Shown: piece after piece, positions 1-64,000 of the stretch
Numbering within the stretch: position 1 is the stretch's first letter
Layout of the letters: each line of letters begins with the position of its first letter
Source of the DNA: an uncultured Bacilli bacterium
GTDB lineage: Bacteria; Bacillota_I; Bacilli_A; RF39; UBA660
Reading direction: 5' to 3'
Length of the DNA: 64,000 bases
Assembly: GCA_910579455.1 (NCBI GenBank)
Contig: CAJTUT010000005.1
Coordinates: forward strand, 1,593-65,592
Position numbers and translations under genes: made by a program
The notes under the pieces: model-generated
Told to the model about the DNA's origin: nothing
Databases searched by the model: none
Seen by the model: the letters and a program-made list of their open reading frames with translations, nothing else

Positions 1-11
1 GAGACCTATTT

Positions 12-1493
12 CTATCTATTTTCCTTTTCTGTTGATCTCATGAGAGGAAACATTACAACATCTTTAATATTTTCGCTATTAGTTACCAATTGAACCATCC
101 TATCAATTCCCATACCCCAACCAGATATCGGTGGCATTCCGTATTCCATTGCTGTTATATAGTCATAATCCATCTCCATAGCCTCAACATCTCCGGCCTC
201 TTTTAATTTTGATTGTTCTAAAAGTCTTTTCTCTTGTTCCATAGGATTTACAAGCTCAGAGTACCCATTTACAATTTCAGCACCATTAATTACTAGTTGA
301 AATCTATCTGTTATTAACTGATTATTATCATTTGTACGAGCTAAAGGAGATAAATCAATAGGATGTTCTGTTAAATAAACAGGTCCTATCATAAAAGGTC
401 TTGCCACTTTCTTATATAAAACATCTACCAAATTTCCAAATCCTAAATCTTCAATTGGTGTTTCACTTTCTAATTCAATATGATCTAACTGAATCTTTTC
501 TAATAGTTTTTCTTTGGTATCATACTTTATAATGTCAATATTAGCATACTGAATTAATACTTCTCTAAAGGACTGGCTCTTCCATTCCCCACTCAAATCA
601 ATTTCCTTATCTCCAAAAGAAATAGTCAATGTTCCAAAAATATTTTTAATAATTGTCTGTAACATATCCTGAATCAATTTCATATTATCCTGATAATTAT
701 AATATGCTTGATATGCCTCTATCATCGTGAAATCCTGTAAATGAGTCTGATCAATCCCTTCATTTCTAAAACAACGACCAATTTCATATACTTTTGGAAT
801 CCCAGCTACTACAGCTCTTTTCATATAAGTTTCTGGTGCAATTCTTAGATACACATCCATATCCAAAGCATTATGGTGAGCCTTAAATGGCTTCGCAGTA
901 GCTCCACTTGCCTTATTATTTAAAATAGGAGTCTCAATTTCCATATAACCTAAAGAATCTAAATAATTTCTAAGTTCCTTTATAAATTTAATTCGAATTA
1001 AAAAACGATCCCTAGTTTCCTGATTCATTATCAAATCTACATATCTTTGACGATAACAGGCTTCCTGGTCCGTCAATCCATGAAATTTTTCTGGAAGCGG
1101 CTTTAAGGCCTTCCCCAAAAACTCAAACGAATCAACACGAATTGTTTTTTCACCTGTATGAGTAGTAAAAACTTCTCCTCTTGCCCCTATAAAATCTCCA
1201 ATATCAAAGTTGTCTTTAAAAAATTTATATTTTTCTTCTCCAACCATATCAATTTTAATAGATAGTTGAATTTTCCCCTCTATATCTCTTATAGTAACAA
1301 AACTCATTTTACCCATTTTTCTCATAAAAACAATTCTTCCTGCAACACATACAGAAGAAATCCCATCCTCTAATTTTGCTACATCTTTAATATCATGAGA
1401 AATCTCAAAGCGTTCTGGGTAAGGATTACAAACTTCCCTGATTTTTTCAACTTTTTTCCTTCTTACTAACTCCTGCTCACTAAACTCTCTCAT
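12..1493 (-). CDS. lysS: Lysine--tRNA ligase (class II LysRS)
   Basis: 493-aa ORF; N-terminal OB anticodon-binding region and class II aaRS core (e.g. FMRKMGKMSFVTIRD, GMGIDR); sits last in the dusB-lysS arrangement as in Bacillus. Confidence 0.9.
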   Translation of the reverse strand: MREFSEQELVRRKKVEKIREVCNPYPERFEISHDIKDVAKLEDGISSVCVAGRIVFMRKMGKMSFVTIRDIEGKIQLSIKIDMVGEEKYKFFKDNFDIGDFIGARGEVFTTHTGEKTIRVDSFEFLGKALKPLPEKFHGLTDQEACYRQRYVDLIMNQETRDRFLIRIKFIKELRNYLDSLGYMEIETPILNNKASGATAKPFKAHHNALDMDVYLRIAPETYMKRAVVAGIPKVYEIGRCFRNEGIDQTHLQDFTMIEAYQAYYNYQDNMKLIQDMLQTIIKNIFGTLTISFGDKEIDLSGEWKSQSFREVLIQYANIDIIKYDTKEKLLEKIQLDHIELESETPIEDLGFGNLVDVLYKKVARPFMIGPVYLTEHPIDLSPLARTNDNNQLITDRFQLVINGAEIVNGYSELVNPMEQEKRLLEQSKLKEAGDVEAMEMDYDYITAMEYGMPPISGWGMGIDRMVQLVTNSENIKDVVMFPLMRSTEKENR

Positions 1494-1507
1494 TTAAATA
1501 CTCCTTT

Positions 1508-2182
1508 CTAAGAAACTACTACTTCTGTATTTGCTACCATATCATGAATCCCTTGTCTATCCTTTCTAGATAAAATAATCAAACAACTAACGAATATAAC
1601 AATATACTGTATCAATTGCACAATTCCGACACCATAGAAATAAATATCCTTGTTTACAAAAATAGATAAACATAACACAATAATATCTACTAAAATAGAA
1701 TCAATGATTAATGATCGAAATAATATATTGTTCATAGTTAAATTAGAGTCATCTTTCTTAACAACTCTTATCTTCAGTAATTTTTTCCCTATTGTTTGAC
1801 CTCCACATTTGAATTGATAAACTACAAAATAGAAAATAGAAATAGCAATTTCAATAATAGTAGAAAGCCCACGTTCTCTTGCCATATCATAACTAATATC
1901 TACTGTTCTATTAATATAGGTATTAATATCTATTTTTTTCTTCTGATATTGTTCTAATGTATCGATAACCTCATTAGATAATGTTTGCAAATTATTACTA
2001 TGAATAAATGGTTGTGTAATTAAAGATGTAACCAAACTAATTAAAAACATATCAATAATAAAAGCACATAATCTCTGCCAAAAGTTAGCATAAATTTTCT
2101 CTATTTTTTGATTACCATTATCTGTAATGATTTTCTGTACAGAATCATTTTCTCCAGGTTTTATTTTTTTACTCTTAGCCAT
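1508..2182 (-). CDS. RDD-family membrane protein
   Basis: 224-aa ORF with several hydrophobic segments and an RDD-like architecture; start codon overlaps the dusB stop. Confidence 0.55.
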   Translation of the reverse strand: MAKSKKIKPGENDSVQKIITDNGNQKIEKIYANFWQRLCAFIIDMFLISLVTSLITQPFIHSNNLQTLSNEVIDTLEQYQKKKIDINTYINRTVDISYDMARERGLSTIIEIAISIFYFVVYQFKCGGQTIGKKLLKIRVVKKDDSNLTMNNILFRSLIIDSILVDIIVLCLSIFVNKDIYFYGVGIVQLIQYIVIFVSCLIILSRKDRQGIHDMVANTEVVVS

Positions 2183-3158
2183 TTTTTAATTCCTCCTTAT
2201 AATGAATCAATACTTGCATTATATCATGAATATCAGAACATTGATATACCCTATTTTTAATTTCGTTTGTACCTTTAAGACCTTTTAAATACCAACCAAT
2301 ATGATTCCTTATTTCTAATCGAACTATTTTTTCATCCTTCATCTGTTGTAAATAAGTAATATGTTTTAAACACATATCAATTCTACTTTCTATTGTTGGC
2401 CTTTCTAAAAGCTTATTTTCCTCTAACAGAGCAACAGTTTCCCTAATTAACCAGGGATTACCTAACACTCCCCTTCCTATCATAACAGCATCACACCCTG
2501 TCTCCTCTATCATTCTCTTGGCATCTATTGCACTTTTGACATCTCCATTTCCAATAACAGGAATATGAACTGACTTTTTAACATCTTTTATAATAGTCCA
2601 ATCTGCACTACCACTATATCCCTGCGCTCTTGTTCTGGGATGAATACAAATAGCACTTGCTCCTGCTTTTTCTATAACCTTTGCTACTTCAATAGCATTT
2701 ATACTATTACTATCCCAACCACTTCTAATCTTAACAGTAACAGGAATAGGTACCGTTTCCACTACTGATTTTACAATATCATAAATCTTTGTTGGCGATT
2801 TCAAAAGGGCAGATCCAGCTTGTGCCCTTACTGCTACCTTGGGAACTGGACATCCCATATTAATATCAATAATATCAGGATTCATGTGCTCGTAAATATA
2901 CTTAGCTGCGATTACAAAACTTTCAACATCTGTACCAAATATTTGTTGAACAATAGGCCTCTCTTCATCTGTCATATAAAGCATATCAATTGTTTTTTTG
3001 TTTCCATACATAATCGCCTTATCGCTAACCATTTCGGCATAAACAAGACCACAACCCATTTCCTTAGCAATTCTTCTATACGCCGAATTAGAAATTCCTG
3101 CCATTGGAGCTAAAATAACCTGATTTTTAATTTTTACATTACCTATATTCCATTCCAT
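2175..3158 (-). CDS. dusB: tRNA-dihydrouridine synthase B
   Basis: TIM-barrel Dus signature (ILAPMAGISN, CPVPKV, NGD). The track ORF begins at TTG at 3203; I prefer the internal ATG (MEWNIGNVK), which is preceded by a GAAGAGGGA RBS. Confidence 0.85.
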   Translation of the reverse strand: MEWNIGNVKIKNQVILAPMAGISNSAYRRIAKEMGCGLVYAEMVSDKAIMYGNKKTIDMLYMTDEERPIVQQIFGTDVESFVIAAKYIYEHMNPDIIDINMGCPVPKVAVRAQAGSALLKSPTKIYDIVKSVVETVPIPVTVKIRSGWDSNSINAIEVAKVIEKAGASAICIHPRTRAQGYSGSADWTIIKDVKKSVHIPVIGNGDVKSAIDAKRMIEETGCDAVMIGRGVLGNPWLIRETVALLEENKLLERPTIESRIDMCLKHITYLQQMKDEKIVRLEIRNHIGWYLKGLKGTNEIKNRVYQCSDIHDIMQVLIHYKEELKNG

Positions 3159-3624
3159 ATCTTTTCCCTCTTCAAAGCAATCATAGTATACTACAAAAAA
3201 CAAGCTTTTTCAAATAAAAAAGAGAGTAAATTTTACGTATATTTTTATTAATTCTCAAATGTCTTTATAAACTTTATTTATAGTGGTTTAAGATATTTTT
3301 ATTTTTGTAAGATATTTACATATATTTTTATGATCTCTTATATTTTCGCTTTCAAAAGTAGTAAATTGAACTTAAAAAATTACAAATCAGTCTTTAAATA
3401 AGGATTTTTAATAGCTGATTAATACTTTTAACTTAAAAATAAGATACCAAATTTAAAAGACATAATATTTAAAAAAGTATTTACTAGAAACAAAATTTTA
3501 AGTATAAGTAATTTCTATATCGTTATCAAAAAATTTTTTCCAATTTATGTAAAGAGTATCAATATTACTGTAATATCTGCACTTCCTACTGGAAAGAACA
3601 AAAGTATTAAACAAAAACAATATT

Positions 3625-3673
3625 GTACAAAACGATAAAAAAAGAGTTAGACTTAACTAAATATCTAACTCTT
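3625..3673 (-). terminator. Rho-independent terminator of ftsH (hairpin AGAGTTAG...CTAACTCT, then U-run on the minus strand), overlapping the ftsH stop codon
   Basis: 8-bp inverted repeat at about 3643-3650 and 3666-3673; on the minus strand it is followed by TTTTTTTATCGTTTTG. Confidence 0.6.
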
Positions 3674-5633
3674 TTAATAACTCGGATTTATTCATTTTTG
3701 AATAATTCTTAATTCCTCTTTCTTTTGCAAGTTGTTTTAATTTAGTAACAGACATTTTCTCAAGACTTGTTGCATCCTCATCTGATGGCATTTTTCCATG
3801 CTCTACTAAATAATCTATTTGCTCTTTAGTAAGAGTTTCGTATTCAAGCAATGTCTCCGCTATTAATTTTAATAATTTTTTATTTTTCTTAATAATTTCC
3901 ATTGCCTTTTTATGACAGTCATCGATAATTTTTCTCATTTCCATATCAATTTCATTAGCCACTTCATTAGAAAAATGTTGACTTTTATTATAATCTCTTC
4001 CTAAAAACACACTACCTTCTTGTTGTTCAAATTGTAAAAGTCCCAGATCACTCATTCCATATTCTGTAACCATGGAACGTGCAATCTTAGTTGCCTTTTC
4101 AAAATCGTTATGTGCACCTGTTGTAATTTCTCCAAAAACAATTTCTTCTGCTGTACGCCCTCCTAATAAACCAGTGATTTGTTCTAATAAATCTGTCTTT
4201 GTAGAACATAATTTTTCTTCACTTGGGACCATCATGTTATATCCTCCAGCAGCTCCACGTGGAATAATTGTAACCTTTTGAACATCATTTGCATTATCTA
4301 ACTTTAACCCAATTACCGCATGCCCTGCTTCATGATAAGCAACTAATTTACGGTCATTATCACTATATTTATGAGAGGTTTTAGCAGGTCCCATAAGTAC
4401 TCTATCTGTTGCTTCATCTATTTCGCTCATAGTAATTATTTCCTTGTTTCTCCTAACCGCTAAAAGAGCTGCTTCATTTAATAGATTTTCTAAATCCGCT
4501 CCACTAAATCCTGGAGTTCTTTTTGCCAAATTTTTCAATGTTATTCCTTGGGCCAATTTCTTATTCTTTGAATGTACTCCCAATATTTCCTCTCTTCCCT
4601 TAACATCAGGTAAGTTCACAGTCACCTGGCGATCAAATCTTCCTGGGCGAAGAAGTGCTGGATCTAATACATCTGGTCTATTGGTTGCTGCAATAATAAT
4701 GATTCCTTCATTTTCCCCAAAACCATCCATTTCTGTCAACAATTGATTTAAGGTTTGTTCTCGTTCATCATGACCTCCACCTAAACCTGTACCTCTTTGA
4801 CGGCCAACTGCATCAATTTCATCAATAAAAATTAGACATGGTGCATTTCTTTTAGCCTGCTGAAACATATCCCTAACACGACTAGCTCCAACACCTACAA
4901 ATAGTTCAACAAAGTCAGAACCACTAATAAAATAGAACGGAACATTAGCCTCTCCCGCTACTGCTCGAGCTAATAAAGTCTTACCTGTTCCTGGAGGTCC
5001 AAATAATAGAACCCCCTTTGGAATCCTAGCCCCTAATTTTTGAAATTTCTTTGGACTCTTTAAAAAGTCAATTAACTCTGCTACTTCTTCTTTTTCTTCT
5101 TGTAAACCAGCGACATCATTAAAAGTAATTTTATTATTACTACTACTTAATTTTGCCTTACTTTTTCCAAAATCCATAGAACTCTTGTTTCCAGCCAGTT
5201 GTCGATTAAAAAAGAAGAATGCAAAGGCAATTAACAAAACAAAGGGTAAGACATTTACAACAATCATTAAGAATGTTGAACTTTCTGGATCTGCTTTTGC
5301 CTCTAATTTAAAATCTTGTACCTCTGATGCCTCCACTATTTTTTTCATAACAGCATCACTCATCGGAAGTCTGGCAAAGAACGTTTGAGACTTTTTAGCA
5401 CCTTTCAAAGATCCTGTGACCTCATATGTCTTAGCATTATCTCTAGCTGTAATAACTAAGTTTTTAATATTCCCCTCGGTTAATTCTCCAATGAACTCAT
5501 TATAAGTAAGATTTTGAATATCTGTATTCATAACATTAAATACATAAAACACACCTATAATAATTAAAAACATAAAAAGATAAGGAACTAAACCCTTTTT
5601 TACATTTTTTTGATTTACAATATTTTTATTCAT
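3657..5633 (-). CDS. ftsH: ATP-dependent zinc metalloprotease FtsH
   Basis: 658 aa; N-terminal TM; AAA Walker A GPPGTGKT, second region of homology; HEAGH zinc motif; C-terminal extension. Confidence 0.95.
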
Positions 5634-5646
5634 ATTTTTGCCTCCT

Positions 5647-6963
5647 CTAACAATATTTCATTATTATATCATACTTTTCTTGTTTTTGTTTATCAAATTT
5701 TGATTTTTTTAACCCAGGTATCCAAAGAATCTTTCCCTCTGAATCTACTACAATAGGCCATGTATCTCTTTGTTCTATCTTTATCTTATTCTCAATAAAA
5801 ATATCTTTTACCTTTTTCTTACCATTTAATCCCTTAACAGCTATTTTATCTCCAATTTTTCTCGTTCTAATAATGATCGGTAATCGTATCTCTTCACTGC
5901 ATAATCTACAAATATTATTGGAAGTTTCCTCTGTTTCCTCCATCTTTTTAATATGATGTTTATTTGGAAGATCTGCATAGGTATTGAACTCTATTTCATA
6001 TTCTGTAATCTCATCCATTTCTCTAGTTAAATAAAATTCATCATAACTTTTAATAGCTAAAACTTCATTTGGCAAATTTACTTCCAAATTAGACTTATCA
6101 CTATAAATCAAATAAAGCAATAAATCAATATGTTTATCATTAACCAATACCAAATCATCCTGATAAAAATCCTCTAGTATATAATATAGTATTTCTTTTT
6201 GAATATACCTATCCAACCTCTTAAAATCTAAAACATTGATTCTCCCTTGCTTGGTTAAAATTTTTTTTAAGGATTGATCCCTTTCTTTAGAAATATATCG
6301 ACTGGTTTCCTCTAAATTTTCACTAAACTTCAAAAATTTTAAATGAACATTTTCGTCTTCTTCTTTCAAAAAAGGTAAGACATTCTTACGATACCTATTT
6401 CTAGTATATTTCATTTTATGATTTGACTCATCGATGAAATAAGGAACATTATTCAAGGAATCATATGCCTCCAAATCCTCTTTGCTATAACCAATTAAAG
6501 GTCTTATAATTTTATAATCACCCATATCAATTTCTTTATGAAATCCGCTATACCCCTGGAGATTAGATCCTCTTACAATTCTCATTAAAATAGTCTCTAT
6601 CAAGTCATCGCCATGATGAGCGGTCACTAAATAATCGGCCTTATATTTATGAACAACATCTTCAAAAAAATGATACCTTATATTTCTTGCCTCATTATGA
6701 AAGTTATCATCACTATACTTTTCTATTTTCATTTTTTCTAACACAATTTGATTTTTTATACAATACTCTTGTATAAATGCTTCTTCTTCTGCACTCTGCC
6801 TTCTAACATTATGATTCACATGAGCACAAATTAATTGTAACTGATACTTCTCTCTAAGCTTTAATAAAGCATCCATTAAACACATAGAATCAGGACCTGT
6901 AGAACATCCAACTACTATAATATCTTCATTTTTTAATTCTATATTTTTCTCTATATTAATCAT
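5647..6963 (-). CDS. tilS: tRNA(Ile)-lysidine synthetase
   Basis: 438 aa; N-terminal PP-loop VVGCSTGPDSMCL; conserved position immediately upstream of ftsH. Confidence 0.85.
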   Translation of the reverse strand: MINIEKNIELKNEDIIVVGCSTGPDSMCLMDALLKLREKYQLQLICAHVNHNVRRQSAEEEAFIQEYCIKNQIVLEKMKIEKYSDDNFHNEARNIRYHFFEDVVHKYKADYLVTAHHGDDLIETILMRIVRGSNLQGYSGFHKEIDMGDYKIIRPLIGYSKEDLEAYDSLNNVPYFIDESNHKMKYTRNRYRKNVLPFLKEEDENVHLKFLKFSENLEETSRYISKERDQSLKKILTKQGRINVLDFKRLDRYIQKEILYYILEDFYQDDLVLVNDKHIDLLLYLIYSDKSNLEVNLPNEVLAIKSYDEFYLTREMDEITEYEIEFNTYADLPNKHHIKKMEETEETSNNICRLCSEEIRLPIIIRTRKIGDKIAVKGLNGKKKVKDIFIENKIKIEQRDTWPIVVDSEGKILWIPGLKKSKFDKQKQEKYDIIMKYC

Positions 6964-7095
6964 TTGATCCCACCACTTCCATTCTATACGAATTCTACCA
7001 TTTTATCAAGAATAAAGTAATAGAAAAAAAGATGTTTTACAATACATCAAAAACATCTCAATAAAAAATAGATAACCAAACATAGATTATCTATT

Positions 7096-7389
7096 TTAAG
7101 GAATTCGTAAAATAATTTCACCATCTTTTGAATAAGCGTATTTTTCTCTAGCATATCTGGCAATATAATCTGGGTTTTGAAGTTTGTCTGCATCTACTTG
7201 TAATTCCTCTTCCTTTTCCTTTAAAGTGGTTAATTTGTGTTTTAATTCTTTCTTTTCCTTATATTTATCATAGATCTCAACCCAATATTTTCCTATGGTA
7301 TAAGTAGTTCCAACAATAATAGTTAAAGAGGCAACGCCTAGGAAAAGAAGACGTCTTATCGATTTTTTACTTTTTTTTCTCTTTGTCAT
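7096..7389 (-). CDS. Septum formation initiator FtsB/DivIC family
   Basis: 97 aa; basic N-terminus, single TM, then coiled coil (KLTTLKEKEEELQVDADKLQNPDYI); position after yabP-yabQ as in B. subtilis. Confidence 0.7.
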   Translation of the reverse strand: MTKRKKSKKSIRRLLFLGVASLTIIVGTTYTIGKYWVEIYDKYKEKKELKHKLTTLKEKEEELQVDADKLQNPDYIARYAREKYAYSKDGEIILRIP

Positions 7390-7455
7390 AGTATCACCTA
7401 ACCCTACTCTTTAACTATAGTATATCACTCTTATTTTTGAAAACAAGTTTTTTAC

Positions 7456-7782
7456 CTAAACTTTCTTTTTTTTGACATTTTTTAAACAGTTTTTTATTTT
7501 ATTTTTAAATAAATTGATATATTTACCTAAATTAACAAACCCGATAAAAAATCCTATGGCAACACTAATCAAAAAGTAAGAATGAATCACTCCTTCATTG
7601 ATCTTCCTAATAATTAAAAAATAAGCAAGTGAAGCATCTACCACATAAATAATAGTGATTATAATTTGAAATAACTTTTTTTTGCAAAAGAGAAATTTAT
7701 AATTAATATTTGTACAAACAGAGAAAATAATCCCAAAAACAAAAGAAAAAAACAAAGAAATAATTTGTATTCTTAAACCCAT
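7456..7782 (-). CDS. Small polytopic membrane protein, YabQ-like (spore cortex) by position
   Basis: 108 aa; two or three TM helices; directly abuts yabP (stop/start share 7782), matching the yabP-yabQ-divIC order. Confidence 0.45.
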   Translation of the reverse strand: MGLRIQIISLFFSFVFGIIFSVCTNINYKFLFCKKKLFQIIITIIYVVDASLAYFLIIRKINEGVIHSYFLISVAIGFFIGFVNLGKYINLFKNKIKNCLKNVKKKKV

Positions 7783-8072
7783 TATTTAAATAACCTATTA
7801 AATATTCCATTCTCTTTTGATTTTTTATTATTATCATCTAAATAATTAATTCCCGAAATTATTCCCCTAATAGAGACATTTCCCTGTAAAGTATCCAATT
7901 TAATTAATTCTAACTCGGAACCTTTCACCAAAATAAAACCCATACTCGTTTCTAATAAAAACTGTTCTGTATCAAAGTTTTCAATTTTTTTCACTCCAGT
8001 AATCACTAAATTTTTTCTTTCTACTAAGCTGATTCCATGTGTATAATTACCAATTGTTTCTTGCTTTTCCAT
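7782..8072 (-). CDS. yabP: Sporulation protein YabP
   Basis: 96 aa; YabP/YqfC family motifs (LVITGVKKIENFDTEQFLLETSMGFILVKG). Confidence 0.75.
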   Translation of the reverse strand: MEKQETIGNYTHGISLVERKNLVITGVKKIENFDTEQFLLETSMGFILVKGSELELIKLDTLQGNVSIRGIISGINYLDDNNKKSKENGIFNRLFK

Positions 8073-8132
8073 ATTAATTCCTCCTACAAAATTATATGTA
8101 CAAGCATTTATAATATTACAAAAAAAAGAAGA

Positions 8133-8411
8133 CTAAGCCTCTTCTTCTGTTAATTCCTCTGCATTATTATACGCATCAATGATAGCTTCTTCAAACATTG
8201 ATCTAACCTCAGGATTAATTGGGTGTGCGATATCTCGGTAGCCCCCTGTTGCGGTTTTTCTACTTGGCATTGCAATAAACAATCCATTATCCCCTTCTAT
8301 AACACGAATATCATGAACTGCAAAACTATCATCTAATAATACAGATGCAATTCCCTTCATACGTGATCCTTCTTTTTCAATTTTACGTACATTTACAGAT
8401 GTAATCTTCAT
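8133..8411 (-). CDS. spoVG: Septation/sporulation regulator SpoVG
   Basis: [11 protein letters not shown]...[33 protein letters not shown] is near-identical in pattern to B. subtilis SpoVG. Start moved to the internal ATG, which has an AAGGAGG RBS (track ORF starts at 8441). Confidence 0.9.
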
Positions 8412-8484
8412 GTATGTTCCTCCTTCTTTAAAGTATTTCACTTTATAAATTTATTTTATACTACTATTAAAAAAATTGCAATAT

Positions 8485-8718
8485 TTATTTTTTTAGTGCA
8501 ATCTCTTTAATTTCTAAACTATTTGTTAATATATCATTATAACTAAATGACTTCACTCTATTAGTATAATCCAAAACCTTTATAATAAATATGGAACGAT
8601 ACACTTCTACAATTCTACCAGAAAATTCTTCTGTCTGATTTCTAGCACCTTTAAATTTAAAAGAAAATATTTTTCCCTGATTCTGAGTAATAAAACTTCT
8701 AATCTTACTTATATTCAT
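8485..8718 (-). CDS. veg: Veg family biofilm/sporulation-associated small protein
   Basis: 77 aa; SFSYNDILTNSLEI matches the Veg core SYSYADILT..VE; position next to yabG/ksgA as in B. subtilis. Confidence 0.75.
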   Translation of the reverse strand: MNISKIRSFITQNQGKIFSFKFKGARNQTEEFSGRIVEVYRSIFIIKVLDYTNRVKSFSYNDILTNSLEIKEIALKK

Positions 8719-9503
8719 CTTGGATACCCCACATACATTGTTCCATCTGTAATAATACCACCAATACCATCAGCACCATATTTAGTTTTTTCAATTAAAG
8801 ATATTAAATCAATACTTTTATTTCTAACTGATAAAGCAATAGAAGAGGCTATAATAGCAGGGTCCAACGCGTGAATATTAATTCTTTTAGGACTAGATGC
8901 AAAATTAGCTCCTGCCTTAATCAATTCTTCATAATCAGACTGACAAGCTCCTGAAATAACAATTAGTTTGTTTTGATCCTTTTCATATTTCCTTGCTACT
9001 TTAATAGCTTTAATAAAGTTCTTAGAATTTTGATAGTTTTCAATATTGTTCATATCATTTCTTTTTTTATAATAGGCATCATGGCCCGTAATCACTAAAA
9101 TATCCGGATTATACTCATTTAAATATTGATCAATGTATTTATAGACCTCAGATTCCTTTAACGTGATTCCATATGCTTTTACATTTAAGTCCCGGTAAAA
9201 ATTAATACATCTTTCTAAATATTCCTCATCCCCATCAATGTGCAAAATTTTTCCAGGTAAGTAAAAATATTCTGATCTATCTAGATGAAGACTTTTTAAA
9301 TTTTCATTAATAATCTCTCTATCAGATTTCGATATATTTGGCTTTTTATCCTCCTTTACTAAATCCTTTAATTCACTATCAGCATATAACCTTAACTCAA
9401 TTCCCTTTAAAATAGCTGTACCTTCAGTTATATCAATTATTTTAAATAGAATATCATGATTATAAGACTTTCTACTTACAATATCTCCTACCTTTAAATT
9501 CAT
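8715..9503 (-). CDS. yabG: Sporulation-specific protease YabG
   Basis: 262 aa; YabG family (N-terminal MNLKVGDIVSRKSY..ILFKI; C-terminal GADGIGGIITDG); next to ksgA as in Bacillus. Confidence 0.8.
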   Translation of the reverse strand: MNLKVGDIVSRKSYNHDILFKIIDITEGTAILKGIELRLYADSELKDLVKEDKKPNISKSDREIINENLKSLHLDRSEYFYLPGKILHIDGDEEYLERCINFYRDLNVKAYGITLKESEVYKYIDQYLNEYNPDILVITGHDAYYKKRNDMNNIENYQNSKNFIKAIKVARKYEKDQNKLIVISGACQSDYEELIKAGANFASSPKRINIHALDPAIIASSIALSVRNKSIDLISLIEKTKYGADGIGGIITDGTMYVGYPR

Positions 9504-9548
9504 AAAATCATCTCCAACTAATTTTATGAATAAAAAAAGAAAATATGA

Positions 9549-10340
9549 CTAATCTAGATGATTGCATATTTCTATAAAAACCTCTACAGGTAATTTTTCG
9601 GACCTATCCGTTAGATCAAAACCATACCTCACTAGTACCTGCTCTATCTTCTCCAAATTATACTGTTTTAAATTATTTCTAATATTTTTTCTTTTATATT
9701 GAAAACTATCCCTTATTAATTGAAAAAACAATCTTTTATTTTTTAAAGGAATTCTGTTCTTTCTTTTCGTTAAAGAAACAATCTCACTATCTACCTTAGG
9801 TTCTGGTGTAAACATCTTTCTATTTACTTTAAACTCTCGCTTAATATGATAATAATAATTTAATAACACAGTAATTGATCCATAGCTTTTATTTCCTGGC
9901 TTTGCACTAAATCTTTCTCCAACTTCTTCTTGAACCATGATTACAATTTTTGTAAAATCAATCTTAGAATCCAATAATTTTATAAGAATAGGCGTCGTAA
10001 TATAATAAGGTACATTACTAACAAAATAAATAAAATCTTTATTATACTTTTGAATATCTTTTTCAATATCTCTTTTTAAGAAATCATCAAATATAACATC
10101 AACATTATTATAGTCTTGTAACCCTTCTTTTAAATACTGCTGTAATTCGAGATCTATTTCATAAGATAAAACACTTCCCGAAACTTTTGATAATTGTTTT
10201 GTTAAAATTGCTCTACCAGGACCGACTTCAATAACCAAAGAATTTTTTTCTATACAAGCTGCGTCTACTATTTTTTTTACCAAATTTGTATCTGTCAAAA
10301 AATTTTGACCATACTTTTTTTTAAAATGAAATGTCTCCAT
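9549..10340 (-). CDS. rsmA: 16S rRNA (adenine1518/1519-N6)-dimethyltransferase
   Basis: 263 aa; GQNFL motif, SAM-binding VIEVGPGRAILT, NVPYYITTPI. Confidence 0.9.
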   Translation of the reverse strand: METFHFKKKYGQNFLTDTNLVKKIVDAACIEKNSLVIEVGPGRAILTKQLSKVSGSVLSYEIDLELQQYLKEGLQDYNNVDVIFDDFLKRDIEKDIQKYNKDFIYFVSNVPYYITTPILIKLLDSKIDFTKIVIMVQEEVGERFSAKPGNKSYGSITVLLNYYYHIKREFKVNRKMFTPEPKVDSEIVSLTKRKNRIPLKNKRLFFQLIRDSFQYKRKNIRNNLKQYNLEKIEQVLVRYGFDLTDRSEKLPVEVFIEICNHLD

Positions 10341-10438
10341 ATCTTCACCAACTTATTACGAATAATTCTTTATCTATTATACATGAATCTTTAAAAATTA
10401 GATACACTTAACAATTTTTCCAATAAAAATATAGAAAG

Positions 10439-10930
10439 TTATAAAACCTCTATATTAGAATCACTATTAGAATTGATAGTAACTTTTTTTACTAAGGTAC
10501 TTTCAGAATGATCTTCCTTTTCATGAATCATAAAGAAAATATTTCCAATAGATAACCCATATAGTAATACCTTCATAAACGATAAAAAATCATTAAAGTA
10601 GGAAAAGTTAATCCCATAACCCATAATTTGATTTAGTACCATGTTTTTATCAATAATTGCTCTAATCCCCACTACTATTATAGTAGTAAATACCAAACAA
10701 CAAGTCAAATTATAAAATAAATTTTTACTTACACTTTTCTGCTTTAAAATAATATTAACCATAAACAATATTAAAATGAGTATATAAGGAATAAACAAAC
10801 TAGCAGATTCTAACAAATTTTTATTTACTCTATCATACATAGATAAAATAATATAAAAGGTAATAGCAAAAGAGGAAAGTAGTAAAATCCATTTTAATAT
10901 AAAGAATAAACCGTTCAATATTTTTTTCAT
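10439..10930 (-). CDS. Polytopic membrane protein, last gene of the SipW operon
   Basis: 163 aa; 4-5 predicted TM helices; start overlaps the stop of the upstream ORF (10930/10932). Confidence 0.5.
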   Translation of the reverse strand: MKKILNGLFFILKWILLLSSFAITFYIILSMYDRVNKNLLESASLFIPYILILILFMVNIILKQKSVSKNLFYNLTCCLVFTTIIVVGIRAIIDKNMVLNQIMGYGINFSYFNDFLSFMKVLLYGLSIGNIFFMIHEKEDHSESTLVKKVTINSNSDSNIEVL

Positions 10931-10931
10931 C

Positions 10932-11624
10932 TTATACCCCTCCTACTACATTTTTATACCAAACAGATAAATCATAAATAAAATCAATAGAAGAAACATA
11001 ATTATTTAAAATACTATAATAACTATCTTTGATGGGATTATAGATATCTACCTTAGATATCTCACTATTAAAATAGTAACTACTATTATTCTTAATCACT
11101 TTTTGGACATAATCTGTCGAATTAATTAATTGATTAATTTGATTTTCAAAAAAAGGTGCGACTGTTGGTAAGGAGGTTATATTTAATTTATTATTTTCAG
11201 TTAATGAAATCTCATATAACTGTTTAACTAGGCATTCATTCGAAATTTGTACTTGATAAAATTGTTGCATATTATAAATATCTTTCATATCTACATTTTT
11301 TTTTGAAATAAGAGTGTCAAACTCCTCTGTATTAATCTTTTTTGTACAAATATCCAATCTTGACTTTACACTAGACAAACTATAGGGATCCTCACTTCCT
11401 CTATAAGTATTCATATCAAATCCTGAGGTGTTTTCTGTAATCAAACTCAACTTATTTTTTAATTCTTGACCGATTTTCATTTCAGTATCCTGTTTTACAT
11501 AAGTTTCATTCACATTACGATAATGATAAAAATTTAAAAATAGCAAGAAAAAACCAAATCCAAATACCAATCCAGTAACTGCATAAGCAATAATATTAGA
11601 ATACTCTATCAATAACTTTTTCAT
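10932..11624 (-). CDS. N-terminally membrane-anchored hypothetical protein in the SipW operon
   Basis: 230 aa; single N-terminal TM (IIAYAVTGLVFGFGFFLLFL) then a Asn/Ser/Tyr-rich soluble domain; 17 bp downstream of sipW. Confidence 0.5.
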   Translation of the reverse strand: MKKLLIEYSNIIAYAVTGLVFGFGFFLLFLNFYHYRNVNETYVKQDTEMKIGQELKNKLSLITENTSGFDMNTYRGSEDPYSLSSVKSRLDICTKKINTEEFDTLISKKNVDMKDIYNMQQFYQVQISNECLVKQLYEISLTENNKLNITSLPTVAPFFENQINQLINSTDYVQKVIKNNSSYYFNSEISKVDIYNPIKDSYYSILNNYVSSIDFIYDLSVWYKNVVGGV

Positions 11625-11641
11625 ATTCCCTCCCTATTCTT

Positions 11642-12400
11642 CTAAATAACTTCAATATCATCATCACCTTTATCATGTTCTTTTTTATCTTCTCTTATAT
11701 TAATAAACTCAATATATTCCCTTTGTTGTTGATCTTTATCATTTTTCTTATTTGGACCAGATGACCTTTTTATAGACTTTGATAACTTTATTATATCGTA
11801 TATTACAAGTCCTACACAAGGAATAATAATAATAAATACCCATCCATAAACGTTAGTTAAAAGTTGTTGCAAATATCCAATTTTTGGAATCTTAAAAATA
11901 ACCTTCCCACAGATATTTTTATAAGAAACCAAGGTCGAATCTTCCGCGTTATTATTATCTCCTTTTGTTCTAAAATATAAATCTCCCTTTTTAGATTTTT
12001 CTATACCAACAATCCTATGTGTAATCGTTAACCCTGAATATCTAGGATCAGTTGATAAAAAGGTTATAATATCCCCCACTTTTAATTCACTAGCTTCTTT
12101 TCTTTGAATTAATATAGCATCCTCTACCTTGATAGTCGGAACCATACTGGGACTAATAATTATATAAGCCCCAAACAATGGCCTTTTGGTAACTCCATTT
12201 TTCATATTTTTGTGAATATCAATAAAATATAAGGCGAATAGTATCATAATTATTACCAAAACAAAAACTAAAAAATATAAAAATATTTTAGATAATAATT
12301 GATATATTTTATGGATCACTGGAATGATTTTTTTATTTGATTTTTTGGATCTTTCATCCTGATTAAATTCATCCATTGTTGCATCCACGTAAAAAGCCAC
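11642..12400 (-). CDS. sipW: Signal peptidase I, archaeal/eukaryotic type (SipW-like)
   Basis: 252 aa; TM then catalytic core IISPSMVPTIKVEDAILIQRKE ... ITHRIVGI, typical of the SipW/Sec11 type (Ser/His); second C-terminal TM. Confidence 0.8.
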   Translation of the reverse strand: MAFYVDATMDEFNQDERSKKSNKKIIPVIHKIYQLLSKIFLYFLVFVLVIIMILFALYFIDIHKNMKNGVTKRPLFGAYIIISPSMVPTIKVEDAILIQRKEASELKVGDIITFLSTDPRYSGLTITHRIVGIEKSKKGDLYFRTKGDNNNAEDSTLVSYKNICGKVIFKIPKIGYLQQLLTNVYGWVFIIIIPCVGLVIYDIIKLSKSIKRSSGPNKKNDKDQQQREYIEFINIREDKKEHDKGDDDIEVI

Positions 12401-12477
12401 CTCCTATTATTGTATACTAAGTATATAATATCATGATTTTAAAAAAAATCCAACAAAAAAAGAGGATAACCCTTCCT

Positions 12478-13092
12478 TTATTCAGCCATATCTGCTTGAA
12501 CATCCACCCTTATTTTAAATGTTCTTGCTACCTCATCACTCGCATAATCAGAGCTCAACCACATTCTCAAAACAAAACTATGTGATTGATTCTTTCGTTG
12601 AGAAGTTGTATTTATAAATTTTCCAGTATGATATAGTACCCTTTCATTAAGATCATCCTTGTAGACATCTAAAGAATTAAAATTTGTAGGAGATAATACT
12701 GGTTGATATTGACTACCCTGCTTCCTTTCTAAATAAAGTCTTACATACTTCCCATCTAAAGGTTCTTTTTTACTTACCCCTGTAATATTTCTTGCAATAA
12801 TTTTGTAATTAATTTGAGTTGATCCCATTATTTCAGAAGAAATCTTGAAATCAAAATATTCCATTTGTTTCATTCCAACTTCATCTGGTGTTGGCATCGC
12901 ATTTGTAATTGTCATAACATTACTAACGCCTTCTGTATATGACATGGAAATTGTTCCAGTATTTACTACATTTTCCTTTTTTGAATGGAAAGTATAAGTA
13001 AATACTGCATATGAAATACCCACTACTGCCACAACTAAAATTGCGATTCCTAATACTGATAATAACATTTTCTTTGAATCCGTTTGTTCCAT
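12478..13092 (-). CDS. SipW-cognate secreted protein, paralog 3 (possibly TasA/camelysin-like)
   Basis: 204 aa; N-terminal signal/TM (LLSVLGIAILVVAVVGISYAVFTY); shares SMSYTEG, NAMPTPDEVG, YFDF, VRLYL, LRMWLS with the two upstream paralogs. Confidence 0.6.
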   Translation of the reverse strand: MEQTDSKKMLLSVLGIAILVVAVVGISYAVFTYTFHSKKENVVNTGTISMSYTEGVSNVMTITNAMPTPDEVGMKQMEYFDFKISSEIMGSTQINYKIIARNITGVSKKEPLDGKYVRLYLERKQGSQYQPVLSPTNFNSLDVYKDDLNERVLYHTGKFINTTSQRKNQSHSFVLRMWLSSDYASDEVARTFKIRVDVQADMAE

Positions 13093-13101
13093 TTTATCAC
13101 C

Positions 13102-13719
13102 CTATTCACTAACCTTAACACCTAATTTAGCTTTAAAAGTTAAACTTTCTTCACTAACAGGATAATCTTTAGAAAGCCAAAATCTTAATCTAATCCTTTG
13201 AGAGAAAGAGTTAGTAAAAGATTGTCTATAAATTAACTTTCCATTTGAATTTGCACTAGAGTCCGCTAAAGATCTAAAAGTAGTAACTCCACTTAATGCT
13301 CTTTCTGTTCCTTCTCCATCTGTAATATAGACTTTAATATATCGCTCATCTATTTGGGTCCCTGTAGAAGTATTAAGAGCATAAATCTCATAAGCTCCTC
13401 TACAATTATCCTCCTTAGTTCCCTTGCATTCACAATTAAGTGTTGCATCATAATATCCTTGATCATAACCATCAATAGCACCTGCAGATAATTTTTTTCC
13501 CACCTCATCTGATATTGGAAAAGCAGACTTAATAGAGATTAATGGCCCCTCATTAAAAGTACAACTAATAGCTCTTGTACTAATAACATTTCTTGTTTCT
13601 CCACTTTTTCCATAAAAGAATACTGCATAAGTTCCACCGACAATGACTAAAATTAACATTAAGATGAATAATAAAACGGGAACTATTTTTTTTCTTTCCT
13701 TCTTTTCTTCCATATTCAT
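13102..13719 (-). CDS. SipW-cognate secreted protein, paralog 2 (Cys-containing variant)
   Basis: 205 aa; signal/TM VLLFILMLILVIVGGTYAVFFY; conserved SAFPISDEVGKKL, IKVYI, LRFWLS; an extra CxC...C cluster. Confidence 0.6.
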   Translation of the reverse strand: MNMEEKKERKKIVPVLLFILMLILVIVGGTYAVFFYGKSGETRNVISTRAISCTFNEGPLISIKSAFPISDEVGKKLSAGAIDGYDQGYYDATLNCECKGTKEDNCRGAYEIYALNTSTGTQIDERYIKVYITDGEGTERALSGVTTFRSLADSSANSNGKLIYRQSFTNSFSQRIRLRFWLSKDYPVSEESLTFKAKLGVKVSE

Positions 13720-13727
13720 TCTCCTCT

Positions 13728-14336
13728 TTATACAATTTTTCCATATACATTAATTTTAATTGCATAAGTTTTAACATCCTGTATTAAAGCATTTTCATTA
13801 ACCCACATTCTTAAACGATAATTATCAAACCCACTTTTTTCGGATCTCACTCTTTTTAATACCATAGAATTAATAGGTGACCCTATATCGGTTTTTTCCT
13901 TAATAGGTTCAAATGCTTTTGGTTCTACTAGCTGTTCATATGTTCCATTAACTTGTTTTTCTAAATAAACTTTTATATCTTGGTCAGGAATCGTACAATC
14001 AGCTTCCTTAATAGCAGCGATTTCATAAGTAATTGGTTGATCCTTTACAACAGTAGTTCTCACCGTAAAATCAAAGTATTCTCCTGGAGCATTTAAAGCT
14101 TTTCCTACATCATCACTAACAGGTGAGGCATTTTCAATAAAAATACCATTCTTACTTTCTGTATAAGTCATACTTACATTACCTTCATGATCCTCATTTG
14201 ATTGTTTTACCTGCTCCTGCTTTACAAAGGCTGTAAAAGAAATACTAATAACTGTAAAAACTAAAATTGTAATTACAATAAGAGAGATAATAACCTTCCT
14301 AGAATATGTTTTTTCCTCTATTTCTCTATCTTTCAT
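13728..14336 (-). CDS. SipW-cognate secreted protein, paralog 1
   Basis: 202 aa; TM IISLIVITILVFTVISISFTAF; conserved SMTYTE, NASPVSDDVGKAL, YFDF, IKVYL, LRMWV; first gene of a tight operon with 8-9 bp gaps. Confidence 0.6.
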   Translation of the reverse strand: MKDREIEEKTYSRKVIISLIVITILVFTVISISFTAFVKQEQVKQSNEDHEGNVSMTYTESKNGIFIENASPVSDDVGKALNAPGEYFDFTVRTTVVKDQPITYEIAAIKEADCTIPDQDIKVYLEKQVNGTYEQLVEPKAFEPIKEKTDIGSPINSMVLKRVRSEKSGFDNYRLRMWVNENALIQDVKTYAIKINVYGKIV

Positions 14337-14391
14337 TTGAATACCTCCCTTTTAATTTAACGAATATACTCCTATTTAAACATTATCATAA

Positions 14392-15147
14392 TTATAGTTT
14401 TAAGTCAAATAATTCATAGCAATTATTTGTCGTTATTTTTCCTATTTCTTCTATTGGAATATTTTTTATCTCTGAAATTTTTTGAACAATAAAAGGAATA
14501 TACTTTGAACTATTTTTCTCACCCCTAAATGGATGTGGCGTTAAATAGGGACTATCAGTTTCTAGCACAAGATGTTCGACAGAAAGTTTTTCTACAATAC
14601 GATCCAATTTACTATTTTTAAAGGTCAAAACACCCCCTATTCCTAATTTATATCCCATTTTTATATAAGTGTTAGCAGTCTCCAAACTACCAGAAAAACA
14701 ATGAATAATTCCTCTTAAATGATATTGATTTAAAATATCAATTGTATCTTTGGTTGCATCTCTACTATGAATAACAACTGGTAAGTCCAACCTCTGTGCT
14801 ATAGATAGTTGTTTTCCAAATAGTTCTTTTTGCTTTTCTTTATTAGTAGGATAATGATAGTCCAAGCCTATTTCCCCAATACCAACAATCTTTCTATTTT
14901 GTATGATTAAATTTTCTAATTGATCAAGATCGTTATCACAAACTTTATCTATTTGATCTGGATGAAACCCAAATGTCGCAAAAAGAGAATCATAAGAATT
15001 TAATAACTGGATTGATTCTTCAATATCTTCTTTTTCACAACAGGAAAAAATAATAAGTTTCACATTATTCTCTATGGAATCATTTATTACAGAATCAATA
15101 TCATCATAATATTTTTTTAATATATGACAATGTGTATCGATAAACAT
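14392..15147 (-). CDS. tatD: TatD-family metal-dependent DNase (YabD)
   Basis: 251 aa; MFIDTHCH start, GEIGLDY, HSRDA, ETDSPYL motifs; follows metG as in B. subtilis. Confidence 0.9.
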   Translation of the reverse strand: MFIDTHCHILKKYYDDIDSVINDSIENNVKLIIFSCCEKEDIEESIQLLNSYDSLFATFGFHPDQIDKVCDNDLDQLENLIIQNRKIVGIGEIGLDYHYPTNKEKQKELFGKQLSIAQRLDLPVVIHSRDATKDTIDILNQYHLRGIIHCFSGSLETANTYIKMGYKLGIGGVLTFKNSKLDRIVEKLSVEHLVLETDSPYLTPHPFRGEKNSSKYIPFIVQKISEIKNIPIEEIGKITTNNCYELFDLKL

Positions 15148-15443
15148 AAAAACACCTCATACTTAGAGTAAAATAAAAAAATATCAGTGTCAATGATATT
15201 TTATGCATCACTACGTTTGTGTATTTTTATCCTAATGTAATTCACTGTGACTAATACAAAATATAACATATCTAAATAACTCTTTGTATTCACAATAAAT
15301 ACAAAAAATATAATAGCAAATAATAAATAAAAGCTATCTAAATTCATAAATTTAAAAATCCTCGCTTGTATCTCATCATCTTGCATAAATAACACCTGCC
15401 TCCTTCTTAAAATTTACTACAAACTACCCTTAAAAATATATCA

Positions 15444-15478
15444 TAAAAAAATAGGAAACGATAATCAAATTTTCCTAT
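15444..15478 (-). terminator. Rho-independent terminator downstream of metG
   Basis: Inverted repeat ATAGGAAA(15451-15458)/TTTCCTAT(15471-15478); on the minus strand it is followed by a TTTTTTTAT run. Confidence 0.55.
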
Positions 15479-15509
15479 CTTTACAAACTTAGACAAGTTT
15501 TTACTATTA

Positions 15510-17021
15510 CTATTTTTCTATTCTTTGAAACAAGGGAGAAGGATTACCTAACTGATACTCATTATCGAAGATAAATTGAAAATCCACCTTATTATTATTT
15601 ATTTGCTTTAGTATTTTTTTGCTAGTAGTTGGCAAAAAAGATTGTAATAAAATTGCACAAATTCGAATTGATTCCAATAAATTATAAATTACTGTTTCCA
15701 ACCTTTGTTTTTGAGTCTCCTCCTTAGCTAAAATCCATGGTGTTGTCTCATCAATATATTTATTTGCTTTTCTTAACACTTCAAAAATAGATTCTAAAGC
15801 TTCACTAATGTGCAATTGATTCATCTTATTTTCTACCTCATCATATAAATCATTAATTGAGTTCAAAAAGGTCTCATCCACAGTATCTATAACGTTCTTA
15901 TTAGTAATAATTCCAGAAAAATATTTATTTCCCATTGAAATCGTTCTTTGTACTAAATTTCCTAAATTGTTTGCTAAATCGGAATTAATTCTTGCGACTA
16001 AAGAGTCCTCAGAAAAGGAGCCATCATTTCCAAAGGGAACTTCCCTTAATACAAAGTACCTAATCGCATCTAATCCATATTTATCAATATATTCCCTGGG
16101 ATCCCTATAGTTTCCCAAAGATTTTGAGATTTTTTCGCCATTTACAACTAACCATCCATGACCAAAAACCTGTTTTGGTAGAGGAAGATTCAATGCCATC
16201 AACATAATTGGCCATACAATGGTATGAAATCTCACAATTTCTTTTCCAACTAAATGCAAATCAGCAGGCCAATATTTCCTAAATTCACTATCATCGTTAC
16301 CCAAGTATCCTAAGGAAGTAATATAATTAGTCAAAGCATCCAACCAGACATAAACCACGTGCTTTTTATCAAATGGAACCTGAATACCCCAAGTAAAAGA
16401 CGTTCTTGATACACATAAGTCTTCTAAACCTGGTTTAATAAAATTATTAATCATTTCATTCTTTCTAGATTCTGGCTGAATAAACTCTGGATGAGATTCA
16501 ATATACTCAACGAGCTGATCCTGGTATTTTGAAAGTTTTAAAAAATAAGCCTCCTCAGTTACTTCATGAACCTCCCGTCCACAATCGGGACAATTTCCAT
16601 CCACAACCTGAGTTTCCGTCCAAAAAGATTCACAAGGTGTACAGTAAAGACCTCGATATTCCCCCTTGTAAATATCCCCCTTTTCATATAGTTGAACAAA
16701 AATTTTTTGTACAGCTTGCTCATGAATAGCATCTGTTGTTCTAATAAACTTATCATATGAAATATCTAAATAATCCCATAAATCCTTAGAATTTTTAACA
16801 ATATGATCAACATATTCTTTTGGACTTATTCCTGATTCTTTTGCTTTATTTTCTATTTTTTGTCCGTGTTCATCTGTACCTGTTTGAAAACAAACATCGT
16901 AACCCTGTTGTCTTTTAAATCTTGCAATAGCATCTGCAATGATAGTAGTATAACAATGACCAATATGAAAATTAGCACTTGGATAATATATCGGTGTAGT
17001 AATATAAAATTTTTTATTCAT
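15510..17021 (-). CDS. metG: Methionine--tRNA ligase (short form, no C-terminal EMAP domain)
   Basis: 503 aa; HIGH motif (ANFHIGHCYT); zinc knuckle CPDCG; KMSKS variant KISKSLGN. Confidence 0.95.
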   Translation of the reverse strand: MNKKFYITTPIYYPSANFHIGHCYTTIIADAIARFKRQQGYDVCFQTGTDEHGQKIENKAKESGISPKEYVDHIVKNSKDLWDYLDISYDKFIRTTDAIHEQAVQKIFVQLYEKGDIYKGEYRGLYCTPCESFWTETQVVDGNCPDCGREVHEVTEEAYFLKLSKYQDQLVEYIESHPEFIQPESRKNEMINNFIKPGLEDLCVSRTSFTWGIQVPFDKKHVVYVWLDALTNYITSLGYLGNDDSEFRKYWPADLHLVGKEIVRFHTIVWPIMLMALNLPLPKQVFGHGWLVVNGEKISKSLGNYRDPREYIDKYGLDAIRYFVLREVPFGNDGSFSEDSLVARINSDLANNLGNLVQRTISMGNKYFSGIITNKNVIDTVDETFLNSINDLYDEVENKMNQLHISEALESIFEVLRKANKYIDETTPWILAKEETQKQRLETVIYNLLESIRICAILLQSFLPTTSKKILKQINNNKVDFQFIFDNEYQLGNPSPLFQRIEK

Positions 17022-17286
17022 TTTAATTCCTCCTAAAATAAAAATATTATAAATATAAGGACGAAAATATTTTCCGTGGTACCACCTTACTTTATAATAT
17101 TCTATTATACACTTAAATAGTTAACGCCTATCTACGATTATATTTACTTATCAATATAATAGTTCAAAAGCCATATTTTATAATTTTTTATACCTGTTCC
17201 CACCACACACAAGCTCTCTTCATAAAAATATTATAAAACTCTTTCTCATAACTTTTAAATATGGAAGTATTATATCACACTTTTTC

Positions 17287-17817
17287 TTATTCCTCAATAT
17301 GTTTACCTAAAAAATTGGAAGTTAAATTTGCCATTTTTACTTCAGTGTCTGTAATACTGTCGTTTAAAGAAAAGATTACTACTGCACCAACAATATCACC
17401 ATTTGTTAAAATAGGAGTTAAAGTATAAGAGCAATTTTCTTTTATTCCCTCTACAAACTCCACCTCTATTTTATCTTTCTCTATTACTAACTCTCTATTA
17501 CTTAACTTCTGTTCTAAAAACTTAGAAATACTATTACCAAGATATTTTGATTTTAAATTTCCAGAAATAGAAATGACTTTGTCACGATCAGTAATCAAAA
17601 CATCTTTTGATATTACCTGGTTAATCGTATTTACAAGATCATCTGAAAGATCATTTAAATCGGACATAGATGAGTACTTTTTTAAGGCTATCATTTCATC
17701 TTCTACAAAAATTTCAAGAGATTCTCCATCGCGAATTCGTAATGTTCTTCTCATTTCCTTGGGAATAACAATTCTTCCTAAGTCATCAATTCTTCTTACT
17801 ACACCAGTTGTTTTCAT
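17287..17817 (-). CDS. spoVT: Stage V sporulation protein T (AbrB-N plus GAF)
   Basis: 176 aa; N-terminal swapped-hairpin AbrB domain VVRRIDDLGRIVIPKEMRRTLRIRDGESLEIFV, then a GAF-like region; length and architecture of SpoVT. Confidence 0.85.
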   Translation of the reverse strand: MKTTGVVRRIDDLGRIVIPKEMRRTLRIRDGESLEIFVEDEMIALKKYSSMSDLNDLSDDLVNTINQVISKDVLITDRDKVISISGNLKSKYLGNSISKFLEQKLSNRELVIEKDKIEVEFVEGIKENCSYTLTPILTNGDIVGAVVIFSLNDSITDTEVKMANLTSNFLGKHIEE

Positions 17818-18043
17818 GTTGATTCCTCACTTTCATCTATAAATATTATTTCTAGTTTTTAAAAGTTTATACTAATTGTTTTAACAATTTATACTATTAT
17901 TATAATATTTATTCATAAAAATCCTTCTGGTAAATATTTCCAAATAGTTAACTTTTAACACACTTCCTATTGAAATATAAAAAAACAGTAAATAGTAATT
18001 TCACTATTTACTGTTCTATAAGTTAAAAATTTTAATTTTTGCT

Positions 18044-18709
18044 CTATGATTTTTCTCCATCAAATAAATGAGAGTTCATCTTAGTAAATAAATACCTTTC
18101 CCCTTGTTCATTAACGCCACTTGAAAGTGTTCGATCCTTAATTAAGATTTTCATAGAAATATGATCTAATAAATTTTTTTGGTAAATTCCCCTCATATAT
18201 TTTAAAAATTGAGTATTCATATTTTTTTTAGCGTCTAATAATGTTCCTTCCTTATAAATTGAGTCAATATGGTTCTCTAAGGAAGAAATAACTTCTTTTA
18301 CCTGATGTTTAATTTCCTTTTTTAAATTTTGATTTGCTTTTGTTAAATCCTTTGTTGTAATAGATATAATTTCTGTTTCTCTTTCCGGATCAAAAGATTC
18401 TACTTTTAAAATTAAATGACTTTTTCTTATTTCTTCTAAATTAAGAAAATTTTGTTGTAAAGAACTTCTAAATTGATTTACAAATTGCTCTAATCCATTG
18501 GTATCTAATACTATTTTTTGCTTCTTAGCAACTTCTAATAGTTTAGATTTTATTTGATCCATAGAATCTAGAGGAGGTTTCTCAATCAAAGAAAAAATAT
18601 CCTTCTCAATCAAACTATTAGTATTATTTTTAATAATCTCTATTACTGCTTTTTTATATGTTTCTAAATGTTGTTTCTTAAAATTCTCTATCATCATTTC
18701 TTCTGTCAT
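18044..18709 (-). CDS. Hypothetical coiled-coil-rich protein between mfd and spoVT
   Basis: Start moved to ATG (MTEEMMIENF), which has an AGAAGGAG RBS (track ORF extends to 18778); no recognisable motifs. Confidence 0.5.
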   Translation of the reverse strand: MTEEMMIENFKKQHLETYKKAVIEIIKNNTNSLIEKDIFSLIEKPPLDSMDQIKSKLLEVAKKQKIVLDTNGLEQFVNQFRSSLQQNFLNLEEIRKSHLILKVESFDPERETEIISITTKDLTKANQNLKKEIKHQVKEVISSLENHIDSIYKEGTLLDAKKNMNTQFLKYMRGIYQKNLLDHISMKILIKDRTLSSGVNEQGERYLFTKMNSHLFDGEKS

Positions 18710-18893
18710 ACTGCTACTCCTTCTGTATTCTACTATATCAAGAATAACAATCCCTACATTTTTAGTCAATACTTTCAAACAAAAAAATCCGAAGAGGATT
18801 CTCTATTTAGGTTCTTAGAAAAAAGCTATATTAAAAGTCCAATTTTCAAAACATTTGATATATAGAAAATTATTAATCATGATTCTCTCTAAT

Positions 18894-21800
18894 CTAACTA
18901 TTTTTCGAGTTAATCATATACTCCAAAAGTTCTGTTAAATAATAAATAGAGTGTTTCTCTAAACGAATAGTATCTAATATAATAGATACACTATTATTTC
19001 TACTTTTAAAGCGGAACATATTAGAAATCTTAAAGGACTGTACAAATAAGTCTTCCGTATCATATTTATTCATAACTTCTTTAAGAAAGACTAGTTCAAT
19101 ATAATTTTTAGTTTCCACAACTTTTGATATTTGTAATATTTCTGCTTGTTTTTCAAACCATTCTTCATGCATATAAATTAGTAAATCTTCTTTAATTTTT
19201 CCAAAACGATCTTCTAATTCCTCTTTTATTTTTATTAAAGAATCCCTACTATGAATTTGATTAATTTTCTTATGAACTTCTATTTTTAAACTCTCATCAC
19301 CAATATAATGGTCACTAATATGAGTTGAAACATTTAAAAGAGTTTGCATTGAATCATTTTCTTCTTCTTTGATTTCTTTTCCATTTCTTTTTGCTACTTC
19401 TAAATCAAGCATTTTTAAATAAAGTTCAATTCCAACAGTATCAATGAAACCAGCTTGTTCACTTCCTAAAATATCTCCCGCTCCTCTAATTGATAAATCA
19501 CGTGTTGCAATAGAGAATCCACTTCCTAACTCCGTAAATTCCTTGATTACATTTAATCTTTTCACAGCAGTTTCCGTTAAGACCTTACTTGGACGATACA
19601 TTAAATAAGCATAAGCAAACCTATTACTTCTACCAACACGTCCCCTAATTTGATAAAGTTGACTTAAACCAAAACGATCCGAATCCAAGATAATTAACGT
19701 ATTCACATTAGGAATATCAATTCCGGTTTCAATAATCGTTGTACAAACTAAGACATCAAAATCTCCATGAATAAAATCAATCATTTTATTTTCTAGTTGC
19801 TGCTTACTCATTCTTCCATGAGCAAAATCTACTCTGGCATCTGGAACCAATTGCTTAATATGACGTACCTTTGATTCTATTTTCTCTACATAATTATAAA
19901 GAATAAAGGTTTGGCCAGATCTTGATAATTCTTTATAAATAGCATCTTTAATCAATAAGTCAGCCTCTTCTACCACATAAGTCTGTATTGGATAACGATT
20001 CACTGGGGGTGTTTCAATTAAGGAAAGACTCCTAATTCCTACCATAGACATTTGGAGTGTTCTAGGAATTGGGGTCGCTGTCAAGGTTAAAACATCTATA
20101 TTCGTTTTATATTGCTTAATTTTTTCCTTATGAAGAACACCAAATCTCTGTTCTTCATCAATTACTAAAAGGCCCAAATCCCTTACCTCTATATCTTTAC
20201 TTAAAAGCCTATGTGTTCCAAATACCAAATCAATACTACCGTCTAGTAATCCCTCTTTAATTCTTTTTCCTTCCCTAGGTGTAGTAAAACGATTAAAAAG
20301 AGCAATATTTACAGGAAAATTACAAAACCTTTCCTTAGCATTTTCATAATGTTGTGAAGAAAGAATGGTCGTAGGACATAAGAATAATACTTGTTTTGAA
20401 TCCATCACTGCTTTAAAGATTGCTCGGAAAGCAACTTCTGTTTTTCCAAAACCAACATCTCCACATAACAATCGATCCATCGGTCGATTCAGTTCCATAT
20501 CTTCCTTAATTTGTTGAACTGCTAAAGACTGATCCTTGGTTAATTCAAATGGACAATCCCTCTCAAATTCCTGTGTCATTAAAGTATCTTTACTAAATGC
20601 AAATCCTTTTCTACTTTCCCTATCAGCATATAACTTTAATAGCTGATCGGCCATATCTTGAACTTTTTTTGTAACCCTAGCTTTTGTTTTTTTCCACTCT
20701 ATACTATCTAATTTATGAATATGAGGAACTAAACCTTCTTTTCCAACATATTTACTTAAATAATCTATTTTTTCAACAGGGATATAAAGCTTATCAGTTC
20801 CTTTGTATAATACTTCTATATAATCCTTCTTGTTTCCATTAGAAGTTAATACTTTAATTCCATTATAAATTCCAATACCATGAGCATCATGTACTACATA
20901 GTCCCCAACCTCTAAGCTGTTAATATCTTTTAGTTTAGAGGCATATTTGAATTTTGTTTTATATTTTTTAGAAGTTTTATTTTCTATAAATAATTCATGG
21001 GCCGTTAAAAAAATGTAGTCTCCTACAACAAAACCTTCTGTTAATTCATTTTCTACAATATTAATAGATCCCGTTTCAATATGATCAAAATCAGTCTCTA
21101 TCACTTTATAAGAAAGCAATTTCATAACCTGTTTTCTTTTATTTTTGTCAAGACAGATAATCACAGTTTGATTCTTAGAAATACTAGAAGATAAATATTC
21201 TTGAATCATAGTGACATTTTCTCTAAACTGGGGTGGAGTTTTCACTTGATAATTCTTAATTAAATTTTTCTCTATTTTAGAAGATGTGTTATTAATACTC
21301 AGATAATAAAAATAATCTTTCTCATCTAGTAATTTTAAATCATGCATATACTTCCCAGTAAATTCTATATCTTTGGTCGTTTGATAAGTAAGAGTTTCTT
21401 CCATAATCTGTTGATAACTAAGAAGCAATTGAGAATAGTCTTTATAAACAACAATACAAGAATCTAAATAATTAGAAATATTAGAAACATTTTTAGTATA
21501 GGTTGGTAAATACTTCTGAAATTTTTCTTCATTAGGTACTTCATGATCAGTAATAAATTCGCTAAAAGGACGAATGAAAACTTGATTCATTTTAGAAATA
21601 GACTTCTGATCATCAGGACAAAAGGCTCTAATAGAGTCTATCTCATCCCCAAAGAACTCGATTCTAATAGGGTTTTCTTCTCCTAAAGGGAAAACATCCA
21701 CAACAAAACCTCGAACACCAACTTCTCCCGTTTTGGTTACGATAGTTTCTTTTTTATAACCACTGTTTAATAATTTAGAAATTAACTCTTCTCTACTAAT

Positions 21801-22223
21801 ATCCATTCCCACTTCTAACTTTAGAAAGGACTTTTGATAAGAAGCAGGAGTTGGTAAAAACCTTAAATAACCCATTAAATGAGTCACAACTATCTTTTTT
21901 TCTTTCTTAAGACATTCATCCATAGTCTCTAAGCGATTAACCTTTAAATCTGGACTAATGGCAATGGCCTCACTAGTTAAAAAATCATCCATTGGAAACA
22001 AGTATGCTTGATTGGTATAATTTAGAATAGAAGAATATATTTTATTTGCTTCATACAAAGAATTAACAACGACTAAGATATTATTTTTTTCTACAAGCCT
22101 TGATAAATAGCAACAAAAAAACTCATCGGTAACTCCTGTAATACCCATGCCTTTTTTATAATCTATATCGAATATTTGCTCAAAAACATTCATAAAATCA
22201 CCTATTTTTTCGGTTATATTCAT
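18894..22223 (-). CDS. mfd: Transcription-repair coupling factor
   Basis: 1109 aa; UvrB-homology N-terminus; RNAP-interacting domain; superfamily-2 translocase motifs (GDVGFGKTEVA, DEEQRFG); TRG motif. Confidence 0.95.
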   Translation of the reverse strand: MNITEKIGDFMNVFEQIFDIDYKKGMGITGVTDEFFCCYLSRLVEKNNILVVVNSLYEANKIYSSILNYTNQAYLFPMDDFLTSEAIAISPDLKVNRLETMDECLKKEKKIVVTHLMGYLRFLPTPASYQKSFLKLEVGMDISREELISKLLNSGYKKETIVTKTGEVGVRGFVVDVFPLGEENPIRIEFFGDEIDSIRAFCPDDQKSISKMNQVFIRPFSEFITDHEVPNEEKFQKYLPTYTKNVSNISNYLDSCIVVYKDYSQLLLSYQQIMEETLTYQTTKDIEFTGKYMHDLKLLDEKDYFYYLSINNTSSKIEKNLIKNYQVKTPPQFRENVTMIQEYLSSSISKNQTVIICLDKNKRKQVMKLLSYKVIETDFDHIETGSINIVENELTEGFVVGDYIFLTAHELFIENKTSKKYKTKFKYASKLKDINSLEVGDYVVHDAHGIGIYNGIKVLTSNGNKKDYIEVLYKGTDKLYIPVEKIDYLSKYVGKEGLVPHIHKLDSIEWKKTKARVTKKVQDMADQLLKLYADRESRKGFAFSKDTLMTQEFERDCPFELTKDQSLAVQQIKEDMELNRPMDRLLCGDVGFGKTEVAFRAIFKAVMDSKQVLFLCPTTILSSQHYENAKERFCNFPVNIALFNRFTTPREGKRIKEGLLDGSIDLVFGTHRLLSKDIEVRDLGLLVIDEEQRFGVLHKEKIKQYKTNIDVLTLTATPIPRTLQMSMVGIRSLSLIETPPVNRYPIQTYVVEEADLLIKDAIYKELSRSGQTFILYNYVEKIESKVRHIKQLVPDARVDFAHGRMSKQQLENKMIDFIHGDFDVLVCTTIIETGIDIPNVNTLIILDSDRFGLSQLYQIRGRVGRSNRFAYAYLMYRPSKVLTETAVKRLNVIKEFTELGSGFSIATRDLSIRGAGDILGSEQAGFIDTVGIELYLKMLDLEVAKRNGKEIKEEENDSMQTLLNVSTHISDHYIGDESLKIEVHKKINQIHSRDSLIKIKEELEDRFGKIKEDLLIYMHEEWFEKQAEILQISKVVETKNYIELVFLKEVMNKYDTEDLFVQSFKISNMFRFKSRNNSVSIILDTIRLEKHSIYYLTELLEYMINSKNS

Positions 22224-22764
22224 TCATTAAAGTAGAAAAATCCTTTTTAAAATAATCATCTAATATCTTTCCTACTTTTAATGCTACTTGATCCAAAACC
22301 TCTAATTCTTCTTTAGAAAATTTCCCAAGAACATAATCCTTAGTATCCATATCCTTTCTATTAGAAATCCCTATTTTCAATCTTTTATATTGATCTGTTC
22401 CAATATGAAGTTGTATATTTTTAAGACCGTTATGACCTCCACTACTACCACTAGATCTTAATTTAAAATTTCCAATTAATAGATCTAAATCATCACTAAT
22501 CACAAATAAGTCATCAATAGATATTTTATAAAAATTTAAATATTTTCTAACAACTTCTCCTGATAAATTCATATAAGATTGAGGCTTTAAAAATAAAACA
22601 TCTTCTTCAAAAAGCTTACTTTTTAAAAAGAGTCCCTGATCCCTTAACTTAAACCGTCCTAAATCTTTAGAGGAAACATAACGATCGATTATAGAAAAAC
22701 CAATATTATGTCTCGTATTTTCATACTCTTTTCCAGGATTTCCTAACCCTACGATCAATTTCAT
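22198..22764 (-). CDS. pth: Peptidyl-tRNA hydrolase
   Basis: 188 aa; MKLIVGLGNPG...YENTRHNIGF, GHNGLK. Confidence 0.95.
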   Translation of the reverse strand: MKLIVGLGNPGKEYENTRHNIGFSIIDRYVSSKDLGRFKLRDQGLFLKSKLFEEDVLFLKPQSYMNLSGEVVRKYLNFYKISIDDLFVISDDLDLLIGNFKLRSSGSSGGHNGLKNIQLHIGTDQYKRLKIGISNRKDMDTKDYVLGKFSKEELEVLDQVALKVGKILDDYFKKDFSTLMNEYNRKNR

Positions 22765-23609
22765 TTCCGATTCCCTCCGATTTTATACTCTTTATAAACC
22801 TCTGTTTTTGCAATATGACGATCTTTAGCCACCTTTTTCATCGCCTCTTTTTCTTCAACTCCATCATCTAAATAAAGCCTAATATGCTCTTCTATGGTAA
22901 TATGACTATAATCTTCTATCATTTTGTTTCCCTCTACAACTAAAACAATTTCTCCTTTTATTTCTGCTAGTTGCTCTAATACCTCGCTAATATTGCCTCT
23001 AAAGATTTCCTCATACAACTTTGATATCTCTCTTGCTAAAGAAATTCTTCTATCTCCAAAGGTTTTAATCATATTCTTAAGTGTCTTTTCTATTCTATGA
23101 GGAGCTTCATAAAAGACTAAGGAATAATCCAGATTTTTTAACTTTTCTAACTCTTTTATTTGTTTACTATCTTTGGAATTTAAGAAGCCATAAAATAAAA
23201 ATGGGGAAGGAGCTAGTCCTGATGAAATTAAGGCTGGAACAAAGGCAGTAGCACCTGGTAGCCCAACAACTGCCAAGCCCTCTTCTATTACTTTTTTCGC
23301 AATAACATATCCAGGATCACTAATAATAGGTGACCCTTGATCAGTTACAAGTCCAATATTCTTTCCTTCTTGTAAATACTCTACTACCTTTTGTTTTATT
23401 TTTTCCTCATTATGTTCATGACAACTCATCAACTTATTTTTAATGGAATATTTTTTTAATAGATTTCCAGTCACTCTAGTATCTTCACATAAAATAAGAT
23501 CCACACTTTTTAATAAATTTAAAGCTCGAATTGTAATATCTTCTAAATTTCCAATTGGGGTTGGTATCAAATATAGACAAGCTTGTCCATAATAACTCAA
23601 TTGACTCAT
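22761..23609 (-). CDS. rsmI: 16S rRNA (cytidine1402-2'-O)-methyltransferase
   Basis: 282 aa; tetrapyrrole-methylase fold; LYLIPTPIGNLEDIT..CEDTR signature of RsmI/YabC. Confidence 0.9.
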   Translation of the reverse strand: MSQLSYYGQACLYLIPTPIGNLEDITIRALNLLKSVDLILCEDTRVTGNLLKKYSIKNKLMSCHEHNEEKIKQKVVEYLQEGKNIGLVTDQGSPIISDPGYVIAKKVIEEGLAVVGLPGATAFVPALISSGLAPSPFLFYGFLNSKDSKQIKELEKLKNLDYSLVFYEAPHRIEKTLKNMIKTFGDRRISLAREISKLYEEIFRGNISEVLEQLAEIKGEIVLVVEGNKMIEDYSHITIEEHIRLYLDDGVEEKEAMKKVAKDRHIAKTEVYKEYKIGGNRK

Positions 23610-23631
23610 TCACATCCTCCTTAATAAAATT

Positions 23632-24321
23632 CTAATAATATGTAGTAAAGTCTAATGATCTACCTATAAAAGGAGCTTCTATTTTCAATCCCTTTCGACC
23701 ATTTTTAATTCCCTCTAACAAAATGGAGCTTGCTTCTTTTTCCATATGATCATGAACTGTTTTTAATCTTTTCGGAATGATTCTATGATCTTCCATTAGA
23801 GTTAATGCCTCCATGAGTCTTTTAGAATCATATACAATAGCTAATTTTCCTCTATCCTTTAATAACTTTCGACTAATTCTAACAACATCCCCTAAATTCA
23901 AAGTTTCCTCATGTCTAGCTATTGACCTAAATGGGGAATCATTTTTCTTAGACTCATTAAAATAAGGCGGATTACAAACAATTAAATCATAATAATTATT
24001 TTTTTCTAACAAAGAGGATTTCTTAATATCTTCACAATAGAGATTGATTTGATTCTCTAAGCAATTATATGTGATACTTTTTTTGAATAAATCACAAAGT
24101 GGTTTTTGAATTTCTACAGCATCAATCAAAGCATTCGTCTTAGAAGATAAGATTAAACTAATTGCTCCTGTTCCACTTCCTATTTCTAAAACTCTTTTCA
24201 CTGATAAATTTAAGGATGCAAATTCTGCTAATAAAACACTATCTAAAGTAAAATTAAAATACTCGGTATTTTGATAAATTTTCCTATTTTGATACCCTAC
24301 TAAATCATTTAATTGTATCAT
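23632..24321 (-). CDS. tRNA (adenine37-N6)-methyltransferase-like class I MTase (YabB/TrmN6-like)
   Basis: 229 aa; SAM motif I VLEIGSGTGAISL; N6-adenine catalytic NPPY (VCNPPYF). Confidence 0.75.
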   Translation of the reverse strand: MIQLNDLVGYQNRKIYQNTEYFNFTLDSVLLAEFASLNLSVKRVLEIGSGTGAISLILSSKTNALIDAVEIQKPLCDLFKKSITYNCLENQINLYCEDIKKSSLLEKNNYYDLIVCNPPYFNESKKNDSPFRSIARHEETLNLGDVVRISRKLLKDRGKLAIVYDSKRLMEALTLMEDHRIIPKRLKTVHDHMEKEASSILLEGIKNGRKGLKIEAPFIGRSLDFTTYY

Positions 24322-25108
24322 ATGATTCCTTCACTGTTTCTTCTATGATATTATTTTTATCTATTTCTACTTGATAAGTTTGATGGAACAAATTAATAGA
24401 AATTACTTTTCCTTCTCCTTTCGAAGTTTTTATTTTACTACCAATCTTAGGAAAATTTTGTTTTAATTCTCTATATACTTCATCTTCATAATTGAGACAG
24501 CATAATAATCTACCACAAGCACCATTAATTTTATTTGGATTTAAAGCTAAAAACTGATTTTTTGCCATATTAATAGATACACTATTAAAATCTGTTAAAA
24601 AACTATTGCAACATAAGAGCAATCCACACGGTCCAATTCCTCCCATTATTTTAGCTTTATCTCTTACACCAACTTGTCTTAACTCAATTCTTGTTCTGTA
24701 CCTTTGAGCTAATTTTTTTGCTAACTCTCTAAAATCAATCCTCTCTTCTGATACATATGATAAATATAATTGAGATTTATCAAGAGTATAGTTGGATGCA
24801 ATAAAATTCATTTTTAAATGCAACTGTTTCGATAGTTTTTTAGCATAGATTAAAGCTTTGGCTGACTCTTCCTTATTTTTTTTATCCCTTGCAATATCCT
24901 CTTCTGTTGCTATCCTTTTTACATACTTTAATGGAAAAGCTAAATTTTCCCTTTTTTCCTTAATGATATTAGTTTTACATGTTCCAATATCAGTACCATT
25001 TTCTTTTTCTACAACTACCCGATCATTTTTCTTTAATTTCAATTTATTAGGTGAAAAATAATATTTATTAGGCGATGAATCAAAGGAAATTAAAATAATA
25101 TCAAACAT
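24305..25108 (-). CDS. ricT: PSP1-domain protein (stage 0 sporulation protein YaaT/RicT)
   Basis: 267 aa; PSP1 C-terminal domain with Cys-rich LLCC..GACGRLLCCLNYE; immediately downstream of holB as in B. subtilis. Confidence 0.85.
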   Translation of the reverse strand: MFDIILISFDSSPNKYYFSPNKLKLKKNDRVVVEKENGTDIGTCKTNIIKEKRENLAFPLKYVKRIATEEDIARDKKNKEESAKALIYAKKLSKQLHLKMNFIASNYTLDKSQLYLSYVSEERIDFRELAKKLAQRYRTRIELRQVGVRDKAKIMGGIGPCGLLLCCNSFLTDFNSVSINMAKNQFLALNPNKINGACGRLLCCLNYEDEVYRELKQNFPKIGSKIKTSKGEGKVISINLFHQTYQVEIDKNNIIEETVKESYDTIK

Positions 25109-25948
25109 CTATTTCACCTCCATTAATTGGATCAATAAATCTGTCAACCATAATTTTAAGTTTAAATTATATTGAAGCTTTTCTTTATATGAATCAAATA
25201 TCTCAATATATTTCAATAATATTTTATTATTAATATCTTTTAATAAATTATTTTTCTGGTTATCTGTATTATTTTGATCCAAACAATTACAAAAATAAGT
25301 CTGTAATAAACCCAAATTAGTCTTTGATTGTTCCTTATCATAAAATAACTTATTTAGATAAGTGTCAAAATTTAATATCAAATCATTTTTTTTCTGTATT
25401 TCTAATACAAAATCCATTAAGTATGTATCTAAATCAACAGTTAATGAATAATCACCAGATAAACTTAGTACTTGGCATCTTGATAAAATAGTATCCAATA
25501 CTTGATACCTATTATTTGTAAGTAAAATTGCTATAATTCCTTCTTCTGGTTCTTCTAAAAATTTCAAAATAGTATTAGCTGATGAGTCATTTAAATTTTC
25601 TGCCTTATCAATTACATAAATCAATTTACTATCTAATAAAGATTTTTTAGAAAACTCTAGTTCCAATTGAATTAATTGTTCCTTTTTTATCCAAGATCCA
25701 TCAGGTCTAATAATCTTTAAATCAGGATAATTATTATGATCGATTTGCTTTGATATTTTTAAATTTTTGTCTGGATTAATTTTATTCGAACTACATAATA
25801 AAATTTTTATAAACTCATTTACAAATTCCATATAATTCGAAAGATTTGCAATTTCTATTAAATAAGCATGTGATATTTTTTTATTATTAATAATGCTCTT
25901 TTCTATATAATCATAGAATTTCTTCTGATACCTAATTTCACTACTCAA
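25109..25948 (-). CDS. holB: DNA polymerase III subunit delta prime
   Basis: 279 aa; HAYLI(E) motif near the N-terminus; AAA+-like clamp-loader fold without an intact Walker A; conserved position. Confidence 0.7.
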   Translation of the reverse strand: MSSEIRYQKKFYDYIEKSIINNKKISHAYLIEIANLSNYMEFVNEFIKILLCSSNKINPDKNLKISKQIDHNNYPDLKIIRPDGSWIKKEQLIQLELEFSKKSLLDSKLIYVIDKAENLNDSSANTILKFLEEPEEGIIAILLTNNRYQVLDTILSRCQVLSLSGDYSLTVDLDTYLMDFVLEIQKKNDLILNFDTYLNKLFYDKEQSKTNLGLLQTYFCNCLDQNNTDNQKNNLLKDINNKILLKYIEIFDSYKEKLQYNLNLKLWLTDLLIQLMEVK

Positions 25949-25965
25949 AATACCACCTACTTCAT

Positions 25966-26169
25966 CTAAAGAGCTATAACTTTTAGCAATAATAGTGCCA
26001 ATAAAGATGGGACACCTAAAAAAGTAACTACTCCAATTGTAATAACATTAATAGGAATTACCATATTAAAGTTAACAGCAATTAAATTATACCCATACAG
26101 AATAAAAAAACTCATAATCAATCTTCTAATATAAATCATTATCTTTTTCATACTTGTCCATCTCCTCAT
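25966..26169 (-). CDS. bofA: Pro-sigma-K processing inhibitor BofA
   Basis: 67 aa, two TM; IPINVITIGVVTFLGVPSLLALLLLK aligns with B. subtilis BofA VPINLVTTAISGILGIPGIAALVVIK; conserved location downstream of recR. Confidence 0.7.
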   Translation of the reverse strand: MRRWTSMKKIMIYIRRLIMSFFILYGYNLIAVNFNMVIPINVITIGVVTFLGVPSLLALLLLKVIAL

Positions 26170-26194
26170 TAAACAGTATGAAAATTTTTGTGAA

Positions 26195-26791
26195 TTATTC
26201 TACTTCTTTTCTATCGTTCAAAGCCCTCTCTAATGTCAAACTATCTATATACTCAATATCTGCTCCCATTGGAACTCCACTTGCTAATCTGGTAATTTTA
26301 ATCTTAGTATCATCAAGCATTTTTTTGATGTATAATGCAGTCGTCTCCCCTTCAACACTAGGTTTAAAAGCAAATATAATTTCTTGATACTTTTCATTTT
26401 TAACTCTATTAAACAATTTCCCTAATCCTATATCTTCTGGATTAATACCATCTAAGGGAGAAATTAAACCATCTAAAACGTGATACATCCCCTTAAACAT
26501 CCCCATCTTTTCAAAAAGATAAATACTTTTTACATCTTCTACCACACACAGTATTTTTTTATCTCGATAAGAGTCACTACAAATATTACAAATTTCTGAT
26601 TCTGTTAAATTATTACAACTCTGACATTTATGAATTAATTTCTGTATATTTTTTATATTATCAGAAAAAAATTTAACATTATCATAATCCATTTCTAAGA
26701 TACAAAAAGCTAATCGTTCTGCAGTTCTTTCCCCAATTCCTGGTAATAATTTAAACGATTCTATTAAATTATGTATACTTTCTGGATACAT
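26195..26791 (-). CDS. recR: Recombination protein RecR
   Basis: Start set at MYPESIHNLIESFKLLPGIG (HhH); C4 zinc finger CQSCNN..CNIC; Toprim region. Track ORF begins 30 nt further upstream. Confidence 0.9.
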   Translation of the reverse strand: MYPESIHNLIESFKLLPGIGERTAERLAFCILEMDYDNVKFFSDNIKNIQKLIHKCQSCNNLTESEICNICSDSYRDKKILCVVEDVKSIYLFEKMGMFKGMYHVLDGLISPLDGINPEDIGLGKLFNRVKNEKYQEIIFAFKPSVEGETTALYIKKMLDDTKIKITRLASGVPMGADIEYIDSLTLERALNDRKEVE

Positions 26792-26792
26792 T

Positions 26793-27092
26793 TTAAAATA
26801 ACCCTGGCATTGAATTACCAAATTTACCCATTTTATCTTCTGTCATTTCATCAATTTTTTTATTAGCCTCATTGACAGCTAATAAAATCATATCTTCTAG
26901 CATCTCTATATCTTCTTTTCCTAATGATTCGTCATGATTAATCTCTACTTTTATAACTTCTTTTGTACCCTTCATTGTAACTTTAACTAATGAATTTTCT
27001 CCAATAAATTCAGTCTGATCAATTTCTTCTTTTGTATTCATCATATCTTTTTGTAATTTTTGAGCCTGTTTCATTAACGCTTGCATATTCAT
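26793..27092 (-). CDS. ybaB: Nucleoid-associated protein YbaB/EbfC
   Basis: 99 aa; MNMQALMKQAQKLQKDM... typical of the YbaB family; between dnaX and recR. Confidence 0.9.
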   Translation of the reverse strand: MNMQALMKQAQKLQKDMMNTKEEIDQTEFIGENSLVKVTMKGTKEVIKVEINHDESLGKEDIEMLEDMILLAVNEANKKIDEMTEDKMGKFGNSMPGLF

Positions 27093-27107
27093 ATTACCAT
27101 CCTCTTT

Positions 27108-28835
27108 CTAATTTATTTCAACAATATCACCAAAGTCACTCAATTCTGAGAACTTATTACTTTTTCTCTCGATATTCATATCAATTAACTCTGGCTCTTC
27201 TATAATAACATACTTTTGATTATTTTTAGTACTTTTTATATATTTTTGCTTTTCTAATTCCCACATATCATCAGTAATAATTCCTATTTTTTTATTAATT
27301 CCTGTCTCTTTTTCTAATACACTCTGAAAGAGACTAAGTTCCCTTAAATTTTGATTAACTACAGAATCATACTCATAGCTAATAATCAAAATATCTTTAC
27401 TAACTACTCTAATAGTTGAATTTAATAGTTCAGAAACCACATATCCAATATCTTGATCAAAAACTGAATCATTTAATTTTTTAAAATCTATTTCACATTG
27501 TTTTTTTTCTTTTTTATCTGCTTGTGCTAAAGCATTATTTAATCGAATTGTCATAATTTCATAAATATTAGATTTTTCCTCAAAACTCTCCTGATTCTCT
27601 CTATTATCACTAGATATCATTCCCATAGATTGATTTTCTTGTTGATTAACATCTGATTCATAAACTTTAAGATCTTTTGGCTGATTATTATCCATCTCCT
27701 CTTTTTTATTTCCCAATATTATTTCCTGGGAAATATTCTTCTCATTTTTAAAATTTTGACTTTCTTGGGAAATATTTTGATCCATCTCTTTACTATTTAA
27801 AACAATATTCTCTATAAACTTTAAAATCATAATTTCAATATATATTTTAGGAGTTGAGGCTTTTTTAATATCGAACATTTTTTCGTTTAGCAATTCAACA
27901 AGAGCTTGATAAGATTCTATCTTAAATTTTAATATTTTATTTTTTAAATAATATTCTATCATTATATCCCTTAAATAACATATAACTTGGTTTATAATTT
28001 CTATTAGATTTTTTCCATTATAATAATATTCATTAATTTCTAAAATAAATTTTTTTACATCACCAGATAAAATAATTTCAATAAATTCCTCTATTTTTTT
28101 ATTAGAAATCATATCATTGATTTCTAGATAATCTTCCATAGTGATTAATTCTTGTTTATAAGAAGATATCTTATCCAAGGAACTGATTGAATCTCTTAAT
28201 CCTCCGTTAGAAGAAATTGCGATTTGTTTTAAAACATCTTCATCAATACAAATTTTTTCTTCCTTACAAATTTTATTTAGCTTTTCCACAATACTTTTCT
28301 CATTAATTCTTTTAAAAGAATAGCACTGGCATCTTGAAACTATAGTTTCTGATACCTTTTGTGGATCTGTAGTCGCCAAAATAAAGATAACATGTTTAGG
28401 AGGTTCTTCTAATGTTTTTAATAAAGCATTAAAGGCACCTGAAGTCAGCATATGCACTTCATCTATTATGTACACTTTATATTTTAAATCACTAGGCACT
28501 ATATTGACTTTACTCTTTATTTCTCTAATCTCATCAACTCCATTATTAGAAGCTGCATCAATTTCTATAATATCCACAGTTTGATTCTCTTTTGATTTGA
28601 TACAAGAAGAACAAATATCACAAGGATTTCCATCTTTTGATTTTTCGCAATTCACAGCTCTTGCAAAAATTTTTGCAATTGTTGTTTTCCCAATACCTCT
28701 TGGGCCATAAAACAAATAAGCATGACTTACTTTGTTATAAATGATAGCATTTTTTAATGTTTTTATTACAAAATCTTGACCTACTACATCATCAAAAACT
28801 TTTGGTCGATATTTTCTATACAATGCCTGATACAT
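27108..28835 (-). CDS. dnaX: DNA polymerase III subunit gamma/tau
   Basis: Start at MYQALYRKYRPK (GAAGGAGGG RBS 7 nt upstream); Walker A GPRGIGKTT, HAYLFYGP, zinc module C..C..C..C; roughly 575 aa. Confidence 0.92.
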   Translation of the reverse strand: MYQALYRKYRPKVFDDVVGQDFVIKTLKNAIIYNKVSHAYLFYGPRGIGKTTIAKIFARAVNCEKSKDGNPCDICSSCIKSKENQTVDIIEIDAASNNGVDEIREIKSKVNIVPSDLKYKVYIIDEVHMLTSGAFNALLKTLEEPPKHVIFILATTDPQKVSETIVSRCQCYSFKRINEKSIVEKLNKICKEEKICIDEDVLKQIAISSNGGLRDSISSLDKISSYKQELITMEDYLEINDMISNKKIEEFIEIILSGDVKKFILEINEYYYNGKNLIEIINQVICYLRDIMIEYYLKNKILKFKIESYQALVELLNEKMFDIKKASTPKIYIEIMILKFIENIVLNSKEMDQNISQESQNFKNEKNISQEIILGNKKEEMDNNQPKDLKVYESDVNQQENQSMGMISSDNRENQESFEEKSNIYEIMTIRLNNALAQADKKEKKQCEIDFKKLNDSVFDQDIGYVVSELLNSTIRVVSKDILIISYEYDSVVNQNLRELSLFQSVLEKETGINKKIGIITDDMWELEKQKYIKSTKNNQKYVIIEEPELIDMNIERKSNKFSELSDFGDIVEIN

Positions 28836-28874
28836 AAAAGAACCCTCCTTCAATAGACTTATTATATCATAGTA

Positions 28875-29315
28875 TTATGATTTACGTCGATTTTTAAAAA
28901 ATTTTCGTATAATGCTTTTATAATATTTATCATTTATATTTTTTTCCACAAAGACCTTTCTGTTAATATCAGTTTCATCAAGAATTTTTTTACTGATACT
29001 ATTAGAACTATTTGTCAAAGCATAATAAACTCTTCTAATTCTTGATTGTTTAATAGCACTAGAACACATAGGACAGGGTTGTAAAGTCACATACATTTCA
29101 CAATCATTCAATCTCCAATTATTCAATTTTTTCGATGCTTTATTGATAGCTAAAAGTTCAGCATGTGCAGTAACTGACTTTTTCTTTTCTTTTAAATTAT
29201 GAGTTTTTGCTATAATTTTACCATTTTTAATAATGACACAACCTACAGGAACCTCATTTTTTTTATAAGCCCTTAAAGATTCTTTAATAGCCATATCCAT
29301 ATATTTATGATTCAT
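28875..29315 (-). CDS. tadA: tRNA-specific adenosine deaminase
   Basis: CDA fold: HAELLAI, PCPMCSSAI. I place the start at MNHKYMDMAIKES (TadA-like length, about 146 aa) rather than the upstream-extended track ORF (29402). Confidence 0.8.
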   Translation of the reverse strand: MNHKYMDMAIKESLRAYKKNEVPVGCVIIKNGKIIAKTHNLKEKKKSVTAHAELLAINKASKKLNNWRLNDCEMYVTLQPCPMCSSAIKQSRIRRVYYALTNSSNSISKKILDETDINRKVFVEKNINDKYYKSIIRKFFKNRRKS

Positions 29316-29481
29316 ATATTTCACTCCAAAATAAAGATGCACATGAGAGTTAATTGTTAAAGCTGCTATCTTCCGATCCTGACTTATTTCCAATGCACTC
29401 ATTGCATCAACAATATAATACTATAAATTGTTCGTTAATTACAAGAATTTATTAAAATTTATTGAAATTTTATGATTTTTA

Positions 29482-29597
29482 TTTCCCGGGAAATAATTTT
29501 GAATAGGTTTCACGTGAAACAAATATATGAAATAGCCAGCAAAACGTTTCACGTGAAACAACTTTAATTAATAAGTAGTTAATGTTTCACGTGAAAC
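29482..29597. repeat. Array of perfect palindromes in the gyrA-tadA spacer: TTTCCCGGGAAA (29482-29493) and 3x GTTTCACGTGAAAC (29507-29520, 29546-29559, 29584-29597)
   Basis: Read directly in the sequence; the three 14-mers are identical and spaced 39 and 38 bp apart. Confidence 0.9.
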
Positions 29598-29610
29598 AAA
29601 AAAAAGAAAA

Positions 29611-32064
29611 TCAAATTTCTTCTTCGATTTTCTCGCCATTTTCTTCTAATTCCTTTTCTACAAGTGCAATTGTTGATACTTTTTGATTATCTTTTAAATT
29701 AATTAATCTTACTCCCTGGGTAGCCCTTTTTAATACGGATATCTGTTCCAATGGCATTCTCATAATTATTCCACTATCTGTAATAATCATAATATCATTT
29801 TCTTCAATTTTATCAATACATTTTAAAGAAACCATCATACCATTTTTGTCAGTAATATTTAATGCCTTAACACCTTTGCTGCCTCTATGAGTTAATCTAT
29901 ACTCTTCGATTATTGTCTGTTTACCATAACCATTCTCAGTGACAATTAAAACCAACTGATTTTCATTTACTACTTCAGATCCCACTACATAATCTTGTTC
30001 TGGTAAATCAATTCCCCTTACTCCAGAAGTATTTCTACCCATAGATCTAATTTCTGTCTCTATAAATCTTACCATTCTACCATTACTTGCACCAATTACA
30101 ATTTGATTTTCTCCATTTGTTTTTCTAACGCTAATCAATTCATCATCATCTTTTAGTAAAATTGCTATTTTTCCACCTTTTCTAATGCTATCAAATTCTT
30201 TAATATCAGTTCTTTTAACAAGACCTCTTTTGGTAGAGAATAATAGATATTTAGAAATTTCATCTTTTGAGGAAATTGATATTATAGAACGTATGTTTTC
30301 TCCTTTTCCTAATTGCAATAAATTTATAATTGGTAAACCTTTAGATTGTCTACTGAATTCAGGAATTTCATATCCCTTTAAACGATATACTCGTCCTTTA
30401 TTTGAGAAGAATAAAATATAATCATGAGTTTTTGTTGATAATAAATGCTCGACAAAGTCTTCCTCGTTAGTTGCCATTCCTTTAATACCAACACCTCCCC
30501 TATTTTGACTTCTATAGGTATCAGATTTTAATCTCTTAATATATCCTTTATTAGTAAGAGTTATAATAATATCCTCAACTGGAATTAATGATTCATCTTC
30601 AATATATTCAATCGCTGTCATATCAATATTGGTTCTACGTTCATCACCAAATTTATTTTTAATTTCTAACATTTCATCTTTAATAATTTGTAAAATTCTT
30701 TCCTCACTTGCTAAAATTGCCTTTAACTCTTCAATTTCTTTTAATAAGTTAGCAAGTTCTGACTCTATTTTATCTCTCTCTAACCCCGTTAACCTTCTCA
30801 ATTTCATCTCCAAAATAGCTTGTGCTTGAGGTTCCGATAAATTATAATTTCCCATTAAACCATTTAATGCTTCATCATCTGACTTAGAAGATTTAATTAA
30901 CTTAATAATCTCATCAATATGATCTAGTGCAATCTTTAAACCTTCCAATATATGTGCTCTTTTTTCATCTTTGTCCAAATCAAATTTAGTTCTACGAATA
31001 ATAATTTCTTTTTGATAATCGATATATTTAGATATAATATCTTTTAATCCCAATGTTTTAGGTGTTCCTTGATCCAACATCAAGAAAATAATTCCATAAT
31101 TTTTTTGAAACTCAGTGTGTTTATATAAATTATTAAGAACTACTTGAGGATTAGCATCCTTTTTTAAAGTAATAGTAATCTTAATACCCTCTTTTAAATC
31201 GGCATGATAATCAGAAATACCATCAATTACTTTATTATGAACCAATTCGGCAACCTTATTTTTCAAATCAAGTGTATTGACACCATAAGGAACCTCATCA
31301 ATAATAATATAATTTTTTCCCTTAATCTCTTCGATTGTTGCTTTACTTCTAATAGTAATAGATCCTCTTCCTGTTTCATAAGCCTTTCTAATACCACTAT
31401 TTCCAAGGATAGTCGCACCTGTTGGAAAATCAGGTCCTTTAATATATTGCATTAAACCATCTAAATCAATATCTGGATTATCAATATAAGCAACACATCC
31501 ATCAATTACTTCCTTTAAATTATGAGGTGGAATATTAGTAGCCATTCCTACGGCAATTCCCATAGTACCATTTACTAAAATATTAGGAAATCTAGAAGGA
31601 AGAATCTCTGGTTCTTTTTCAGATTCATCAAAATTTGGTATAAAATCAACTGTATTTTTATTAATATTTCTTAATAATTCCAATGATATTTTAGAAAGAC
31701 GAGACTCTGTATAACGCATCGCTGCTGCTCCATATCCTTCAATATTACCAAAGTTACCATGACCATCTACTAACATATATCGATAAGAAAAATCCTGAGC
31801 CATTCGAACCATAGCTTCATAAATACTAGAGTCTCCATGCGGATGATATCTACCCATAACATCTCCGACAATTCTAGCACTTTTCTTATGAGGTTTATCT
31901 GGGGTATAACTAGATTCATACATAGAATATAAAATTCTACGATGTACGGGTTTTAAACCATCTCTCAAATCTGGCAAAGCACGAGATACAATAACACTCA
32001 TAGAATACTCTAAAAAAGAATTTTTTACTTCATTTACAATATTATTTTGTTCTAATCGATCCAT
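29611..32064 (-). CDS. gyrA: DNA gyrase subunit A
   Basis: 817 aa; AAMRYTE active-site Tyr motif; QRILY-like region; C-terminal beta-pinwheel repeats. Confidence 0.97.
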
Positions 32065-32077
32065 AAATTATTACCTC

Positions 32078-34003
32078 CTAAACATCTAAGTTCTCAACAT
32101 AAACAGCATTTTCTTCTATAAATTTCCTCCTAGGCTCTACTTCCTCACCCATAAGTTTCGAGAAAGTATCGTCTGCTGCCATGGTATCTTCTACTGTAAT
32201 CTGTCTTAAAACCCTTTTTTCAATATCCATTGTGGTTTCATTTAATTCCTCTGCATCCATCTCTCCTAAACCCTTCATACGCATAATATCATACTTCGTA
32301 TTTGGAGAAAGAGATCCTAAATACTCATCACGTTCTTGCTCATTTAATACATACTTAATAGTTTTTCCATGTTTGATAACAAAGAGTGGTGGTTGAGCTG
32401 CGTAAACATGACCCGCTTCTACAATCGGTCTAAAAAACCTATAGAACAACGTAAGTAATAAAACTCTAATATGAGACCCATCCACATCGGCATCGGTCAT
32501 AATAATAATTTTATTATATCTTAGTTTTTCTAAATTAAATTCCTCACCAATACCAGTTCCAAAAGCAGTAATAATTGTTTTAATCTCTTCATTAGACAAC
32601 GCCCTATCTAATCGTGCCTTCTCAACATTTAGTATTTTCCCACGCAAAGGAAGAATGGCTTGTGTCATACTATTTCTACACTTAATAGCAGACCCTCCAG
32701 CGGAATCACCCTCGACTAAAAAAATCTCACACTCAGAAGAATCTTTACTTTTACAATCAGATAGCTTTCCATAAAAATTAACAACATCAAGATCCCCTTT
32801 TCTCCTAGTTAACTCTCTAGCACGCTTTGCAGCAACTCTAGCACGAGAAGCAGTCATACTCTTATCAATAATTACTCTTGCTTGATCTGGATTTTCCATC
32901 AAAAATCTCTCTAATGCAGTAGAAAATACTTTATCTGCAATGCTTCTTACTTCACTATTTCCAAGCTTTGTTTTCGTTTGTCCTTCAAATTGAGGATTTG
33001 GATGCTTTGCAGAAATAATCATAGTTAGTCCTTCTTTAACATCATCTCCAGTTAATGCATCATCTTTTTCTTTTAAAATATTATTATCTTTTGCATATTT
33101 ATTTAAAATTCTAGTTAAAGCACGTCTAACACCATCTTCATGAGTTCCACCTTCTGGAGTGTTGATATTATTTACAAAAGAATAAATACTAGAATTATAC
33201 GTCTCATTATACTGTAAAGCAACTTCTAAAGATATATCATCAATCGTTCCTGTACAATCTATGATAGTTGAATGAATAGGACTTTTACTTTTATTAAGCA
33301 TTTCTACATACTCTGTAATTCCACCTTCATAACAAAAAGAATCCTTTCGATCATCCTCTCTCTCATCATAAATAGAAATTTTTAATCCCCTATTTAAAAA
33401 TGCCAACTCTCTAAGTCTTGTTCTTAAAATTTCATAATCATATACCGTAGTATCTGTAAAAATTTCAGGATCCGGTTTAAAACGAACAGAGGTTCCCGTA
33501 CGTTCCATAGAGCAAGTATCTATTTCCTTTAATTCATCAATAGCATGTCCACCATCTTCATATTTTTGATAGTAAACCTTACCATTTTTATATACCTTTA
33601 CTTCTAACCAACTACTTAAAGCGTTTACAACACTAGCTCCTACTCCATGAAGCCCTCCAGAAACCTTATAGCCTCCACCACCAAATTTTCCACCAGCATG
33701 TAAGACTGTATATACAGTCTCAACTGTACTTTTTCCGGTTTTTGGATGAATTTCAACAGGAATTCCTCTTCCATCATCCCGAACAGTAATTGTATTTTCT
33801 GTTCCAATTACCACTTCAATATGAGAACAATAACCAGCTAAGGCCTCATCAATCGCATTGTCTACAATTTCCCATACTAAATGATGAAGTCCCCTAGAAC
33901 TTGTACTACCAATATACATTCCAGGACGTTTTCTTACTGCCTCTAACCCCTCTAACACTTGAATTGAGGAAGAATCATATTCTTTTTCTACCATTTCTGC
34001 CAT
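32078..34003 (-). CDS. gyrB: DNA gyrase subunit B
   Basis: 641 aa; GHKL ATPase ([14 protein letters not shown]), Toprim [18 protein letters not shown]. Confidence 0.97.
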
Positions 34004-34004
34004 C

Positions 34005-35117
34005 TTATTTCCTTCTTTCTATCTTTCCATTCTTTATTTCATATATATAAGCATCAATAAGATACTTCTTTCTAATATTTTTAATATCTGTTGTAGTTAT
34101 AATACTTTGAATATCATGACTTACATATTCTAAAAGTTTATTCCGTTTACTAATATCTAATTCACTAAATATATCATCAAGTAGTAATACAGGACTTGTA
34201 TTATTATAATTTTTAAAAATCTCTATTTCAGCTAACTTAAAAGATAAAATAGCAATTTTCTGTTGCCCCTGAGAACCGAAATATTTCAAATCCTTATTGT
34301 TAAAGTAAAAAAGAAAATCATCACGATGGGGTCCAAATAAAGTCATACCATAATTTAATTCCTTTTTATAATTTTGCTTAAAAGTATACTTCATTTTTTT
34401 TCTAATAGTATCCTCTTTAAAGTCTGCTAATTCAATATTTGTTTCATATTTAATAATAACACCTGATTCGGATGTTATTTTAGAATAAATAGTATCAATA
34501 TATTGATTAATAAAATCTATATACTTTTTTCTTTCTGAATAAATAGTAATTGATTTCTCAATTAATTTTTCAGTGATAACATCTAAATAAGAAGAATCAG
34601 CAATTGATGAAGTAAGTAATAACTTTAAATATTCATTTCTCATCTTTAACAATTTATTATATTCATTGTATGTATTTAAATATTTAATAGATATCTGGCT
34701 TAACTCTATATTAAGTAGATTTCTTCTAATACTGGGTGATCCTTTTATAATATTCAAATCTTCTGGAGTAAAAATAATTATATTCAAATTAGAAATATAT
34801 TCTCCTATTTTTTTTATTTTTGTCTTATTTATCTTTAAAACCTTATTATCTTTTTCTATAGACACTTCCAAATTTTTTAAAACTTTATCATGTTTCACCT
34901 TTGCTCTTAACCTACACTTTTCTTTTCCAAAAGATATTAAATTGGGTTCTATCCCATTTTTATAAGTTTTTGTTAGAGCTAAAATACAAACACTCTCTAA
35001 TATATTAGTCTTTCCAGAAGCATTTTTCCCAATAATAATATTCATTTTAGAATTAAGATCTAAATTAAGATGAGAATAATTTCTAAAATTTAATAAATTC
35101 AAACTCTTAATAACCAT
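34005..35117 (-). CDS. recF: DNA replication and repair protein RecF
   Basis: 370 aa; Walker [10 protein letters not shown]; SMC-like signature; Walker [12 protein letters not shown]; canonical position between dnaN and gyrB. Confidence 0.93.
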
Positions 35118-35232
35118 TTTTAATAATAAAAGACCTCATATAATCACCTACACCCTACTTTGGTATTCCTATACATACATACCCATTATAACATAATTTA
35201 GCGATTTATACACCAAAAAATAGCTATAACAG

Positions 35233-35685
35233 CTATTTTTCATTAACTTTTCTATTTCTCATAATTAAATCTAATCTAGAAGCTCTTAAGACTTGATTTT
35301 CTATAGTTCTTTTTGAAATCGGTACAATTAATTCTACTCCATTATTAAATTTTATTTTAGTACTATTAAATTCTTCTTCTGTAACACATTTAATATTTCT
35401 TAACGAGATCCACATACAATCATCAGAAGTTGGTGAATTAGTAGGAAAAAATATTAAATTTCTACTATTTTCCACAATGATTGGAACTTTATAATTGATA
35501 TTTAGAATTGCTTTTGTTCCCTCTTTTCTCCCTTCATAAGAAGATCCAAAATATTTACAACTATAATCCAATATTTCAAAAGGTGTATTTTCTATGATGT
35601 ATTCTCCTTGATCTTCTAATACTTTACTTTTATTCCTCTCAGTTGGTATAACTGCAAGAGTACCTTCATTAATTTCATATTTCAT
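35233..35685 (-). CDS. comK: ComK-family protein (short, 150 aa)
   Basis: Collinear matches to B. subtilis ComK: YEINEGTLAVIP/YEVNGATIAVLP, SCKYFGSSYEGRKEGT/SCRFFGSSYAGRKAGT, PIIVENSRNLIFFPTNS/PIMVDPSNQIFLFPTLS, CMWISL/CGWISH. Confidence 0.7.
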   Translation of the reverse strand: MKYEINEGTLAVIPTERNKSKVLEDQGEYIIENTPFEILDYSCKYFGSSYEGRKEGTKAILNINYKVPIIVENSRNLIFFPTNSPTSDDCMWISLRNIKCVTEEEFNSTKIKFNNGVELIVPISKRTIENQVLRASRLDLIMRNRKVNEK

Positions 35686-35816
35686 GATATTTCCCCCTAA
35701 TCTGAAAACTTTGTCGCTTTCGGATTAGTACTATATCACACCAGTTTGTCGCATTTCGTCGAAATTTAGGAAAATAAAAAATCATTGAAATTAATTAAAA
35801 AACAATGATTTTTATT

Positions 35817-36947
35817 TTAATAGGTTCTTATTGGCAGAACTAATTGGGTTAATGTGTCGTCTTCACTTGATTTTACTAAAATAGGTTTTACTTCCCCTAC
35901 AAATTGAATTTCCACTGTTTTTGTGGAAAAAGATTTCAAAGCATCCATCATGTATTTAGCGCTAAAGGAAATCCTAATATTTTCTTGATTATTTTTCTTA
36001 ATTAACATCTTTTCCTCTACTCTTCCTATTTCTTGCGAAGAAGATCTTAATATTAATAAATCATCCTTTGTTTCCAGTGTTACAATATTTTTTTCTTTAT
36101 CACTAGTTAAAATACTAGCCCTATCAATTACATTATATAAATCATTAATATTAGCCGAAATAGTTAAAAGCTCTTCTTTTGGAATTAAATTAGAGGTATT
36201 AGGATATGTACCATTAATTAACCTAGATTGAAATTTTAAATTTTTATAAATAAATAACACTTTATTATTAGAAATATGCAATTCTACATTACTATCCATA
36301 TCATCATCTAAAATCCTTGAAAATTCAGTAATATTATGGCTAGGAATTACAATATTATAATTTTCTTCATTATTATGATCTAAATGAATTATTTTTCTAG
36401 CTAAACGATAAGAATCAGTAGAATTACATTCCAATGTATCCCCTACTATATTAAAATTAAGACCTGTTAACACTGGTTTGGTTTCTTCATTAGAAGATGC
36501 AAATGCAGTTTGTAAAACAAGATCCTTAAAAATTTTATTATTAATAAGAACCTTCTTTTTACTCTCTTCTAAATTAATAGATGGGTATTCTTCTTCACTA
36601 ATTCCATTTAAATGAAATTCACTATTTTCTGTATAAATTAATATTTTTAATTCATCAAAAACTTCTATATTAATATATTTATCAGGAAGTTTTTTTACAA
36701 TATCCAAAATATATTTTCCCTGAATTATAATATTCCCTTCTTTTTCTACTTTAAAATCCTCTTCATTTTCAGTTGTTATAAAGGTTTGAATAGTAATATC
36801 ATTATCACTTGCCGTTAATGTTAATTTATTCTTTTTTAAATTAAACTTAATTCCTGCTAAAACAGGGATTAAATTTTTTGTAGAAATTGCTTTTGATACT
36901 TTGTTTAAAGCGTTTTGTAAAATATCCTTCTTAATTGTTAATTTCAT
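35817..36947 (-). CDS. dnaN: DNA polymerase III beta sliding clamp
   Basis: 376 aa; MKLTIKKD start, three-domain clamp, C-terminal LPIRTY-like end; downstream of dnaA. Confidence 0.95.
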   Translation of the reverse strand: MKLTIKKDILQNALNKVSKAISTKNLIPVLAGIKFNLKKNKLTLTASDNDITIQTFITTENEEDFKVEKEGNIIIQGKYILDIVKKLPDKYINIEVFDELKILIYTENSEFHLNGISEEEYPSINLEESKKKVLINNKIFKDLVLQTAFASSNEETKPVLTGLNFNIVGDTLECNSTDSYRLARKIIHLDHNNEENYNIVIPSHNITEFSRILDDDMDSNVELHISNNKVLFIYKNLKFQSRLINGTYPNTSNLIPKEELLTISANINDLYNVIDRASILTSDKEKNIVTLETKDDLLILRSSSQEIGRVEEKMLIKKNNQENIRISFSAKYMMDALKSFSTKTVEIQFVGEVKPILVKSSEDDTLTQLVLPIRTY

Positions 36948-37076
36948 AATTATTCCTTCTTTCTTTTATAAATTTTTATATTATTACTGTGGAAATTGTT
37001 TAAATCTAATTATTATCCTTATTTTTTATGAAAATCCATCATTATTTATTGTGGAAAAAAGACAAATATTTAATAA
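36948..37076. promoter_or_regulatory. dnaA-dnaN intergenic DnaA-box cluster (oriC downstream half / DUE-proximal)
   Basis: TGTGGAAAT (about 36988-36996), TTATCCTTA (37012-37020), TGTGGAAAA (37050-37058) in an AT-rich spacer. Confidence 0.7.
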
Positions 37077-38468
37077 TTAATTCACAACAGCATCACCAAT
37101 ATCTTTTTTTAATTTATCAATAATTTTTGCTAAATCTGGATTGATTTTGATCTCTTGGGCAATTTTTTCAACAGAGTGCATCACTGTAGAATGATCCTTA
37201 CCTCCAAACTCAGTACCTATTTTTGGAAAAGATTCACTAGTCATATTTCTACATAAGTACATAGCAATTTGTCTAGGAAAAGAGATATTAGAGCTCCTTT
37301 TTTTGCTCCGAATATCTTCTACTGTAATTTGAAAATATTCAGAAACAATTTTTTGAATTCTGTGAACCTCATTTTTTTCAGATATACCTTTACTTATAAA
37401 ATCTTTTAAGGCTTCTATAGCAAGATCTAGAGTAATTTCTACTCCTCCCATAATAGTGGAATATGCAATAAGTCTTGTAATAGATCCTTCTAGTTGTCTT
37501 ACATCAGTTCCTATATTAGAAGCAATATATTCTATGACGTCCTCAGGAATTTCTTTTTCAAAATTTCCTGAGGATATTTTCTTTTTAATGATTTCAGTTC
37601 GTAAAGAAAATTCTGGAGGAAATATATTGACGGTTAAACCCCAACAAAATCTAGTTCTTAGACGATCCTCTAATAATTTTAAATCATCAGGAGAACGATC
37701 TGAGGAAATAATAATTTGTTTACTATCATTATATAATGTATTAAAGGTGTGAAAAAATTCTTGTTGTGTTTGAGTAGCACCCCCTAAGAATTGGATATCA
37801 TCAATAATTAGTACATCAACATTTCTATACTTATTTTTAAAAAAGTCTACATAATTGAAATTAGTTCCTTTTTCATCTCTTTTATTAATTCCAACAAAAT
37901 CTTGTATGAATTGATCACTAGTAACATAAAGAACTTTTCTATTACTATTTTTGATAATATAATTACCAATTGCGTGCATTAAATGGGTTTTTCCTAATCC
38001 ACTATTACCATATATAAATAAAGGATTATACATATTACCAGGGTTTTCAGCAACAGATAAAGCAGCTGCATGAGCAAACTTATTACTATTTCCAACAATA
38101 AATGTTTCAAAAGAATACTTGCTTTTTAAATTAGATTGAAAAGGATTTGGAGGAACACCCTTATTTATAATAGGTTGTTCTGTAGATATATTTTGATCTT
38201 GGGTTTCCCTTGCTAGTTCTAATTCTGACTCTAAAATAAAATCTAATTCAAAATTAGTTCCTGTAATATCATTTAAGTTTTCAATAATTAAGTTAGAATA
38301 TTTGTCTGCTAAGTGTTTTTTGTGAATTTGCATGGGAACGATAATAAAAGCTTTACCATCTTCTAGTTTGTGGAGTCTGGTATCATGAAACCAAGTATCG
38401 AAAGCTAGACTAGTCAGATCCTCCTTGATTTGTGATAAAAACTTTTGCCACAAAATATCCACATTCAT
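37077..38468 (-). CDS. dnaA: Chromosomal replication initiator DnaA
   Basis: Start at MNVDILWQKF (GGGGAGA RBS); AAA+ Walker A GNSGLGKTHL, Walker B LIIDDIQF; C-terminal DnaA-box binding helix (HSTVMHS). Confidence 0.95.
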   Translation of the reverse strand: MNVDILWQKFLSQIKEDLTSLAFDTWFHDTRLHKLEDGKAFIIVPMQIHKKHLADKYSNLIIENLNDITGTNFELDFILESELELARETQDQNISTEQPIINKGVPPNPFQSNLKSKYSFETFIVGNSNKFAHAAALSVAENPGNMYNPLFIYGNSGLGKTHLMHAIGNYIIKNSNRKVLYVTSDQFIQDFVGINKRDEKGTNFNYVDFFKNKYRNVDVLIIDDIQFLGGATQTQQEFFHTFNTLYNDSKQIIISSDRSPDDLKLLEDRLRTRFCWGLTVNIFPPEFSLRTEIIKKKISSGNFEKEIPEDVIEYIASNIGTDVRQLEGSITRLIAYSTIMGGVEITLDLAIEALKDFISKGISEKNEVHRIQKIVSEYFQITVEDIRSKKRSSNISFPRQIAMYLCRNMTSESFPKIGTEFGGKDHSTVMHSVEKIAQEIKINPDLAKIIDKLKKDIGDAVVN

Positions 38469-38486
38469 ACAACCATCTCCCCACAA

Positions 38487-38786
38487 GATTCATCAATCAC
38501 CATTAGTGTACATGAAATTGTTGAAAAAATAAATAGGAAAGCAATATTTTTTTTTATTCACAATATATTAACATATTTATTCACAACCTAAATATATTAA
38601 TATATATAGAAAAAATAAATTTTCCACATTTTCCACAAATTTTAATAAACAACTGTTAGTTATCTTTTCCACAAGATTGTGGAAAATGTGGAAGAATGAT
38701 TTTATAGAAAAATATCTACTTTTCATTGACAAAATAAGGAATTTATTATTATAATAATGTAGATTTATGTCTGGAGGTGGAAAAAT
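38487..38786. promoter_or_regulatory. oriC upstream region with multiple DnaA boxes and the rpmH promoter
   Basis: TTATTCACA x2 (38554-38562, 38577-38585), TTTTCCACA x3 (38620-38628, 38629-38637, 38665-38673), TGTGGAAAA (38678-38686), TGTGGAAGA (38687-38695); each is within 1-2 mismatches of TTATCCACA. Confidence 0.8.
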
Positions 38787-38909
38787 ATGAAAAGAACATA
38801 TCAACCAAACAATCGTAAGAAATCAAAAAAACATGGTTTTTTTGCACGTAAATTAACAAATATATTAAAATCTCGTCGTAAAAAGGGACGTAAAAGACTT
38901 TGTAAATAA
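38787..38909 (+). CDS. rpmH: 50S ribosomal protein L34
   Basis: 40-aa [43 protein letters not shown] (not in the ORF track because it is under 60 aa); GGAGGTGG RBS; directly upstream of rnpA. Confidence 0.85.
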
Positions 38910-38961
38910 TCCACAAGGTGAAACTAGTGGGTTTTTCTGTCTATAGATTGGGGCTATTTTC

Positions 38962-39294
38962 ATGAAAAAAAGAGATATTGTAAAAGATAAAAAAGATTTT
39001 ACAAACATTATAAAAACAGGAAAAAAAATTAGCAATCGTAGTTTTGTAATCTACTATAAAAAAAATATGAAAGATCATAGTCGATATGGAATATCTGTAG
39101 GAACTAAGTTAGGAAATGCTGTATTTAGAAATAAATATAAAAGAAGAATTAGGATGTTAATAACAGAAAATCAAAGTCTATCTAATAAGAAAAAAGATTA
39201 TATTATCTTATTAAGAAAAAATGCTAAAGATTTAGAATTTCAAGAATTAAAAAAAGATTTGAATCAATTATTTAGTAAGTTAAAGGAGTTATAA
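38962..39294 (+). CDS. rnpA: Ribonuclease P protein component
   Basis: 110 aa, highly basic; typical rpmH-rnpA-yidC order. Confidence 0.85.
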   Translation: MKKRDIVKDKKDFTNIIKTGKKISNRSFVIYYKKNMKDHSRYGISVGTKLGNAVFRNKYKRRIRMLITENQSLSNKKKDYIILLRKNAKDLEFQELKKDLNQLFSKLKEL

Positions 39295-40233
39295 ATGAAA
39301 AATAAAAAAACAAAAATTACTTTAGTCATATTATTTTCGTTAATTCTATTAACAACAGGTTGTACAAAGACTTTAACTGATAAAAAAAATAAACCAGTAA
39401 AAAATGAAGTTACTGGTCAAAATTTAACAGAAAATATATTATGTAAACCTACCTCTAAAAAGGTTCAAAAGATTTATATAAAAAATGGAGTTAAAATTAA
39501 TCAGTTACCCACTTGTGAAAAATTTAAAGTTACAAGTGGTAAATATGAGGGTTTATGGACATCAATATTCGTAAAACCATTATCCTTTATTCTGTTAAGA
39601 CTAGGAATACTTCTAAAGAATAATTTTGCTTTATCTTTAATTATTATTAGTTTGATTATTAGACTTATAGCCTATCCATTTACGAAAAAAACAGCAATGC
39701 AATCAGAATTAATGAAAAAAGCTCAACCAGAACTTGCCAAAATTCAAAATAAATATAAAGATAAGCAAGATCAAGATTCAATGATGAGACAAAGCCAAGA
39801 GATGATGGCTGTTTATAAAAAGTATAGTATTAGTCCGATGTCTGGTTGTCTATTTTCTATGATTCAACTTCCTTTATTCATAGCCTTTTTTGAAGCGGTA
39901 CAAAGAACTCCCGCAATTTTTGAGGGAAAATTTTTAGGACTTCAATTAGGAACTACACCAGCAGTTGGTTTTGGAACAAGTGGAATTATTGCTTATGTTA
40001 TATTAATGATTTTAATAGCGGCAACAACTTTTTACTCTTTTAAATTGAATATGACAGGAAATTCCTTGGATGATAATATGAAAATGATGCCATTAATGAT
40101 GAGTGGAATGATTATTGTAATGGCTCTATTTATGCCATCAGCATTAGGAATTTATTGGGTAACTACAAATTTATTTACAGTATTTCAAAACTTATTAGTA
40201 AAAAGGAGTAAAGGAAAAAATGGAAAAGCATAG
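39295..40233 (+). CDS. yidC: Membrane protein insertase YidC (lipoprotein type, SpoIIIJ/YidC2-like)
   Basis: 312 aa; lipobox LLTTGC; 60-kDa IMP core with conserved helices; the ATG follows the rnpA stop. Confidence 0.9.
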   Translation: MKNKKTKITLVILFSLILLTTGCTKTLTDKKNKPVKNEVTGQNLTENILCKPTSKKVQKIYIKNGVKINQLPTCEKFKVTSGKYEGLWTSIFVKPLSFILLRLGILLKNNFALSLIIISLIIRLIAYPFTKKTAMQSELMKKAQPELAKIQNKYKDKQDQDSMMRQSQEMMAVYKKYSISPMSGCLFSMIQLPLFIAFFEAVQRTPAIFEGKFLGLQLGTTPAVGFGTSGIIAYVILMILIAATTFYSFKLNMTGNSLDDNMKMMPLMMSGMIIVMALFMPSALGIYWVTTNLFTVFQNLLVKRSKGKNGKA

Positions 40234-40831
40234 CTATATTGGAAAAACGAAAGAAGAAGCAACTAAGGAAGCAGAAATATCATTACAAGAAACTCGAGAT
40301 CATTTAATTATTCATGAAAGAGAGATTAAACAGGGAGGATTTTTCAAATCTAAAAAAATAGCAATTGAGGTAATTGAAAAAAGAGAAGTTGTGAAGTTTA
40401 TCAAATCCTATCTTTCAATATTAGTAAAAGATTTAGGATTTAATGCTAATATTGAAGTAAAAACAAAAGAAATTCCAACATATATTATTTACTCTGATCA
40501 TGATTCTTTATTAATTGGAAAGAATGGAAAGAATCTGCAAGCTTTATCTAGGATTGTGGCACAAGCTGTATTAAAAGAAGTAGGGGATTCTTTCAAATTC
40601 TTAATTGATGTTAATGAATATAAACAAAAACATGAAAAATCTTTAGAGTATTTGGCAAAAAAGGTAGCTAGAGAAGTGAAAAATTCAAAAGTAGCAGCAA
40701 AATTAGATTCTTTAAATGCTTATGAAAGAAGAATTGTTCATAACATTTTATCGAATAATAAATATGTTTATACAGAAAGTGTAGGCGAAGAACCAAATAG
40801 ATGCTTATTAATAAAACCTAAAGAAGATTAA
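40220..40831 (+). CDS. khpB: RNA-binding protein Jag/KhpB (KH plus R3H)
   Basis: 203 aa; R3H motif YERRIVHNIL; overlaps the yidC end; conserved yidC-jag pair. Confidence 0.85.
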   Translation: MEKHSYIGKTKEEATKEAEISLQETRDHLIIHEREIKQGGFFKSKKIAIEVIEKREVVKFIKSYLSILVKDLGFNANIEVKTKEIPTYIIYSDHDSLLIGKNGKNLQALSRIVAQAVLKEVGDSFKFLIDVNEYKQKHEKSLEYLAKKVAREVKNSKVAAKLDSLNAYERRIVHNILSNNKYVYTESVGEEPNRCLLIKPKED

Positions 40832-40861
40832 TTCTTCTTTTTTAGTAAGAGGGATGTAAAA

Positions 40862-41659
40862 ATGAATATATATCAAATATTAAATGAAATAACTGAGTAT
40901 ATTGATAATCATTTAGACGAAAAAATAGAATATTTAAAGCTTTCCAAAATGATGGGAGTAAATGAATATACTATGAGAAGAATTTTTTCCTTATTAACGA
41001 ATCAATCTTTATCTGAATATATTAGAAAAAGAAGACTTACTACCGCTGGATATGATTTATATCAAAATCGAAACAAAATAATTGATATTGCCATGAAATA
41101 TCAATATGATAATGCTACATCATTTTCCAGGGCCTTTTTTAAATTTCATGGAATAAAACCAAGTGAAGTAAATAAAAATGCTCAATTAAAAAATTTTCCA
41201 CGTATTATTTTTAACGAAGATATAAAACTACCAGAAGGTATAGAATATAAAATAAAAACTTTAGATGAAATGATTTTTTATGGAATAGGAGTAAAAGTAA
41301 ATAATCAAAATATAGGAAAAATTGCCCCTAAATTTTTTCAAGACTCAAGAAAAAAATATGAATCTACTTATGGAAATATTGAATATGCAATGATTACATA
41401 TCAACAGCAAGATAGAGAACAGTGTAATGGTTATTATATTTTATATCAAAAAAAAATAAAGGGATTTCAAAAATTTATCATTCCTAAAGGAAAATGGCTT
41501 TTTTTTAGAATATCTTCATATGATGATAAGGAAATCCAAAAAGTATCACAACAATTTTATTGTGAATTTCTACCAAGTAGTAAATATAATTTGAGATTAT
41601 CGCAAGAACTTGAATATTACCATGATGGTGTAACTGATTTTATCGTACCAATATATTGA
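40862..41659 (+). CDS. AraC-family transcriptional regulator with a GyrI-like effector domain
   Basis: 265 aa; N-terminal AraC HTH pair (LSKMMGVNEYTMRRIFSLL ... YDNATSFSRAFFKFHGIKPSE), C-terminal GyrI-like half. Confidence 0.75.
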   Translation: MNIYQILNEITEYIDNHLDEKIEYLKLSKMMGVNEYTMRRIFSLLTNQSLSEYIRKRRLTTAGYDLYQNRNKIIDIAMKYQYDNATSFSRAFFKFHGIKPSEVNKNAQLKNFPRIIFNEDIKLPEGIEYKIKTLDEMIFYGIGVKVNNQNIGKIAPKFFQDSRKKYESTYGNIEYAMITYQQQDREQCNGYYILYQKKIKGFQKFIIPKGKWLFFRISSYDDKEIQKVSQQFYCEFLPSSKYNLRLSQELEYYHDGVTDFIVPIY

Positions 41660-42129
41660 AGATTTAAGAAAATTAAGATATAAAGAAAGGATTAGTATCA
41701 TCTTCACAGTATGATCAAATGATAACCCTTGAGAATATAGATTTTATTGTTCGAGATAGTTTAAAAAAATGTGTTTTAGAGAACAATTTTTACATCCTAT
41801 TTCAAATAACTATTTGGATAGTAAACAGAAATATTCTATAAGATTATTAGACGGGAAACATTAAATGAATGATAAGAAGAAATAACTATCTCTAACGAGA
41901 ATCACAGATTGGAAAATTTTTTATGGATTCTTTTTTTATGCTTCTTATAGAAACCGTATTAAAGGAAAATTTCCTTAGGTATTTGAAAGAGTGAAAAAAT
42001 TAAAATCTACTATTGAAAAATATATTTTTAGAAATGCTACAGATATAGACAAAATAATGGATTGTATACATACTATATAATCATTCTAATGAAAAACAAA
42101 GGTAAATCTTAAAAAATAAGATAAATGAT

Positions 42130-42160
42130 AAAACTGATTCCTAAAAAGTCAGTTTTTTTC
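42130..42160 (+). terminator. Orphan rho-independent terminator within the decayed spacer
   Basis: AAAACTGA(42130-42137)...TCAGTTTT(42149-42156) followed by a T-run; no intact ORF upstream within 470 bp. Confidence 0.5.
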
Positions 42161-42199
42161 TTTCTTTATATGATATCTTAACAATTGAGGAGAAAAAAG

Positions 42200-43153
42200 A
42201 TGAAAAAAGAAATATTAGATTTTTATTTAAAAACAAGTGTTTATACAAATTATTATCCATTTGAAGAATATTATAAATCCCTACCAGATGATATGGGAAC
42301 TCTTACTAATTTGCTTCATCATCAAGTAATTCATAGAAGTGAATTAATTAGAAGTTATCTAAACAGCCCTAGTAAGTATGATAGTGAGATTGAACTAAAG
42401 AAAATAAAAGAAGAGTTTCCTTGGTATAGGAATCGATGTGACGATGATATTTTATTAACTGCTCCAGCGATCACAGCAGAATTATTTCGTCAAGATCCTA
42501 GGGGATTTGTAATAGGTAGAGAGATTAAAGATAAAGTAGTAATTACCTGTAGATATGTCTCAGTCCTACTTACATCTATTTTAAAAGCTAAGGGTATTCC
42601 AGCAAGATGTAGAAGTGGATATGCTGACTATTTTTTAAAAAAAAGGGATCATATTTATTATGATCATTGGATAGTTCAATATTATAATGGATATGAAAAA
42701 AGATGGGTAAATGTCGATAGTGATAATGACTATAAGACAGATTTTGATCAATGTGATATTCCAAATAATGAGTTTAAGTGGATTGCCCAAGTTTGGTTAG
42801 ACGTAAGGGAGGGAAAAGATAATCATGAAAATTATATTCATGGAAGGCATCTGAATGGATTAGATCATTTAGCCTATGCCCTATTTTTTGACTTTCATGC
42901 TCTGATGAATGATGAAATATCTTACTTATTTTTTCCAACAATGATTGATGAAAAAAAAGAATTTTTTAATTTATCAGAAGAGAATTTACAAAAACTTGAT
43001 GAGTTAGCAAGACTCATGTTAGATCCAGATAAAAATTTTGATGAATTAAGATATTTATTTAGAAATGATAAATGGTTAAGAGTTATTAATACACCACTTT
43101 TAGGGGATGAAGATCATTTAGAATTAGAGGAAGCTGACAAATTTAAAGGATGA
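42200..43153 (+). CDS. Transglutaminase-like superfamily cysteine protease
   Basis: 317 aa from ATG (GAGGAG RBS); putative Cys-His-Asp triad in ITCRYVSVLL / YYDHWIVQYY / NVDSDND. Confidence 0.7.
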   Translation: MKKEILDFYLKTSVYTNYYPFEEYYKSLPDDMGTLTNLLHHQVIHRSELIRSYLNSPSKYDSEIELKKIKEEFPWYRNRCDDDILLTAPAITAELFRQDPRGFVIGREIKDKVVITCRYVSVLLTSILKAKGIPARCRSGYADYFLKKRDHIYYDHWIVQYYNGYEKRWVNVDSDNDYKTDFDQCDIPNNEFKWIAQVWLDVREGKDNHENYIHGRHLNGLDHLAYALFFDFHALMNDEISYLFFPTMIDEKKEFFNLSEENLQKLDELARLMLDPDKNFDELRYLFRNDKWLRVINTPLLGDEDHLELEEADKFKG

Positions 43154-43206
43154 AATGTCAGTTTTTCTAACTTTAAATATGATGGTTTAAGTTTGGGGGA
43201 TAATGT

Positions 43207-45057
43207 ATGCAACAAACTTCTGAAGTTTATTTAACAGAAAAATATGTATCAAAAGAAAAGTGGGAAAAGTTAATCAAAGTTATAGCAAAATATAATGGAA
43301 CACTAAAATCTTTTCAAATAATCGTAGAGCTTTCTAATCAAAAAATAAAATATTATTTAAAAACAAAATGTAATCTTCCACCTTCTATAAATAATTTATC
43401 TTCCTTTTTAATCAAACCGGTTAGGAAAAAAAATAATTCTAGAATTCAACAATCAATTCCATTTTTTATATCTGCCAATAGCAATTTTTTTCATATTTTA
43501 GAGACATTAGAAGTAAAACAAAAAGGAAGGGTTTCTTATATTGAGATCCATTTTAGAAAATTATATCAAGATTGTATTAAAACAAGAACTTATTTATATT
43601 TAGAAAAAAATCATCAAGTAACAAGGCATAGAGTTTTTTGTTGTATACCTACTAGTATCCTATCTTTAGATTTTTCAAAAAATACAAGATATCTTTATCA
43701 ATCAGCACCAAAATATTTAGATATTAGTAAGATTATGCATCTTTTAAGTAGTGATTCTACTTCTTCCATTTTAAATGTAGATACTTTTCCTTATTTACAA
43801 GGAAAATTTTATTTAAATCAAAATCATTATAATTTTGATAAACATTCGATTATTATAGGTTCTAGTGGCTGTGGAAAGTCAAAATTTATTAGTTTATTCA
43901 TCAATAATATAAGAAAAAATAGAAAAACCTATCAAAAATATAAAGTTGTTCTAATAGATCCCCATGCATCCTTAGAAAAGGATATTGGGGGAATCGGAAA
44001 AGTAATTGATTTTCAGGCATCAGAAGATAGTATTGATTTATTTCAAGATAAAAGTGAAGATGTAGTATCTCAAGCAGAACTATTATTGGAACTGTTTCAA
44101 TCTTTAATTTGTGATCAATATAATTCAAAATTAGAAAGACTATTAAGACATAGTATCCATCTTCTTTTAATTGGAAATTGTTTTAATTTTACTAACTTAA
44201 GAAAAATTATTTTAGATAGTGAATATAGAATAGAAATTTTAAATCAGTCAAAAAACAAAATTCCATTTAGTATTACTTCTTTTTTCTTAGCAGATTTTAA
44301 TGATTTAAAAACAAAATCTTATGGAGAAGCAATATCCCCATTGATTGCTTTTTTAGATGAAATGGAAATGATTCCAGTTTTTAATAATCAAAACAATTCT
44401 CATCACCTAAAAAAAGTAATTGATGATAATTTTTTAACTTTATTTTCCTTAGATAGAACTAAACTAGGTGATAAAGTAACCAAAACAATTTCAGGATTGA
44501 TCATGCAACAGCTACTTCTGTTAGCTCAAAGCTATCAAATAGATTCTCATGTCATCTTTATCATTGATGAAATTTCAACTGTAGAAAATCCAATACTTCC
44601 TAGATTTTTATCAGAAGCTAGAAAATATAACCTATCTTTAGTTTTAGCAGGACAGTACTTTAATCAAATCTCAAATAGCTTAAAAGATGCTATATTTTCC
44701 AATGTTTGTAATTATTATATATTTAGAACTTCAAAGATGGATGCTAGGGTATTAGTAGACAACTTTAATATGAAAATACCATTAGAAGATAATGATGATA
44801 AAAAAATGAAATTATTAACCGATCTAAAAGCAAGAGAATGTGTGGTAAGAATAGATGCCAATGGAACACTGCTTCCAGCATTTAAAGCAAGAACTCTAGA
44901 TTTTAAAAGTATCCCTAGAATCACTAGGAATAAAGAAAATGTATTAGAAAAGTCACAACAAAAAGAATTAAAAGATTTTAAATTTAATTTAGGTCAAGTT
45001 GATTTAAAGAGTATTTTAATATCAAATTCTTCTAGTAGAAAGGAGATAAAAAAATGA
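43207..45057 (+). CDS. HerA/FtsK/VirB4-superfamily P-loop NTPase (DUF87-like) with a 200-aa N-terminal domain
   Basis: 616 aa; Walker A IIGSSGCGKSKF, Walker B HVIFIIDEIS, then ARKYNLSLVLAGQ (the RKyG..Q sensor typical of the HerA/VirB4 clade); GGGGGA RBS. Confidence 0.7.
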   Translation: MQQTSEVYLTEKYVSKEKWEKLIKVIAKYNGTLKSFQIIVELSNQKIKYYLKTKCNLPPSINNLSSFLIKPVRKKNNSRIQQSIPFFISANSNFFHILETLEVKQKGRVSYIEIHFRKLYQDCIKTRTYLYLEKNHQVTRHRVFCCIPTSILSLDFSKNTRYLYQSAPKYLDISKIMHLLSSDSTSSILNVDTFPYLQGKFYLNQNHYNFDKHSIIIGSSGCGKSKFISLFINNIRKNRKTYQKYKVVLIDPHASLEKDIGGIGKVIDFQASEDSIDLFQDKSEDVVSQAELLLELFQSLICDQYNSKLERLLRHSIHLLLIGNCFNFTNLRKIILDSEYRIEILNQSKNKIPFSITSFFLADFNDLKTKSYGEAISPLIAFLDEMEMIPVFNNQNNSHHLKKVIDDNFLTLFSLDRTKLGDKVTKTISGLIMQQLLLLAQSYQIDSHVIFIIDEISTVENPILPRFLSEARKYNLSLVLAGQYFNQISNSLKDAIFSNVCNYYIFRTSKMDARVLVDNFNMKIPLEDNDDKKMKLLTDLKARECVVRIDANGTLLPAFKARTLDFKSIPRITRNKENVLEKSQQKELKDFKFNLGQVDLKSILISNSSSRKEIKK

Positions 45058-45752
45058 GTGATGAAAAAACATTAGAAATAGTAAATAAGATTTTTAAAAA
45101 TGTATTTGGAAGGGAAAATCATAATTCGTTAGATGAAATATTAGAAAAATTTGCCTTTGATATCAAACTACCAAAAAAAGTAAGAGACTCTGTTACCAAT
45201 GAAATTACTTGGGCAGACTCTATCAATAGTGGAAAATATATCACTTTAGAAAATATGCAAGCGAAAGATCAAAAAGATGGTTGGATGGTAGAAAAAAGAG
45301 AAGTAAATAATTTAGAAGATTTAGTTAGAATCTGGAATAGTATTAATTTAACGACAACAGAAAGAGTTTATGATTCAGAAAATGTTGCTAAAAGTGATAC
45401 CATTTATGGATGTGAAAATGTTTATAGATCAACCGATTGCAGGGGTTCTAAAAATATGATTTTTTGTGACTCCTGCGGATCAAGCGAATTTCTATTAGCA
45501 TCTCAAAGAAGTGGATCTTCAAGTTTTTGTATTAGAACAGATGATTCTAAAGATTGTAGTAATAGTTATAATGTAGTCTGTTCTAACAAAATTATGAATT
45601 CGTTCTTTATTCAAGATTGTTTTGATTTATATGAATGTATCTTTTGTTCTCATATAGCAAGTAAAAAATATTGCATTGCCAATATGCAGTTTGAGGAAGA
45701 AGAATATTTTTTAATCAAAAATTCTATTATAGATTGGATTTTAAATTCTTAA
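45054..45752 (+). CDS. Cysteine-rich hypothetical protein, translationally coupled to the ATPase
   Basis: 232 aa; ATGA start/stop overlap with the upstream gene; C-terminal 110 aa carries 12 Cys at a roughly 9-residue periodicity (C120, 129, 138, 141, 159, 168, 176, 189, 195, 198, 207). Confidence 0.6.
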   Translation: MSDEKTLEIVNKIFKNVFGRENHNSLDEILEKFAFDIKLPKKVRDSVTNEITWADSINSGKYITLENMQAKDQKDGWMVEKREVNNLEDLVRIWNSINLTTTERVYDSENVAKSDTIYGCENVYRSTDCRGSKNMIFCDSCGSSEFLLASQRSGSSSFCIRTDDSKDCSNSYNVVCSNKIMNSFFIQDCFDLYECIFCSHIASKKYCIANMQFEEEEYFLIKNSIIDWILNS

Positions 45753-45837
45753 AATAGAAAAAGAGGATGATTCTAAAAGATTTTCTTCTCTTTTTTTTGT
45801 TTTATGCTATAATATAGGAGATTTAGGAAGTGGTAGA

Positions 45838-47193
45838 ATGGATGATAATATTGTTGCAATAGCAACCTCTTTAGGAGTGGGTGCTATCTCTATTATTAGA
45901 TTAAGTGGAAAAGAAGTCATAAAGATTACAAATTCAATTTTTAAGGGAAAAAATTTAGAAAGAGTGAACTCCCATACCATAAATTATGGATATATTGTAG
46001 ATCAAGAAGAAGTAATTGATGAAGTACTAGTATCTGTGATGAAGGCTCCTAAAACATATACCAAGGAAGATATTATAGAAATTAATTGTCATGGAGGAAT
46101 TGCCACAACGAATAGAATATTAGAACTAATCTTAACAAAAGATGTACGTCTAGCTGAACCAGGAGAATTTACTAAAAGAGCTTTTTTAAATGGAAGAATT
46201 GATTTAACAGAGTCAGAAGCAGTGATGGATTTATTAGAAAGTAAAACAGAAAGTGCAAGACATTTAGCAATATCAAACATTCAAGGAAAGACCCATGAAA
46301 TGGTAGAGGATTTTAGAAATAGACTGAAAGATTTACTCTCATCTATAGAAGTCAATATTGATTATCCAGAATATCATGATATTGAGATTATAACAGTAGA
46401 TAAAATAAAAGGACAAGTAAAACAGATGAAACAAGAATTAGAGATCATTATAAAGGAATCAAAAAATACAAAAGTATTAAAGGAAGGAATTTATACTTTA
46501 ATTATTGGAAGACCTAATGTTGGAAAAAGTAGTCTTTTAAACCAATTTTTAGAAGAAGAAAAAGCAATTGTAACCAATATTCCAGGGACAACAAGGGATA
46601 TGATAGAAGGACAAGTCATATTAAATGGAATCTCTTTGAATATGATAGATACTGCTGGGGTTAGGAAAACAACGGATCAAGTAGAAAAAATAGGGGTAGA
46701 AAAAAGTTTATCATTAATCAAACAGGCAGATTTAGTAATTGTTGTTTTAAATGGATCAGAAGCTTTGACAAAGGAAGATCAATATATTTTAGAAAAAACA
46801 AAGGAAAAAAACACTATTGTAGTAATTAATAAAAATGATTTAGAACAAAAATTAAAAACAGAAAAATTAAATGATTTTACATTAGTAAGTACTAATACCA
46901 ATCATATAAAAGGAATTCAACCTCTAAAAGATAAAATAATAGAATTATTTGAATTAGATAAAATCAGTTCGAAAGACTATATTTATTTTTCAAATATAAG
47001 ACAAATATCAAAGGCAAAAGAAGCCCATCAAAAATTAATAGAAGTAGAAGAGGGAATAGAAAACAAGTTACCAATTGATATGATCGAGATAGATTTAAAA
47101 GCATGTTTTGATTTTTTAGGAGAAATTATAGGAAAAACATATAGTGATGAAATTATCGATCATTTATTTGAAAAGTTTTGTGTAGGAAAGTAG
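45838..47193 (+). CDS. mnmE: tRNA modification GTPase MnmE
   Basis: 451 aa; G1 GRPNVGKSSLLN, TTRD, DTAG; C-terminal CxGK (CVGK). Confidence 0.95.
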   Translation: MDDNIVAIATSLGVGAISIIRLSGKEVIKITNSIFKGKNLERVNSHTINYGYIVDQEEVIDEVLVSVMKAPKTYTKEDIIEINCHGGIATTNRILELILTKDVRLAEPGEFTKRAFLNGRIDLTESEAVMDLLESKTESARHLAISNIQGKTHEMVEDFRNRLKDLLSSIEVNIDYPEYHDIEIITVDKIKGQVKQMKQELEIIIKESKNTKVLKEGIYTLIIGRPNVGKSSLLNQFLEEEKAIVTNIPGTTRDMIEGQVILNGISLNMIDTAGVRKTTDQVEKIGVEKSLSLIKQADLVIVVLNGSEALTKEDQYILEKTKEKNTIVVINKNDLEQKLKTEKLNDFTLVSTNTNHIKGIQPLKDKIIELFELDKISSKDYIYFSNIRQISKAKEAHQKLIEVEEGIENKLPIDMIEIDLKACFDFLGEIIGKTYSDEIIDHLFEKFCVGK

Positions 47194-47200
47194 GAAAGAT

Positions 47201-47863
47201 ATGAAAATAGCGGTTATTGAACGTATCGAAATGGATTTAGAAAGAGATCCATTTAACAGGAGACTTTTTTTAAGTAGTCATTTTCAAGATCTATTTGAAA
47301 AATTAAATATTTTGTGGATTCCAATTGTGTCAGACAAGTTTTCCAAGGAGATATGTGCAATGTGTGATGGTTTATTAGTAACTGGAAGTGCAAATGATGT
47401 TCATCCTAAATATTATAATGAACAGGTATTAAAAGGGAAAGAATACATCCATGATGAATTTCCAATAGTAAAAAAGGCTGTTGAAGTTTTTTCTAAAAAT
47501 AATAAGCCAATACTAGGTATTTGTGCAGGAATACAAGAAATAAATGTAGTATATGGTGGAACATTAAATCAACATATTGGGAATCATGATTTAAAAGAAG
47601 GGGAATATCATAAAATAGAAATTAAAAAAGACTCACTATTATATGACATATATAAAAAAGAAGGTATAGAGGTAAATTCCTATCATAAGCAATCGATTAA
47701 AAAGGTAGCACCTGGATTTAAAGTAGGAGCAATTAGTAGTGATGGAGTAATAGAAGAAATAGAAAAAGAAAATGTCATAGCAGTCCAGTGGCATCCAGAA
47801 GTAGTATATGATATGAAATTATTTGAGAAATTTATCAATATGTGTAAAGAAAGTAGTGATTAG
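47201..47863 (+). CDS. Class I glutamine amidotransferase-like / peptidase C26 (gamma-glutamyl hydrolase family)
   Basis: 220 aa; nucleophile motif ILGICAGIQE; His/Glu in VQWHPE; inserted between mnmE and mnmG. Confidence 0.7.
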   Translation: MKIAVIERIEMDLERDPFNRRLFLSSHFQDLFEKLNILWIPIVSDKFSKEICAMCDGLLVTGSANDVHPKYYNEQVLKGKEYIHDEFPIVKKAVEVFSKNNKPILGICAGIQEINVVYGGTLNQHIGNHDLKEGEYHKIEIKKDSLLYDIYKKEGIEVNSYHKQSIKKVAPGFKVGAISSDGVIEEIEKENVIAVQWHPEVVYDMKLFEKFINMCKESSD

Positions 47864-47864
47864 A

Positions 47865-49745
47865 ATGAAGTATGAAGTAGTTGTAGTAGGAGGGGGGCAT
47901 GCTGGATGTGAAGCATCCCTTGCAACATCAAGAAAAGGACATAAGACTTTATTAATTACAGGAAATATAAAAAATATTGCAGATATGCCTTGTAATCCTT
48001 CCATAGGAGGACCGGCTAAAGGAATTGTCGTAAGAGAAATTGATGCTTTAGGTGGAGAAATGGGAAAATGTGCAGATAAAGGGGCAATTCAAGTAAAAAT
48101 GCTAAATACCAAAAAAGGTCCTGCTGTACAAGCCTTACGTGCCCAAGAGGATAAACATATTTATCCAAAAGAAATGTTAAAAGTTCTAAATAATCAAGAA
48201 AATTTAGAGATAAAAGAGGCAATAGTAGAACATTTAATAGTAGATAATCAAAAGATAAGGGGTATTATATTAGAAACTGGTGAAGAAATAGAATCAGATA
48301 TCGTAATATTAACGACAGGAACTTATTTAAAGGGAAGTATATTAGTAGGAGATAAGAAAACACCAGGTGGCCCCCATGGAGAAAGGGAATCTAAATTTTT
48401 ATCGGATGACTTAAAAGCACTAGGGTTTAAGATTCTACGATTAAAAACAGGGACTCCTCCAAGAATAGATATAAATAGTATTGATTACAAAAAAACAAGC
48501 TTAGAACCAGGGGATGATCAAAAGTTAACCTTTTCCTATGACAATAAAGCTTATTATGACTATAAAAACCAAGTGCCATGTCATTTAATTTATACAAATG
48601 AATGTACTCATCAAATAATCAAAAAGCATCTAAAAGAATCTTCTATGTATGGAGGTCATGTAGAAGGTGTTGGACCAAGATATTGTCCATCAATTGAAGA
48701 TAAAGTAGTAAGATTTTTTGATAAAGAACGTCATCAATTATTTTTAGAACCAGAAAGTAATATAAAAGAGGACAAAGAATATGGGAATACAATCTATATT
48801 CAGGGTTTTTCAACGAGTATGCCAGAAAAAGTTCAAGAACAAATGGTTCATAGTTTAAGTGGTTTAGAACATGCCAAAATATTAAAATATGCCTATGCAA
48901 TAGAATATGATGCCATTGACTCAAAACAATTAAAACAAAGCTTAGAAACAAAATTAGTAGAGAATTTATTTACGGCAGGACAAATAAATGGAACAAGTGG
49001 TTATGAAGAAGCAGCGGGCCAAGGTTTAATCGCGGGAATTAATGCAGCATTAAAATTAGAGGGAAAAGATCCGTTAATATTAAAAAGAAATGAGGCATAT
49101 ATCGGGGTATTAATTGATGATTTAGTAATCAAAGGGGTAAAAGACCCTTATAGATTGTTGACTTCCCGTGCAGAATATCGCCTACTCCTACGACATGACA
49201 ACGCAGATATAAGACTTAGAGATTATGGATACCAAATTGGCTTAATTAATCAAGAAACTTATCAAAATTTTATAGAAAAAAAGAGGCAAATAGAAGAAGT
49301 TTATCAGAAACTAAAAGATATTAGAATAACTCCTAAAAAAGAAATCAATGAGTATTTAGAAAATATAGGAAGTAGTACACTAAAAGATGGAATTAGCCTT
49401 TATGAATTATTAAAGCGTCCAGAGATTTCAGTGGATGATATAAAACACTTTATAAAGTTAGATTATAGTCTAGAAGTATTAGAACAGGTAGAGATTAATA
49501 CAAGATATGAAGGGTATATAAAGAAAGCATTAAAAGATGCAGAAAAGATGTTAAATCTGGAAAATAAAAAGATACCAGAAAACATAAATTATGAAAATAT
49601 ACCGAATATTGCTAGTGAAGCAAAACAAAAACTATCAGAAATTAGACCAACTACTATTGGACAAGCATCACGCATTAGTGGAGTAAATCCTGCTGATATT
49701 TCTATTTTGATGGTTTATTTAAGAAAGAATGGTCATGATGAATAA
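47865..49745 (+). CDS. mnmG: tRNA uridine 5-carboxymethylaminomethyl modification enzyme MnmG (GidA)
   Basis: Start at MKYEVVVVGGGHAGCEA (FAD GxGxxG); the track ORF begins at an upstream TTG; roughly 627 aa. Confidence 0.95.
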   Translation: MKYEVVVVGGGHAGCEASLATSRKGHKTLLITGNIKNIADMPCNPSIGGPAKGIVVREIDALGGEMGKCADKGAIQVKMLNTKKGPAVQALRAQEDKHIYPKEMLKVLNNQENLEIKEAIVEHLIVDNQKIRGIILETGEEIESDIVILTTGTYLKGSILVGDKKTPGGPHGERESKFLSDDLKALGFKILRLKTGTPPRIDINSIDYKKTSLEPGDDQKLTFSYDNKAYYDYKNQVPCHLIYTNECTHQIIKKHLKESSMYGGHVEGVGPRYCPSIEDKVVRFFDKERHQLFLEPESNIKEDKEYGNTIYIQGFSTSMPEKVQEQMVHSLSGLEHAKILKYAYAIEYDAIDSKQLKQSLETKLVENLFTAGQINGTSGYEEAAGQGLIAGINAALKLEGKDPLILKRNEAYIGVLIDDLVIKGVKDPYRLLTSRAEYRLLLRHDNADIRLRDYGYQIGLINQETYQNFIEKKRQIEEVYQKLKDIRITPKKEINEYLENIGSSTLKDGISLYELLKRPEISVDDIKHFIKLDYSLEVLEQVEINTRYEGYIKKALKDAEKMLNLENKKIPENINYENIPNIASEAKQKLSEIRPTTIGQASRISGVNPADISILMVYLRKNGHDE

Positions 49746-50379
49746 AGAAGAATTTGAAGAAGAAGTAAAGAATTTAGGAATAAATTTAAATGAAGAACAA
49801 AAAGAACAATTAGAAAAGTTTTATGAAATATTAATTGAAGAAAATAAAAAAATCAATTTAACTAGAATTATAGAAAAAGAAGATGTCTATCTAAAACATT
49901 TCTATGATAGTTTAACCATTGTTAAAGAAACAAATTTAAAAGAAGTAAAAACCTTATGTGATGTAGGTAGTGGAGCAGGGTTACCTGGAATTGTATTAAA
50001 AATTATTTATCCTCATTTAAAAGTAACATTACTAGACTCACTATTAAAAAGAGTAAATTATTTAAATGAAAGCATAAAAAAATTAAAATTAGAAAATATA
50101 GAAGCAATCCATACAAGAAGTGAAAATTATCAAGGACAGTTCGATGTAGTAACATCAAGAGCAGTGGCTAATCTAAAAAAATTAATTCCTTGGTGCATTC
50201 ATTTAGTAAAAGAGAACGGAATGTTTATTGCCATGAAGGGAAATATAGAGGAAGAAACAATAGATATCAACCAACTATTAAAAAAATATCATTGTGAAAT
50301 AAAAAAGATTAATAAATTTGTATTACCCAAGGAAAACAGCAATAGAGCCTTAGTAGTGATTAAAAAAAGTAACCATTAG
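49729..50379 (+). CDS. rsmG: 16S rRNA (guanine527-N7)-methyltransferase RsmG (GidB)
   Basis: 216 aa; SAM motif DVGSGAGLPGIVLKI; overlaps the mnmG stop. Confidence 0.9.
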   Translation: MVMMNKEEFEEEVKNLGINLNEEQKEQLEKFYEILIEENKKINLTRIIEKEDVYLKHFYDSLTIVKETNLKEVKTLCDVGSGAGLPGIVLKIIYPHLKVTLLDSLLKRVNYLNESIKKLKLENIEAIHTRSENYQGQFDVVTSRAVANLKKLIPWCIHLVKENGMFIAMKGNIEEETIDINQLLKKYHCEIKKINKFVLPKENSNRALVVIKKSNH

Positions 50380-50551
50380 GATAAATATTTAATATTATAG
50401 TGATATAGAAATTAGAGATTATCCATAGAAGTCAATAAAGAATAGATCAATTATAAGAAAAAGATAAATGGTATTCATCATTATATGTATCAAGAAACAA
50501 ATTATTTATTAGTTACAAAAGGAATATTACTAAAAGTATCGTAGATTAGAG

Positions 50552-53500
50552 GTGATATTTATAGAAAATTTAGAACAATTATTAAAAAAAGAGATTAAAA
50601 AGTATCCTGTATTACCTGATGAAGAACAAATGTTGTTAGCAAAACAATATAAAAAAAGTGGAGACAAAAAATCTTTTGAAAAATTATTTCATCATAATTT
50701 AAGATTATGTTTAAAAGTATCCTACAAATATAGCGGTAAATTAGAAAGTATGACTTTTCTAGATTTATTTCAAGAATGTAGTATCATTTTAATGAATGCT
50801 ATTAAACATTATAATCCAACTGGGGAAGCAAAGTTTTCAACATATGCAATGTCTGCATTAGAAAAAACGATAAAAAACAGAATATTTGAATTAGATAAAA
50901 CCATACGAACACCAGTATATAAAGAAGAACAAAAAACAAAATATTACCAGTTTATAACCGAATATAATCAACAGTACCATAAAAATCCAACTAAAAAAGA
51001 AATAAAGGAAAAACTAGGGCTTAATGATGATCAGTTAAAAAATTTAGAAATGAATATAGGACAAAAATCCATATCATTAGATCAAAAAATTTCATCTGAG
51101 GAAGATTCCGTTGAGTTAATAGAATTGATACCAAATAAGAATAATGATTATAAAGATATAGAATCAAGTTATGATATGAATATCTTAAAAAATAAATGTG
51201 TACAGATTCTAACTAAAGAAGAGTATTATATTATTTATTATAGGTATATATCAGAAGAAAGAAAAACATTAGATCAAATAGGAAAAGAATTTAATCTAAC
51301 CATAGAAAGCATTAGGCAAGTAGAAAAAAAGGCTTTAGAAAAGTTAAAACGAAGAATAAAATCTAAAAAAGTAAATGATAAGTATAATAAAAACTTAGAT
51401 CCACTTTCTATAGATACGACTATTCTTTTAAACGAATTAAAAAAATATTTATCAAATGAAGAATATTTTATTTTATATTCTACTATAGTACAAGAAATGA
51501 GTACTGACATCAGTACCGAAGATCATGTGCATGATCTTCAAATATTAGATTTAGATAAAGAAAAATTATTAGATATCAAAAAATATTTACTAGAGGTTTT
51601 TAATCATTATAAAAAAGAAAAAAATCTTGAATGTTTAAGGGATAATTATCATAAAAACTATACAGTTGCACAGATTATGGAGCTAAATATAAATATAAGT
51701 TCAAGAGATTTGATGGATTTTCATTTACTAGAACAGTATTTCCGAACAGTGAGTATAGAGGAGATTAAGAATACTAAATATTATGAAAATCTTTCTTTAA
51801 AAAATCAGAAGTTAATACAAAAATACTATGATTATAATGATCGATATTTGAGAAAAAGTGAGATAAAGCAAATAGAACAGGAGTTAACATTAGAAAAATT
51901 TGGATATTTAGAAACAGAAAAAACTTTATATGATAGAAAAGAATTACAAAAAATATATCTAAAAAATAGAGAAATTTTAACACAAAAAGAGCAAGAAATT
52001 CTAGGAGTAATTTTATTTAGAAATAATCAATCCTATAGTCTAAAAGAATCTACCAGACAAAAATATATAAATAGATTAATAAAAATAGAATTTAAAATCA
52101 AGGATTTTTATCAAAATAAAATAACAAAAAAACAAATAGAACAAATTTTAGAATATCATCCAAATTTGCTATCACAAGATGAGAAAGAACTAATATGTAA
52201 AAGTTATGGAGTTAATCAAGATAAAATCAGTTTGAAAGAGTTAGCAAAAGAGTATTCTGTCTCTTATGAGGAATTACACGATAAAGTATTTACTTTAAAA
52301 AATAGAATATTATGTAAATATTATCAAATTACAGAAGGAAAAAAAGATGAGTTACCAGAAGATGAGAAAAAACTTTACCAGATGTATCTCTCAAACGTAC
52401 AGTATGAATTTTCTGTGGATACTAGAAGAATTTTAGGAATGTTTCTATCTGGAAAGAATTATCAAGAGATTGCTACTATAGAAAAGATATCTATAACTAA
52501 AGTATCAAATTTTATCACAGAAGGACTTCGAAAATGTGAATTTTATAAATATGGAATTATAGTACCTTTTCTCATACAAGAAGAGGAAATAGATATAGTC
52601 TTGCAACTACATCAATATAGTGAAATAAAAAAGAAACTAATAAAAGAGAGATACTTAAAGTTAAAAATGTTAACTGAGTTATCAAATGAATATCATATAA
52701 ATAAACAAGATATAAGCAAGCTAAAGGAAAAATTTTATGATCAATATTTAAAATGGAAATGTCCACAAATTTCAATCAATCAGTATGAAGAAGAAATAAA
52801 AAGGCATCAGGCAGATTCAGTATTAACAGAAGAAGAAAAAAGCATGGTAGCATTTAAATATGGAATTAAGTGCGAATATAATCCAATGGGAAAAAAAGAA
52901 AAGAATCAAGAAATTGCTGATCATTTTTCTATTTCATTAAACTGTTGTAAGGCAAAAATAAACTCTTTCAATAGAAAAATGAGAGAAAGAATATTAAGAT
53001 TAACTATGCCCAAATATGGAATTATTAGAAGAGATGAAATGAGAAAAATCCTAAACAATAATCCTTTATTGATAAGTGAAAAGGAAAGGGATATTATTTG
53101 TCATACAAATGAATTAAATGGTTATTGTTATTTGAGTGAAACCGAGTTAAAAGAAAAATATCAAGAGAGATCTAATAACTTCAAACGAAGATATGATAGA
53201 GCGGTACTTTCAATAAAAAAATATCAAGATAATCTCCTTCCAAGGAAAATTGACTATCAAAAAGATATAAAAAATATAGAACGATATTTTAGTAAATATG
53301 ATAGAAAACTATTAGAAATGATTTATAACCAAAGATTAACAGAAAAACAAATAGCTGAAAAATTAGAAATCACTGATTTTCAAAGTAGACAAAAAATAAT
53401 TAAAATTAAACTTGATGTTGCAGAAATTTTAAACGATGAACCCCAAGCAAAAATGTTTGATTTTGATTATGCACGTAAAGTAATAGATCAAGAAGACTTA

Positions 53501-54091
53501 CCACTATACTATATAAATAATAATTTAGCTAAAACAATTTATCAAATGATAACAGGAGAGAATGGACAAAAAAAGTATACATCTAAAGATGTTGTTAAAG
53601 AATTAAATTTGATTGTTCCACAAAAGGCTCTTGATAATTGCTGTTATAGTGTAATGATTGCTATTGAAAAATATAAAAGAGGAATTAGGAAAGTCAAAAC
53701 CGTTACTACTGAAGAAATAATAGATTATTACCAACATAGCAAAGAAAAAATACCAGTAGAAATAAAAAGCTATATAGAAAAGAAAGTTTTCAATAATCCC
53801 TTAGCAAATCAAAAAACTCTCCCAAATAAATTAATATATGAAATATTAAAATATCGAGGAGAATTTTCTATTGATATTAATCAAATAAATCATACTACAG
53901 CAAGAGAATTAGTAAGAAATAAAAAATTAACTAGTTCTTGCAGAAAAAAAATTAAAGGTTATTTTCAAATTCCAGAAAGAGAAATAATGAATGGAAAAGA
54001 AAAATTAAAAGTATTAAAGTTATTATCTCCTTTATATAAAAAGAGGGAATATCAAGATGAATTTAAATGCTTGAAGAAATCTAAAGATTAA
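50552..54091 (+). CDS. Giant sigma-70-family protein: complete sigma core (regions 2-4) fused to a roughly 900-aa array of tandem region-4-like HTH modules
   Basis: 1179 aa from GTG. N-terminus is collinear with SigA regions 2.1-2.4 (NLRLCLKVSYKY, FLDLFQECSIILMNAIKHYNP, FSTYAMSALEKTIKNRI, IRTPVY) and region 4 (LDQIGKEFNLTIESIRQVEKKALEKLKRR); about nine further sigma4-like repeats follow. Confidence 0.75.
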   Translation: MIFIENLEQLLKKEIKKYPVLPDEEQMLLAKQYKKSGDKKSFEKLFHHNLRLCLKVSYKYSGKLESMTFLDLFQECSIILMNAIKHYNPTGEAKFSTYAMSALEKTIKNRIFELDKTIRTPVYKEEQKTKYYQFITEYNQQYHKNPTKKEIKEKLGLNDDQLKNLEMNIGQKSISLDQKISSEEDSVELIELIPNKNNDYKDIESSYDMNILKNKCVQILTKEEYYIIYYRYISEERKTLDQIGKEFNLTIESIRQVEKKALEKLKRRIKSKKVNDKYNKNLDPLSIDTTILLNELKKYLSNEEYFILYSTIVQEMSTDISTEDHVHDLQILDLDKEKLLDIKKYLLEVFNHYKKEKNLECLRDNYHKNYTVAQIMELNINISSRDLMDFHLLEQYFRTVSIEEIKNTKYYENLSLKNQKLIQKYYDYNDRYLRKSEIKQIEQELTLEKFGYLETEKTLYDRKELQKIYLKNREILTQKEQEILGVILFRNNQSYSLKESTRQKYINRLIKIEFKIKDFYQNKITKKQIEQILEYHPNLLSQDEKELICKSYGVNQDKISLKELAKEYSVSYEELHDKVFTLKNRILCKYYQITEGKKDELPEDEKKLYQMYLSNVQYEFSVDTRRILGMFLSGKNYQEIATIEKISITKVSNFITEGLRKCEFYKYGIIVPFLIQEEEIDIVLQLHQYSEIKKKLIKERYLKLKMLTELSNEYHINKQDISKLKEKFYDQYLKWKCPQISINQYEEEIKRHQADSVLTEEEKSMVAFKYGIKCEYNPMGKKEKNQEIADHFSISLNCCKAKINSFNRKMRERILRLTMPKYGIIRRDEMRKILNNNPLLISEKERDIICHTNELNGYCYLSETELKEKYQERSNNFKRRYDRAVLSIKKYQDNLLPRKIDYQKDIKNIERYFSKYDRKLLEMIYNQRLTEKQIAEKLEITDFQSRQKIIKIKLDVAEILNDEPQAKMFDFDYARKVIDQEDLPLYYINNNLAKTIYQMITGENGQKKYTSKDVVKELNLIVPQKALDNCCYSVMIAIEKYKRGIRKVKTVTTEEIIDYYQHSKEKIPVEIKSYIEKKVFNNPLANQKTLPNKLIYEILKYRGEFSIDINQINHTTARELVRNKKLTSSCRKKIKGYFQIPEREIMNGKEKLKVLKLLSPLYKKREYQDEFKCLKKSKD

Positions 54092-54120
54092 GATAATTCC
54101 AAAAAACTTAATCTTTTTTT
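54084..54120 (+). terminator. Rho-independent terminator of the giant sigma gene
   Basis: 9-bp stem AAGATTAAG(54084-54092)/CTTAATCTT(54107-54115) with a 14-nt loop, followed by a T7 run; the stop codon lies inside the stem. Confidence 0.55.
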
Positions 54121-54196
54121 ATGATATTATTGAAAAAATGAGATTTAATGATATAATATAAAATAGAATAAAAGAATAAAAAGAGAGGTATGGGTT

Positions 54197-55669
54197 ATGC
54201 AAGGCGAAGAGGTAGTATATCTATACTTGGATGATATTATTCCTAACAGATTTCAACCGAGAGAAGTTTTTGAGGAAAAACCATTAAAAGAGTTAGCTGT
54301 TTCAATCAAGGAACATGGAGTAATACAACCAATTATAGTAAGAAAAGTAAACGATAAATATGAAATCATTGCTGGAGAGAGAAGATACAAGGCCTCAGCT
54401 TTAGCAGGACTTACCAAAATACCAGCAATTATTAGAGAATTAGATGATAAAGAGTCATCTAAAGTGGCATTGTTAGAAAATTTGCAAAGAAAAAATTTAA
54501 ACCCTATAGAAGAAGCAAAAACCTATCAAAAAATACTAGAAATAGATGAAATGACCCAAGAGGAATTAGCAAAAACTATGGGGAAAAGTCAATCATCAGT
54601 CGCCAATAAATTAAGGCTATTATCCTTGTCTGATGAAATACAACAAGCTTTATTACAAGATAAAATATCAGAGCGTCATGCAAGGACCCTTTTAAATGTG
54701 AAAGATCCAAGGGAACAACAGGAATTATTAAACGAAATTATTAATACTAAAATGACAGTAAGACAATTAGAGAGCAAAATAAAAAAAGATCAACCATCAA
54801 GCGAGAGTATCATTCAGGATACAACAGTATCTAGTCATTCTTTAGAAAATATGAATATAAAAGACTCAAAGCCTATTTTAAAACAGGATAATTATATTTC
54901 TAGCAATCCGTTAATACCTAGCTTTTTAACAGGAGAAGCCGAACAAAAAGAAGAGCCTCTTTTAATTAGTGCAACTGGAGAAAATTTAATGGATAAAAGA
55001 GAAGAACCAGAATTATTAATTAATGAAGAAAATACAGAGAAAGAAAATGAAATATCTCCTCAAAAATTTATCAACTTTGGAGAGATAGATGATACAGAAG
55101 ATGAAGATCTTATACAGGTAAACGATGGAATGCTACTTGGAAGTATTACATCTAAAGAAGATTCTTCCATCAATGTTAATGACCTTAATGCTAATATCCA
55201 AAATGTCTCACCTTCTCAAAAAGGAGCCTCTAATGCTGATTTGGATAGTTTATTAAGAATTAATACAGATCCAATCCTATCTAATGCTAATAATAATTCC
55301 AGTTCAGAAGAAAATAATAATTTCAAATTTTTCTCACCAGTACAGGAAGCATTAAAAGAAAGTGAAAAGGAAGAGACCAAAACATCTGAAGATTATTTCA
55401 AGGCACCTGATCTTATTAATGTAGATATTCCAGGAGAGATAGCAACCTCTCCCACAAATAATGTTAGTTTAAGTCAGGTGACTTATGATTCTATAAACGA
55501 AAATAAACCCATTCAGTCGATTGATTTTAATACTAATCGTTCTTTACAAAGTTCCATAGAAATGATAAGAGATGTCATTAAAAAAATAGAATCGAATGGA
55601 TTAAAGGTAGATTCAGATGAAATGAATTTGGAAAATTCGTACCAAGTAATTATTAAAATAGAAAAGTAA
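54197..55669 (+). CDS. noc: Noc-like ParB-family protein with a 300-aa low-complexity C-terminal extension
   Basis: 490 aa; ParB box IPNRFQPRE ... GERRYKAS ... LLENLQR, HTH ELAKTMGKSQSSVANKLRLL, ISERHARTLL (Noc-like); no N-terminal amphipathic helix; C-terminus rich in Ser/Asn/Glu/Asp. Confidence 0.7.
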   Translation: MQGEEVVYLYLDDIIPNRFQPREVFEEKPLKELAVSIKEHGVIQPIIVRKVNDKYEIIAGERRYKASALAGLTKIPAIIRELDDKESSKVALLENLQRKNLNPIEEAKTYQKILEIDEMTQEELAKTMGKSQSSVANKLRLLSLSDEIQQALLQDKISERHARTLLNVKDPREQQELLNEIINTKMTVRQLESKIKKDQPSSESIIQDTTVSSHSLENMNIKDSKPILKQDNYISSNPLIPSFLTGEAEQKEEPLLISATGENLMDKREEPELLINEENTEKENEISPQKFINFGEIDDTEDEDLIQVNDGMLLGSITSKEDSSINVNDLNANIQNVSPSQKGASNADLDSLLRINTDPILSNANNNSSSEENNNFKFFSPVQEALKESEKEETKTSEDYFKAPDLINVDIPGEIATSPTNNVSLSQVTYDSINENKPIQSIDFNTNRSLQSSIEMIRDVIKKIESNGLKVDSDEMNLENSYQVIIKIEK

Positions 55670-55683
55670 TAGAAAAATTTAAT

Positions 55684-55708
55684 AAGTAGATAAAATCTAC
55701 TTTTTTTT
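55684..55708 (+). terminator. Rho-independent terminator after the noc-like gene
   Basis: AAGTAGAT-AAA-ATCTACTT hairpin followed by TTTTTTT. Confidence 0.7.
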
Positions 55709-55777
55709 CACAAAAACATTTAAAATAGGTTGGATATTTGATACAATATATTAAGTAAAAAAGGAGTAGTGATAAAT

Positions 55778-56563
55778 ATGGGAAAGGTAATTTCTTTGGT
55801 CAATCAAAAGGGTGGAGTAGGAAAAACAACGACAAGTATTAATCTTTCAGCATCACTAGCTGCTTTAGGAAAAACAGTTTTATTAATTGATTTAGATCCT
55901 CAAGGAAATACAACAACAGGAGTAGGAATTAATAAAGGGGATATAGAAAACAGTATTTATGATGTTTTAACTAGTAAATGTGATATAAATCAAGCAACAA
56001 TAAAAACAAAATATAAGAATTTATATGTAATTCCAGCAACGATTAATTTAGCAGGGTTGGACATAGAACTATTAGAAAAAAGTCAAAGTGAACCTGGTTT
56101 TTCTAAGGGAACTCAATTAAAAGGGCATATTGAAGGGATAAAGGATAATTTTGATTTTATAATTATTGATTGTCCACCATCATTGGGATTAATTACTACA
56201 AACGCCCTAACAGCATCCAATTCAGTGATTATTCCTGTACAATGTGAATTTTTCGCTTTAGAGGGAATTATGCAATTATTAAATACAATTATGTTAGCAC
56301 AAAAATCTCTAAATCCAAATTTAGATATTGAGGGGGTATTACTAACTATGCTAGATTCTAGAACAAATTTGGGATTTGAGGTTGTAGATGATATTAGAAA
56401 ATTCTTTAAAGAGAGGGTTTATAATACTATAATACCAAGACTAATCAGACTAACAGAGGCCCCATCTCACGGAGAACCTATTATTGCTTATGATCCAAAA
56501 AGTAGAGGATCAGAAGCTTATATCAATTTAGCTAAGGAAGTGATTGAAAGAAATGGAAACTAA
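55778..56563 (+). CDS. soj: Chromosome partitioning ATPase ParA/Soj
   Basis: Deviant Walker A KGGVGKTTT; DLDPQGN; start set at ATG MGKVISL (AAGGAG RBS 11 nt upstream; the track ORF uses GTG at 55769). Confidence 0.93.
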   Translation: MGKVISLVNQKGGVGKTTTSINLSASLAALGKTVLLIDLDPQGNTTTGVGINKGDIENSIYDVLTSKCDINQATIKTKYKNLYVIPATINLAGLDIELLEKSQSEPGFSKGTQLKGHIEGIKDNFDFIIIDCPPSLGLITTNALTASNSVIIPVQCEFFALEGIMQLLNTIMLAQKSLNPNLDIEGVLLTMLDSRTNLGFEVVDDIRKFFKERVYNTIIPRLIRLTEAPSHGEPIIAYDPKSRGSEAYINLAKEVIERNGN

Positions 56564-57449
56564 TAACGGAATTAAAAGAAGAGCCTTGGGAAAAGGACTT
56601 GAGGAACTATTTTATAATGAACCAATGGACTATAATAAAATAGAAGAAAAAATCATTACAGAGACTCCTAAAGAAGAAATAAAAAAGGTTCCTTTAGATG
56701 AATTAAGAAGCAATCCATACCAGCCTAGACAAAATTTTGACGAAACTGCACTAAAAGAATTAGCTGCTTCTATTAAAGAACATGGAGTATTTCAACCAAT
56801 TATTATCAAAAAAAGCATCAAGGGATATGAGATCATTGCTGGAGAACGTAGGGTAAAGGCATCGAAACTAGCTGGCTTAAAAGATATTCCGGCTATTATA
56901 AGAGATTTTAGTGATAGTGAAATGATGGAAATCGCTCTTCTTGAAAATTTGCAAAGAGAAAACTTAAATTCAATAGAAGAAGCAACTGCCTATAAGAAAC
57001 TACTAGAAAATTTAGGCTTAACCCAGGAAAAACTAGCAGAAAGATTAGGAAAAAGTAGAAGTCATATTACTAATATGTTAGGACTTTTAACATTACCAGA
57101 AAACGTTCAAAACTTAATAGGATCTAAAAAAATATCAATGGGACATGCCAGGGTTTTAAGTAAGTTAGAAGATCTTCATCAAATAGCAGAGTTATCAGAT
57201 AGAATTATAACAGAAGGTCTTAGTGTAAGACAGCTTGAGGAGGTCACCTCTAGTAATAAAGATTATGAAAGAAAAAATAAGATAACTCGTCATACAAAAG
57301 AGACAAATAAAGAATATCAATACTTAGAAGAGAGTTTAAAGGAAAAATTAGGAACCAAGGTAAGAGTAAAGAAAAATAAATTAGAAATTACTTTTACCAA
57401 TACGAATGATTTAAATAGATTATTAGAAATTATGAAATTAGATAAATAA
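56544..57449 (+). CDS. spo0J: Chromosome partitioning protein ParB/Spo0J
   Basis: 301 aa from TTG (an alternative ATG lies at 56553); ParB box GERRVKAS ... LLENLQR; HTH LAERLGKSRSHITNMLGLL. Confidence 0.9.
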   Translation: MKEMETNNGIKRRALGKGLEELFYNEPMDYNKIEEKIITETPKEEIKKVPLDELRSNPYQPRQNFDETALKELAASIKEHGVFQPIIIKKSIKGYEIIAGERRVKASKLAGLKDIPAIIRDFSDSEMMEIALLENLQRENLNSIEEATAYKKLLENLGLTQEKLAERLGKSRSHITNMLGLLTLPENVQNLIGSKKISMGHARVLSKLEDLHQIAELSDRIITEGLSVRQLEEVTSSNKDYERKNKITRHTKETNKEYQYLEESLKEKLGTKVRVKKNKLEITFTNTNDLNRLLEIMKLDK

Positions 57450-57462
57450 AGAAGGTGTTAAT

Positions 57463-58278
57463 GTGGTATTATTTGATAAAATAACTATTGATTTAGAAAC
57501 GCTAATAAGACCTCTCATATATATCATAATAGGATTTTCTATATATGAAATATTTAGAAAACTTCTTAATAATGTAGAAAAGAGAAGTAAAATTAAGAAA
57601 AAGCATCATCAAAAACGTGTTAAAACTATTAATACCTTAATTCAAAATATTATTAAATATGTAATTATTATTCTTGTGCTAATATCTATTCTTTCTAATT
57701 TTGGTATTAATGTGAAATCTATTCTAGCAGGAGTAGGAATAACAGCAGCAATTATAGGTTTGGCCTTTCAAGATATTGCTAAAGACTTTTTAGCGGGTAT
57801 ATCTATTATACTAGAAGATCAGTTTGAAATTGGAGATACTGTTAAAATTAATGATTTTACAGGAGAAGTAGTATCTTTTGGTTTAAAAACTACAAGAGTT
57901 AGAAATTATAAAGGGGCAACAAAAATCATTGCAAATCATACAATAACAGACTTAATTAATTACAACCTATATAATAATTTAGCAGTAGTAGATGTTTCAG
58001 TAGACTATGGGGAAAATTTGGAAAAGGTAGAAAAGGTTCTAACAGAAGTTTCAGATGAAGTATCTTCTAAAATTCCAAAGGCTAAGGGAAAATTAAAAAT
58101 TTTAGGTGTGAATGAATTGGAAGAATCAAGTATTGTATACCGGGTAGCAATAGAAGTGGCAGCAGCGGAGCATATAGCTGCTGAAAGAATTTTAAGAAAA
58201 GAGTTAAAAAACGCATTAGATAAAGCCAAGATTAAGATTCCATATCAACAAATAGAGGTGCATAATGGAGATAAATAA
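57463..58278 (+). CDS. mscS: Small-conductance mechanosensitive channel (MscS family)
   Basis: 271 aa; GTG start with GAAGGTG RBS; three TM then the MscS beta-domain (GDTVKINDFTGEVVSFGLKTTRVRN). Confidence 0.85.
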   Translation: MVLFDKITIDLETLIRPLIYIIIGFSIYEIFRKLLNNVEKRSKIKKKHHQKRVKTINTLIQNIIKYVIIILVLISILSNFGINVKSILAGVGITAAIIGLAFQDIAKDFLAGISIILEDQFEIGDTVKINDFTGEVVSFGLKTTRVRNYKGATKIIANHTITDLINYNLYNNLAVVDVSVDYGENLEKVEKVLTEVSDEVSSKIPKAKGKLKILGVNELEESSIVYRVAIEVAAAEHIAAERILRKELKNALDKAKIKIPYQQIEVHNGDK

Positions 58279-58468
58279 AAAAGAGTATCAATTAGGTAGT
58301 AAAGTAATTATGAAAAAACAACATCCATGTGGCTCAAATGAATGGAAAGTTATTAGGCTAGGAGCGGATATCAAAATAAAGTGTTTGAACTGTGGACGTT
58401 CCTTATTTATGCCACGAATAGAATTTAATAAAAAAATTAAAAAAATTATAGCAGAGGAAGGTAATTAA
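58265..58468 (+). CDS. DUF951 family small protein (YyzM-like)
   Basis: 67 aa; conserved gene downstream of the spo0J region in Bacillus-type chromosomes; CxxC-containing (C..C). Confidence 0.6.
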   Translation: MEINKKEYQLGSKVIMKKQHPCGSNEWKVIRLGADIKIKCLNCGRSLFMPRIEFNKKIKKIIAEEGN

Positions 58469-58469
58469 T

Positions 58470-60065
58470 ATGAGAGATCGAAAAAAATTAAAACTCAGGA
58501 AATTTTACTTTCACCCTATCACTGTTTTTATTGTAATGAGTTTGATTGTTGTTCTATTAAGTGCTATTCTATCCTTATTTGAAATGCAATCAACTTATAA
58601 TACTGTTAATATCAATACTCATGAATTAGAATCAAAAATTGTAGCAGTAGAAAATATGCTTAGTTTTGATGGAATGAAGTTTATTATTAGTAATGCAGCT
58701 ACTAACTTTATTAGTTTTGCTCCACTTGGAATGTTGCTAATATCATTAATAGGAATCTGTATTGCGGAAGCAACAGGTTTTATAGAAGTATTTTCTAAAA
58801 AATATTTAAGAAAACTATCTCATACTCAACTGACTTTTATTGTGGTTTTTCTTGCAACAATTTCCTCTTTAATCAACGAAATTGGATATGCTATTTTAAT
58901 ACCACTGGTGGCTATGATGTATCAATCTATTGGGAGAAATCCTCTAACAGGAATCGTTACAGCCTTTAGTGGGGTAGCCTTTGGTTATGGAGTATCTTTG
59001 TTTGTGGGATCAATGGAAGTTGCTTTAATGGATTCTACAAAAGCAGCGGCCTCCTTAATTGATAATAATATTCATATTAGTTTAACAAGCAACTTGTTCT
59101 TTATTATTGTAGCTTCTATTATTTTAACGGTGATTGGCACAATTATTATTGAAAAAATAGTTAGTCCAAGACTAGGTAAATATAAAGAACGTGAGGATAT
59201 TTCAAAAACAGAAGAGTTAAGAATCATTGACTTAGAAGAAGAACAGCAACACAAAATTGAAAGACAAAAGAAAGAAAAAAGAGGGCTATGTTTTTCTCTA
59301 ATTACCTTTTTTGTAGTTATTATCATTTTTATTTATATGATTGTCCCAAGTCTACCAAATTCTGGAATGCTTTTAGATATGAAAGAAACCACTTATTTAG
59401 GACAAATTTTTGGAGATAATTCGTATTTTCAAGATGGTTTCACGTATATGATGTCTTTATTGTTTCTATTCATGGGAATTGCTTATGGAATTGGAGCCAA
59501 ATCAGTTAAAAATGATCGAGATATGATAGAAAAAGCGGGAGGATATTTTTCTAAAATTGGGAATATTATTATCTTACTTTTTGTTGTTTCTCAGTTTATT
59601 GCTATTTTTAAAAAAACCAATATTGGAACAATTATTACTGCATGGTTTGCTAACCTAATAGAGTATTTAGGATTTAGTGGAATTCCTTTAATTTTATTGG
59701 TACTAATACTAATTGCAATTTCAAACTTATTCCTGACAACGCCAAGTGCTAAATGGACAATCTTTTCACCAGTTGTAGTACCCTTATTCATGCAGTCTAA
59801 TATTTCAGCACAGTTTGCTCAAATCATAGCTAGAGTAGGGGATTCTATGACCAATGGAATTACACCTTTACTTGCTTGTTTTGTGATCTATATTGGATAT
59901 TTAAATATTTATAACTTTGATAAAAATAAGCCAATAACAATTACAAGGGCAATTAAACTAGTATCTCCATATTTTGGAATTATAAGTGTAGTATGGATCT
60001 TATTAGTAATAGGATGGTACATTTTAGGATTGCCAATAGGACCAGGGGTCTATCCAACCATTTAG
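58470..60065 (+). CDS. AbgT-family transporter (p-aminobenzoyl-glutamate/antimetabolite efflux type)
   Basis: 531 aa; about 12 TM; AbgT-like N-terminal region (FIISNAATNFISFAPLGMLL, PLVAMMYQSIGRNPLTGIV). Confidence 0.7.
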   Translation: MRDRKKLKLRKFYFHPITVFIVMSLIVVLLSAILSLFEMQSTYNTVNINTHELESKIVAVENMLSFDGMKFIISNAATNFISFAPLGMLLISLIGICIAEATGFIEVFSKKYLRKLSHTQLTFIVVFLATISSLINEIGYAILIPLVAMMYQSIGRNPLTGIVTAFSGVAFGYGVSLFVGSMEVALMDSTKAAASLIDNNIHISLTSNLFFIIVASIILTVIGTIIIEKIVSPRLGKYKEREDISKTEELRIIDLEEEQQHKIERQKKEKRGLCFSLITFFVVIIIFIYMIVPSLPNSGMLLDMKETTYLGQIFGDNSYFQDGFTYMMSLLFLFMGIAYGIGAKSVKNDRDMIEKAGGYFSKIGNIIILLFVVSQFIAIFKKTNIGTIITAWFANLIEYLGFSGIPLILLVLILIAISNLFLTTPSAKWTIFSPVVVPLFMQSNISAQFAQIIARVGDSMTNGITPLLACFVIYIGYLNIYNFDKNKPITITRAIKLVSPYFGIISVVWILLVIGWYILGLPIGPGVYPTI

Positions 60066-60093
60066 AAAAGAAAAAATAATCTTTTCTTTTTCT
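60064..60093 (+). terminator. Probable rho-independent terminator after the abgT-like gene
   Basis: AGAAAAG/CTTTTCT stem with an A-rich loop, followed by a T-run; weak GC content. Confidence 0.45.
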
Positions 60094-60220
60094 ATATTTT
60101 ATACCTATTGTTAAATGCTTGCTATAAAATGATTTATCATCTATAATATAGCCAAATATTTATAAAAATGAATATACAGAAATAAGTACAAAAAAAATAA
60201 AATAGAAAAGAGGAAATAAT

Positions 60221-61321
60221 ATGAGTTTAAGAGCAGGAATTGTAGGTCTTCCTAATGTGGGAAAATCGACTCTATTTAATGCCATAACTAATCAAAAAAT
60301 CTTAGCAGAAAATTACCCTTTTGCAACGATAGAACCTAATATAGGAATTGTTACAGTACCAGATATTAGAATGGAAAAGTTAAAAAGTATGTATGAACCA
60401 AATAAATTTATTCCAACTGCCTATGAATTTACAGATATTGCGGGTCTTGTAAAAGGTGCTTCTAAAGGGGAAGGATTGGGGAATAAATTTTTATCACATA
60501 TTAGAGAAGTGGATGCAATAGTAGAAGTGGTTAGATGCTTTGCAAATGATAAAATTATTCATGTAGATGGGAGTGTTGATCCTATTAGAGATATAGAAAC
60601 AATTAACTTAGAACTTTCTATTGCTGATTTAGATATTATTAATAATAGATTAGAGAAGGTGTCTAAAAAGGCCAGAACTACAAAAGATAAAGATACTATT
60701 ATGGAAGTAGATGCATTAGAAAAAGCAAAAAAAGCTTTGGAGGAGAATAAGCCACTAAGGCAAGTTGAATTTAGCGAGGAGGAACAAAAACTACTAAAGT
60801 CATATAGTTTTCTGACACTAAAACCTATAATATATTTAGCAAATATTGATGAAGAGGAACTGGGAAAGAAAGATAATTTATATGTAGAGAAAGTAAAAGA
60901 ATATGCAAAATCAGAAAATTCTCAAGTAGTTAGTCTCTGTTGTAAAGTAGAAGAAGACTTAAGTGAGTTAAGCAAGGAGGATAAAAAAGAGATGTTGGAG
61001 GCCATAGGTTTAAAGAATTCTGGATTAGATCAATTAATTAGGACAACTTATGATATCTTAGGTCTAGCTACTTATTTTACAGTAGGAAAAGATGAGGTAA
61101 GAGCATGGACTTTCCCAAAAGGAATGAATGCTAAAAAATGTGCGGGCATTATTCATACTGATTTTGAAAAAGGATTCATAAAAGCAGAAGTTATGTCTTA
61201 TAGTGATTTAATGGAATATGGGAGTGAATTAAAGGTAAAAGAAGCAGGAAAATCGAGACTAGAAGGAAAAGACTATATAATGCAAGATGGTGATATTTGC
61301 CATTTTAGATTTAATATATAA
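60221..61321 (+). CDS. ychF: Ribosome-binding ATPase YchF
   Basis: 366 aa; G1 GIVGLPNVGKSTLFNA, TGS/TGS-like C-terminal domain. Confidence 0.95.
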   Translation: MSLRAGIVGLPNVGKSTLFNAITNQKILAENYPFATIEPNIGIVTVPDIRMEKLKSMYEPNKFIPTAYEFTDIAGLVKGASKGEGLGNKFLSHIREVDAIVEVVRCFANDKIIHVDGSVDPIRDIETINLELSIADLDIINNRLEKVSKKARTTKDKDTIMEVDALEKAKKALEENKPLRQVEFSEEEQKLLKSYSFLTLKPIIYLANIDEEELGKKDNLYVEKVKEYAKSENSQVVSLCCKVEEDLSELSKEDKKEMLEAIGLKNSGLDQLIRTTYDILGLATYFTVGKDEVRAWTFPKGMNAKKCAGIIHTDFEKGFIKAEVMSYSDLMEYGSELKVKEAGKSRLEGKDYIMQDGDICHFRFNI

Positions 61322-61434
61322 GATGATTTAATAGGAATTACTATTCTATAACATAAAATTTATCTACTTTAAGAAAGGATATTTCCTTAGAAAATCGATC
61401 TTGGGTAAAATATGTAAGATGAATAAGAAAAAGA

Positions 61435-61463
61435 TTTACATTTAAAAAATAATTTGCTATAAT
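61435..61463 (+). promoter_or_regulatory. SigA-type promoter of the rpsF-ssb-rpsR operon
   Basis: TTTACA (61435-61440), 17-bp spacer, TATAAT (61458-61463); followed by a 70-nt leader with hairpin CTCATA..TATGAG and a GGAGGTG RBS. Confidence 0.6.
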
Positions 61464-61535
61464 ACATACGAGTATTAACAAATGCTCCTTACTCATAAAA
61501 TTATATGAGTCATTAGTCCAAAAGGAGGTGTAAGA

Positions 61536-61823
61536 ATGAACAAATATGAAATTATGTTTATTGTAAAACCAGATATAGAGGAATCAGAGATTAAAAAAGT
61601 TGCAGAATCTATGAAGAAGGTTTTAACAGACAAACAAGCAAAAGTATTAGAAGAAAAAACAATGGGACAAAAAGAACTTGCCTATGAAATGAATAAGTTT
61701 AAGACTGGATATTATTTTTTATTTATAGTAGAGGCGAATGCTGCTGCAATTGAAGAGTTTAACCGTGTTGTTGGGATCAACGAAAATCTACTTCGTCACT
61801 TAGTTGTACGAGTAGAAGATTAA
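61536..61823 (+). CDS. rpsF: 30S ribosomal protein S6
   Basis: 95 aa; MNKYEIMFIVKPD start. Confidence 0.95.
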   Translation: MNKYEIMFIVKPDIEESEIKKVAESMKKVLTDKQAKVLEEKTMGQKELAYEMNKFKTGYYFLFIVEANAAAIEEFNRVVGINENLLRHLVVRVED

Positions 61824-61841
61824 TGAAAAGAGGTATTTATC

Positions 61842-62318
61842 ATGAATAAAGTATTTTTAATAGGAAGATTAACAAGGGATCCAGAATTAAGATACACAGG
61901 AAGTAATACAGCAGTAGCATCTTTTTCTCTTGCAGTAAATAGAAACTTTACAAATCAATCAGGAGAACGTGAAGCAGATTTTATTAATATTGTGGTATGG
62001 AGAAAGCAAGCGGAGAATGTAAAAAATTATTTATCTCAAGGAAGTCAAGTAGCAATAGATGGTCGTATTCAAACCCGTTCTTATGATGATAATGAGGGAA
62101 AAAAACGATATATAACAGAGGTAGTTGCAGATAATGTAGAGTTTTTAGGAACGAAAAGTTCCAATGGAGGAAATCAAACATCACAAGATTCATCAGCAGA
62201 ACCAACTCCATATGATTTTGGAAAAGAAGCAGAACCAAAAGGAACTGATGTAGATAGTAATCCTTTCGCAGATTTTGGATCCAATATTGAAATAAGTGAT
62301 GATGAATTACCATTTTAA
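61842..62318 (+). CDS. ssb: Single-stranded DNA-binding protein
   Basis: 158 aa; OB fold ([12 protein letters not shown]); Gly/Asn-rich linker; acidic tail DDELPF. Confidence 0.95.
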
Positions 62319-62332
62319 GAAGGAGGATTAAT

Positions 62333-62548
62333 ATGGCAGAATTTTATCGTAAAAAGAGAAAAGTTTGTATGATGTGTACAGGTAAAACAGTTAATTATAA
62401 AGAACCAGAAACATTAAAGAGATACATGAATGAAAAAAGTAAAATCGTACCAAGACGTATAACAGGAAACTGTGCTAGACATCAAAGAGTAATTGCTAGA
62501 GCGATTAAAAGAGCCCGTGCAATTGGGTTATTACCATATACGAAGTAA
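62333..62548 (+). CDS. rpsR: 30S ribosomal protein S18
   Basis: 71 aa; conserved [24 protein letters not shown]. Confidence 0.95.
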
Positions 62549-62978
62549 AGGATTGATGAATTTTCAGTCTTTTTTTATCGGAAAATAATGAATTATATTA
62601 TGATAAGTGGTAAATATATGTGCTAAAATTATGAGAATTAGAATTAATTAAAATGATATGGGTAGAATTAGGAACGATAGTATGTATGATAGATGTCATA
62701 GTTCTAAGTAATTGATTTTTCAGCCTGAGATACCTTGTTTTGATGAGTGTAAATGCAATAGACGGACTAAATGATAACAAAGAGATATAGATTCTTGGAA
62801 TAATATTTATATTAAAGTATATGCTACAGTTGGAATTAAAACAAATAAATTATTGAATGTACAAAATATGAAGAAATTAGTTGGTCTGAGATTATTACAA
62901 AGGAGCAAACTAGAAAGAAAACTAAGAAAAATTCAAAAAGGGGCTAATTGATTTAGTCTCTTTTCTTAGCTCCTAGTA

Positions 62979-63007
62979 TCGACAAAACTTAGAAATTATT
63001 ATATAAT
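62979..63007 (+). promoter_or_regulatory. Candidate SigA-type promoter for the DHH gene
   Basis: TCGACA (62979-62984), 17-bp spacer, TATAAT (63002-63007). Confidence 0.45.
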
Positions 63008-63046
63008 AAATATAAATCTTAGGACTCTAGGAGGCGTGAAAAGGTA

Positions 63047-64000
63047 ATGATAATAGTAGAGAAGAAAAAGAGGATTAATAAGTATATCAAGAAAGCAAAA
63101 AATATTTTTATTATGGCTCATAAAGATTTAGATTTAGATGCTTTGGGAAGCTCCATTGGGATGTATGTTATCTTAAAACAAAAAAAGAAAAATTGTTTTC
63201 TAGTTATTGATGATAAAGAACACGAGTTAGGTGTTGAAAAAATATTAAAAGAACTAGAAGGTTGTATTACAATTATAAAAAGTTATGATGTTCCAAAGAA
63301 TATGGAAAAAAATATTAATAAAAATTTATTACTAATTCTAGATACTAATAAAAAGGACTTAGTTCAAAGTAGTGATATTTTAAAAATGTTTCCCAATAAA
63401 ATGATTTTTGATCATCATGGAATTGGAAAAACCACAATTAAAGATGCATTTCTAGTTCAGGATGACAATGTTTCTAGTACTTGTGAGATGATTACAACCT
63501 TAATCGAATCTTATGATATAGAACTAGATCCTTATTATGCTACAATCCTATTATCAGGAATTGTTTTAGATACAAATAATTTTACCTTAAAAACAACAGC
63601 TGATACATATTATGCAGCATATTATTTAGCATCCCTTGGGGCATCGGCTAAGAAAGTGCAATATTTGTTAAAACAAGATTTATTGGAATATACAGAAAGG
63701 GAAAAGCTTCTTACAAAAATAGAAATTTTAGATAAAAAAATCGCTATATCTAAAGCGGCAGCTTCTACAATCTATCGTAGAGAAGATTTAGCAAAAGTAG
63801 CAGATACTTTATTATTTTTTAATGATATTGAAGCATCATTTGTAATTGGAAAAATATCGAAAGATACTGTTGGAATCAGTGCTAGAAGTTTAGGAAACTA
63901 TGATATTTCTAAGATTTTAGATCGTCTAGGAGGCGGTGGAGATGATTATAATGGTGCTGTCAAATTTGATCATAAAACAATTGGAAAAGTAGAGGAATTA
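63047..64000 (+). CDS. DHH/DHHA1-family phosphoesterase (NrnA or stand-alone c-di-AMP phosphodiesterase-like), 3' end beyond the window
   Basis: Open frame runs to the window edge (318 codons); DHH motif AHKDLDLDALGS, DHH (FDHHGIG), DHHA1 GGGG (LGGGGDDYNG). No N-terminal TM/PAS/GGDEF, so not a full GdpP. Confidence 0.75.
   Translation, partial: MIIVEKKKRINKYIKKAKNIFIMAHKDLDLDALGSSIGMYVILKQKKKNCFLVIDDKEHELGVEKILKELEGCITIIKSYDVPKNMEKNINKNLLLILDTNKKDLVQSSDILKMFPNKMIFDHHGIGKTTIKDAFLVQDDNVSSTCEMITTLIESYDIELDPYYATILLSGIVLDTNNFTLKTTADTYYAAYYLASLGASAKKVQYLLKQDLLEYTEREKLLTKIEILDKKIAISKAAASTIYRREDLAKVADTLLFFNDIEASFVIGKISKDTVGISARSLGNYDISKILDRLGGGGDDYNGAVKFDHKTIGKVEEL

Follow-up and report, generated by a model that had tools for sequence, protein, structure and literature searches.

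In Bacillus subtilis, the SinR-controlled tapA-sipW-tasA operon encodes an ER-type signal peptidase, SipW, together with the related secreted beta-sandwich substrates TasA and TapA (structures 5OF1 and 8AUR). In Clostridium perfringens, the cluster sipW-bsaA-bsaB-bsaC specifies BsaA, which forms an 'exchange and lock' polymer (PMC7395162, PMC11580942); its donor strand comprises residues 28-38, the lock is an isopeptide bond N35-K74 with E56 as the catalyst (PMC11580942), and the oligomers are membrane-anchored prior to cleavage (PMC7395162, PMC11580942). The archaeal bundling pili AbpA/AbpB of Pyrobaculum also form by donor-strand exchange, from a ~200-aa subunit with a Sec signal and a variant jellyroll fold, and AbpA is related to the TasA/camelysin family PF12389 (97% by HHpred) (PMC9245690). 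The principle is alike in the chaperone-usher and type V pili of Gram-negative bacteria, which have strand-complemented Ig-like or sandwich subunits as well as adhesin-bearing and terminator subunits.

The six-gene operon described here (Table 1) was found in a window of 64,000 nucleotides, the whole stretch of DNA analysed. Like tapA-sipW-tasA, it encodes an ER-type SipW with more than one related secreted substrate of predicted beta-sandwich fold, namely the paralogs P1, P2 and P3, and it shares with the BsaA locus the pairing of SipW with paralogous secreted subunits; two membrane proteins, M1 and M2, complete it. We estimate at roughly 55% the probability that the locus makes a SipW-dependent surface fibre (a pilus-like or matrix polymer) from an undescribed family of ~205-aa beta-sandwich subunits, which can display adhesins. 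A fibre or pilus-like product had been proposed in the first-pass annotation, and it is retained as the best reading in view of the peptidase type, the paralogs, the linkage and the N-terminal features. The operon differs from tapA-sipW-tasA in its arrays of 1-7 paralogs, in the conserved M1 and M2, which have no counterpart there, in its clade-wide housekeeping position as opposed to SinR control, in the length of the mature subunit (~175 aa versus 234 aa in TasA) and in the adhesin repeats joined to the P module elsewhere in the family. Unlike the BsaA locus, it lacks a von Willebrand A protein and a two-component system, and type IV pilus genes do not occur nearby. The model of membrane-anchored BsaA oligomers would also fit it. 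The Abp operon likewise contains uncharacterised transmembrane proteins and a larger accessory subunit, but no dedicated signal peptidase. In case of the chaperone-usher and type V pili, neither chaperone, usher, outer membrane nor homology is found here; the PapG pilin domain is among the weak Foldseek matches of P.

Table 1. Features of the operon and its surroundings (positions in the window)
Feature	Position	Strand	Description
Six-gene operon	10439-14336	minus	all genes co-directional; ORF calling
P1	13728-14336	minus	202 aa; family profile hmmsearch E 6e-65
P2	13102-13719	minus	205 aa; four-Cys subclass; family profile E 4e-48
P3	12478-13092	minus	204 aa; ORF call
Hairpin and U-run	12452-12482	minus	terminator- or attenuator-like; overlaps P3 stop codon
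Signal peptidase I	11642-12400	minus	252 aa; ER/archaeal type
M1	10932-11624	minus	230 aa; bitopic membrane protein
M2	10439-10930	minus	163 aa; small polytopic, ~4 TM
tatD	14392-15147		one flank of the operon
rsmA	9549-10340		other flank of the operon
yabG	8715-9503		neighbour gene
spoVT	17287-17817		neighbour gene

The six ORFs lie between tatD and rsmA as first annotated, while the gaps, given there as 8-17 bp with one overlap, measure 8, 9, 77, 17 and 1 nt in the order from P1 to M2, without any overlap. The peptidase matched TIGR02228 with 104.1 bits (cutoff 51.85) and the bacterial-type model TIGR02227 with only 25 bits (cutoff 47); it is 34% identical to B. subtilis SipW (E 5e-23), and a PDB sequence search matched only human SEC11A/C. 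It contains the SMVPT and THRIVGI motifs noted earlier and TM segments at both the N- and the C-terminus. Its residues S85 (SPSM), H128 (THR) and D148 (GDNN) align with the SipW motifs, and these S/H/D motifs are invariant in 64 orthologs, which bears out the Ser/His, SipW-like assignment and rules out a Ser/Lys bacterial-type SPase I. The catalytic roles assigned to these three residues rest on SipW mutagenesis reported by Tjalsma and colleagues in 2000. Since the annotated GTG start at 12400 falls within the Shine-Dalgarno sequence, the GTG at 12388 would be the likelier true start.

The three ORFs of 202-205 aa are true paralogs (pairwise BLASTP E values of 2e-22, 5e-27 and 9e-12; identity 25-31%), each with the charged N-terminus and the hydrophobic segment previously described. 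The motif blocks said to be shared by all three are present, but P2 departs from them (SCTFNE, YYDA, IKVYI). P3 has a canonical signal peptide that hardly varies within the clade (SKKMLLSVLGIAILVVAVVGISYA/VF, the slash marking the cleavage site here and below) followed by a conserved arm (..KENVVNTGTISMSYTE); it is a 100% match to the MAG protein HFJ12_00205 of a 'Bacilli bacterium' and is our candidate for the major subunit. In P2 the predicted cleavage is GGTYA/VF, and the Cys cluster reported in one paralog is real: C54 (in the arm strand), C95, C97 and C105 are kept in 7 orthologous sequences (the window and loci L007, L008, L009 and L001-3). P1, whose gene is preceded by a strong Shine-Dalgarno sequence (AAGGGAGG, 8 nt upstream), has a signal-anchor ending in ISFT/AF and, as compared with the N-termini of relatives, a polar and divergent arm (VKQEQVKQSNEDHEGN) upstream of the conserved SMTYTE strand, making it a candidate arm-poor terminal or anchor subunit. 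In P0251, a P1-like family member, a 120-aa S/N/G-rich linker separates the hydrophobic segment from the sandwich. The P paralogs are predicted to fold as beta-sandwiches: the AF2 model of P3 (pLDDT 79.5) has a helix at 4-27 and a sandwich at 54-202 with pLDDT of ~90, while the conserved arm 28-53 is poorly modelled in the monomer (pLDDT <50). The C-termini of P1-P3 (...NVYGKIV, ...LGVKVSE, ...VQADMAE) contain neither an LPXTG sorting signal nor a TM segment. With no LPXTG and no sortase in the operon, a sortase-assembled Gram-positive pilus was rejected.

Membership of the TasA/camelysin family was not detected. P1-P3 had no match to PF12389 or NF046066 at E<=1, and among 56 family members one matched PF12389 (0.029) and five matched NF046066 (best 1.3e-3), none of them above threshold. 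When hhalign was run with an alignment of 35 TasA sequences, the probability was 16% and the match covered the N-terminal 61 columns only, in contrast to the detectable relation of AbpA to PF12389. Foldseek returned only generic jellyroll or sandwich folds for P, with TasA and AbpA not among the top 50. Column-shuffle controls for P versus TasA gave z values of 3.1 (signal peptide) and 2.2 (arm); for the body z was nil, and no homology is detectable there. The sequence likeness lies at the N-terminus, where a cleavage site of the form S-[FY]-A/x-F was found in the paralogs: hhalign places P3 S27-Y-A29/V-F31 on TasA T25-W-A27/A-F29, the fibre chain in 8AUR begins at TasA A28, and the family motif [ST]-[FYW]-A/[AV]-F aligns with the experimentally proven TasA site. 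The SipW-dependent signal-peptide model TIGR04088 gave sub-threshold hits to 2 of the 56 members (E ~0.5). Moreover, in both families the signal peptide and the N-terminal arm are better conserved than the body (0.87, 0.71 and 0.52 in P; 0.85, 0.72 and 0.50 in TasA).

This conservation bears on whether the P proteins polymerise at all. They could instead be abundant non-polymerising surface or secreted proteins, such as a coat or an adhesin attachment module, with SipW as the general or only SPase I of these reduced genomes and M1 and M2 as unrelated envelope proteins that are syntenic by chance, which we regard as rather unlikely. A discarded signal and an idle N-terminus should not be the most conserved parts, yet they are, as in TasA; the arm is unpacked in the AF2 monomer, and 1-7 tandem paralogs with an arm-less one in addition fit major, minor and terminal subunits. 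Such a reading does agree with the clade-wide operon amid housekeeping genes ~25 kb from oriC, with the lack of a fold or sequence link from P to a proven fibre protein, and with the linker of P0251, which resembles a membrane-anchored stalk. It also agrees with reports that some orders of Mycoplasmatales-related gut Bacilli have no sortases (PMC10868615), so that another anchoring route is needed. Far less probable is a type IV-pilin-like filament of archaeal type with the conserved N-terminal helix retained as its core. Conservation does peak in the hydrophobic segment, the archaeal model Pilin_N matched 4 of the 56 members (best 0.007), D, a divergent paralog of the relatives, matched Arch_flagellin (0.087), and there was a match to the Sulfolobus pilin 6NAV (E 5.7); however, all these matches are below significance, the peptidase linked to the paralogs is of type I with Ser/His, the N-termini show no G/A-hydrophobic cleavage motif and no E5, and genes for a prepilin peptidase, an assembly ATPase or a PilC-like protein are absent from the operon and its immediate flanks in all of ~60 loci. 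The class III signal considered earlier is thus unsupported, and the SipW-dependent fibre remains our preferred reading.

The 1-7 paralogs, SipW, M1 and M2 stand between tatD and rsmA in 45/45 related loci spanning both flanks, from ~45 different species; as the loci were collected by P similarity, this count describes linkage in P-bearing loci and not the clade-wide frequency of the operon. All of these loci come from MAGs of uncultured gut Bacilli. The arrangement is ancestral to the whole clade and no recent insertion, so it is misleading to call the operon 'inserted' between tatD and rsmA. The same applies to the statement that it replaces the yabE-rnmV segment, because a gene with a YabE-like 3D domain persists between tatD and the paralogs in 30 of the 45 relatives; the window lineage has lost it. 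Furthermore, the 'three related subunits' are a local state only, given the varying arrays and D, which is membrane-anchored, present in most relatives and absent from the window. D is recognisable as a P paralog (hhalign 99.4%) and has neither the arm motifs nor the cleavage motif; in loci without D, the first paralog has a polar arm. P and M1 have diverged more rapidly (identity 36-39%) than the housekeeping genes on either side (53-63%). In the window, veg is also a neighbour of the operon. A sporulation structure (coat, crust or appendage) might be read from the adjoining yabG, veg and spoVT, with spoVG also near, and TasA, first named CotN, was originally described as spore-coat associated (PMC9674648). 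We consider this improbable: the gene order around the operon is the one usual near the origin in Bacillus and no sporulation island, and a role at the spore surface is unlikely because the full operon is retained in relatives whose yabG is shortened to ~105-115 aa (L004/5, L025, L027, L036 and L078) or missing after rsmA (L001).

M1, present in all of the complete loci (45/45), is modelled by AF2 (pLDDT 83.5) as a TM helix (2-38) with a helical-bundle ectodomain. Two of its Cys are invariant, and its conserved loop, NNSSYxF, is modelled with low confidence. Foldseek gave no match (best E 0.15), nor did PDB and Pfam, and we regard M1 as a candidate assembly or anchoring factor. M2 is translationally coupled to M1 (TAA-G-ATG junction, with the Shine-Dalgarno within the M1 3' end), had no match in Pfam and NCBIfam searches, and has a median identity of 51% across 41 species, on par with rsmA. 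The 77-nt spacer between P3 and SipW contains the hairpin, the U-run and a Shine-Dalgarno sequence. The hairpin folds with a dG of -10.6 kcal/mol (z -2.3) and was not called by a consensus terminator scan; a clear hairpin with a T-run occurs at the junction of the last paralog and SipW in >20 related loci. It separates the subunit genes from the peptidase and membrane genes in a terminator-like or attenuator-like manner, and a terminator-like hairpin after the last subunit gene is the usual arrangement for an abundant structural subunit.

The P family comprises ~2,900-5,900 sequence clusters (~2,900 with a 50% identity level and E<=1e-10), and neither Pfam nor NCBIfam has a model for it. In long members, the P module is followed on its C-terminal side by Big_2 or Listeria-Bacteroides (Flg_new) repeats. 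N41 is conserved in 250/257 (97%), E54 in 236/257 (92%) and K74 in 196/257 (76%) sequences, the last not being invariant, as P3 of the window has M74-K75.

For the processing steps (cleavage, polymerisation and covalent locking) and for the parts that P1, D, M1 and M2 play in them, we infer the following course. P1-P3 would be Sec-exported and stay tethered to the membrane through their unusually conserved signal peptide until the ER-type peptidase of the operon cleaves after S-[FY]-A (P3 A29/V30). The freed arm of ~25 residues (..N41..T45-G-T-I-S-M-x-Y-x-E54) would then insert as a strand into the neighbouring sandwich, by donor-strand exchange like that of TasA, BsaA and AbpA, and so build up a homo- or heteropolymer. 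It might be locked covalently through the triad N41/E54/K74 like N35/E56/K74 of BsaA, known from the published residues and differing in spacing, or by disulfides as the candidate lock in the P2 subclass. Arm-poor paralogs (P1 here, D in most relatives) may cap or anchor one end, with M1 and M2 as a membrane platform or chaperone, and family members elsewhere in the genomes, in which the P module is joined to Big_2, Listeria-Bacteroides repeats or other domains, could be incorporated and display adhesins. Taken as one clade-wide, sortase-independent assembly, in which a P module with its dedicated SipW forms a strand-exchange polymer (with a possible isopeptide or disulfide lock) on an M1/M2 platform, carries diverse adhesin domains and has diversified in some genomes into multigene families that are phase-variable through poly-G, this proposal is tentative.

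Mycoplasmatales-related gut Bacilli are uncultured and occur in large numbers in the guts of animals and humans, and the syntenic operon would be a concrete candidate for an adhesion and biofilm apparatus in them. The P family runs to thousands of clusters that neither Pfam nor NCBIfam covers with a model, and it merits a family definition on that account alone. If the proposal is true, the principle of TasA, BsaA and Abp, a Sec-exported, SipW-cut and strand-exchanged fibre, would reach a new protein family, and its compact module of ~175 aa could serve for engineered self-assembling fibres.

The operon (10439–14336) consists of six ORFs on the minus strand, as determined by ORF calling, which encode three secreted beta-sandwich paralogs (P1, P2 and P3), an ER/archaeal-type signal peptidase I (SipW) and two membrane proteins (M1 and M2), and it is bounded by tatD and rsmA/ksgA. 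This gene-level picture is the one drawn by the first-pass annotation, except for its description of the operon as inserted and for the spacing, since the intergenic gaps measure 8, 9, 77, 17 and 1 nt with no overlap, not 8–17 bp with one overlap. The wider surroundings have an origin-proximal, Bacillus-type gene order (on the plus-strand map from left to right: lysS, dus, ftsH, tilS and, further on, veg, yabG, rsmA, the operon, tatD, metG, spoVT, mfd and pth), and the GC content is about 27% across the region without a compositional break. A strand switch lies at about 38500–39300, with dnaA (37077–38486), dnaN, recF, gyrB and gyrA on the minus side; oriC probably lies here, at a distance of about 25 kb from the operon. 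The 360-nt metG-tatD spacer, which is of similar size in relatives (median 346 nt), contains a 64-aa hydrophobic ORF (15201–15395, minus strand) that is possibly a conserved small membrane protein; in the related locus L004 a 56-aa gene is called there.

Features of the operon region in the window and poly-G tracts in loci of the related MAG Lapin-012__bin84
Feature	Position	Strand	Remark
P1	13728-14336	-	202 aa
P2	13102-13719	-	205 aa
P3	12478-13092	-	204 aa
Signal peptidase (SipW)	11642-12400	-	252 aa
M1	10932-11624	-	230 aa
M2	10439-10930	-	163 aa
tatD	14392-15147		flank of operon
rsmA/ksgA	9549-10340		flank of operon
T-box leader	17054-17258	-	RF00230, 102 bits; upstream of metG
Poly-G tract	L011:8794-8802
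Poly-G tracts	L016:37-46, 1934-1942
Poly-G tract	L029:6353-6361
Poly-G tract	L040:4440-4448
Poly-G tracts	L044:69-78, 2485-2492
Poly-G tract	L051:69-78
Poly-G tract	L055:7449-7458
Poly-G tract	L072:5088-5096
Poly-G tract	L076:8794-8802

One genome was scanned for each GTDB species, which gave 79 loci, all from uncultured gut MAGs (Bacilli, 'Tenericutes', Candidatus Onthousia or 'Mycoplasma sp. CAG:611'); in the loci that were fetched, ORFs were called and then searched with the window proteins. The P genes together with those for SipW, M1 and M2 lie between tatD and rsmA in 45 of the 45 non-redundant loci having both flanks among those retrieved via similarity to P; one to seven paralogs (mode 4) precede SipW. 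Thus, the operon is an ancestral, syntenic feature of the clade and not a recent insertion. A YabE-like 3D-domain protein (PF06725, about 195 aa) is encoded directly after tatD in 30 of these loci, its gene sitting between tatD and the paralog array (for example, L001:5363-5944). No copy was found by profile search among all window ORFs, and the gene is missing from 14337–14391; it is lost from the window lineage, as well as from L007, L008 and a few others.

As for expression signals, P1 has a strong Shine-Dalgarno sequence, and M2 is translationally coupled to M1 (junction TAA-G-ATG). RNA folding placed a hairpin with a U-run at 12452–12482, overlapping the P3 stop codon (dG -10.6 kcal/mol, z -2.3), and over 20 relatives have much clearer terminator-like hairpins, followed by extended -10-like sequences, at the corresponding place, where the paralog array ends and SipW follows. 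The window hairpin was detected solely by folding and by comparison with relatives, and a consensus terminator scan of 8400–17300, the metG-to-veg stretch included, called no terminator. A hairpin after the subunit genes is the usual layout where a structural subunit outproduces its machinery. In the stretch 12388–12410, the most upstream SipW start, GTG at 12400, falls within the Shine-Dalgarno sequence AGGAGGTG; translation more plausibly begins at the in-frame GTG at 12388, which would yield a 248-aa protein.

The peptidase is the only one of the six operon proteins recognised in Pfam and NCBIfam scans. It matched TIGR02228 (archaeal/ER-type signal peptidase I) with 104 bits against a cutoff of 52, while the bacterial-type model failed, and 64 orthologs carry SPSM, THR and GDNN..D without exception; therefore, it is a SipW-type enzyme, as had been annotated, and not a Ser/Lys enzyme. 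It is 34% identical (E 5e-23) to B. subtilis SipW, and its relatives by sequence in the PDB are human SEC11A/C only. A literature search found no paper linking SipW to these lineages.

The three P proteins are true paralogs, as first annotated, with pairwise identities of 25–31% and BLASTP E values of 9e-12 to 5e-27. None of them matched a Pfam or NCBIfam family at E<=1, and scans across the family members gave sub-threshold matches only. P3 is 100% identical to the MAG-derived 'hypothetical protein HFJ12_00205 [Bacilli bacterium]', and a word-indexed search returned 192 P homologs, every one unnamed. Moreover, when 1.84 billion representatives of 50% clusters were searched exhaustively with the profile, 5,924 matched at E<=1e-3, 2,926 at E<=1e-10 and 554 at E<=1e-30; many of these proteins have 400–1,743 aa, with the P module right at their N-terminal end. 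The C-terminal extensions of the long members carry Big_2 and Listeria-Bacteroides (Flg_new) repeats, a typical adhesin architecture, or consist of unannotated domains. No homolog was found by tblastn of P3 against plasmid and phage collections. Some extra-operonic P-family genes adjoin genes for NAGPA (phosphodiester glycosidase) and polysaccharide deacetylase (L068:5135-7474 and L042), a possible sign of a connection to the processing of surface glycans.

The AF2 model of P3, built on a 56-sequence alignment (pLDDT 79.5), comprises an N-terminal helix (residues 4–27), a low-confidence segment (28–53, pLDDT <50) and a confident all-beta sandwich (54–202, pLDDT about 90). Foldseek against the PDB found generic sandwiches and jellyrolls only, and the sole match of the P profile to PDB sequences was 6NAV (E 5.7). 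That the P subunits build a type IV-pilin-like filament is considered highly improbable.

For comparison with TasA, the TasA sequence used was verified against 8AUR and 5OF1; the fibre chain starts at A28, so that cleavage is GGGTWA/AF. The P profile was aligned by hhalign with TasA alone and with a 35-sequence TasA-family alignment, with column-shuffle controls. The alignment, at a probability of 12–16%, was confined to the first 60 or so columns, setting P3 S27-Y-A29/V30-F31 against TasA T25-W-A27/A28-F29 and the P motif ..N-x-[IV]-x-T-G-T-I-S-M against ..A-T-F-A-S-G-T-L-D-L; against the controls, the signal peptide reached z = 3.1 and the mature arm (the segment after the signal peptide) 2.2, and the body gave nothing. 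Thus, also in view of the generic Foldseek matches, the kinship with TasA/camelysin raised in the first-pass annotation was not borne out, and membership of P in PF12389 is not demonstrable. Conservation falls along a nearly identical gradient in both families (in P, 0.87 for the signal h/c region, 0.71 for the arm and 0.52 for the body; in TasA, 0.85, 0.72 and 0.50), and to our knowledge a discarded signal peptide as the best-conserved segment is peculiar to the class of SipW substrates. Among 18,950 NCBIfam models, that for TasA was the second commonest weak match of P members (5 of 56, best 1.3e-3), and a model for SipW-dependent signal peptides was also among the weak matches. The gradient and these matches nevertheless tie the behaviour of the P family to that of TasA. 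That the P proteins are instead non-polymerising surface proteins served by a general SipW is possible, if doubtful.

In TasA, residues 28–38 form the donor strand and 39–61 rearrange upon assembly (PMC9674648); the counterpart in P is the segment 30–54, which is conserved but poorly modelled. Another SipW substrate, C. perfringens BsaA, forms polymers through strand exchange, and an isopeptide bond between N35 and K74, with E56 as catalyst, serves as the lock (PMC11580942). Among 257 P sequences, N41 (in the arm), E54 and K74 are conserved in 97%, 92% and 76%, which, set against the published description of the BsaA residues, is no more than suggestive of a similar covalent lock. In addition, the Cys cluster noted in one paralog proved to be a set of four Cys, including one in the arm strand, that is conserved in a P2 subclass found in the window and four related lineages, where disulfide locking is a possible candidate.

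A protein of about 180 aa (D) is encoded between SipW and M1 in 36 of the 45 loci (for example, L001:9435-9971 and L013:12243-12788) and is missing from window 11625–11641. It is a divergent P paralog (hhalign 99.4%, E 9e-22) from which the donor-side N is largely absent. Neither the S-F-A-A-F site nor the arm motifs are present in D, so that it is probably a version of the sandwich that stays uncleaved and anchored in the membrane. In loci without D (the window, L007, L008 and L012), the first paralog of the array has a polar, divergent arm like that of P1. M1 is bitopic with a helical-bundle ectodomain (AF2 pLDDT 83.5), for which neither PDB sequences nor Foldseek against the PDB gave a match; best conserved are its TM and juxtamembrane segment, two Cys and a low-confidence NNSSYxF loop. 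M2 has about four TM segments and no annotation. Across 41 species, the median identity to the window proteins is 62% for metG, 56% for tatD, 53% for rsmA, 51% for M2, 46% for SipW, 38–39% for P1/P3, 36% for M1 and 30% for P2; the exposed parts of the operon proteins evolve fast. These like-for-like values led us to reject the idea that M1 greatly exceeds the subunits in conservation.

A spore structure, as the operon's product, is improbable, because relatives with truncated or missing yabG retain the operon, which argues against a sporulation-specific role. In L004 (12819-13139), L025, L027, L036 and L078, yabG is cut to a fragment of about 105–115 aa, followed by a gene for a surface protein of 1,000–3,400 aa with Peptidase_M26 or dockerin matches, which suggests that the spore-coat protease has been lost in these lineages. 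Furthermore, the related MAG Lapin-012__bin84 has at least 11 copies of a gene whose product combines a signal peptide and a divergent P/D-like sandwich with a domain of about 400 aa that has no annotation and is 63–77% identical between copies. In every copy, the stretch that encodes the signal peptide contains a poly-G tract of 8, 9 or 10, ctaAT-G(n)-TTACTTACGCC. The reading frame is kept only in the single copy with n=8 and is shifted in the six with n=9 and the four with n=10, a pattern that resembles phase variation by strand slippage in a multigene family of surface proteins, or else an error in the assembly of homopolymers; in the window, G/C runs do not exceed 6.

Taken together, we assume, with a probability of roughly 0.55, that the operon encodes a SipW-dependent surface fibre made from a novel family of subunits and analogous in function to TasA, BsaA and Abp; it would include arm-poor paralogs as termini or anchors, a new membrane component consisting of two proteins, and family members that bear adhesins.

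Follow-up and report, generated by a model that had tools for sequence, protein, structure and literature searches.

A conserved gene pair for a putative FtsK/HerA/T4CP-superfamily ATPase and a predicted beta-solenoid protein in gut Bacilli and CPR bacteria

The invariant core of a cassette found between jag and mnmE in an uncultured Bacilli bacterium is a two-gene operon encoding an ATPase and a predicted beta-helix partner. The cassette lies in a 64,000-nucleotide stretch of contig CAJTUT010000005.1 (GenBank assembly GCA_910579455.1), hereafter called the window. The two genes are coupled in all loci examined, usually under a drug-sensing AraC regulator, and judging from sequence the pair is stably inherited in uncultured gut Bacilli and in the ultra-small CPR bacteria. 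Our best guess, put forward tentatively, is a chemically induced, regulator-controlled ATPase complex that handles nucleic acids.

Locus layout and distribution of the pair

Four extra ORFs, all on the + strand, were confirmed between jag/R3H (40220-40831) upstream and mnmE (45838-47193) downstream, the flanks being those of the precomputed Pfam annotation of the contig (Table 1). The 53-bp gap and the following ATGA overlap, reported in a preliminary description of this DNA, were both read directly in the sequence, the overlap making ATPase and partner genes a translationally coupled pair. The spacer that it had called decayed is indeed the remnant of a 223-aa gene that is intact at the corresponding place in the relative L091. 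Window positions 41760-42077 matched the C-terminal half of the L091 ORF at 32% identity along 106 aa (tblastn, E = 1e-14), the spacer showed 66.6% nucleotide identity to L091 over 437 bp in blastn, and the ORFs left in it are 40 aa or shorter. A ComK gene is present in the same window.

Table 1. Features of the cassette, with positions in the window
Feature	Position	Strand	Size and basis
AraC/XylS-type regulator with GyrI-like domain	40862-41659	+	265 aa; HTH_18, GyrI-like and Cass2 matches
Decayed accessory-gene remnant	41660-42199	+	tblastn/blastn match to relative L091
Transglutaminase-like ORF	42185/42200-43153	+	322/317 aa; Transglut_core; Cys/His/Asp, papain-fold
Palindrome/hairpin CTGAC-N18-GTCAG, then T-run	43134-43166	+	overlaps transglutaminase-like stop codon; regex, folding
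Promoter-like site and Shine-Dalgarno before ATPase gene	43155-43206	+	consensus scan, direct reading
Putative soluble P-loop ATPase, FtsK/HerA/T4CP superfamily	43207-45057	+	616 aa; motifs, Pfam
Partner, predicted beta-solenoid protein	45054-45752	+	232 aa; ATGA overlap with ATPase; AlphaFold2

The partner gene was located directly behind the ATPase gene in 83 of 83 loci of related gut Bacilli MAGs and in all 27 distant environmental loci, which together with four loci looked up separately make up the 31 CPR loci. Between the ATPase stop and the partner start, distances ran from -71 bp to as much as +21 bp and were most often -4 or -8. The two proteins appear to co-evolve: their pairwise distances correlated with r = 0.96 overall and 0.90 within Bacilli. 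The coupling of the ATPase and the Cys-rich protein noted previously was upheld: the two form a genuine, tight and undescribed pair and co-occurred in every one of the more than 110 loci examined. The Bacilli form is present in 166 GTDB species, and the pair as a whole spans CPR/Patescibacteria (Saccharimonadales, Woesebacteria) and an uncultured small-genome gut Bacilli lineage. Every nameable lineage with the pair was small-genome, Proteobacteria and other phyla lying outside the direct search.

The position of the cassette varies among genomes. The location between jag and mnmE described earlier is restricted to a small sub-clade that includes the window, the cassette lying in other places elsewhere. 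Between the window and L091, the cassette proteins were 82-89% identical and the products of the flanking rnpA, yidC, jag, mnmE and mnmG 84-95% identical. Cassette and flanking housekeeping genes diverge at the same rate, and the cassette may well be a lineage-stable chromosomal unit rather than a recent island, "core-like" here referring to sequence conservation and context. The neighbours in CPR were housekeeping genes, namely uvrB with gatCAB, pcrA, gmk/cmk with hrcA-grpE-dnaK, and glycolysis genes with dnaG-rpoD; the uvrB/pcrA adjacency was confined to a few syntenic CPR loci, and that of hrcA-grpE-dnaK to one CPR locus.

It is very improbable that the locus is what remains of a conjugative or integrative element, or that a toxin trio of transglutaminase, ATPase and Cys-rich protein inserted at an oriC-proximal hot spot. 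Plasmid T4CP genes do show weak similarity to the ATPase (24-32% identity along part of its length), and the cassette breaks the canonical jag-mnmE pair. On the other hand, neither relaxase, VirB4 and integrase genes nor a repeat boundary were found at the locus, the composition of the segment matched that of its flanks without anomaly, and the partner was absent from all plasmids searched. The jag-mnmE insertion is common to relatives with ATPases 82% and 71% identical and diverges like core genes, and most cassettes are devoid of the transglutaminase-like gene. In the loci examined, T4SS, pilus or relaxase genes were never seen next to the ATPase gene; the reported absence of conjugation genes alongside the pair was confirmed, and the reading as a conjugation remnant is largely refuted.

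The ATPase and its partner

The three ATPase motifs were located as claimed: Walker A IIGSSGCGKSKF at residues 216-227, Walker B IFIIDEIS at 450-457, and the sensor block ARKYNLSLVLAGQ at 471-483. The protein matched TrwB_AAD_bind, DUF87 and TraG-D_C in Pfam, and a scan of the family detected DUF87 in 79 of 79 members and TrwB_AAD_bind in 77 of 79. The "VirB4-clade" part of the former label was not supported, the best matches being DUF87/HerA-central and T4CP models, and PDB profile matches to EssC, HerA and TrwB covered the Walker A region only. A long insertion separates Walker A from Walker B, which lie about 225 residues apart. No hydrophobic segment or N-terminal membrane anchor was found in the ATPase, and no Pfam model matched residues 1-205. 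The N-terminal domain of about 200 aa, once described as unique, is conserved throughout a large family, although without a Pfam match; this region (residues 1 to about 205) is family-specific. These features point to a soluble ATPase that belongs to the FtsK/HerA/T4CP superfamily.

The ATPase resembles those of archaeal and bacterial HerA-NurA and of the defence systems Sir2-HerA and DUF4297-HerA in its FtsK/HerA P-loop type with a DUF87-type core, in the "DPH" after Walker A and the "ARK...Q" block, and in its operon with one smaller, apparently co-evolving partner. In contrast to these machines, however, the partner is predicted to be a beta-solenoid and not a NurA, Sir2 or DUF4297 nuclease/NADase, HerA models match the ATPase only around the P-loop, Pfam detects no HAS-barrel in it, and the context of the cassette is housekeeping rather than defence islands.

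Resemblance to type IV coupling proteins (TrwB/VirD4/TraD, TcpA) was seen in the TrwB_AAD_bind and TraG-D_C matches, which in relatives are also the Pfam models that match best over the full domain, in a Walker A-B spacing that could hold an all-alpha insertion, and in the nearest out-group, which consists of membrane-anchored T4CP-like ATPases. An orphan coupling-protein-like ATPase feeding DNA or protein to a distant T4SS, T4P or competence machinery, with the partner as adaptor or cargo, might be envisaged from these likenesses and from the ComK gene of the window. The T4SS of Saccharibacteria is essential and was reported without a recognisable coupling protein (PMC10633639), a gap that would suit such an ATPase. 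Nevertheless, no sign of the pair was found in annotated Southlakia tables, and the ATPase differs from coupling proteins in having no N-terminal membrane anchor, no T4SS, pilus or relaxase genes nearby, a distinct N-terminal domain and an obligate beta-helix partner. AraC/GyrI control and detoxification-type inserts are also ill-suited to secretion, and we regard this role as decidedly unlikely.

AlphaFold2 with a 121-sequence alignment gave a partner model with a pLDDT of 95.3 and a pTM of 0.88. The predicted fold begins with an N-terminal alpha/beta domain, continues from about residue 105 to about residue 210 as a beta-solenoid of hexapeptide period, with N-[VI]-x-x-[SC]-x as its repeat, and closes with a C-terminal helix. 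The partner is acidic (pI about 4.9), and no recognisable catalytic or DNA-binding motif was seen in it. No Pfam or NCBIfam model matched, none of the 121 partner sequences matched a PADLOC model, and no mention of the family was found in the searchable literature; the partner is a hitherto undescribed protein.

The preliminary description had counted 12 cysteines in the partner at a period of about nine residues and had called it solenoid or metal-ladder-like. There are in fact 11, all within residues 120-207, and their spacings are mostly multiples of 3, so that they fit a six-residue rather than a nine-residue repeat. C198 is invariant, and conservation reaches at least 90% at C159, C168 and C207. 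The solenoid part of that description agrees with the AlphaFold2 model, whereas the metal ladder was rejected because only C198 is invariant and CPR homologues have Ser in place of the other cysteines.

Only hexapeptide beta-helix proteins were matched by the partner model in Foldseek (TM 0.15-0.25). The partner shares with left-handed beta-helix proteins such as LpxA/LpxD, GlmU and gamma-carbonic anhydrase a six-residue strand period and inward ladders of small and aliphatic residues. It differs from them in these low TM scores, the lack of a Pfam Hexapep match, a register that departs from [LIV]-G-x-x-[STAV]-x, and the absence of the conserved acyltransferase His and of the zinc-binding His triad (H200 is Asn in CPR). 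MfpB-MfpA and Qnr-type systems involve pentapeptide-repeat beta-helix DNA mimics, and the NTPase is a small GTPase. As a functional analogy only, these resemble the cassette in that an NTPase is encoded with an acidic beta-helix protein and the regulator has a sensor of the GyrI-like drug-binding fold; the partner repeat is, however, hexapeptide, and the NTPase here would be a ring translocase.

MinC consists of an N-terminal domain plus a beta-helix, and the partner resembles it in layout (an N-terminal alpha/beta domain and a roughly 100-residue beta-helix within a protein of some 230 aa). An ATP-driven machine acting on proteins, the envelope or the division apparatus, for instance a MinD/MinC-like system or, given the single CPR locus adjoining hrcA-grpE-dnaK, an unfoldase of damaged proteins, is nevertheless improbable. 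Neither MinC nor bactofilin was among the top 50 Foldseek matches, there was no Pfam MinC_C match, the ATPase is of the FtsK/HerA and not the MinD/ParA type, and the chaperone adjacency is limited to that locus.

Several defence systems, such as Sir2-HerA and DUF4297-HerA, combine a HerA-type ATPase with a small partner. The cassette shares this layout, the structures of these two systems were the best HerA matches to the ATPase in the PDB profile search, and weak PADLOC matches of the ATPase were obtained with mad8 (2.3e-14) and HerA models. An effector role of the partner is conceivable, and the genomic position of the cassette differs from genome to genome. An anti-phage defence or abortive-infection module, in which the HerA-like ATPase scaffolds and activates a beta-helix effector under control of the AraC gene, is nonetheless unlikely and is not the leading reading. 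The PADLOC matches of the ATPase are restricted to the generic P-loop region, and the PADLOC comparison gave no match to a recognised HerA pairing, in line with the initial impression. Searches of phage, plasmid and IMG/VR collections returned no homologues, and about 110 loci contained no recurrent defence or mobile-element neighbours; in the only locus with a nearby integrase, the integrative element stops short of the cassette. Furthermore, partner sequences keep 67-77% identity throughout an order-level clade, and their evolution parallels that of the housekeeping genes nearby. The usual marks of the defence or toxin island suggested at the outset were therefore absent from these searches, from the partner PADLOC scan and from the CPR neighbourhoods, divergence and integrase locus.

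Regulator, insertion slot and proposed function

The regulator, which had been set apart from a trio of transglutaminase, ATPase and Cys-rich protein, is actually the usual third member, and in gut Bacilli the cassette usually begins with it: an orthologue was found immediately 5' of the ATPase gene in 64 (about 86%) of the 74 GTDB loci that could be assessed. Pfam matches to HTH_18 (2.8e-16), GyrI-like (5.4e-9) and Cass2 (2.6e-8) indicate a Rob-like architecture of an AraC HTH and a GyrI-like effector-binding (Cass2) domain. NCBIfam RobA_TF aligned with residues 5-255 at 69 bits, far under its cut-off of 380.

The trio itself had been mis-drawn, because the transglutaminase-like gene occurs beside the cassette in only six lineages, at differing positions: the window clade (L091, L092), L043, L049, where it sits 3' of the partner gene, and L093. 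In the window, the Cys/His/Asp core proposed for its product was supported by a Transglut_core match above the cut-off (25.4 against 23 bits, second ORF), with Cys117, His156 and Asp173-175 in TCRY, DHWI and VDSD contexts. Elsewhere the same slot holds a nitroreductase gene, an ABC exporter or other genes, and in L093 nitroreductase, transglutaminase-like and ABC exporter genes form one operon. The transglutaminase-like gene is a facultative insert between regulator and ATPase genes, outside the core.

A cassette-specific cis element with the consensus AAACTGAC-N17-GTCAGTTTTTT, a candidate operator in which 17 bp separate the arms of an 8-bp inverted repeat, was conserved at the nucleotide level in 62 species and duplicated after inserted genes. 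Its copy in the window, the palindrome of Table 1, was the sole regex match there, and no other copy outside the cassette spacer was found in 1.17 Mb of related loci. The window hairpin folds at -13.2 kcal/mol (z = -3.3), and the palindrome may simply be the terminator of the regulator gene. Ahead of the ATPase gene are ATGTCA, 17 nt and TATGAT, a promoter-like consensus match that by itself says nothing about function, and a GGGGG Shine-Dalgarno sequence; their counterparts TG-n-TATAnT and GAGGTG were conserved in the 62-spacer alignment.

Members of the mar/sox/rob regulon include nfsA/nfnB and acrAB. The cassette is similar to Rob/MarA/SoxS regulons in the double HTH plus GyrI-like regulator, as in E. 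coli Rob, and in the nitroreductase and efflux genes in the operon of some genomes. It differs in the low RobA score, in a candidate operator that is not a marbox, and in a constant target that is the ATPase-partner pair rather than efflux genes.

HerA, FtsK and TrwB are hexameric and act on DNA, from which we infer a hexamer and a DNA substrate for this ATPase; a link to chemical stress is suggested by the kind of regulator and by inserts of detoxification type. By such analogies, the nucleic-acid-handling complex proposed above would probably work in Bacilli as follows. The pair there follows a Rob-like AraC/GyrI sensor of small molecules that is dedicated to it and whose gene ends in the conserved palindrome or terminator, with the promoter next. 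The GyrI-like domain would take up a xenobiotic or metabolite, and the regulator would then turn on the palindrome-associated promoter or promoters. The ATPase would form a hexamer, to which the beta-helix partner would dock as an adaptor, regulator or DNA-like plug. Driven by ATP, the complex would translocate or remodel nucleic acid, in all likelihood DNA, under chemical or genotoxic stress. Because the CPR versions of the pair have no AraC regulator, the inducible logic would be limited to Bacilli. The slot between the regulator and ATPase genes repeatedly gains genes, each accompanied by its own copy of the element, and the transglutaminase-like gene of the window would be accessory cargo of the same regulon.

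Gene content of the cassette and its conserved unit

The ORF listing gave four plus-strand genes between jag and mnmE. Direct reading of the sequence showed a 53-bp gap before the ATPase gene and an ATGA overlap joining it to the partner gene, as stated in the preliminary description, and also a GGGGG Shine-Dalgarno (SD) sequence 5' of the ATPase gene. Precomputed Pfam labels on an identical contig (JAAVYZ010000003.1, MAG GCA_022791375.1, 'Bacilli bacterium') give the gene order rpmH-rnpA-yidC-jag ... mnmE-mnmG-rsmG. The cassette segment was not set apart from its flanks by GC content (0.22-0.31) or skew. The stretch previously described as a decayed spacer is what remains of a 223-aa gene, of which L091, a relative of the window, has an intact copy; in L092, a second relative, this position is occupied by an unrelated 328-aa gene.

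Coordinates of the cassette genes, their neighbours and other features
Feature	Sequence	Position	Strand	Remarks
R3H/Jag gene	window	40220-40831		203 aa; flanking
Regulator ORF, AraC/GyrI	window	40862-41659	+	265 aa
Decayed spacer	window	41660-42199		
Transglutaminase-like ORF	window	42185-43153	+	322 aa, or 317 aa with ATG at 42200
Palindrome element	window	43134-43166		sole copy; overlaps stop codon of transglutaminase-like gene
ATPase ORF	window	43207-45057	+	616 aa
Partner ORF	window	45054-45752	+	232 aa
mnmE	window	45838-47193		flanking
Peptidase_C26/GATase gene	window	47201-47863		220 aa
Protein with sigma-70 regions	window	~50552-54091		1179 aa; L001:17346-20885
ComK-family gene	window	~35233-35685	-	L001:2027-2479
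T-box leader	window	17054-17258	-	102 bits (Rfam)
Small SRP RNA	window	29321-29418	-	53 bits (Rfam)
Walker A	ATPase	residues 216-227		
Walker B	ATPase	residues 450-457		
ARKYNLSLVLAGQ	ATPase	residues 471-483		
N-terminal part	partner model	residues 1-100		helices and small sheet
Solenoid	partner model	residues 109-205		4-residue strands, one per 6 residues
C-terminal helix	partner model	residues 215-231		
Palindrome element copies	L043	3257-3288 and 4265-4295		
Palindrome element copies	L091	3793-3813 and 4793-4822		
Palindrome element copies	L093	both ends		
Consensus element	L020	7920-7975		
DUF3800-VIII RNA (RF03075)	L020	10632-10699	+	56.6 bits; gathering score 40.2
Operon-like string	L093	2220-9070		
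Integrative element	L008	2746-5731		~3 kb
PcrA/UvrD helicase gene	L129	3330-5969		intein at residues 310-424
Tandem partner genes	L107	8011-8715 and 8725-9432		
Out-group triad	L137	1114-7542		
Out-group triad	L164	501-7740		

Pfam agreed that the first gene encodes an AraC regulator with a GyrI-like domain (HTH_18, 2.8e-16; HTH_AraC, 2.4e-6; GyrI-like, 5.4e-9; Cass2, 2.6e-8). Two HTH motifs and a GyrI-like/Cass2 domain make it Rob-like; at 69.4 bits against an NCBIfam equivalog cut-off of 380, it is not classed as a RobA orthologue. The transglutaminase-like assignment also held, its Transglut_core match being marginal yet over threshold (25.4 bits against a cut-off of 23; 33.2 bits for the L043 orthologue). 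With a Cys/His/Asp triad in TCRY, DHWI and VDSD contexts, this product is a predicted member of the transglutaminase-like cysteine protease superfamily.

Copies of the identical ATPase were found on 23 contigs, and the gene arrangement did not differ among them. Homologues of approximately 61% identity on unrelated large contigs were encoded in the order AraC/GyrI gene (264-265 aa), 77-bp spacer, ATPase gene (616-618 aa) and gene for a 232-233-aa protein. These loci lie in three unrelated neighbourhoods and have no transglutaminase gene. When a single genome was scanned for each GTDB species, 166 species proved to carry the ATPase. The 80 of these that were listed were all uncultured gut or rumen MAGs, labeled mostly as Bacilli, Erysipelotrichaceae, Tenericutes, Mollicutes or Ca. 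Coprovivens, with a few Muribaculaceae, Clostridia and Firmicutes. The partner gene directly followed the ATPase gene in 83/83 non-redundant loci, and the regulator cluster was present in 66 of them; no other gene family was found to recur in more than 8. The regulator gene lay immediately upstream of the ATPase gene in 64/74 GTDB loci, a count that leaves out six loci truncated by the end of their contig.

Only six lineages had the transglutaminase-like gene near the cassette, and its placement took four forms. It lies between the regulator and ATPase genes in the window, in L091 and L092 (ATPases 82% and 71% identical, respectively) and in L043, and downstream of the partner gene in L049. 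In L093, the regulator gene is followed by nitroreductase, transglutaminase-like, ABC exporter, ATPase and partner genes, in this order. The slot between the regulator and ATPase genes holds a nitroreductase gene in L028, and a radical-SAM/NUDIX gene, a methyltransferase gene and a PnuC gene in L079. Therefore, the transglutaminase-like/ATPase/Cys-rich trio of the preliminary description does not represent the conserved unit, whose core consists of the ATPase and its partner, in most cases with the regulator; the transglutaminase-like gene is cargo that recurs as an accessory.

The operon-like string of L093 is followed by genes for Fe/Mn superoxide dismutase and desulfoferrodoxin, which gives this cluster a stress and detoxification flavour. 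In three low-GC metagenome contigs (L120, L121 and L122), the ATPase is split at the same place, around residue 240, into two overlapping ORFs, and in L128 the regulator, ATPase and partner are all in many fragments; these could be assembly or sequencing errors or real pseudogenisation. In L020, a DUF3800-VIII RNA was detected 77 bp 3' of the partner gene; Rfam gave no such match in the window.

Properties of the ATPase and the partner protein

Walker A, Walker B and ARKYNLSLVLAGQ strings were all found in the ATPase, and G218, G221, G223, K224, D454, E455, R472, K473 and Q483 were invariant among 79 diverse members. A Walker B of the form hhhhDE and an Arg/Lys...Gln block after the sensor strand accompany Walker A, as in the FtsK/HerA superfamily. 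The spacing between Walker A and Walker B is approximately 225 residues, with a 'VIDPHA' motif downstream of Walker A. DUF87 (HerA central domain) matched 79/79 members, TrwB_AAD_bind 77/79, FtsK_SpoIIIE 57/79 and TraG-D_C many of them; the VirB4 clade assigned earlier was not supported by these matches. Family-profile matches to PDB sequences (EssC, several HerA chains and TrwB) were located around Walker A only. Full-length similarity to HerA was not seen: the PADLOC and PDB HerA matches were confined to approximately residues 170-275, and NCBIfam HerA_antiphage scored 16.7 bits against a cut-off of 800. Residues 1-205 gave no Pfam match in five diverse members and are conserved across the family; in HerA proper, the ATPase core is preceded by a HAS-barrel domain.

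No hydrophobic segment was detected in the ATPase (no 19-residue window above Kyte-Doolittle 1.6), and no T4SS or relaxase genes were found within 10 kb on either side in the window or in approximately 110 related loci. The ATPase differs in both respects from type IV coupling proteins (T4CPs; VirD4/TrwB/TraD), which have an N-terminal transmembrane anchor and lie with T4SS and relaxase genes. The nearest out-group proteins (900-950 aa) have an N-terminal hydrophobic anchor and clearer T4CP matches. On its sequence features, the ATPase is classified as a distinct soluble clade of the FtsK/HerA/T4CP superfamily. A conjugation remnant or toxin trio is essentially excluded. The affinities of the ATPase to T4CPs suggest a possible role as an orphan coupling protein for a T4SS, T4P or competence system, as does the essential T4SS of Saccharibacteria, which reportedly has no recognisable coupling protein (PMC10633639); against this role, the ATPase has neither a membrane anchor nor any genomic linkage to such a system.

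The nearest out-group ATPases lie in a conserved triad (L137, L164 and also L142, L159 and L165) in the order DNA topoisomerase I (topA), a 350-aa Sigma70_r4 plus HARE-HTH protein and the T4CP-like ATPase, an unexplained case of a coupling-protein-like gene in a housekeeping setting.

An AlphaFold2 model of the partner built from a 121-sequence alignment of Bacilli and CPR (Patescibacteria) homologues reached a pLDDT of 95.3 and a pTM of 0.88. Modeling from 24 close homologues only gave a pLDDT of 43, and the high score came once CPR homologues had been included. The C-terminal half, previously described as solenoid-like, is a predicted beta-solenoid with a 6-residue strand period. Column statistics revealed two inward ladders three residues apart, Ser/Cys and Val/Ile/Cys, and an Asn/Asp ladder at the turns. 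The partner has 11 cysteines, not 12, all in residues 120-207, and the mean Cys count is 12.1 in the Bacilli clade and 6.5 in the CPR clade. Because C198 is the sole invariant Cys and CPR homologues have fewer, the cysteines are core-packing residues exchangeable with Ser. A metal or Fe-S ladder, the other half of the earlier suggestion, was rejected, most Cys positions being Ser in CPR homologues. A RiPP precursor was also rejected as an identity for the Cys/Ser-rich half: the full length is conserved, the fold is confident, and modification enzymes are not recurrent near the cassette.

A sequence search with the partner against the PDB found nothing. Foldseek (PDB and BFVD) returned only hexapeptide left-handed beta-helix enzymes (E of approximately 1e-4, TM 0.15-0.25), which indicates for the modeled structure the same fold class, with no specific relative. 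At these TM scores, and with no Pfam Hexapep match at E up to 10, the partner does not qualify as a hexapeptide-repeat (LbH) transferase. It is acidic (net charge approximately −8 to −9, pI 4.9), and its invariant polar residues (K32, D36, D45, E103, D115, R152, D164, S165, D188 and N210) form no recognised motif. Neither the partner nor the N-terminal domain of the ATPase has a Pfam family or a solved relative.

The element between the regulator and ATPase genes

Across 62 species with only approximately 60% protein identity, the 77-80-bp spacer between the regulator and ATPase genes is conserved in its nucleotide sequence. Its consensus is TAA, AAACTGAC, N17, GTCAGTTTTTTATTTT, TG-n-TATAnT, GAGGTG and ATG, containing the palindrome AAACTGAC-N17-GTCAGTTTTTT; the candidate operator palindrome is AAACTGAC-N17-GTCAGTTT. 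As DNA, the spacer presents an 8-bp inverted repeat; the corresponding RNA folds up as a 10-bp stem with a U-run behind it, like an intrinsic terminator. A known RNA element was rejected, Rfam finding none in the spacer. Within 1.17 Mb of related loci, the strict palindrome motif was confined to this spacer (45 loci) and a second copy in L043, and in loci without the regulator it was mostly missing. The palindrome is read as the probable terminator of the regulator gene, doubling as, or lying beside, the candidate operator of the regulator.

Inserted genes are each followed by a repeat of the whole element (palindrome, promoter-like site and SD). In the window, ATGTCA-17-TATGAT and then an SD lie 3' of the palindrome; promoter and terminator scans of the window were at background level. 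Genes inserted in this way would join the regulon of the regulator, and the element resembles a reusable regulatory unit through which further genes can be recruited to the operon. The duplicated palindrome-promoter element suggests a simple route by which a regulon gains members.

Distribution, inheritance and possible function of the pair

An exhaustive ATPase profile search yielded 144 clusters (50% identity) at E <= 1e-30 and 1003 at E <= 1e-10, and full-length relatives form a continuum down to approximately 25% identity. Database relatives number approximately 1,000 to 1,700 for each of the two proteins. Environmental loci were fetched with a profile of distant ATPase members, and pairing was counted above approximately 160 bits; a partner homologue followed the ATPase in 27/27 of these loci, two of the homologues having been absent from the initial ORF calls. 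The ATPase and Cys-rich pair extends well outside the lineage of the window. The environmental contigs span 23%-59% GC, the AraC gene being present only on low-GC, Bacilli-like ones. Named carriers are Candidatus Saccharimonadales and Candidatus Woesebacteria (KKU17241.1, UniRef100_A0A0G1N9R0, 'uncharacterized protein').

Distance matrices of the ATPase and partner were correlated (r = 0.96 for 101 pairs; 0.90 within Bacilli), and the distance from ATPase stop to partner start was −71 to +21 bp, most commonly a 4- or 8-base overlap. This correlation and close spacing are strong evidence that the pair is co-inherited and that the two proteins probably interact physically. CPR and small-genome gut Bacilli have very small genomes and depend heavily on other organisms; a pair kept so faithfully in tiny genomes probably has an important role.

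The genes next to the pair in CPR have ordinary core functions. One syntenic group has uvrB on the upstream side and gatCAB on the downstream side; other loci have pcrA (with an intein) together with an RpfB/YabE-like gene, gmk and cmk before the pair with hrcA-grpE-dnaK-dnaJ after it, or glycolysis genes and dnaG-rpoD. None is general across loci, and a general DNA-repair neighbourhood was rejected, uvrB, gatCAB and pcrA adjacency occurring in 3-4 syntenic loci only. An intein (Intein_splicing) interrupts the PcrA/UvrD helicase whose gene immediately precedes the pair in L129. The CPR-like contig L107 has a tandem duplicate of the partner gene behind a single ATPase gene, the second copy having diverged further (235 against 270 bits).

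Partner relatives were absent from 72,556 plasmids and from IMG/VR, and the phage collection, searched with the ATPase only, contained no ATPase relatives. Plasmid matches of the ATPase were weak, partial and to T4SS coupling-protein genes only. In L008, a small integrative element adjacent to the cassette comprises a tyrosine integrase, two small ORFs and a RepSA/G2P-type Rep; 19-32-nt direct repeats ATTCCCCTCATCCGCTCCA at 2746 and 5700 enclose the integrase-Rep module alone, and the cassette was rejected as its cargo. The jag-mnmE placement is limited to the sub-clade of the window, and the same cassette lies there in L091 and L092, the relatives on which divergence was measured, since the window shares no genes with distant loci. 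Identities between the window and L091 were 85% (rnpA), 95% (yidC), 89% (jag), 84% (mnmE) and 88% (mnmG) for the flanks, and 86% (regulator), 89% (transglutaminase-like protein), 82% (ATPase) and 88% (partner) for the cassette. These similar identities, along with the mobility searches and those for defence systems described next, indicate that the cassette is old, vertically inherited and well constrained in the oriC region of this sub-clade.

PADLOC gave only a weak mad8 match (51.7 bits) on the ATPase core and P-loop-limited HerA matches, with nothing on the regulator, the transglutaminase-like protein or the partner, and 0/121 partner homologues matched. The multi-gene mad1-mad8 locus of MADS is absent, and unlike in Sir2-HerA and DUF4297-HerA, the partner has no Sir2 or DUF4297 domain by Pfam or PADLOC. 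Phage defence by the pair is possible because the layout is that of a HerA-like ATPase with a partner, but all contextual tests for it were negative, and the earlier reading as a defence or toxin island gained no support. For genome annotation, an 'ATPase plus small protein' layout is insufficient for calling a defence system.

The anatomy and evolutionary description of the cassette are held with high confidence. As to function, we favour, with low confidence, a complex induced by chemicals that maintains or protects nucleic acid (probably DNA), on the basis of the analogy with HerA, FtsK and TrwB, the small-molecule-sensing regulator and the xenobiotic-type inserts. HerA, FtsK and TrwB are hexameric rings that move along or remodel nucleic acid; the ATPase would likewise form a hexameric ring and translocate along or remodel nucleic acid, and the partner would dock on it through the conserved N-terminal domain or the solenoid. 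In the Bacilli, the operon lies behind the small-molecule-sensing regulator and has repeatedly been joined by xenobiotic-handling-type genes; the nitroreductase, papain-fold/transglutaminase-like protein and ABC exporter of L093, in series, resemble a route that might reduce, modify and export. In some CPR genomes the pair adjoins uvrB or pcrA, which is compatible with DNA maintenance but weak as evidence. It is conceivable, albeit unlikely, that the pair is an ATP-driven machine common to CPR and small-genome gut Bacilli which, when chemicals attack, protects or repairs DNA or an enzyme acting on it, for instance a topoisomerase. The acidic beta-solenoid would then be a DNA-like adaptor handled by the ring ATPase, and the Bacilli form would be connected to a drug sensor of GyrI type that also brings in nitroreductase, transglutaminase-like and efflux genes via the palindrome-promoter module.

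The ATPase superfamily and the 'ring ATPase plus partner' kind of system are already known. The beta-solenoid partner, the N-terminal domain, the distribution in CPR and gut Bacilli and the wiring of regulator and palindrome are new, none being found in Pfam, NCBIfam, PADLOC or the searchable literature. Literature searches (MADS; Saccharibacteria with HerA/DUF87; CPR with HerA and beta-helix) found no description of the pair, and the Southlakia Tn-seq tables contained no obvious orthologue. The confident partner model and the defined regulator, candidate operator and promoter make the system testable.

Several further features were observed in the window. The Peptidase_C26/GATase gene between mnmE and mnmG is a second break in the canonical oriC-proximal order and has the lowest conservation of the neighbourhood (69% identity with L091, which has an additional 166-aa gene between mnmE and mnmG). 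The T-box leader and small SRP RNA are unrelated to the cassette. Between rsmG and parB lies a protein with sigma-70 regions 2, 3 and 4 whose length is unusually great for a sigma factor, and the ComK-family gene between dnaN and recF is a hint that this relative of Bacillus with a small genome may have a competence regulon.

Follow-up and report, generated by a model that had tools for sequence, protein, structure and literature searches.

A sigma-70-family protein with a C-terminal array of sigma-4-like units from uncultured gut and rumen Bacilli

A gene from an uncultured Bacilli bacterium encodes a protein in which a complete sigma-70 core is followed by a 900-aa tail of tandem four-helix sigma-4-like units. 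A search of the full-text literature found no description of a sigma core joined to a poly-sigma-4 array, and none of the solved structures searched resembled the array. This is consistent with the claim of an earlier reading of this DNA, the first-pass annotation, that the architecture is undescribed. We propose, with a probability of roughly 40%, that the protein is an alternative sigma factor in which the array serves as a built-in multivalent DNA-binding arm upstream of the -35 element. The window referred to below is the whole stretch of DNA analysed, 64,000 nucleotides long.

The gene and its product

50552..54091 (+): whole gene, sigma-70-family protein with a C-terminal poly-sigma-4 array; ORF, identical to NCBI MCI8346391.1

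The ORF encodes 1179 aa from a GTG start codon, exactly as first annotated. The poor Shine-Dalgarno (SD) sequence also ascribed to it needs qualification: the GTG is correct but sits within an SD-like AGAGGTGAT string, and therefore the real start may lie a few codons downstream of the annotated one. Homologs of the gene have ATG starts with normal SDs. An identical copy of the protein is present on 5 contigs, and the NCBI label of MCI8346391.1 is only the generic "sigma-70 family RNA polymerase sigma factor". The maximum Kyte-Doolittle hydropathy of the protein is 1.17 (19-aa window), which bears out the earlier statement that the tail has no transmembrane segment.

The N-terminal 276 residues contain a complete sigma-70 core

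Residues 6-276 form a complete sigma-70 core with regions 1.2, 2, 3 and 4, as follows.

50567..50659 (+): region 1.2-like N-terminal helices (residues ~6-36); PDB alignment to SigA region 1.2
50663..50899 (+): sigma-2 (residues 38-116), with region 2.2 (core binding) and regions 2.3-2.4 (-10 recognition/melting); Pfam Sigma70_r2 at 45-111, 33.1 bits against a cut-off of 24
50915..51151 (+): sigma-3 and region 3.2 linker (residues 122-200); Pfam Sigma70_r3 at 129-196, 26.7 bits against a cut-off of 25.3, and SigA alignment
51158..51379 (+): genuine sigma-4 (residues 203-276), helices 209-219, 222-234, 240-246 and 251-271; Pfam Sigma70_r4 (PF04545) at 219-266, 62.5 bits against a cut-off of 24.1

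Residues 7-276 align with SigA of B. subtilis (7ckq_F) and C. difficile (7l7b_F) with E-values of 2.5e-32 to 6e-29, and the region 2 and region 4 motifs quoted in the first-pass annotation fall within these alignments. With r2, r3 and r4 all over their Pfam cut-offs, its claim of a collinear sigma-70 core in the first ~270 aa is upheld. Sigma70_r1_2 is over the Pfam cut-off in three relatives (P0009, P0022 and P0075).

To determine which functional residues are kept, 75 family sequences were aligned. The region 2.2 motif D-x-x-Q-E-G is conserved in 60-69 of the 75, the T429/Y430 equivalents of the -11A pocket in 62-64, and T-R-E-R-x-R-Q of region 4.2 in 38-58. This suggests that purifying selection acts family-wide on functional sigma residues, and from this conservation we infer that the protein would bind RNA polymerase (RNAP). 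The clade to which the window belongs has a more diverged core. The W-dyad of region 2.3 is lost in the 1179-aa protein, which has S at position 101 and A at 102 (W433 is retained in 8/75 family sequences and W434 in 36/75). I251 and S253 replace both -35-contacting Arg residues of the region 4.2 family consensus, T-R-E-R-I-R-Q.

The tail consists of tandem sigma-4-like units

Tail segments were compared with each other and with the protein's own sigma-4 by hhalign, using a profile of the 75-sequence family. Off-diagonal scores reached 40-62, compared to peaks of 18.8 for column-shuffled and 25.4 for reversed-sequence nulls. The period is ~75 aa (65-89). The first-pass annotation was right that repeats exist, with scores well over the nulls, but its unit of roughly 50 aa was too short. 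Each unit comprises a four-helix sigma-4 fold and not the helix-turn-helix (HTH) alone. The twelve segments are listed below, with bit scores of unit consensus sequences unless stated otherwise.

51392..51616 (+): U1 (residues 281-355), unit closest to real sigma-4; hhalign 62, 98%, E 1.8e-13; Pfam HTH matches sub-threshold only
51617..51847 (+): U2 (residues 356-432), segment of short helices; best internal score 28, barely over the null maximum of 25.4; no Pfam match
51848..52114 (+): U3 (residues 433-521), degenerate unit with four helices; hhalign 34 (U4) and 33 (U6), 92-93%; no Pfam match
52115..52345 (+): U4 (residues 522-598), sigma-4-like; hhalign 38 to sigma-4 (95%) and 44-55 to U5-U9; YlxM/UPF0122 HTH 31.2 bits (over cut-off), Sigma70_r4 21.9 bits
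52346..52567 (+): U5 (residues 599-672), sigma-4/ECF/LuxR-like; Sigma70_r4 33.7 bits; hhalign 40 to sigma-4; in the native protein, Pfam Sigma70_r4_2 at 623-662, 26.4 bits against a cut-off of 25.7
52568..52768 (+): U6 (residues 673-739), sigma-4-like; Sigma70_r4 31.7 bits; hhalign 32 to sigma-4
52769..53017 (+): U7 (residues 740-822), sigma-4-like, helices 2 and 3 separated by an insertion; Sigma70_r4 29.9 bits; hhalign 31 to sigma-4 and 53-55 to U4/U8
53018..53242 (+): U8 (residues 823-897), best-conserved unit (mean column conservation 0.51); Sigma70_r4 30.5 bits; hhalign 35 to sigma-4
53243..53449 (+): U9 (residues 898-966), sigma-4-like; Sigma70_r4 27.3 bits; hhalign 35 to sigma-4 and 55 to U5
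53450..53695 (+): U10 (residues 967-1048), four-helix, repeat-linked; hhalign 38/42/45 to U4/U5/U8 (95-96%) and only 21 to sigma-4; Tc3-type HTH 20.9 bits (under cut-off)
53696..53881 (+): U11 (residues 1049-1110), segment with three helices; top internal score 24, inside the range of the nulls
53882..54088 (+): U12 (residues 1111-1179), terminal unit closing with a long, very basic helix (1148-1178; net +12 in the 1179-aa protein); hhalign 41 to U8 and 35 to U4, 94-96%

Seven units (U1 and U4-U9) match the protein's own sigma-4 directly in profile-profile comparison with scores of 31-62, beyond both null maxima, and three more (U3, U10 and U12) are tied in transitively through other repeats. 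A repeat-by-repeat profile check proposed earlier gave the same picture, with five consensus sequences (U5-U9) independently passing the Pfam Sigma70_r4 cut-off. The tail thus appears to hold about ten sigma-4-like units, with U2 and U11 not counted among the repeats, and the earlier count of "about nine" extra modules was right. Membership of the LuxR/GerE HTH family (PF00196) was considered and rejected: the match at 625-661 scores 18.5 bits, under the gathering score of 23.5, which among the proteins scanned was passed only by the relative P0003 (25.5). Sigma70_r4 fits the tail units better than the GerE model.

A collinear family in gut and rumen Bacilli

A tail profile built from seven tail sequences retrieved 198 clusters (50% identity), of which 136 had E <1e-30; the 1179-aa protein was among the seven and belongs by construction. 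It has the family-defining feature, a collinear ~890-position tail of sigma-4-like units after the sigma core. The family is confined to metagenome-assembled genomes (MAGs) of uncultured gut and rumen Bacilli, and no member was found on viral contigs. As the first-pass annotation had asked, orthologs were checked for size and are also giant, nearly all of them collinear and 1160-1230 aa long. Unit order is preserved at 19-59% identity across the 75 aligned members, which implies that the collinear architecture has been under purifying selection for a long time.

Since all sequences come from metagenome assemblies, and a few MAG copies are broken into two or three ORFs (L011, L018 and L022), we considered whether the gene is a mis-assembly, a run-on of several fused HTH genes or an unexpressed ORF. 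In independent assemblies, whose samples include mouse, rabbit and rumen, the same architecture is found again. Together with the 198 clusters, the preserved unit order and the identical protein on 5 contigs, this effectively refutes an artefact, including the mis-assembly feared earlier, and leaves it a negligible probability.

A strong complete core is present in 104 of the 107 members of at least 1100 aa, and two MAGs hold two copies each of the gene. Paralogs without sigma-2/3 also exist. Sigma-4-plus-array and sigma-2-plus-array proteins occur without a complete core, and one incomplete-core array protein is adjoined by a further 451-aa sigma-4-array protein. These paralogs show the array to be an autonomous module. 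A Pfam scan of the protein and its relatives found no sensor or ligand-binding domain in any variant.

Genomic context

In the oriC region of the window the gene order is rsmG, the poly-sigma-4 gene and noc-parA-parB. Two signals lie at the junction of the poly-sigma-4 gene with the noc-like gene.

54083..54120 (+): AT-rich terminator-like hairpin overlapping the stop codon, then a run of T; RNA fold
54130..54157 (+): promoter-like site (TTGAAA, 16 nt, TG-TATAAT) before the noc-like gene; promoter scan

The hairpin (10 bp, -6.8 kcal/mol, z -2.0, followed by a U7 tract) was not called by a consensus terminator scanner, and the "clean terminator" of the first-pass annotation is only a modest AT-rich hairpin. 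The promoter-like site had the top score of the scan (11/12 matches with an extended TG) and separates the noc-like gene from the poly-sigma-4 gene. The position between rsmG and noc-parAB was as annotated, but the emphasis then placed on par/noc/oriC is not supported: the oriC-region position is clade-specific, common to the window and two close relatives (L003 and L004), and this neighbourhood is missing in 15 more distant loci. Across the loci compared, no conserved partner gene, including any anti-sigma factor, was found near the family genes, and no other sigma factor is encoded in the window or these loci. No defence-island context was found for the gene, and no periodic or repeated DNA array that might be a target turned up in the window. 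For the sporulation role suggested in the first-pass annotation, the analysis found no evidence for or against.

These observations bear on the idea that the protein is an RNAP-independent multivalent HTH transcription factor or nucleoid/chromosome organiser, with a core that is vestigial or only an RNAP tether; in the window's clade it may act at the origin/par region that encodes it. The oriC-region location in the three loci, the basic character of the protein, the natural array proteins without a complete core, the 451-aa protein beside one of them, and the missing W-dyad and -35-contacting Arg residues in this clade would all fit. However, the location is not kept in the distant loci, no repeated DNA array turned up near the gene, and a strong complete core with conserved residues in nearly every full-length member would be unexpected if it were vestigial. 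We consider this idea distinctly improbable.

Comparison with known systems

Like group 1-3 sigma factors (SigA/RpoD, RpoS, RpoH and SigB/F/G), the 1179-aa protein has collinear regions 1.2, 2, 3 and 4. SigA/RpoS/RpoH chains are the best sequence matches of its core and the nearest solved structures, and the region 2.2 motif, the -11A pocket residues and TRERIRQ are common to both families. In contrast, group 1-3 sigma factors stop within ~10 residues of region 4.2, whereas this protein runs 900 aa further. It is far under every NCBIfam equivalog cut-off, among them those for RpoS (121.8 against 378.7 bits) and SigBFG (81.6 against 234). A housekeeping RpoD/SigA was rejected on the same grounds (NF006666, 132.6 against 572 bits; TIGR02393, 128 against 354) and on the loss of the W433/W434 dyad; the protein also begins at region 1.2 and has no region 1.1. 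The two-copy MAGs and split copies argue against essentiality.

In some ECF sigma factor groups, C-terminal extensions take over the anti-sigma role and control sigma activity, and the known regulatory ones are 120-200 aa long (PMC8999054). ECF41, ECF42 and ECF238 resemble the poly-sigma-4 protein in having a domain after sigma-4 and no separate anti-sigma gene. Unlike it, they have only sigma-2 and sigma-4, and their extensions are of unrelated folds rather than 900 aa of duplicated sigma-4 behind a sigma-3. ECF membership was rejected, as Sigma70_r3 is over its cut-off and the best matches are group 1-3 sigma factors. The sigma-family protein MzaA of the MZA anti-phage system is also unusually large, with a sigma part that is matched by residues 32-276 (NCBIfam 103.8 bits, PADLOC 63.2 bits). 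The extra mass of MzaA lies at the N-terminus, before a C-terminal sigma part, the reverse of the order here. It was rejected as an identity because only the sigma part matches, the NCBIfam cut-off is 800 and no MZA partner genes were found.

Single-domain sigma-4-like or LuxR/GerE proteins, such as YlxM/UPF0122, KorA/TrfB, FocB and the C-terminal domains of DesR/DevR, have one domain each and usually work as dimers, whereas here some eleven such domains follow one another in a single chain, joined by linkers predicted to be short and ordered. Tandem small helical DNA-binding modules are found in eukaryotic and bacterial multi-HTH or repeat proteins: Myb R1R2R3, the paired domain, the AraC double HTH, and the TALE and mTERF solenoids. 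The idea is common to both, in that tandem modules could read an extended site.

The array as a possible DNA-binding arm

To examine whether the units look able to bind DNA, we compared their charge and helix 4 conservation. The tail has a pI of 9.06 and a net charge of +28. Family mean charges of the recognition helix are +4.2 in U8, +3.9 in U7, +2.6 in U6 and +2.0 in U5, compared to +3.7 in genuine sigma-4. Helices 1-2 of the units are acidic or neutral, as in sigma-4, a dipolar pattern, and the net charge of whole units is near zero. The U1 recognition helix is uncharged (net charge 0). In most units mainly hydrophobic positions of helix 4 are conserved; conserved polar or basic residues are retained in U5 (v-S-N-I-I-T..g-i-r-k, polar) and U8 (s-i-k-R-r-y-q-R-A-i-l, ECF-like and basic). 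No more than 2-4 units resemble specific DNA readers.

An AlphaFold2 model made with 75 homologs had a pLDDT of 87.5 and a pTM of 0.61. The pLDDT was >90 over residues 520-1100, and confidence extended through the linkers between units, which suggests a fixed geometry, possibly a rigid rod or superhelix.

In the mechanism that we propose, the protein would be a functional alternative sigma factor with regions 1.2, 2, 3 and 4. In the holoenzyme its chain would emerge from sigma-4 at the upstream border of the -35 element and go on as a rigid rod or superhelix of ~ten sigma-4-like HTH domains. Sigma-2 and sigma-4 would read the -10 and -35 elements while the basic recognition helices of the array touch upstream DNA, the strongest candidates for contact being U5-U8 and the very basic C-terminal helix. 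The array would then act in the manner of an alpha-CTD/UP-element contact, or of an activator built permanently into sigma, lengthening the recognised site and tethering RNAP to a limited number of extended promoters. That the array binds DNA, and that it does so in this upstream geometry, is what we infer.

The proposal is supported by the complete core, the r2, r3 and r4 scores over their cut-offs, the conserved functional residues, the sigma-4 homology of the units, the basic U5-U8 helices, the polar or basic residues kept in U5 and U8, the tail pI and net charge, the +12 of U12 and the fixed geometry that the model suggests. Two copies in two MAGs are as expected for alternative sigma factors, and the lack of a conserved anti-sigma neighbour fits a self-contained regulator. 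The diverged core of the window's clade, the mostly hydrophobic helix 4 conservation, the near-zero unit charge, the uncharged U1 helix, the lack of a periodic target in the window and the paralogs without sigma-2/3, in which the array works outside a sigma factor, argue against it.

The main rival, which we place on the unlikely side, gives the array a regulatory or decoy role: as an extension it would switch sigma on or off by folding back or binding partners. As decoys, pseudo-sigma-4 domains could compete for the beta-flap tip, anti-sigma factors or activators. There is an established precedent in the ECF extensions (PMC8999054), and with no conserved anti-sigma-like neighbour, regulation may be in cis. 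U1, a near-copy of sigma-4 with a neutral helix, would keep protein contacts without DNA contacts; the hydrophobic conservation of helix 4 points the same way, and the pTM may reflect a compact, defined overall structure. However, ~ten domains in 900 aa are far beyond the 120-200 aa of known extensions (PMC8999054), a pure decoy leaves the basic U5-U8 helices and terminal helix unexplained, array-only paralogs have no sigma-2/3 to regulate, and no variant has a sensor or ligand-binding domain. A bolder form of the DNA-binding arm is that the protein represents a sigma factor class not recognised before, whose rigid ~ten-HTH chain, derived from sigma-4, would read or wrap ~100 bp upstream of -35, with the sigma-less paralogs as matching repressors or competitors at these sites. 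Bacteria would then have a new way to recognise promoters. We regard this form as unlikely.

Significance

Sigma factors belong to the most thoroughly studied proteins of bacteria, and their textbook architecture stops at region 4. To our knowledge, known sigma extensions are short regulatory domains on ECF sigma factors. Here the -35-reading domain is multiplied about tenfold in one chain that is predicted to be rigid, which raises the question of what use RNAP makes of ten additional promoter-binding domains. A decoy array would amount to a novel kind of sigma autoregulation. An array that reads DNA would mean that promoters can be specified in a new manner, and would provide a natural poly-HTH scaffold similar in concept to zinc-finger or TALE arrays; such a modular HTH array might be engineerable. 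The hosts are known only from metagenomes, and in the small, AT-rich genomes of these uncultured gut and rumen Bacilli the family hints at lineage-specific transcription biology.

The giant sigma gene and its setting

The window, with a GC content of ~27%, is a typical low-GC Bacilli origin region, and its GC skew switches near position 38000. On the minus strand, the gene order begins with gyrA-gyrB-recF-dnaN-dnaA. This is followed by rnpA, yidC, jag, an AraC/GyrI-like gene, three unknown genes, mnmE, a C26 peptidase/GATase gene, mnmG and rsmG; 3' of rsmG lie the giant sigma gene, a noc-like ParB gene, parA and parB. The features discussed here are as follows.

50552..54091 (+): giant sigma gene, GTG start, 1179 aa
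54130-54157: strong promoter-like site for noc, from a promoter scan
54197..55669 (+): noc-like ParB, 490 aa
42185..45752 (+): three-gene insert (322, 616 and 232 aa) between jag/AraC-like and mnmE
47201..47863 (+): peptidase C26/class-I glutamine amidotransferase gene between mnmE and mnmG
17054..17258 (-): T-box leader, 102 bits, upstream of the 503-aa ORF 15510..17021
29321..29418 (-): small SRP RNA, 53 bits

The window translation contains the giant ORF as it was first annotated, and the absence of a transmembrane segment was borne out by a maximal Kyte-Doolittle hydropathy of 1.17 over 19 aa. The protein is basic (pI 9.06), and the net charge of its tail (residues 277-1179) is +28. The annotated GTG is embedded in a strong SD-like string, AGAGGTGAT (window 50545..50565). 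An in-frame ATA follows 5 nt past this string, so translation may begin three codons downstream, at a non-canonical start. Homologs of the gene have ATG starts with normal SDs, and the true start of the window ORF may lie slightly downstream of the annotated GTG. The "clean terminator" of the first-pass annotation was found only in weaker form: a hairpin overlapping the stop codon is present, but it is a 10-bp, AT-rich stem (-6.8 kcal/mol, z -2.0) followed by U7. The promoter-like site for noc lies 3' of this hairpin.

Several neighbours were also of note. The 616-aa product of the three-gene insert is a HerA-like ATPase (PADLOC mad8 2e-14, HerA 2e-9; phrog_5156 5e-19), and searches with the 322-aa and 232-aa genes returned no match. 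The insert is absent at the equivalent place in the related locus L003 and may be a defence or HerA-type module placed in the oriC region. The noc-like ParB has ParB_N and HTH_ParB at residues 5-197; its remaining ~290 aa form a low-complexity S/N/E/D-rich extension that B. subtilis Noc lacks, and its equivalent in L004, the closest relative, is 488 aa. The C26/GATase gene, which at this place is outside the classical Bacillus gene order, is kept in both L003 and L004. The T-box leader and small SRP RNA are ordinary features.

The rsmG-noc slot of the giant gene is shared with L004, and in L003 the gene lies between jag and mnmE, still beside oriC. In the stored flanks (up to 8 kb each side) of 15 more distant loci, no origin gene was found, no neighbour was conserved throughout, and there was no operon partner such as an anti-sigma factor. 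The weight that had been placed on the noc/par junction therefore falls away: the slot is clade-specific, and a functional tie to oriC/par was rejected because the position is kept only in close relatives.

The N-terminus is a complete sigma-70 core

As had been proposed from the translation, the protein begins with a complete sigma-70 core (residues 6-276), with r2, r3 and r4 all above their Pfam gathering scores.

Sigma70_r2: residues 45-111, 33.1 bits
Sigma70_r3: residues 129-196, 26.7 bits
Sigma70_r4: residues 219-266, 62.5 bits

Residues 7-276 aligned end-to-end with the SigA structures of C. difficile (E 2.5e-32) and B. subtilis (E 6.4e-29), and these alignments reproduced the motif correspondences with SigA that were listed earlier. 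The top NCBIfam models were RpoD, RpoS and RpoH, at 110-133 bits against cut-offs of 323-572, so the protein is not an ortholog of any named sigma. Among 75 family members, the core-binding motif D-L-I-Q-E-G of region 2.2 is conserved in 60-69, the T429/Y430 equivalents of the -11A pocket in 62-64, and the T-R-E-R-x-R-Q motif of region 4.2 in 38-58. The W433/W434 dyad is typical of primary sigmas. It is mostly gone across the family (S101 and A102 in the window protein), and two -35-contacting Arg are replaced by I251 and S253 in the window protein. The reading as a housekeeping SigA was rejected: the equivalog scores are too low, region 1.1 and the W-dyad are missing, and paralogs exist. From these motifs, we take the protein to be an alternative sigma, putatively functional and descended from group 1/2, which has diverged somewhat further in the window's clade.

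The tail is an array of sigma-4-like units

Single-sequence self-BLAST was uninformative, the noise being too high in this K/E-rich protein. With a 9-sequence profile, the genuine sigma-4 matched 535-586 and, weakly, three other places; it took family profiles to resolve the repeats. Windowed profile-profile comparison based on an alignment of 75 sequences (A3) yielded dozens of off-diagonal matches with probabilities of 85-96% and scores of 40-57, compared to chance maxima of 18.8 for column-shuffled queries and 25.4 for reversed sequences. In the secondary structure predicted by AlphaFold2, the four-helix pattern of the genuine sigma-4 (helices of ~10, 11, 8 and 19 residues) recurs every 65-89 residues from 281 to 1179. 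The boundaries of twelve consecutive tail segments, U1-U12, were set from this helix pattern and the segments were compared all-vs-all.

Table. Profile-profile scores of the tail segments
U1: 62 vs sigma-4; direct match, closest copy
U2: <=28 in all-vs-all comparison; barely over null
U3: 33-34 to U4 and U6; linked via other repeats
U4: 38 vs sigma-4; direct match
U5: 40 vs sigma-4; direct match
U6: 32 vs sigma-4; direct match
U7: 31 vs sigma-4; direct match
U8: 35 vs sigma-4; direct match
U9: 35 vs sigma-4; direct match
U10: 38-45 to U4, U5 and U8; linked via other repeats
U11: <=24 in all-vs-all comparison; cannot be told from null
U12: 41 to U8, 35 to U4; linked via other repeats
Sigma-2 (control): <=18 vs everything; unrelated, as expected

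Majority-rule family consensus sequences of the units were then scanned with Pfam. Sigma70_r4 (cut-off 24.1 bits) was the top match above cut-off for U5 (33.7 bits), U6 (31.7), U7 (29.9), U8 (30.5) and U9 (27.3); the U4 consensus scored 31.2 bits with YlxM/UPF0122, a sigma-4-like family, and 21.9 bits with Sigma70_r4. The native window protein has a Sigma70_r4_2 match at 623-662, and several relatives have two or three separate r4 stretches. At the level of consensus sequences, the Pfam scan independently agrees with the profile-profile result. Together, these results give seven direct and three transitive units, plus U2 and U11, which have no clear repeat signal. The first-pass count of about nine was thus right, but its period of ~50 aa was not, the spacing found being ~75 aa.

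A first AlphaFold run on nine sequences was poor (pLDDT 65), and only helix boundaries were taken from it. With a deep alignment, AlphaFold2 reached a mean pLDDT of 87.5 and a pTM of 0.61; most of residues 520-1100, the linkers among them, exceed 90. Because the linkers, too, are modelled with confidence, the array is predicted to form a rigid body and not a flexible string of beads. Among structure matches in the PDB there was no counterpart to the multi-unit array, nor any solenoid of the TALE, mTERF or HEAT type, and the tail sequence profile had no match in the PDB.

A lineage-restricted family

The tail alone retrieved eight relatives at 31-65% identity; six were full-length (~1170 aa) and two, probably truncated, were shorter. 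When the tail profile was searched against 1.84 billion representatives, 198 clusters were obtained (136 with E <1e-30). Nearly all were 1160-1230 aa, with the whole tail collinear after a ~300-aa N-terminus, and a strong sigma core was present in 104 of the 107 members of at least 1100 aa. All 17 loci in GTDB species representatives belong to MAGs of uncultured Bacilli or "Tenericutes", assembled from mouse, rabbit, rumen and similar material, and two of these MAGs have two copies each. In NCBI the window protein is MCI8346391.1, under no name more specific than "sigma-70 family RNA polymerase sigma factor". Mis-assembly or gene fusion was rejected, the family being collinear across independent assemblies. 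Three MAGs have the gene broken up into two or three ORFs.

L011 6303..10838: split copy
L018 6781..10442: split copy
L022 4555..8260: split copy

The splits are either frameshifts or assembly errors; L011 and L022 each come from a MAG with two copies, which hints that some copies are decaying. The longer versions (1397-1505 aa) in L011, L012, L013 and L019 share a conserved 138-139-aa gene directly upstream and several other neighbours; among the 15 more distant loci, this is the sole sub-clade with a shared upstream gene. Their extra ~250-300 aa contain no Pfam family and no sensor or enzyme domain, and the generic unit HMM does not account for the extra length of the ~1500-aa variants.

A defence-system sigma or a phage origin was also considered. 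Both were rejected: in PADLOC only the sigma part matches, to MzaA, no relative was found among IMG/VR viral contigs, and PHROGs gave nothing meaningful for the tail. None of the curated families in Pfam, NCBIfam, PADLOC or PHROGs covers the tail, and a full-text literature search, in line with the first impression of novelty, turned up no sigma factor described as having more than one region-4 domain. With high confidence in the architecture, we place the window protein in the sigma-70 family; its poly-sigma-4 extension, not described before, marks out a lineage-restricted family of its own.

The array also occurs without a full core

Some relatives carry the array behind sigma-4 or sigma-2 only.

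L023 4001..6928: array without a full core
L025 4001..7081: array without a full core
L027 410..3403: array without a full core

P0068, P0070 and P0090 (971-997 aa) start directly with sigma-4 (hhalign 42-66), P0042 consists of sigma-2 plus tail, and P0024-26 are without sigma-3. At the three loci, none of the frames nearby contained a sigma-2/3 remnant, and the genes upstream are unrelated. The array is an autonomous module. Directly 3' of the array-only gene in L027 (P0090), a 451-aa protein (3463..4821) starts with sigma-4-like units and matches core HMM positions 212-292 (E 2.7e-10), which suggests that these genomes encode a broader range of sigma-4-repeat proteins. Another 451-aa ORF, L023 9080..10435, had no Pfam match.

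Such paralogs without a core would fit a largely RNAP-independent DNA-binding or nucleoid role, which we regard as improbable. Within the window no tandem DNA repeat array of note was found as a candidate target.

Possible function of the array

The genuine sigma-4 has acidic or neutral helices 1-2 and a basic recognition helix, and this dipole is retained in the units. Averaged over the family, helix 4 carries a charge of +4.2 in U8, +3.9 in U7, +2.6 in U6 and +2.0 in U5, compared to +3.7 in sigma-4; U5 and U8 have conserved polar or basic recognition-helix residues resembling those of ECF/LuxR HTHs, and U12 ends in a +12 helix. The recognition helix of U1 is neutral, and helix-4 conservation is mostly hydrophobic. 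These two features speak for the main rival, in which the array would be regulatory or a decoy; the analogy here is with the C-terminal extensions of ECF sigma factors (PMC8999054). We consider this rival rather unlikely, if less so than an RNAP-independent role.

Our preferred explanation, to which we assign a probability of roughly 40%, is that the protein is an alternative sigma in which the array serves as a built-in, multivalent arm for binding upstream DNA. Established holoenzyme structures place the sigma-4 C-terminus at the upstream edge of the -35 element, so a rigid array attached there would project along the DNA upstream of -35.
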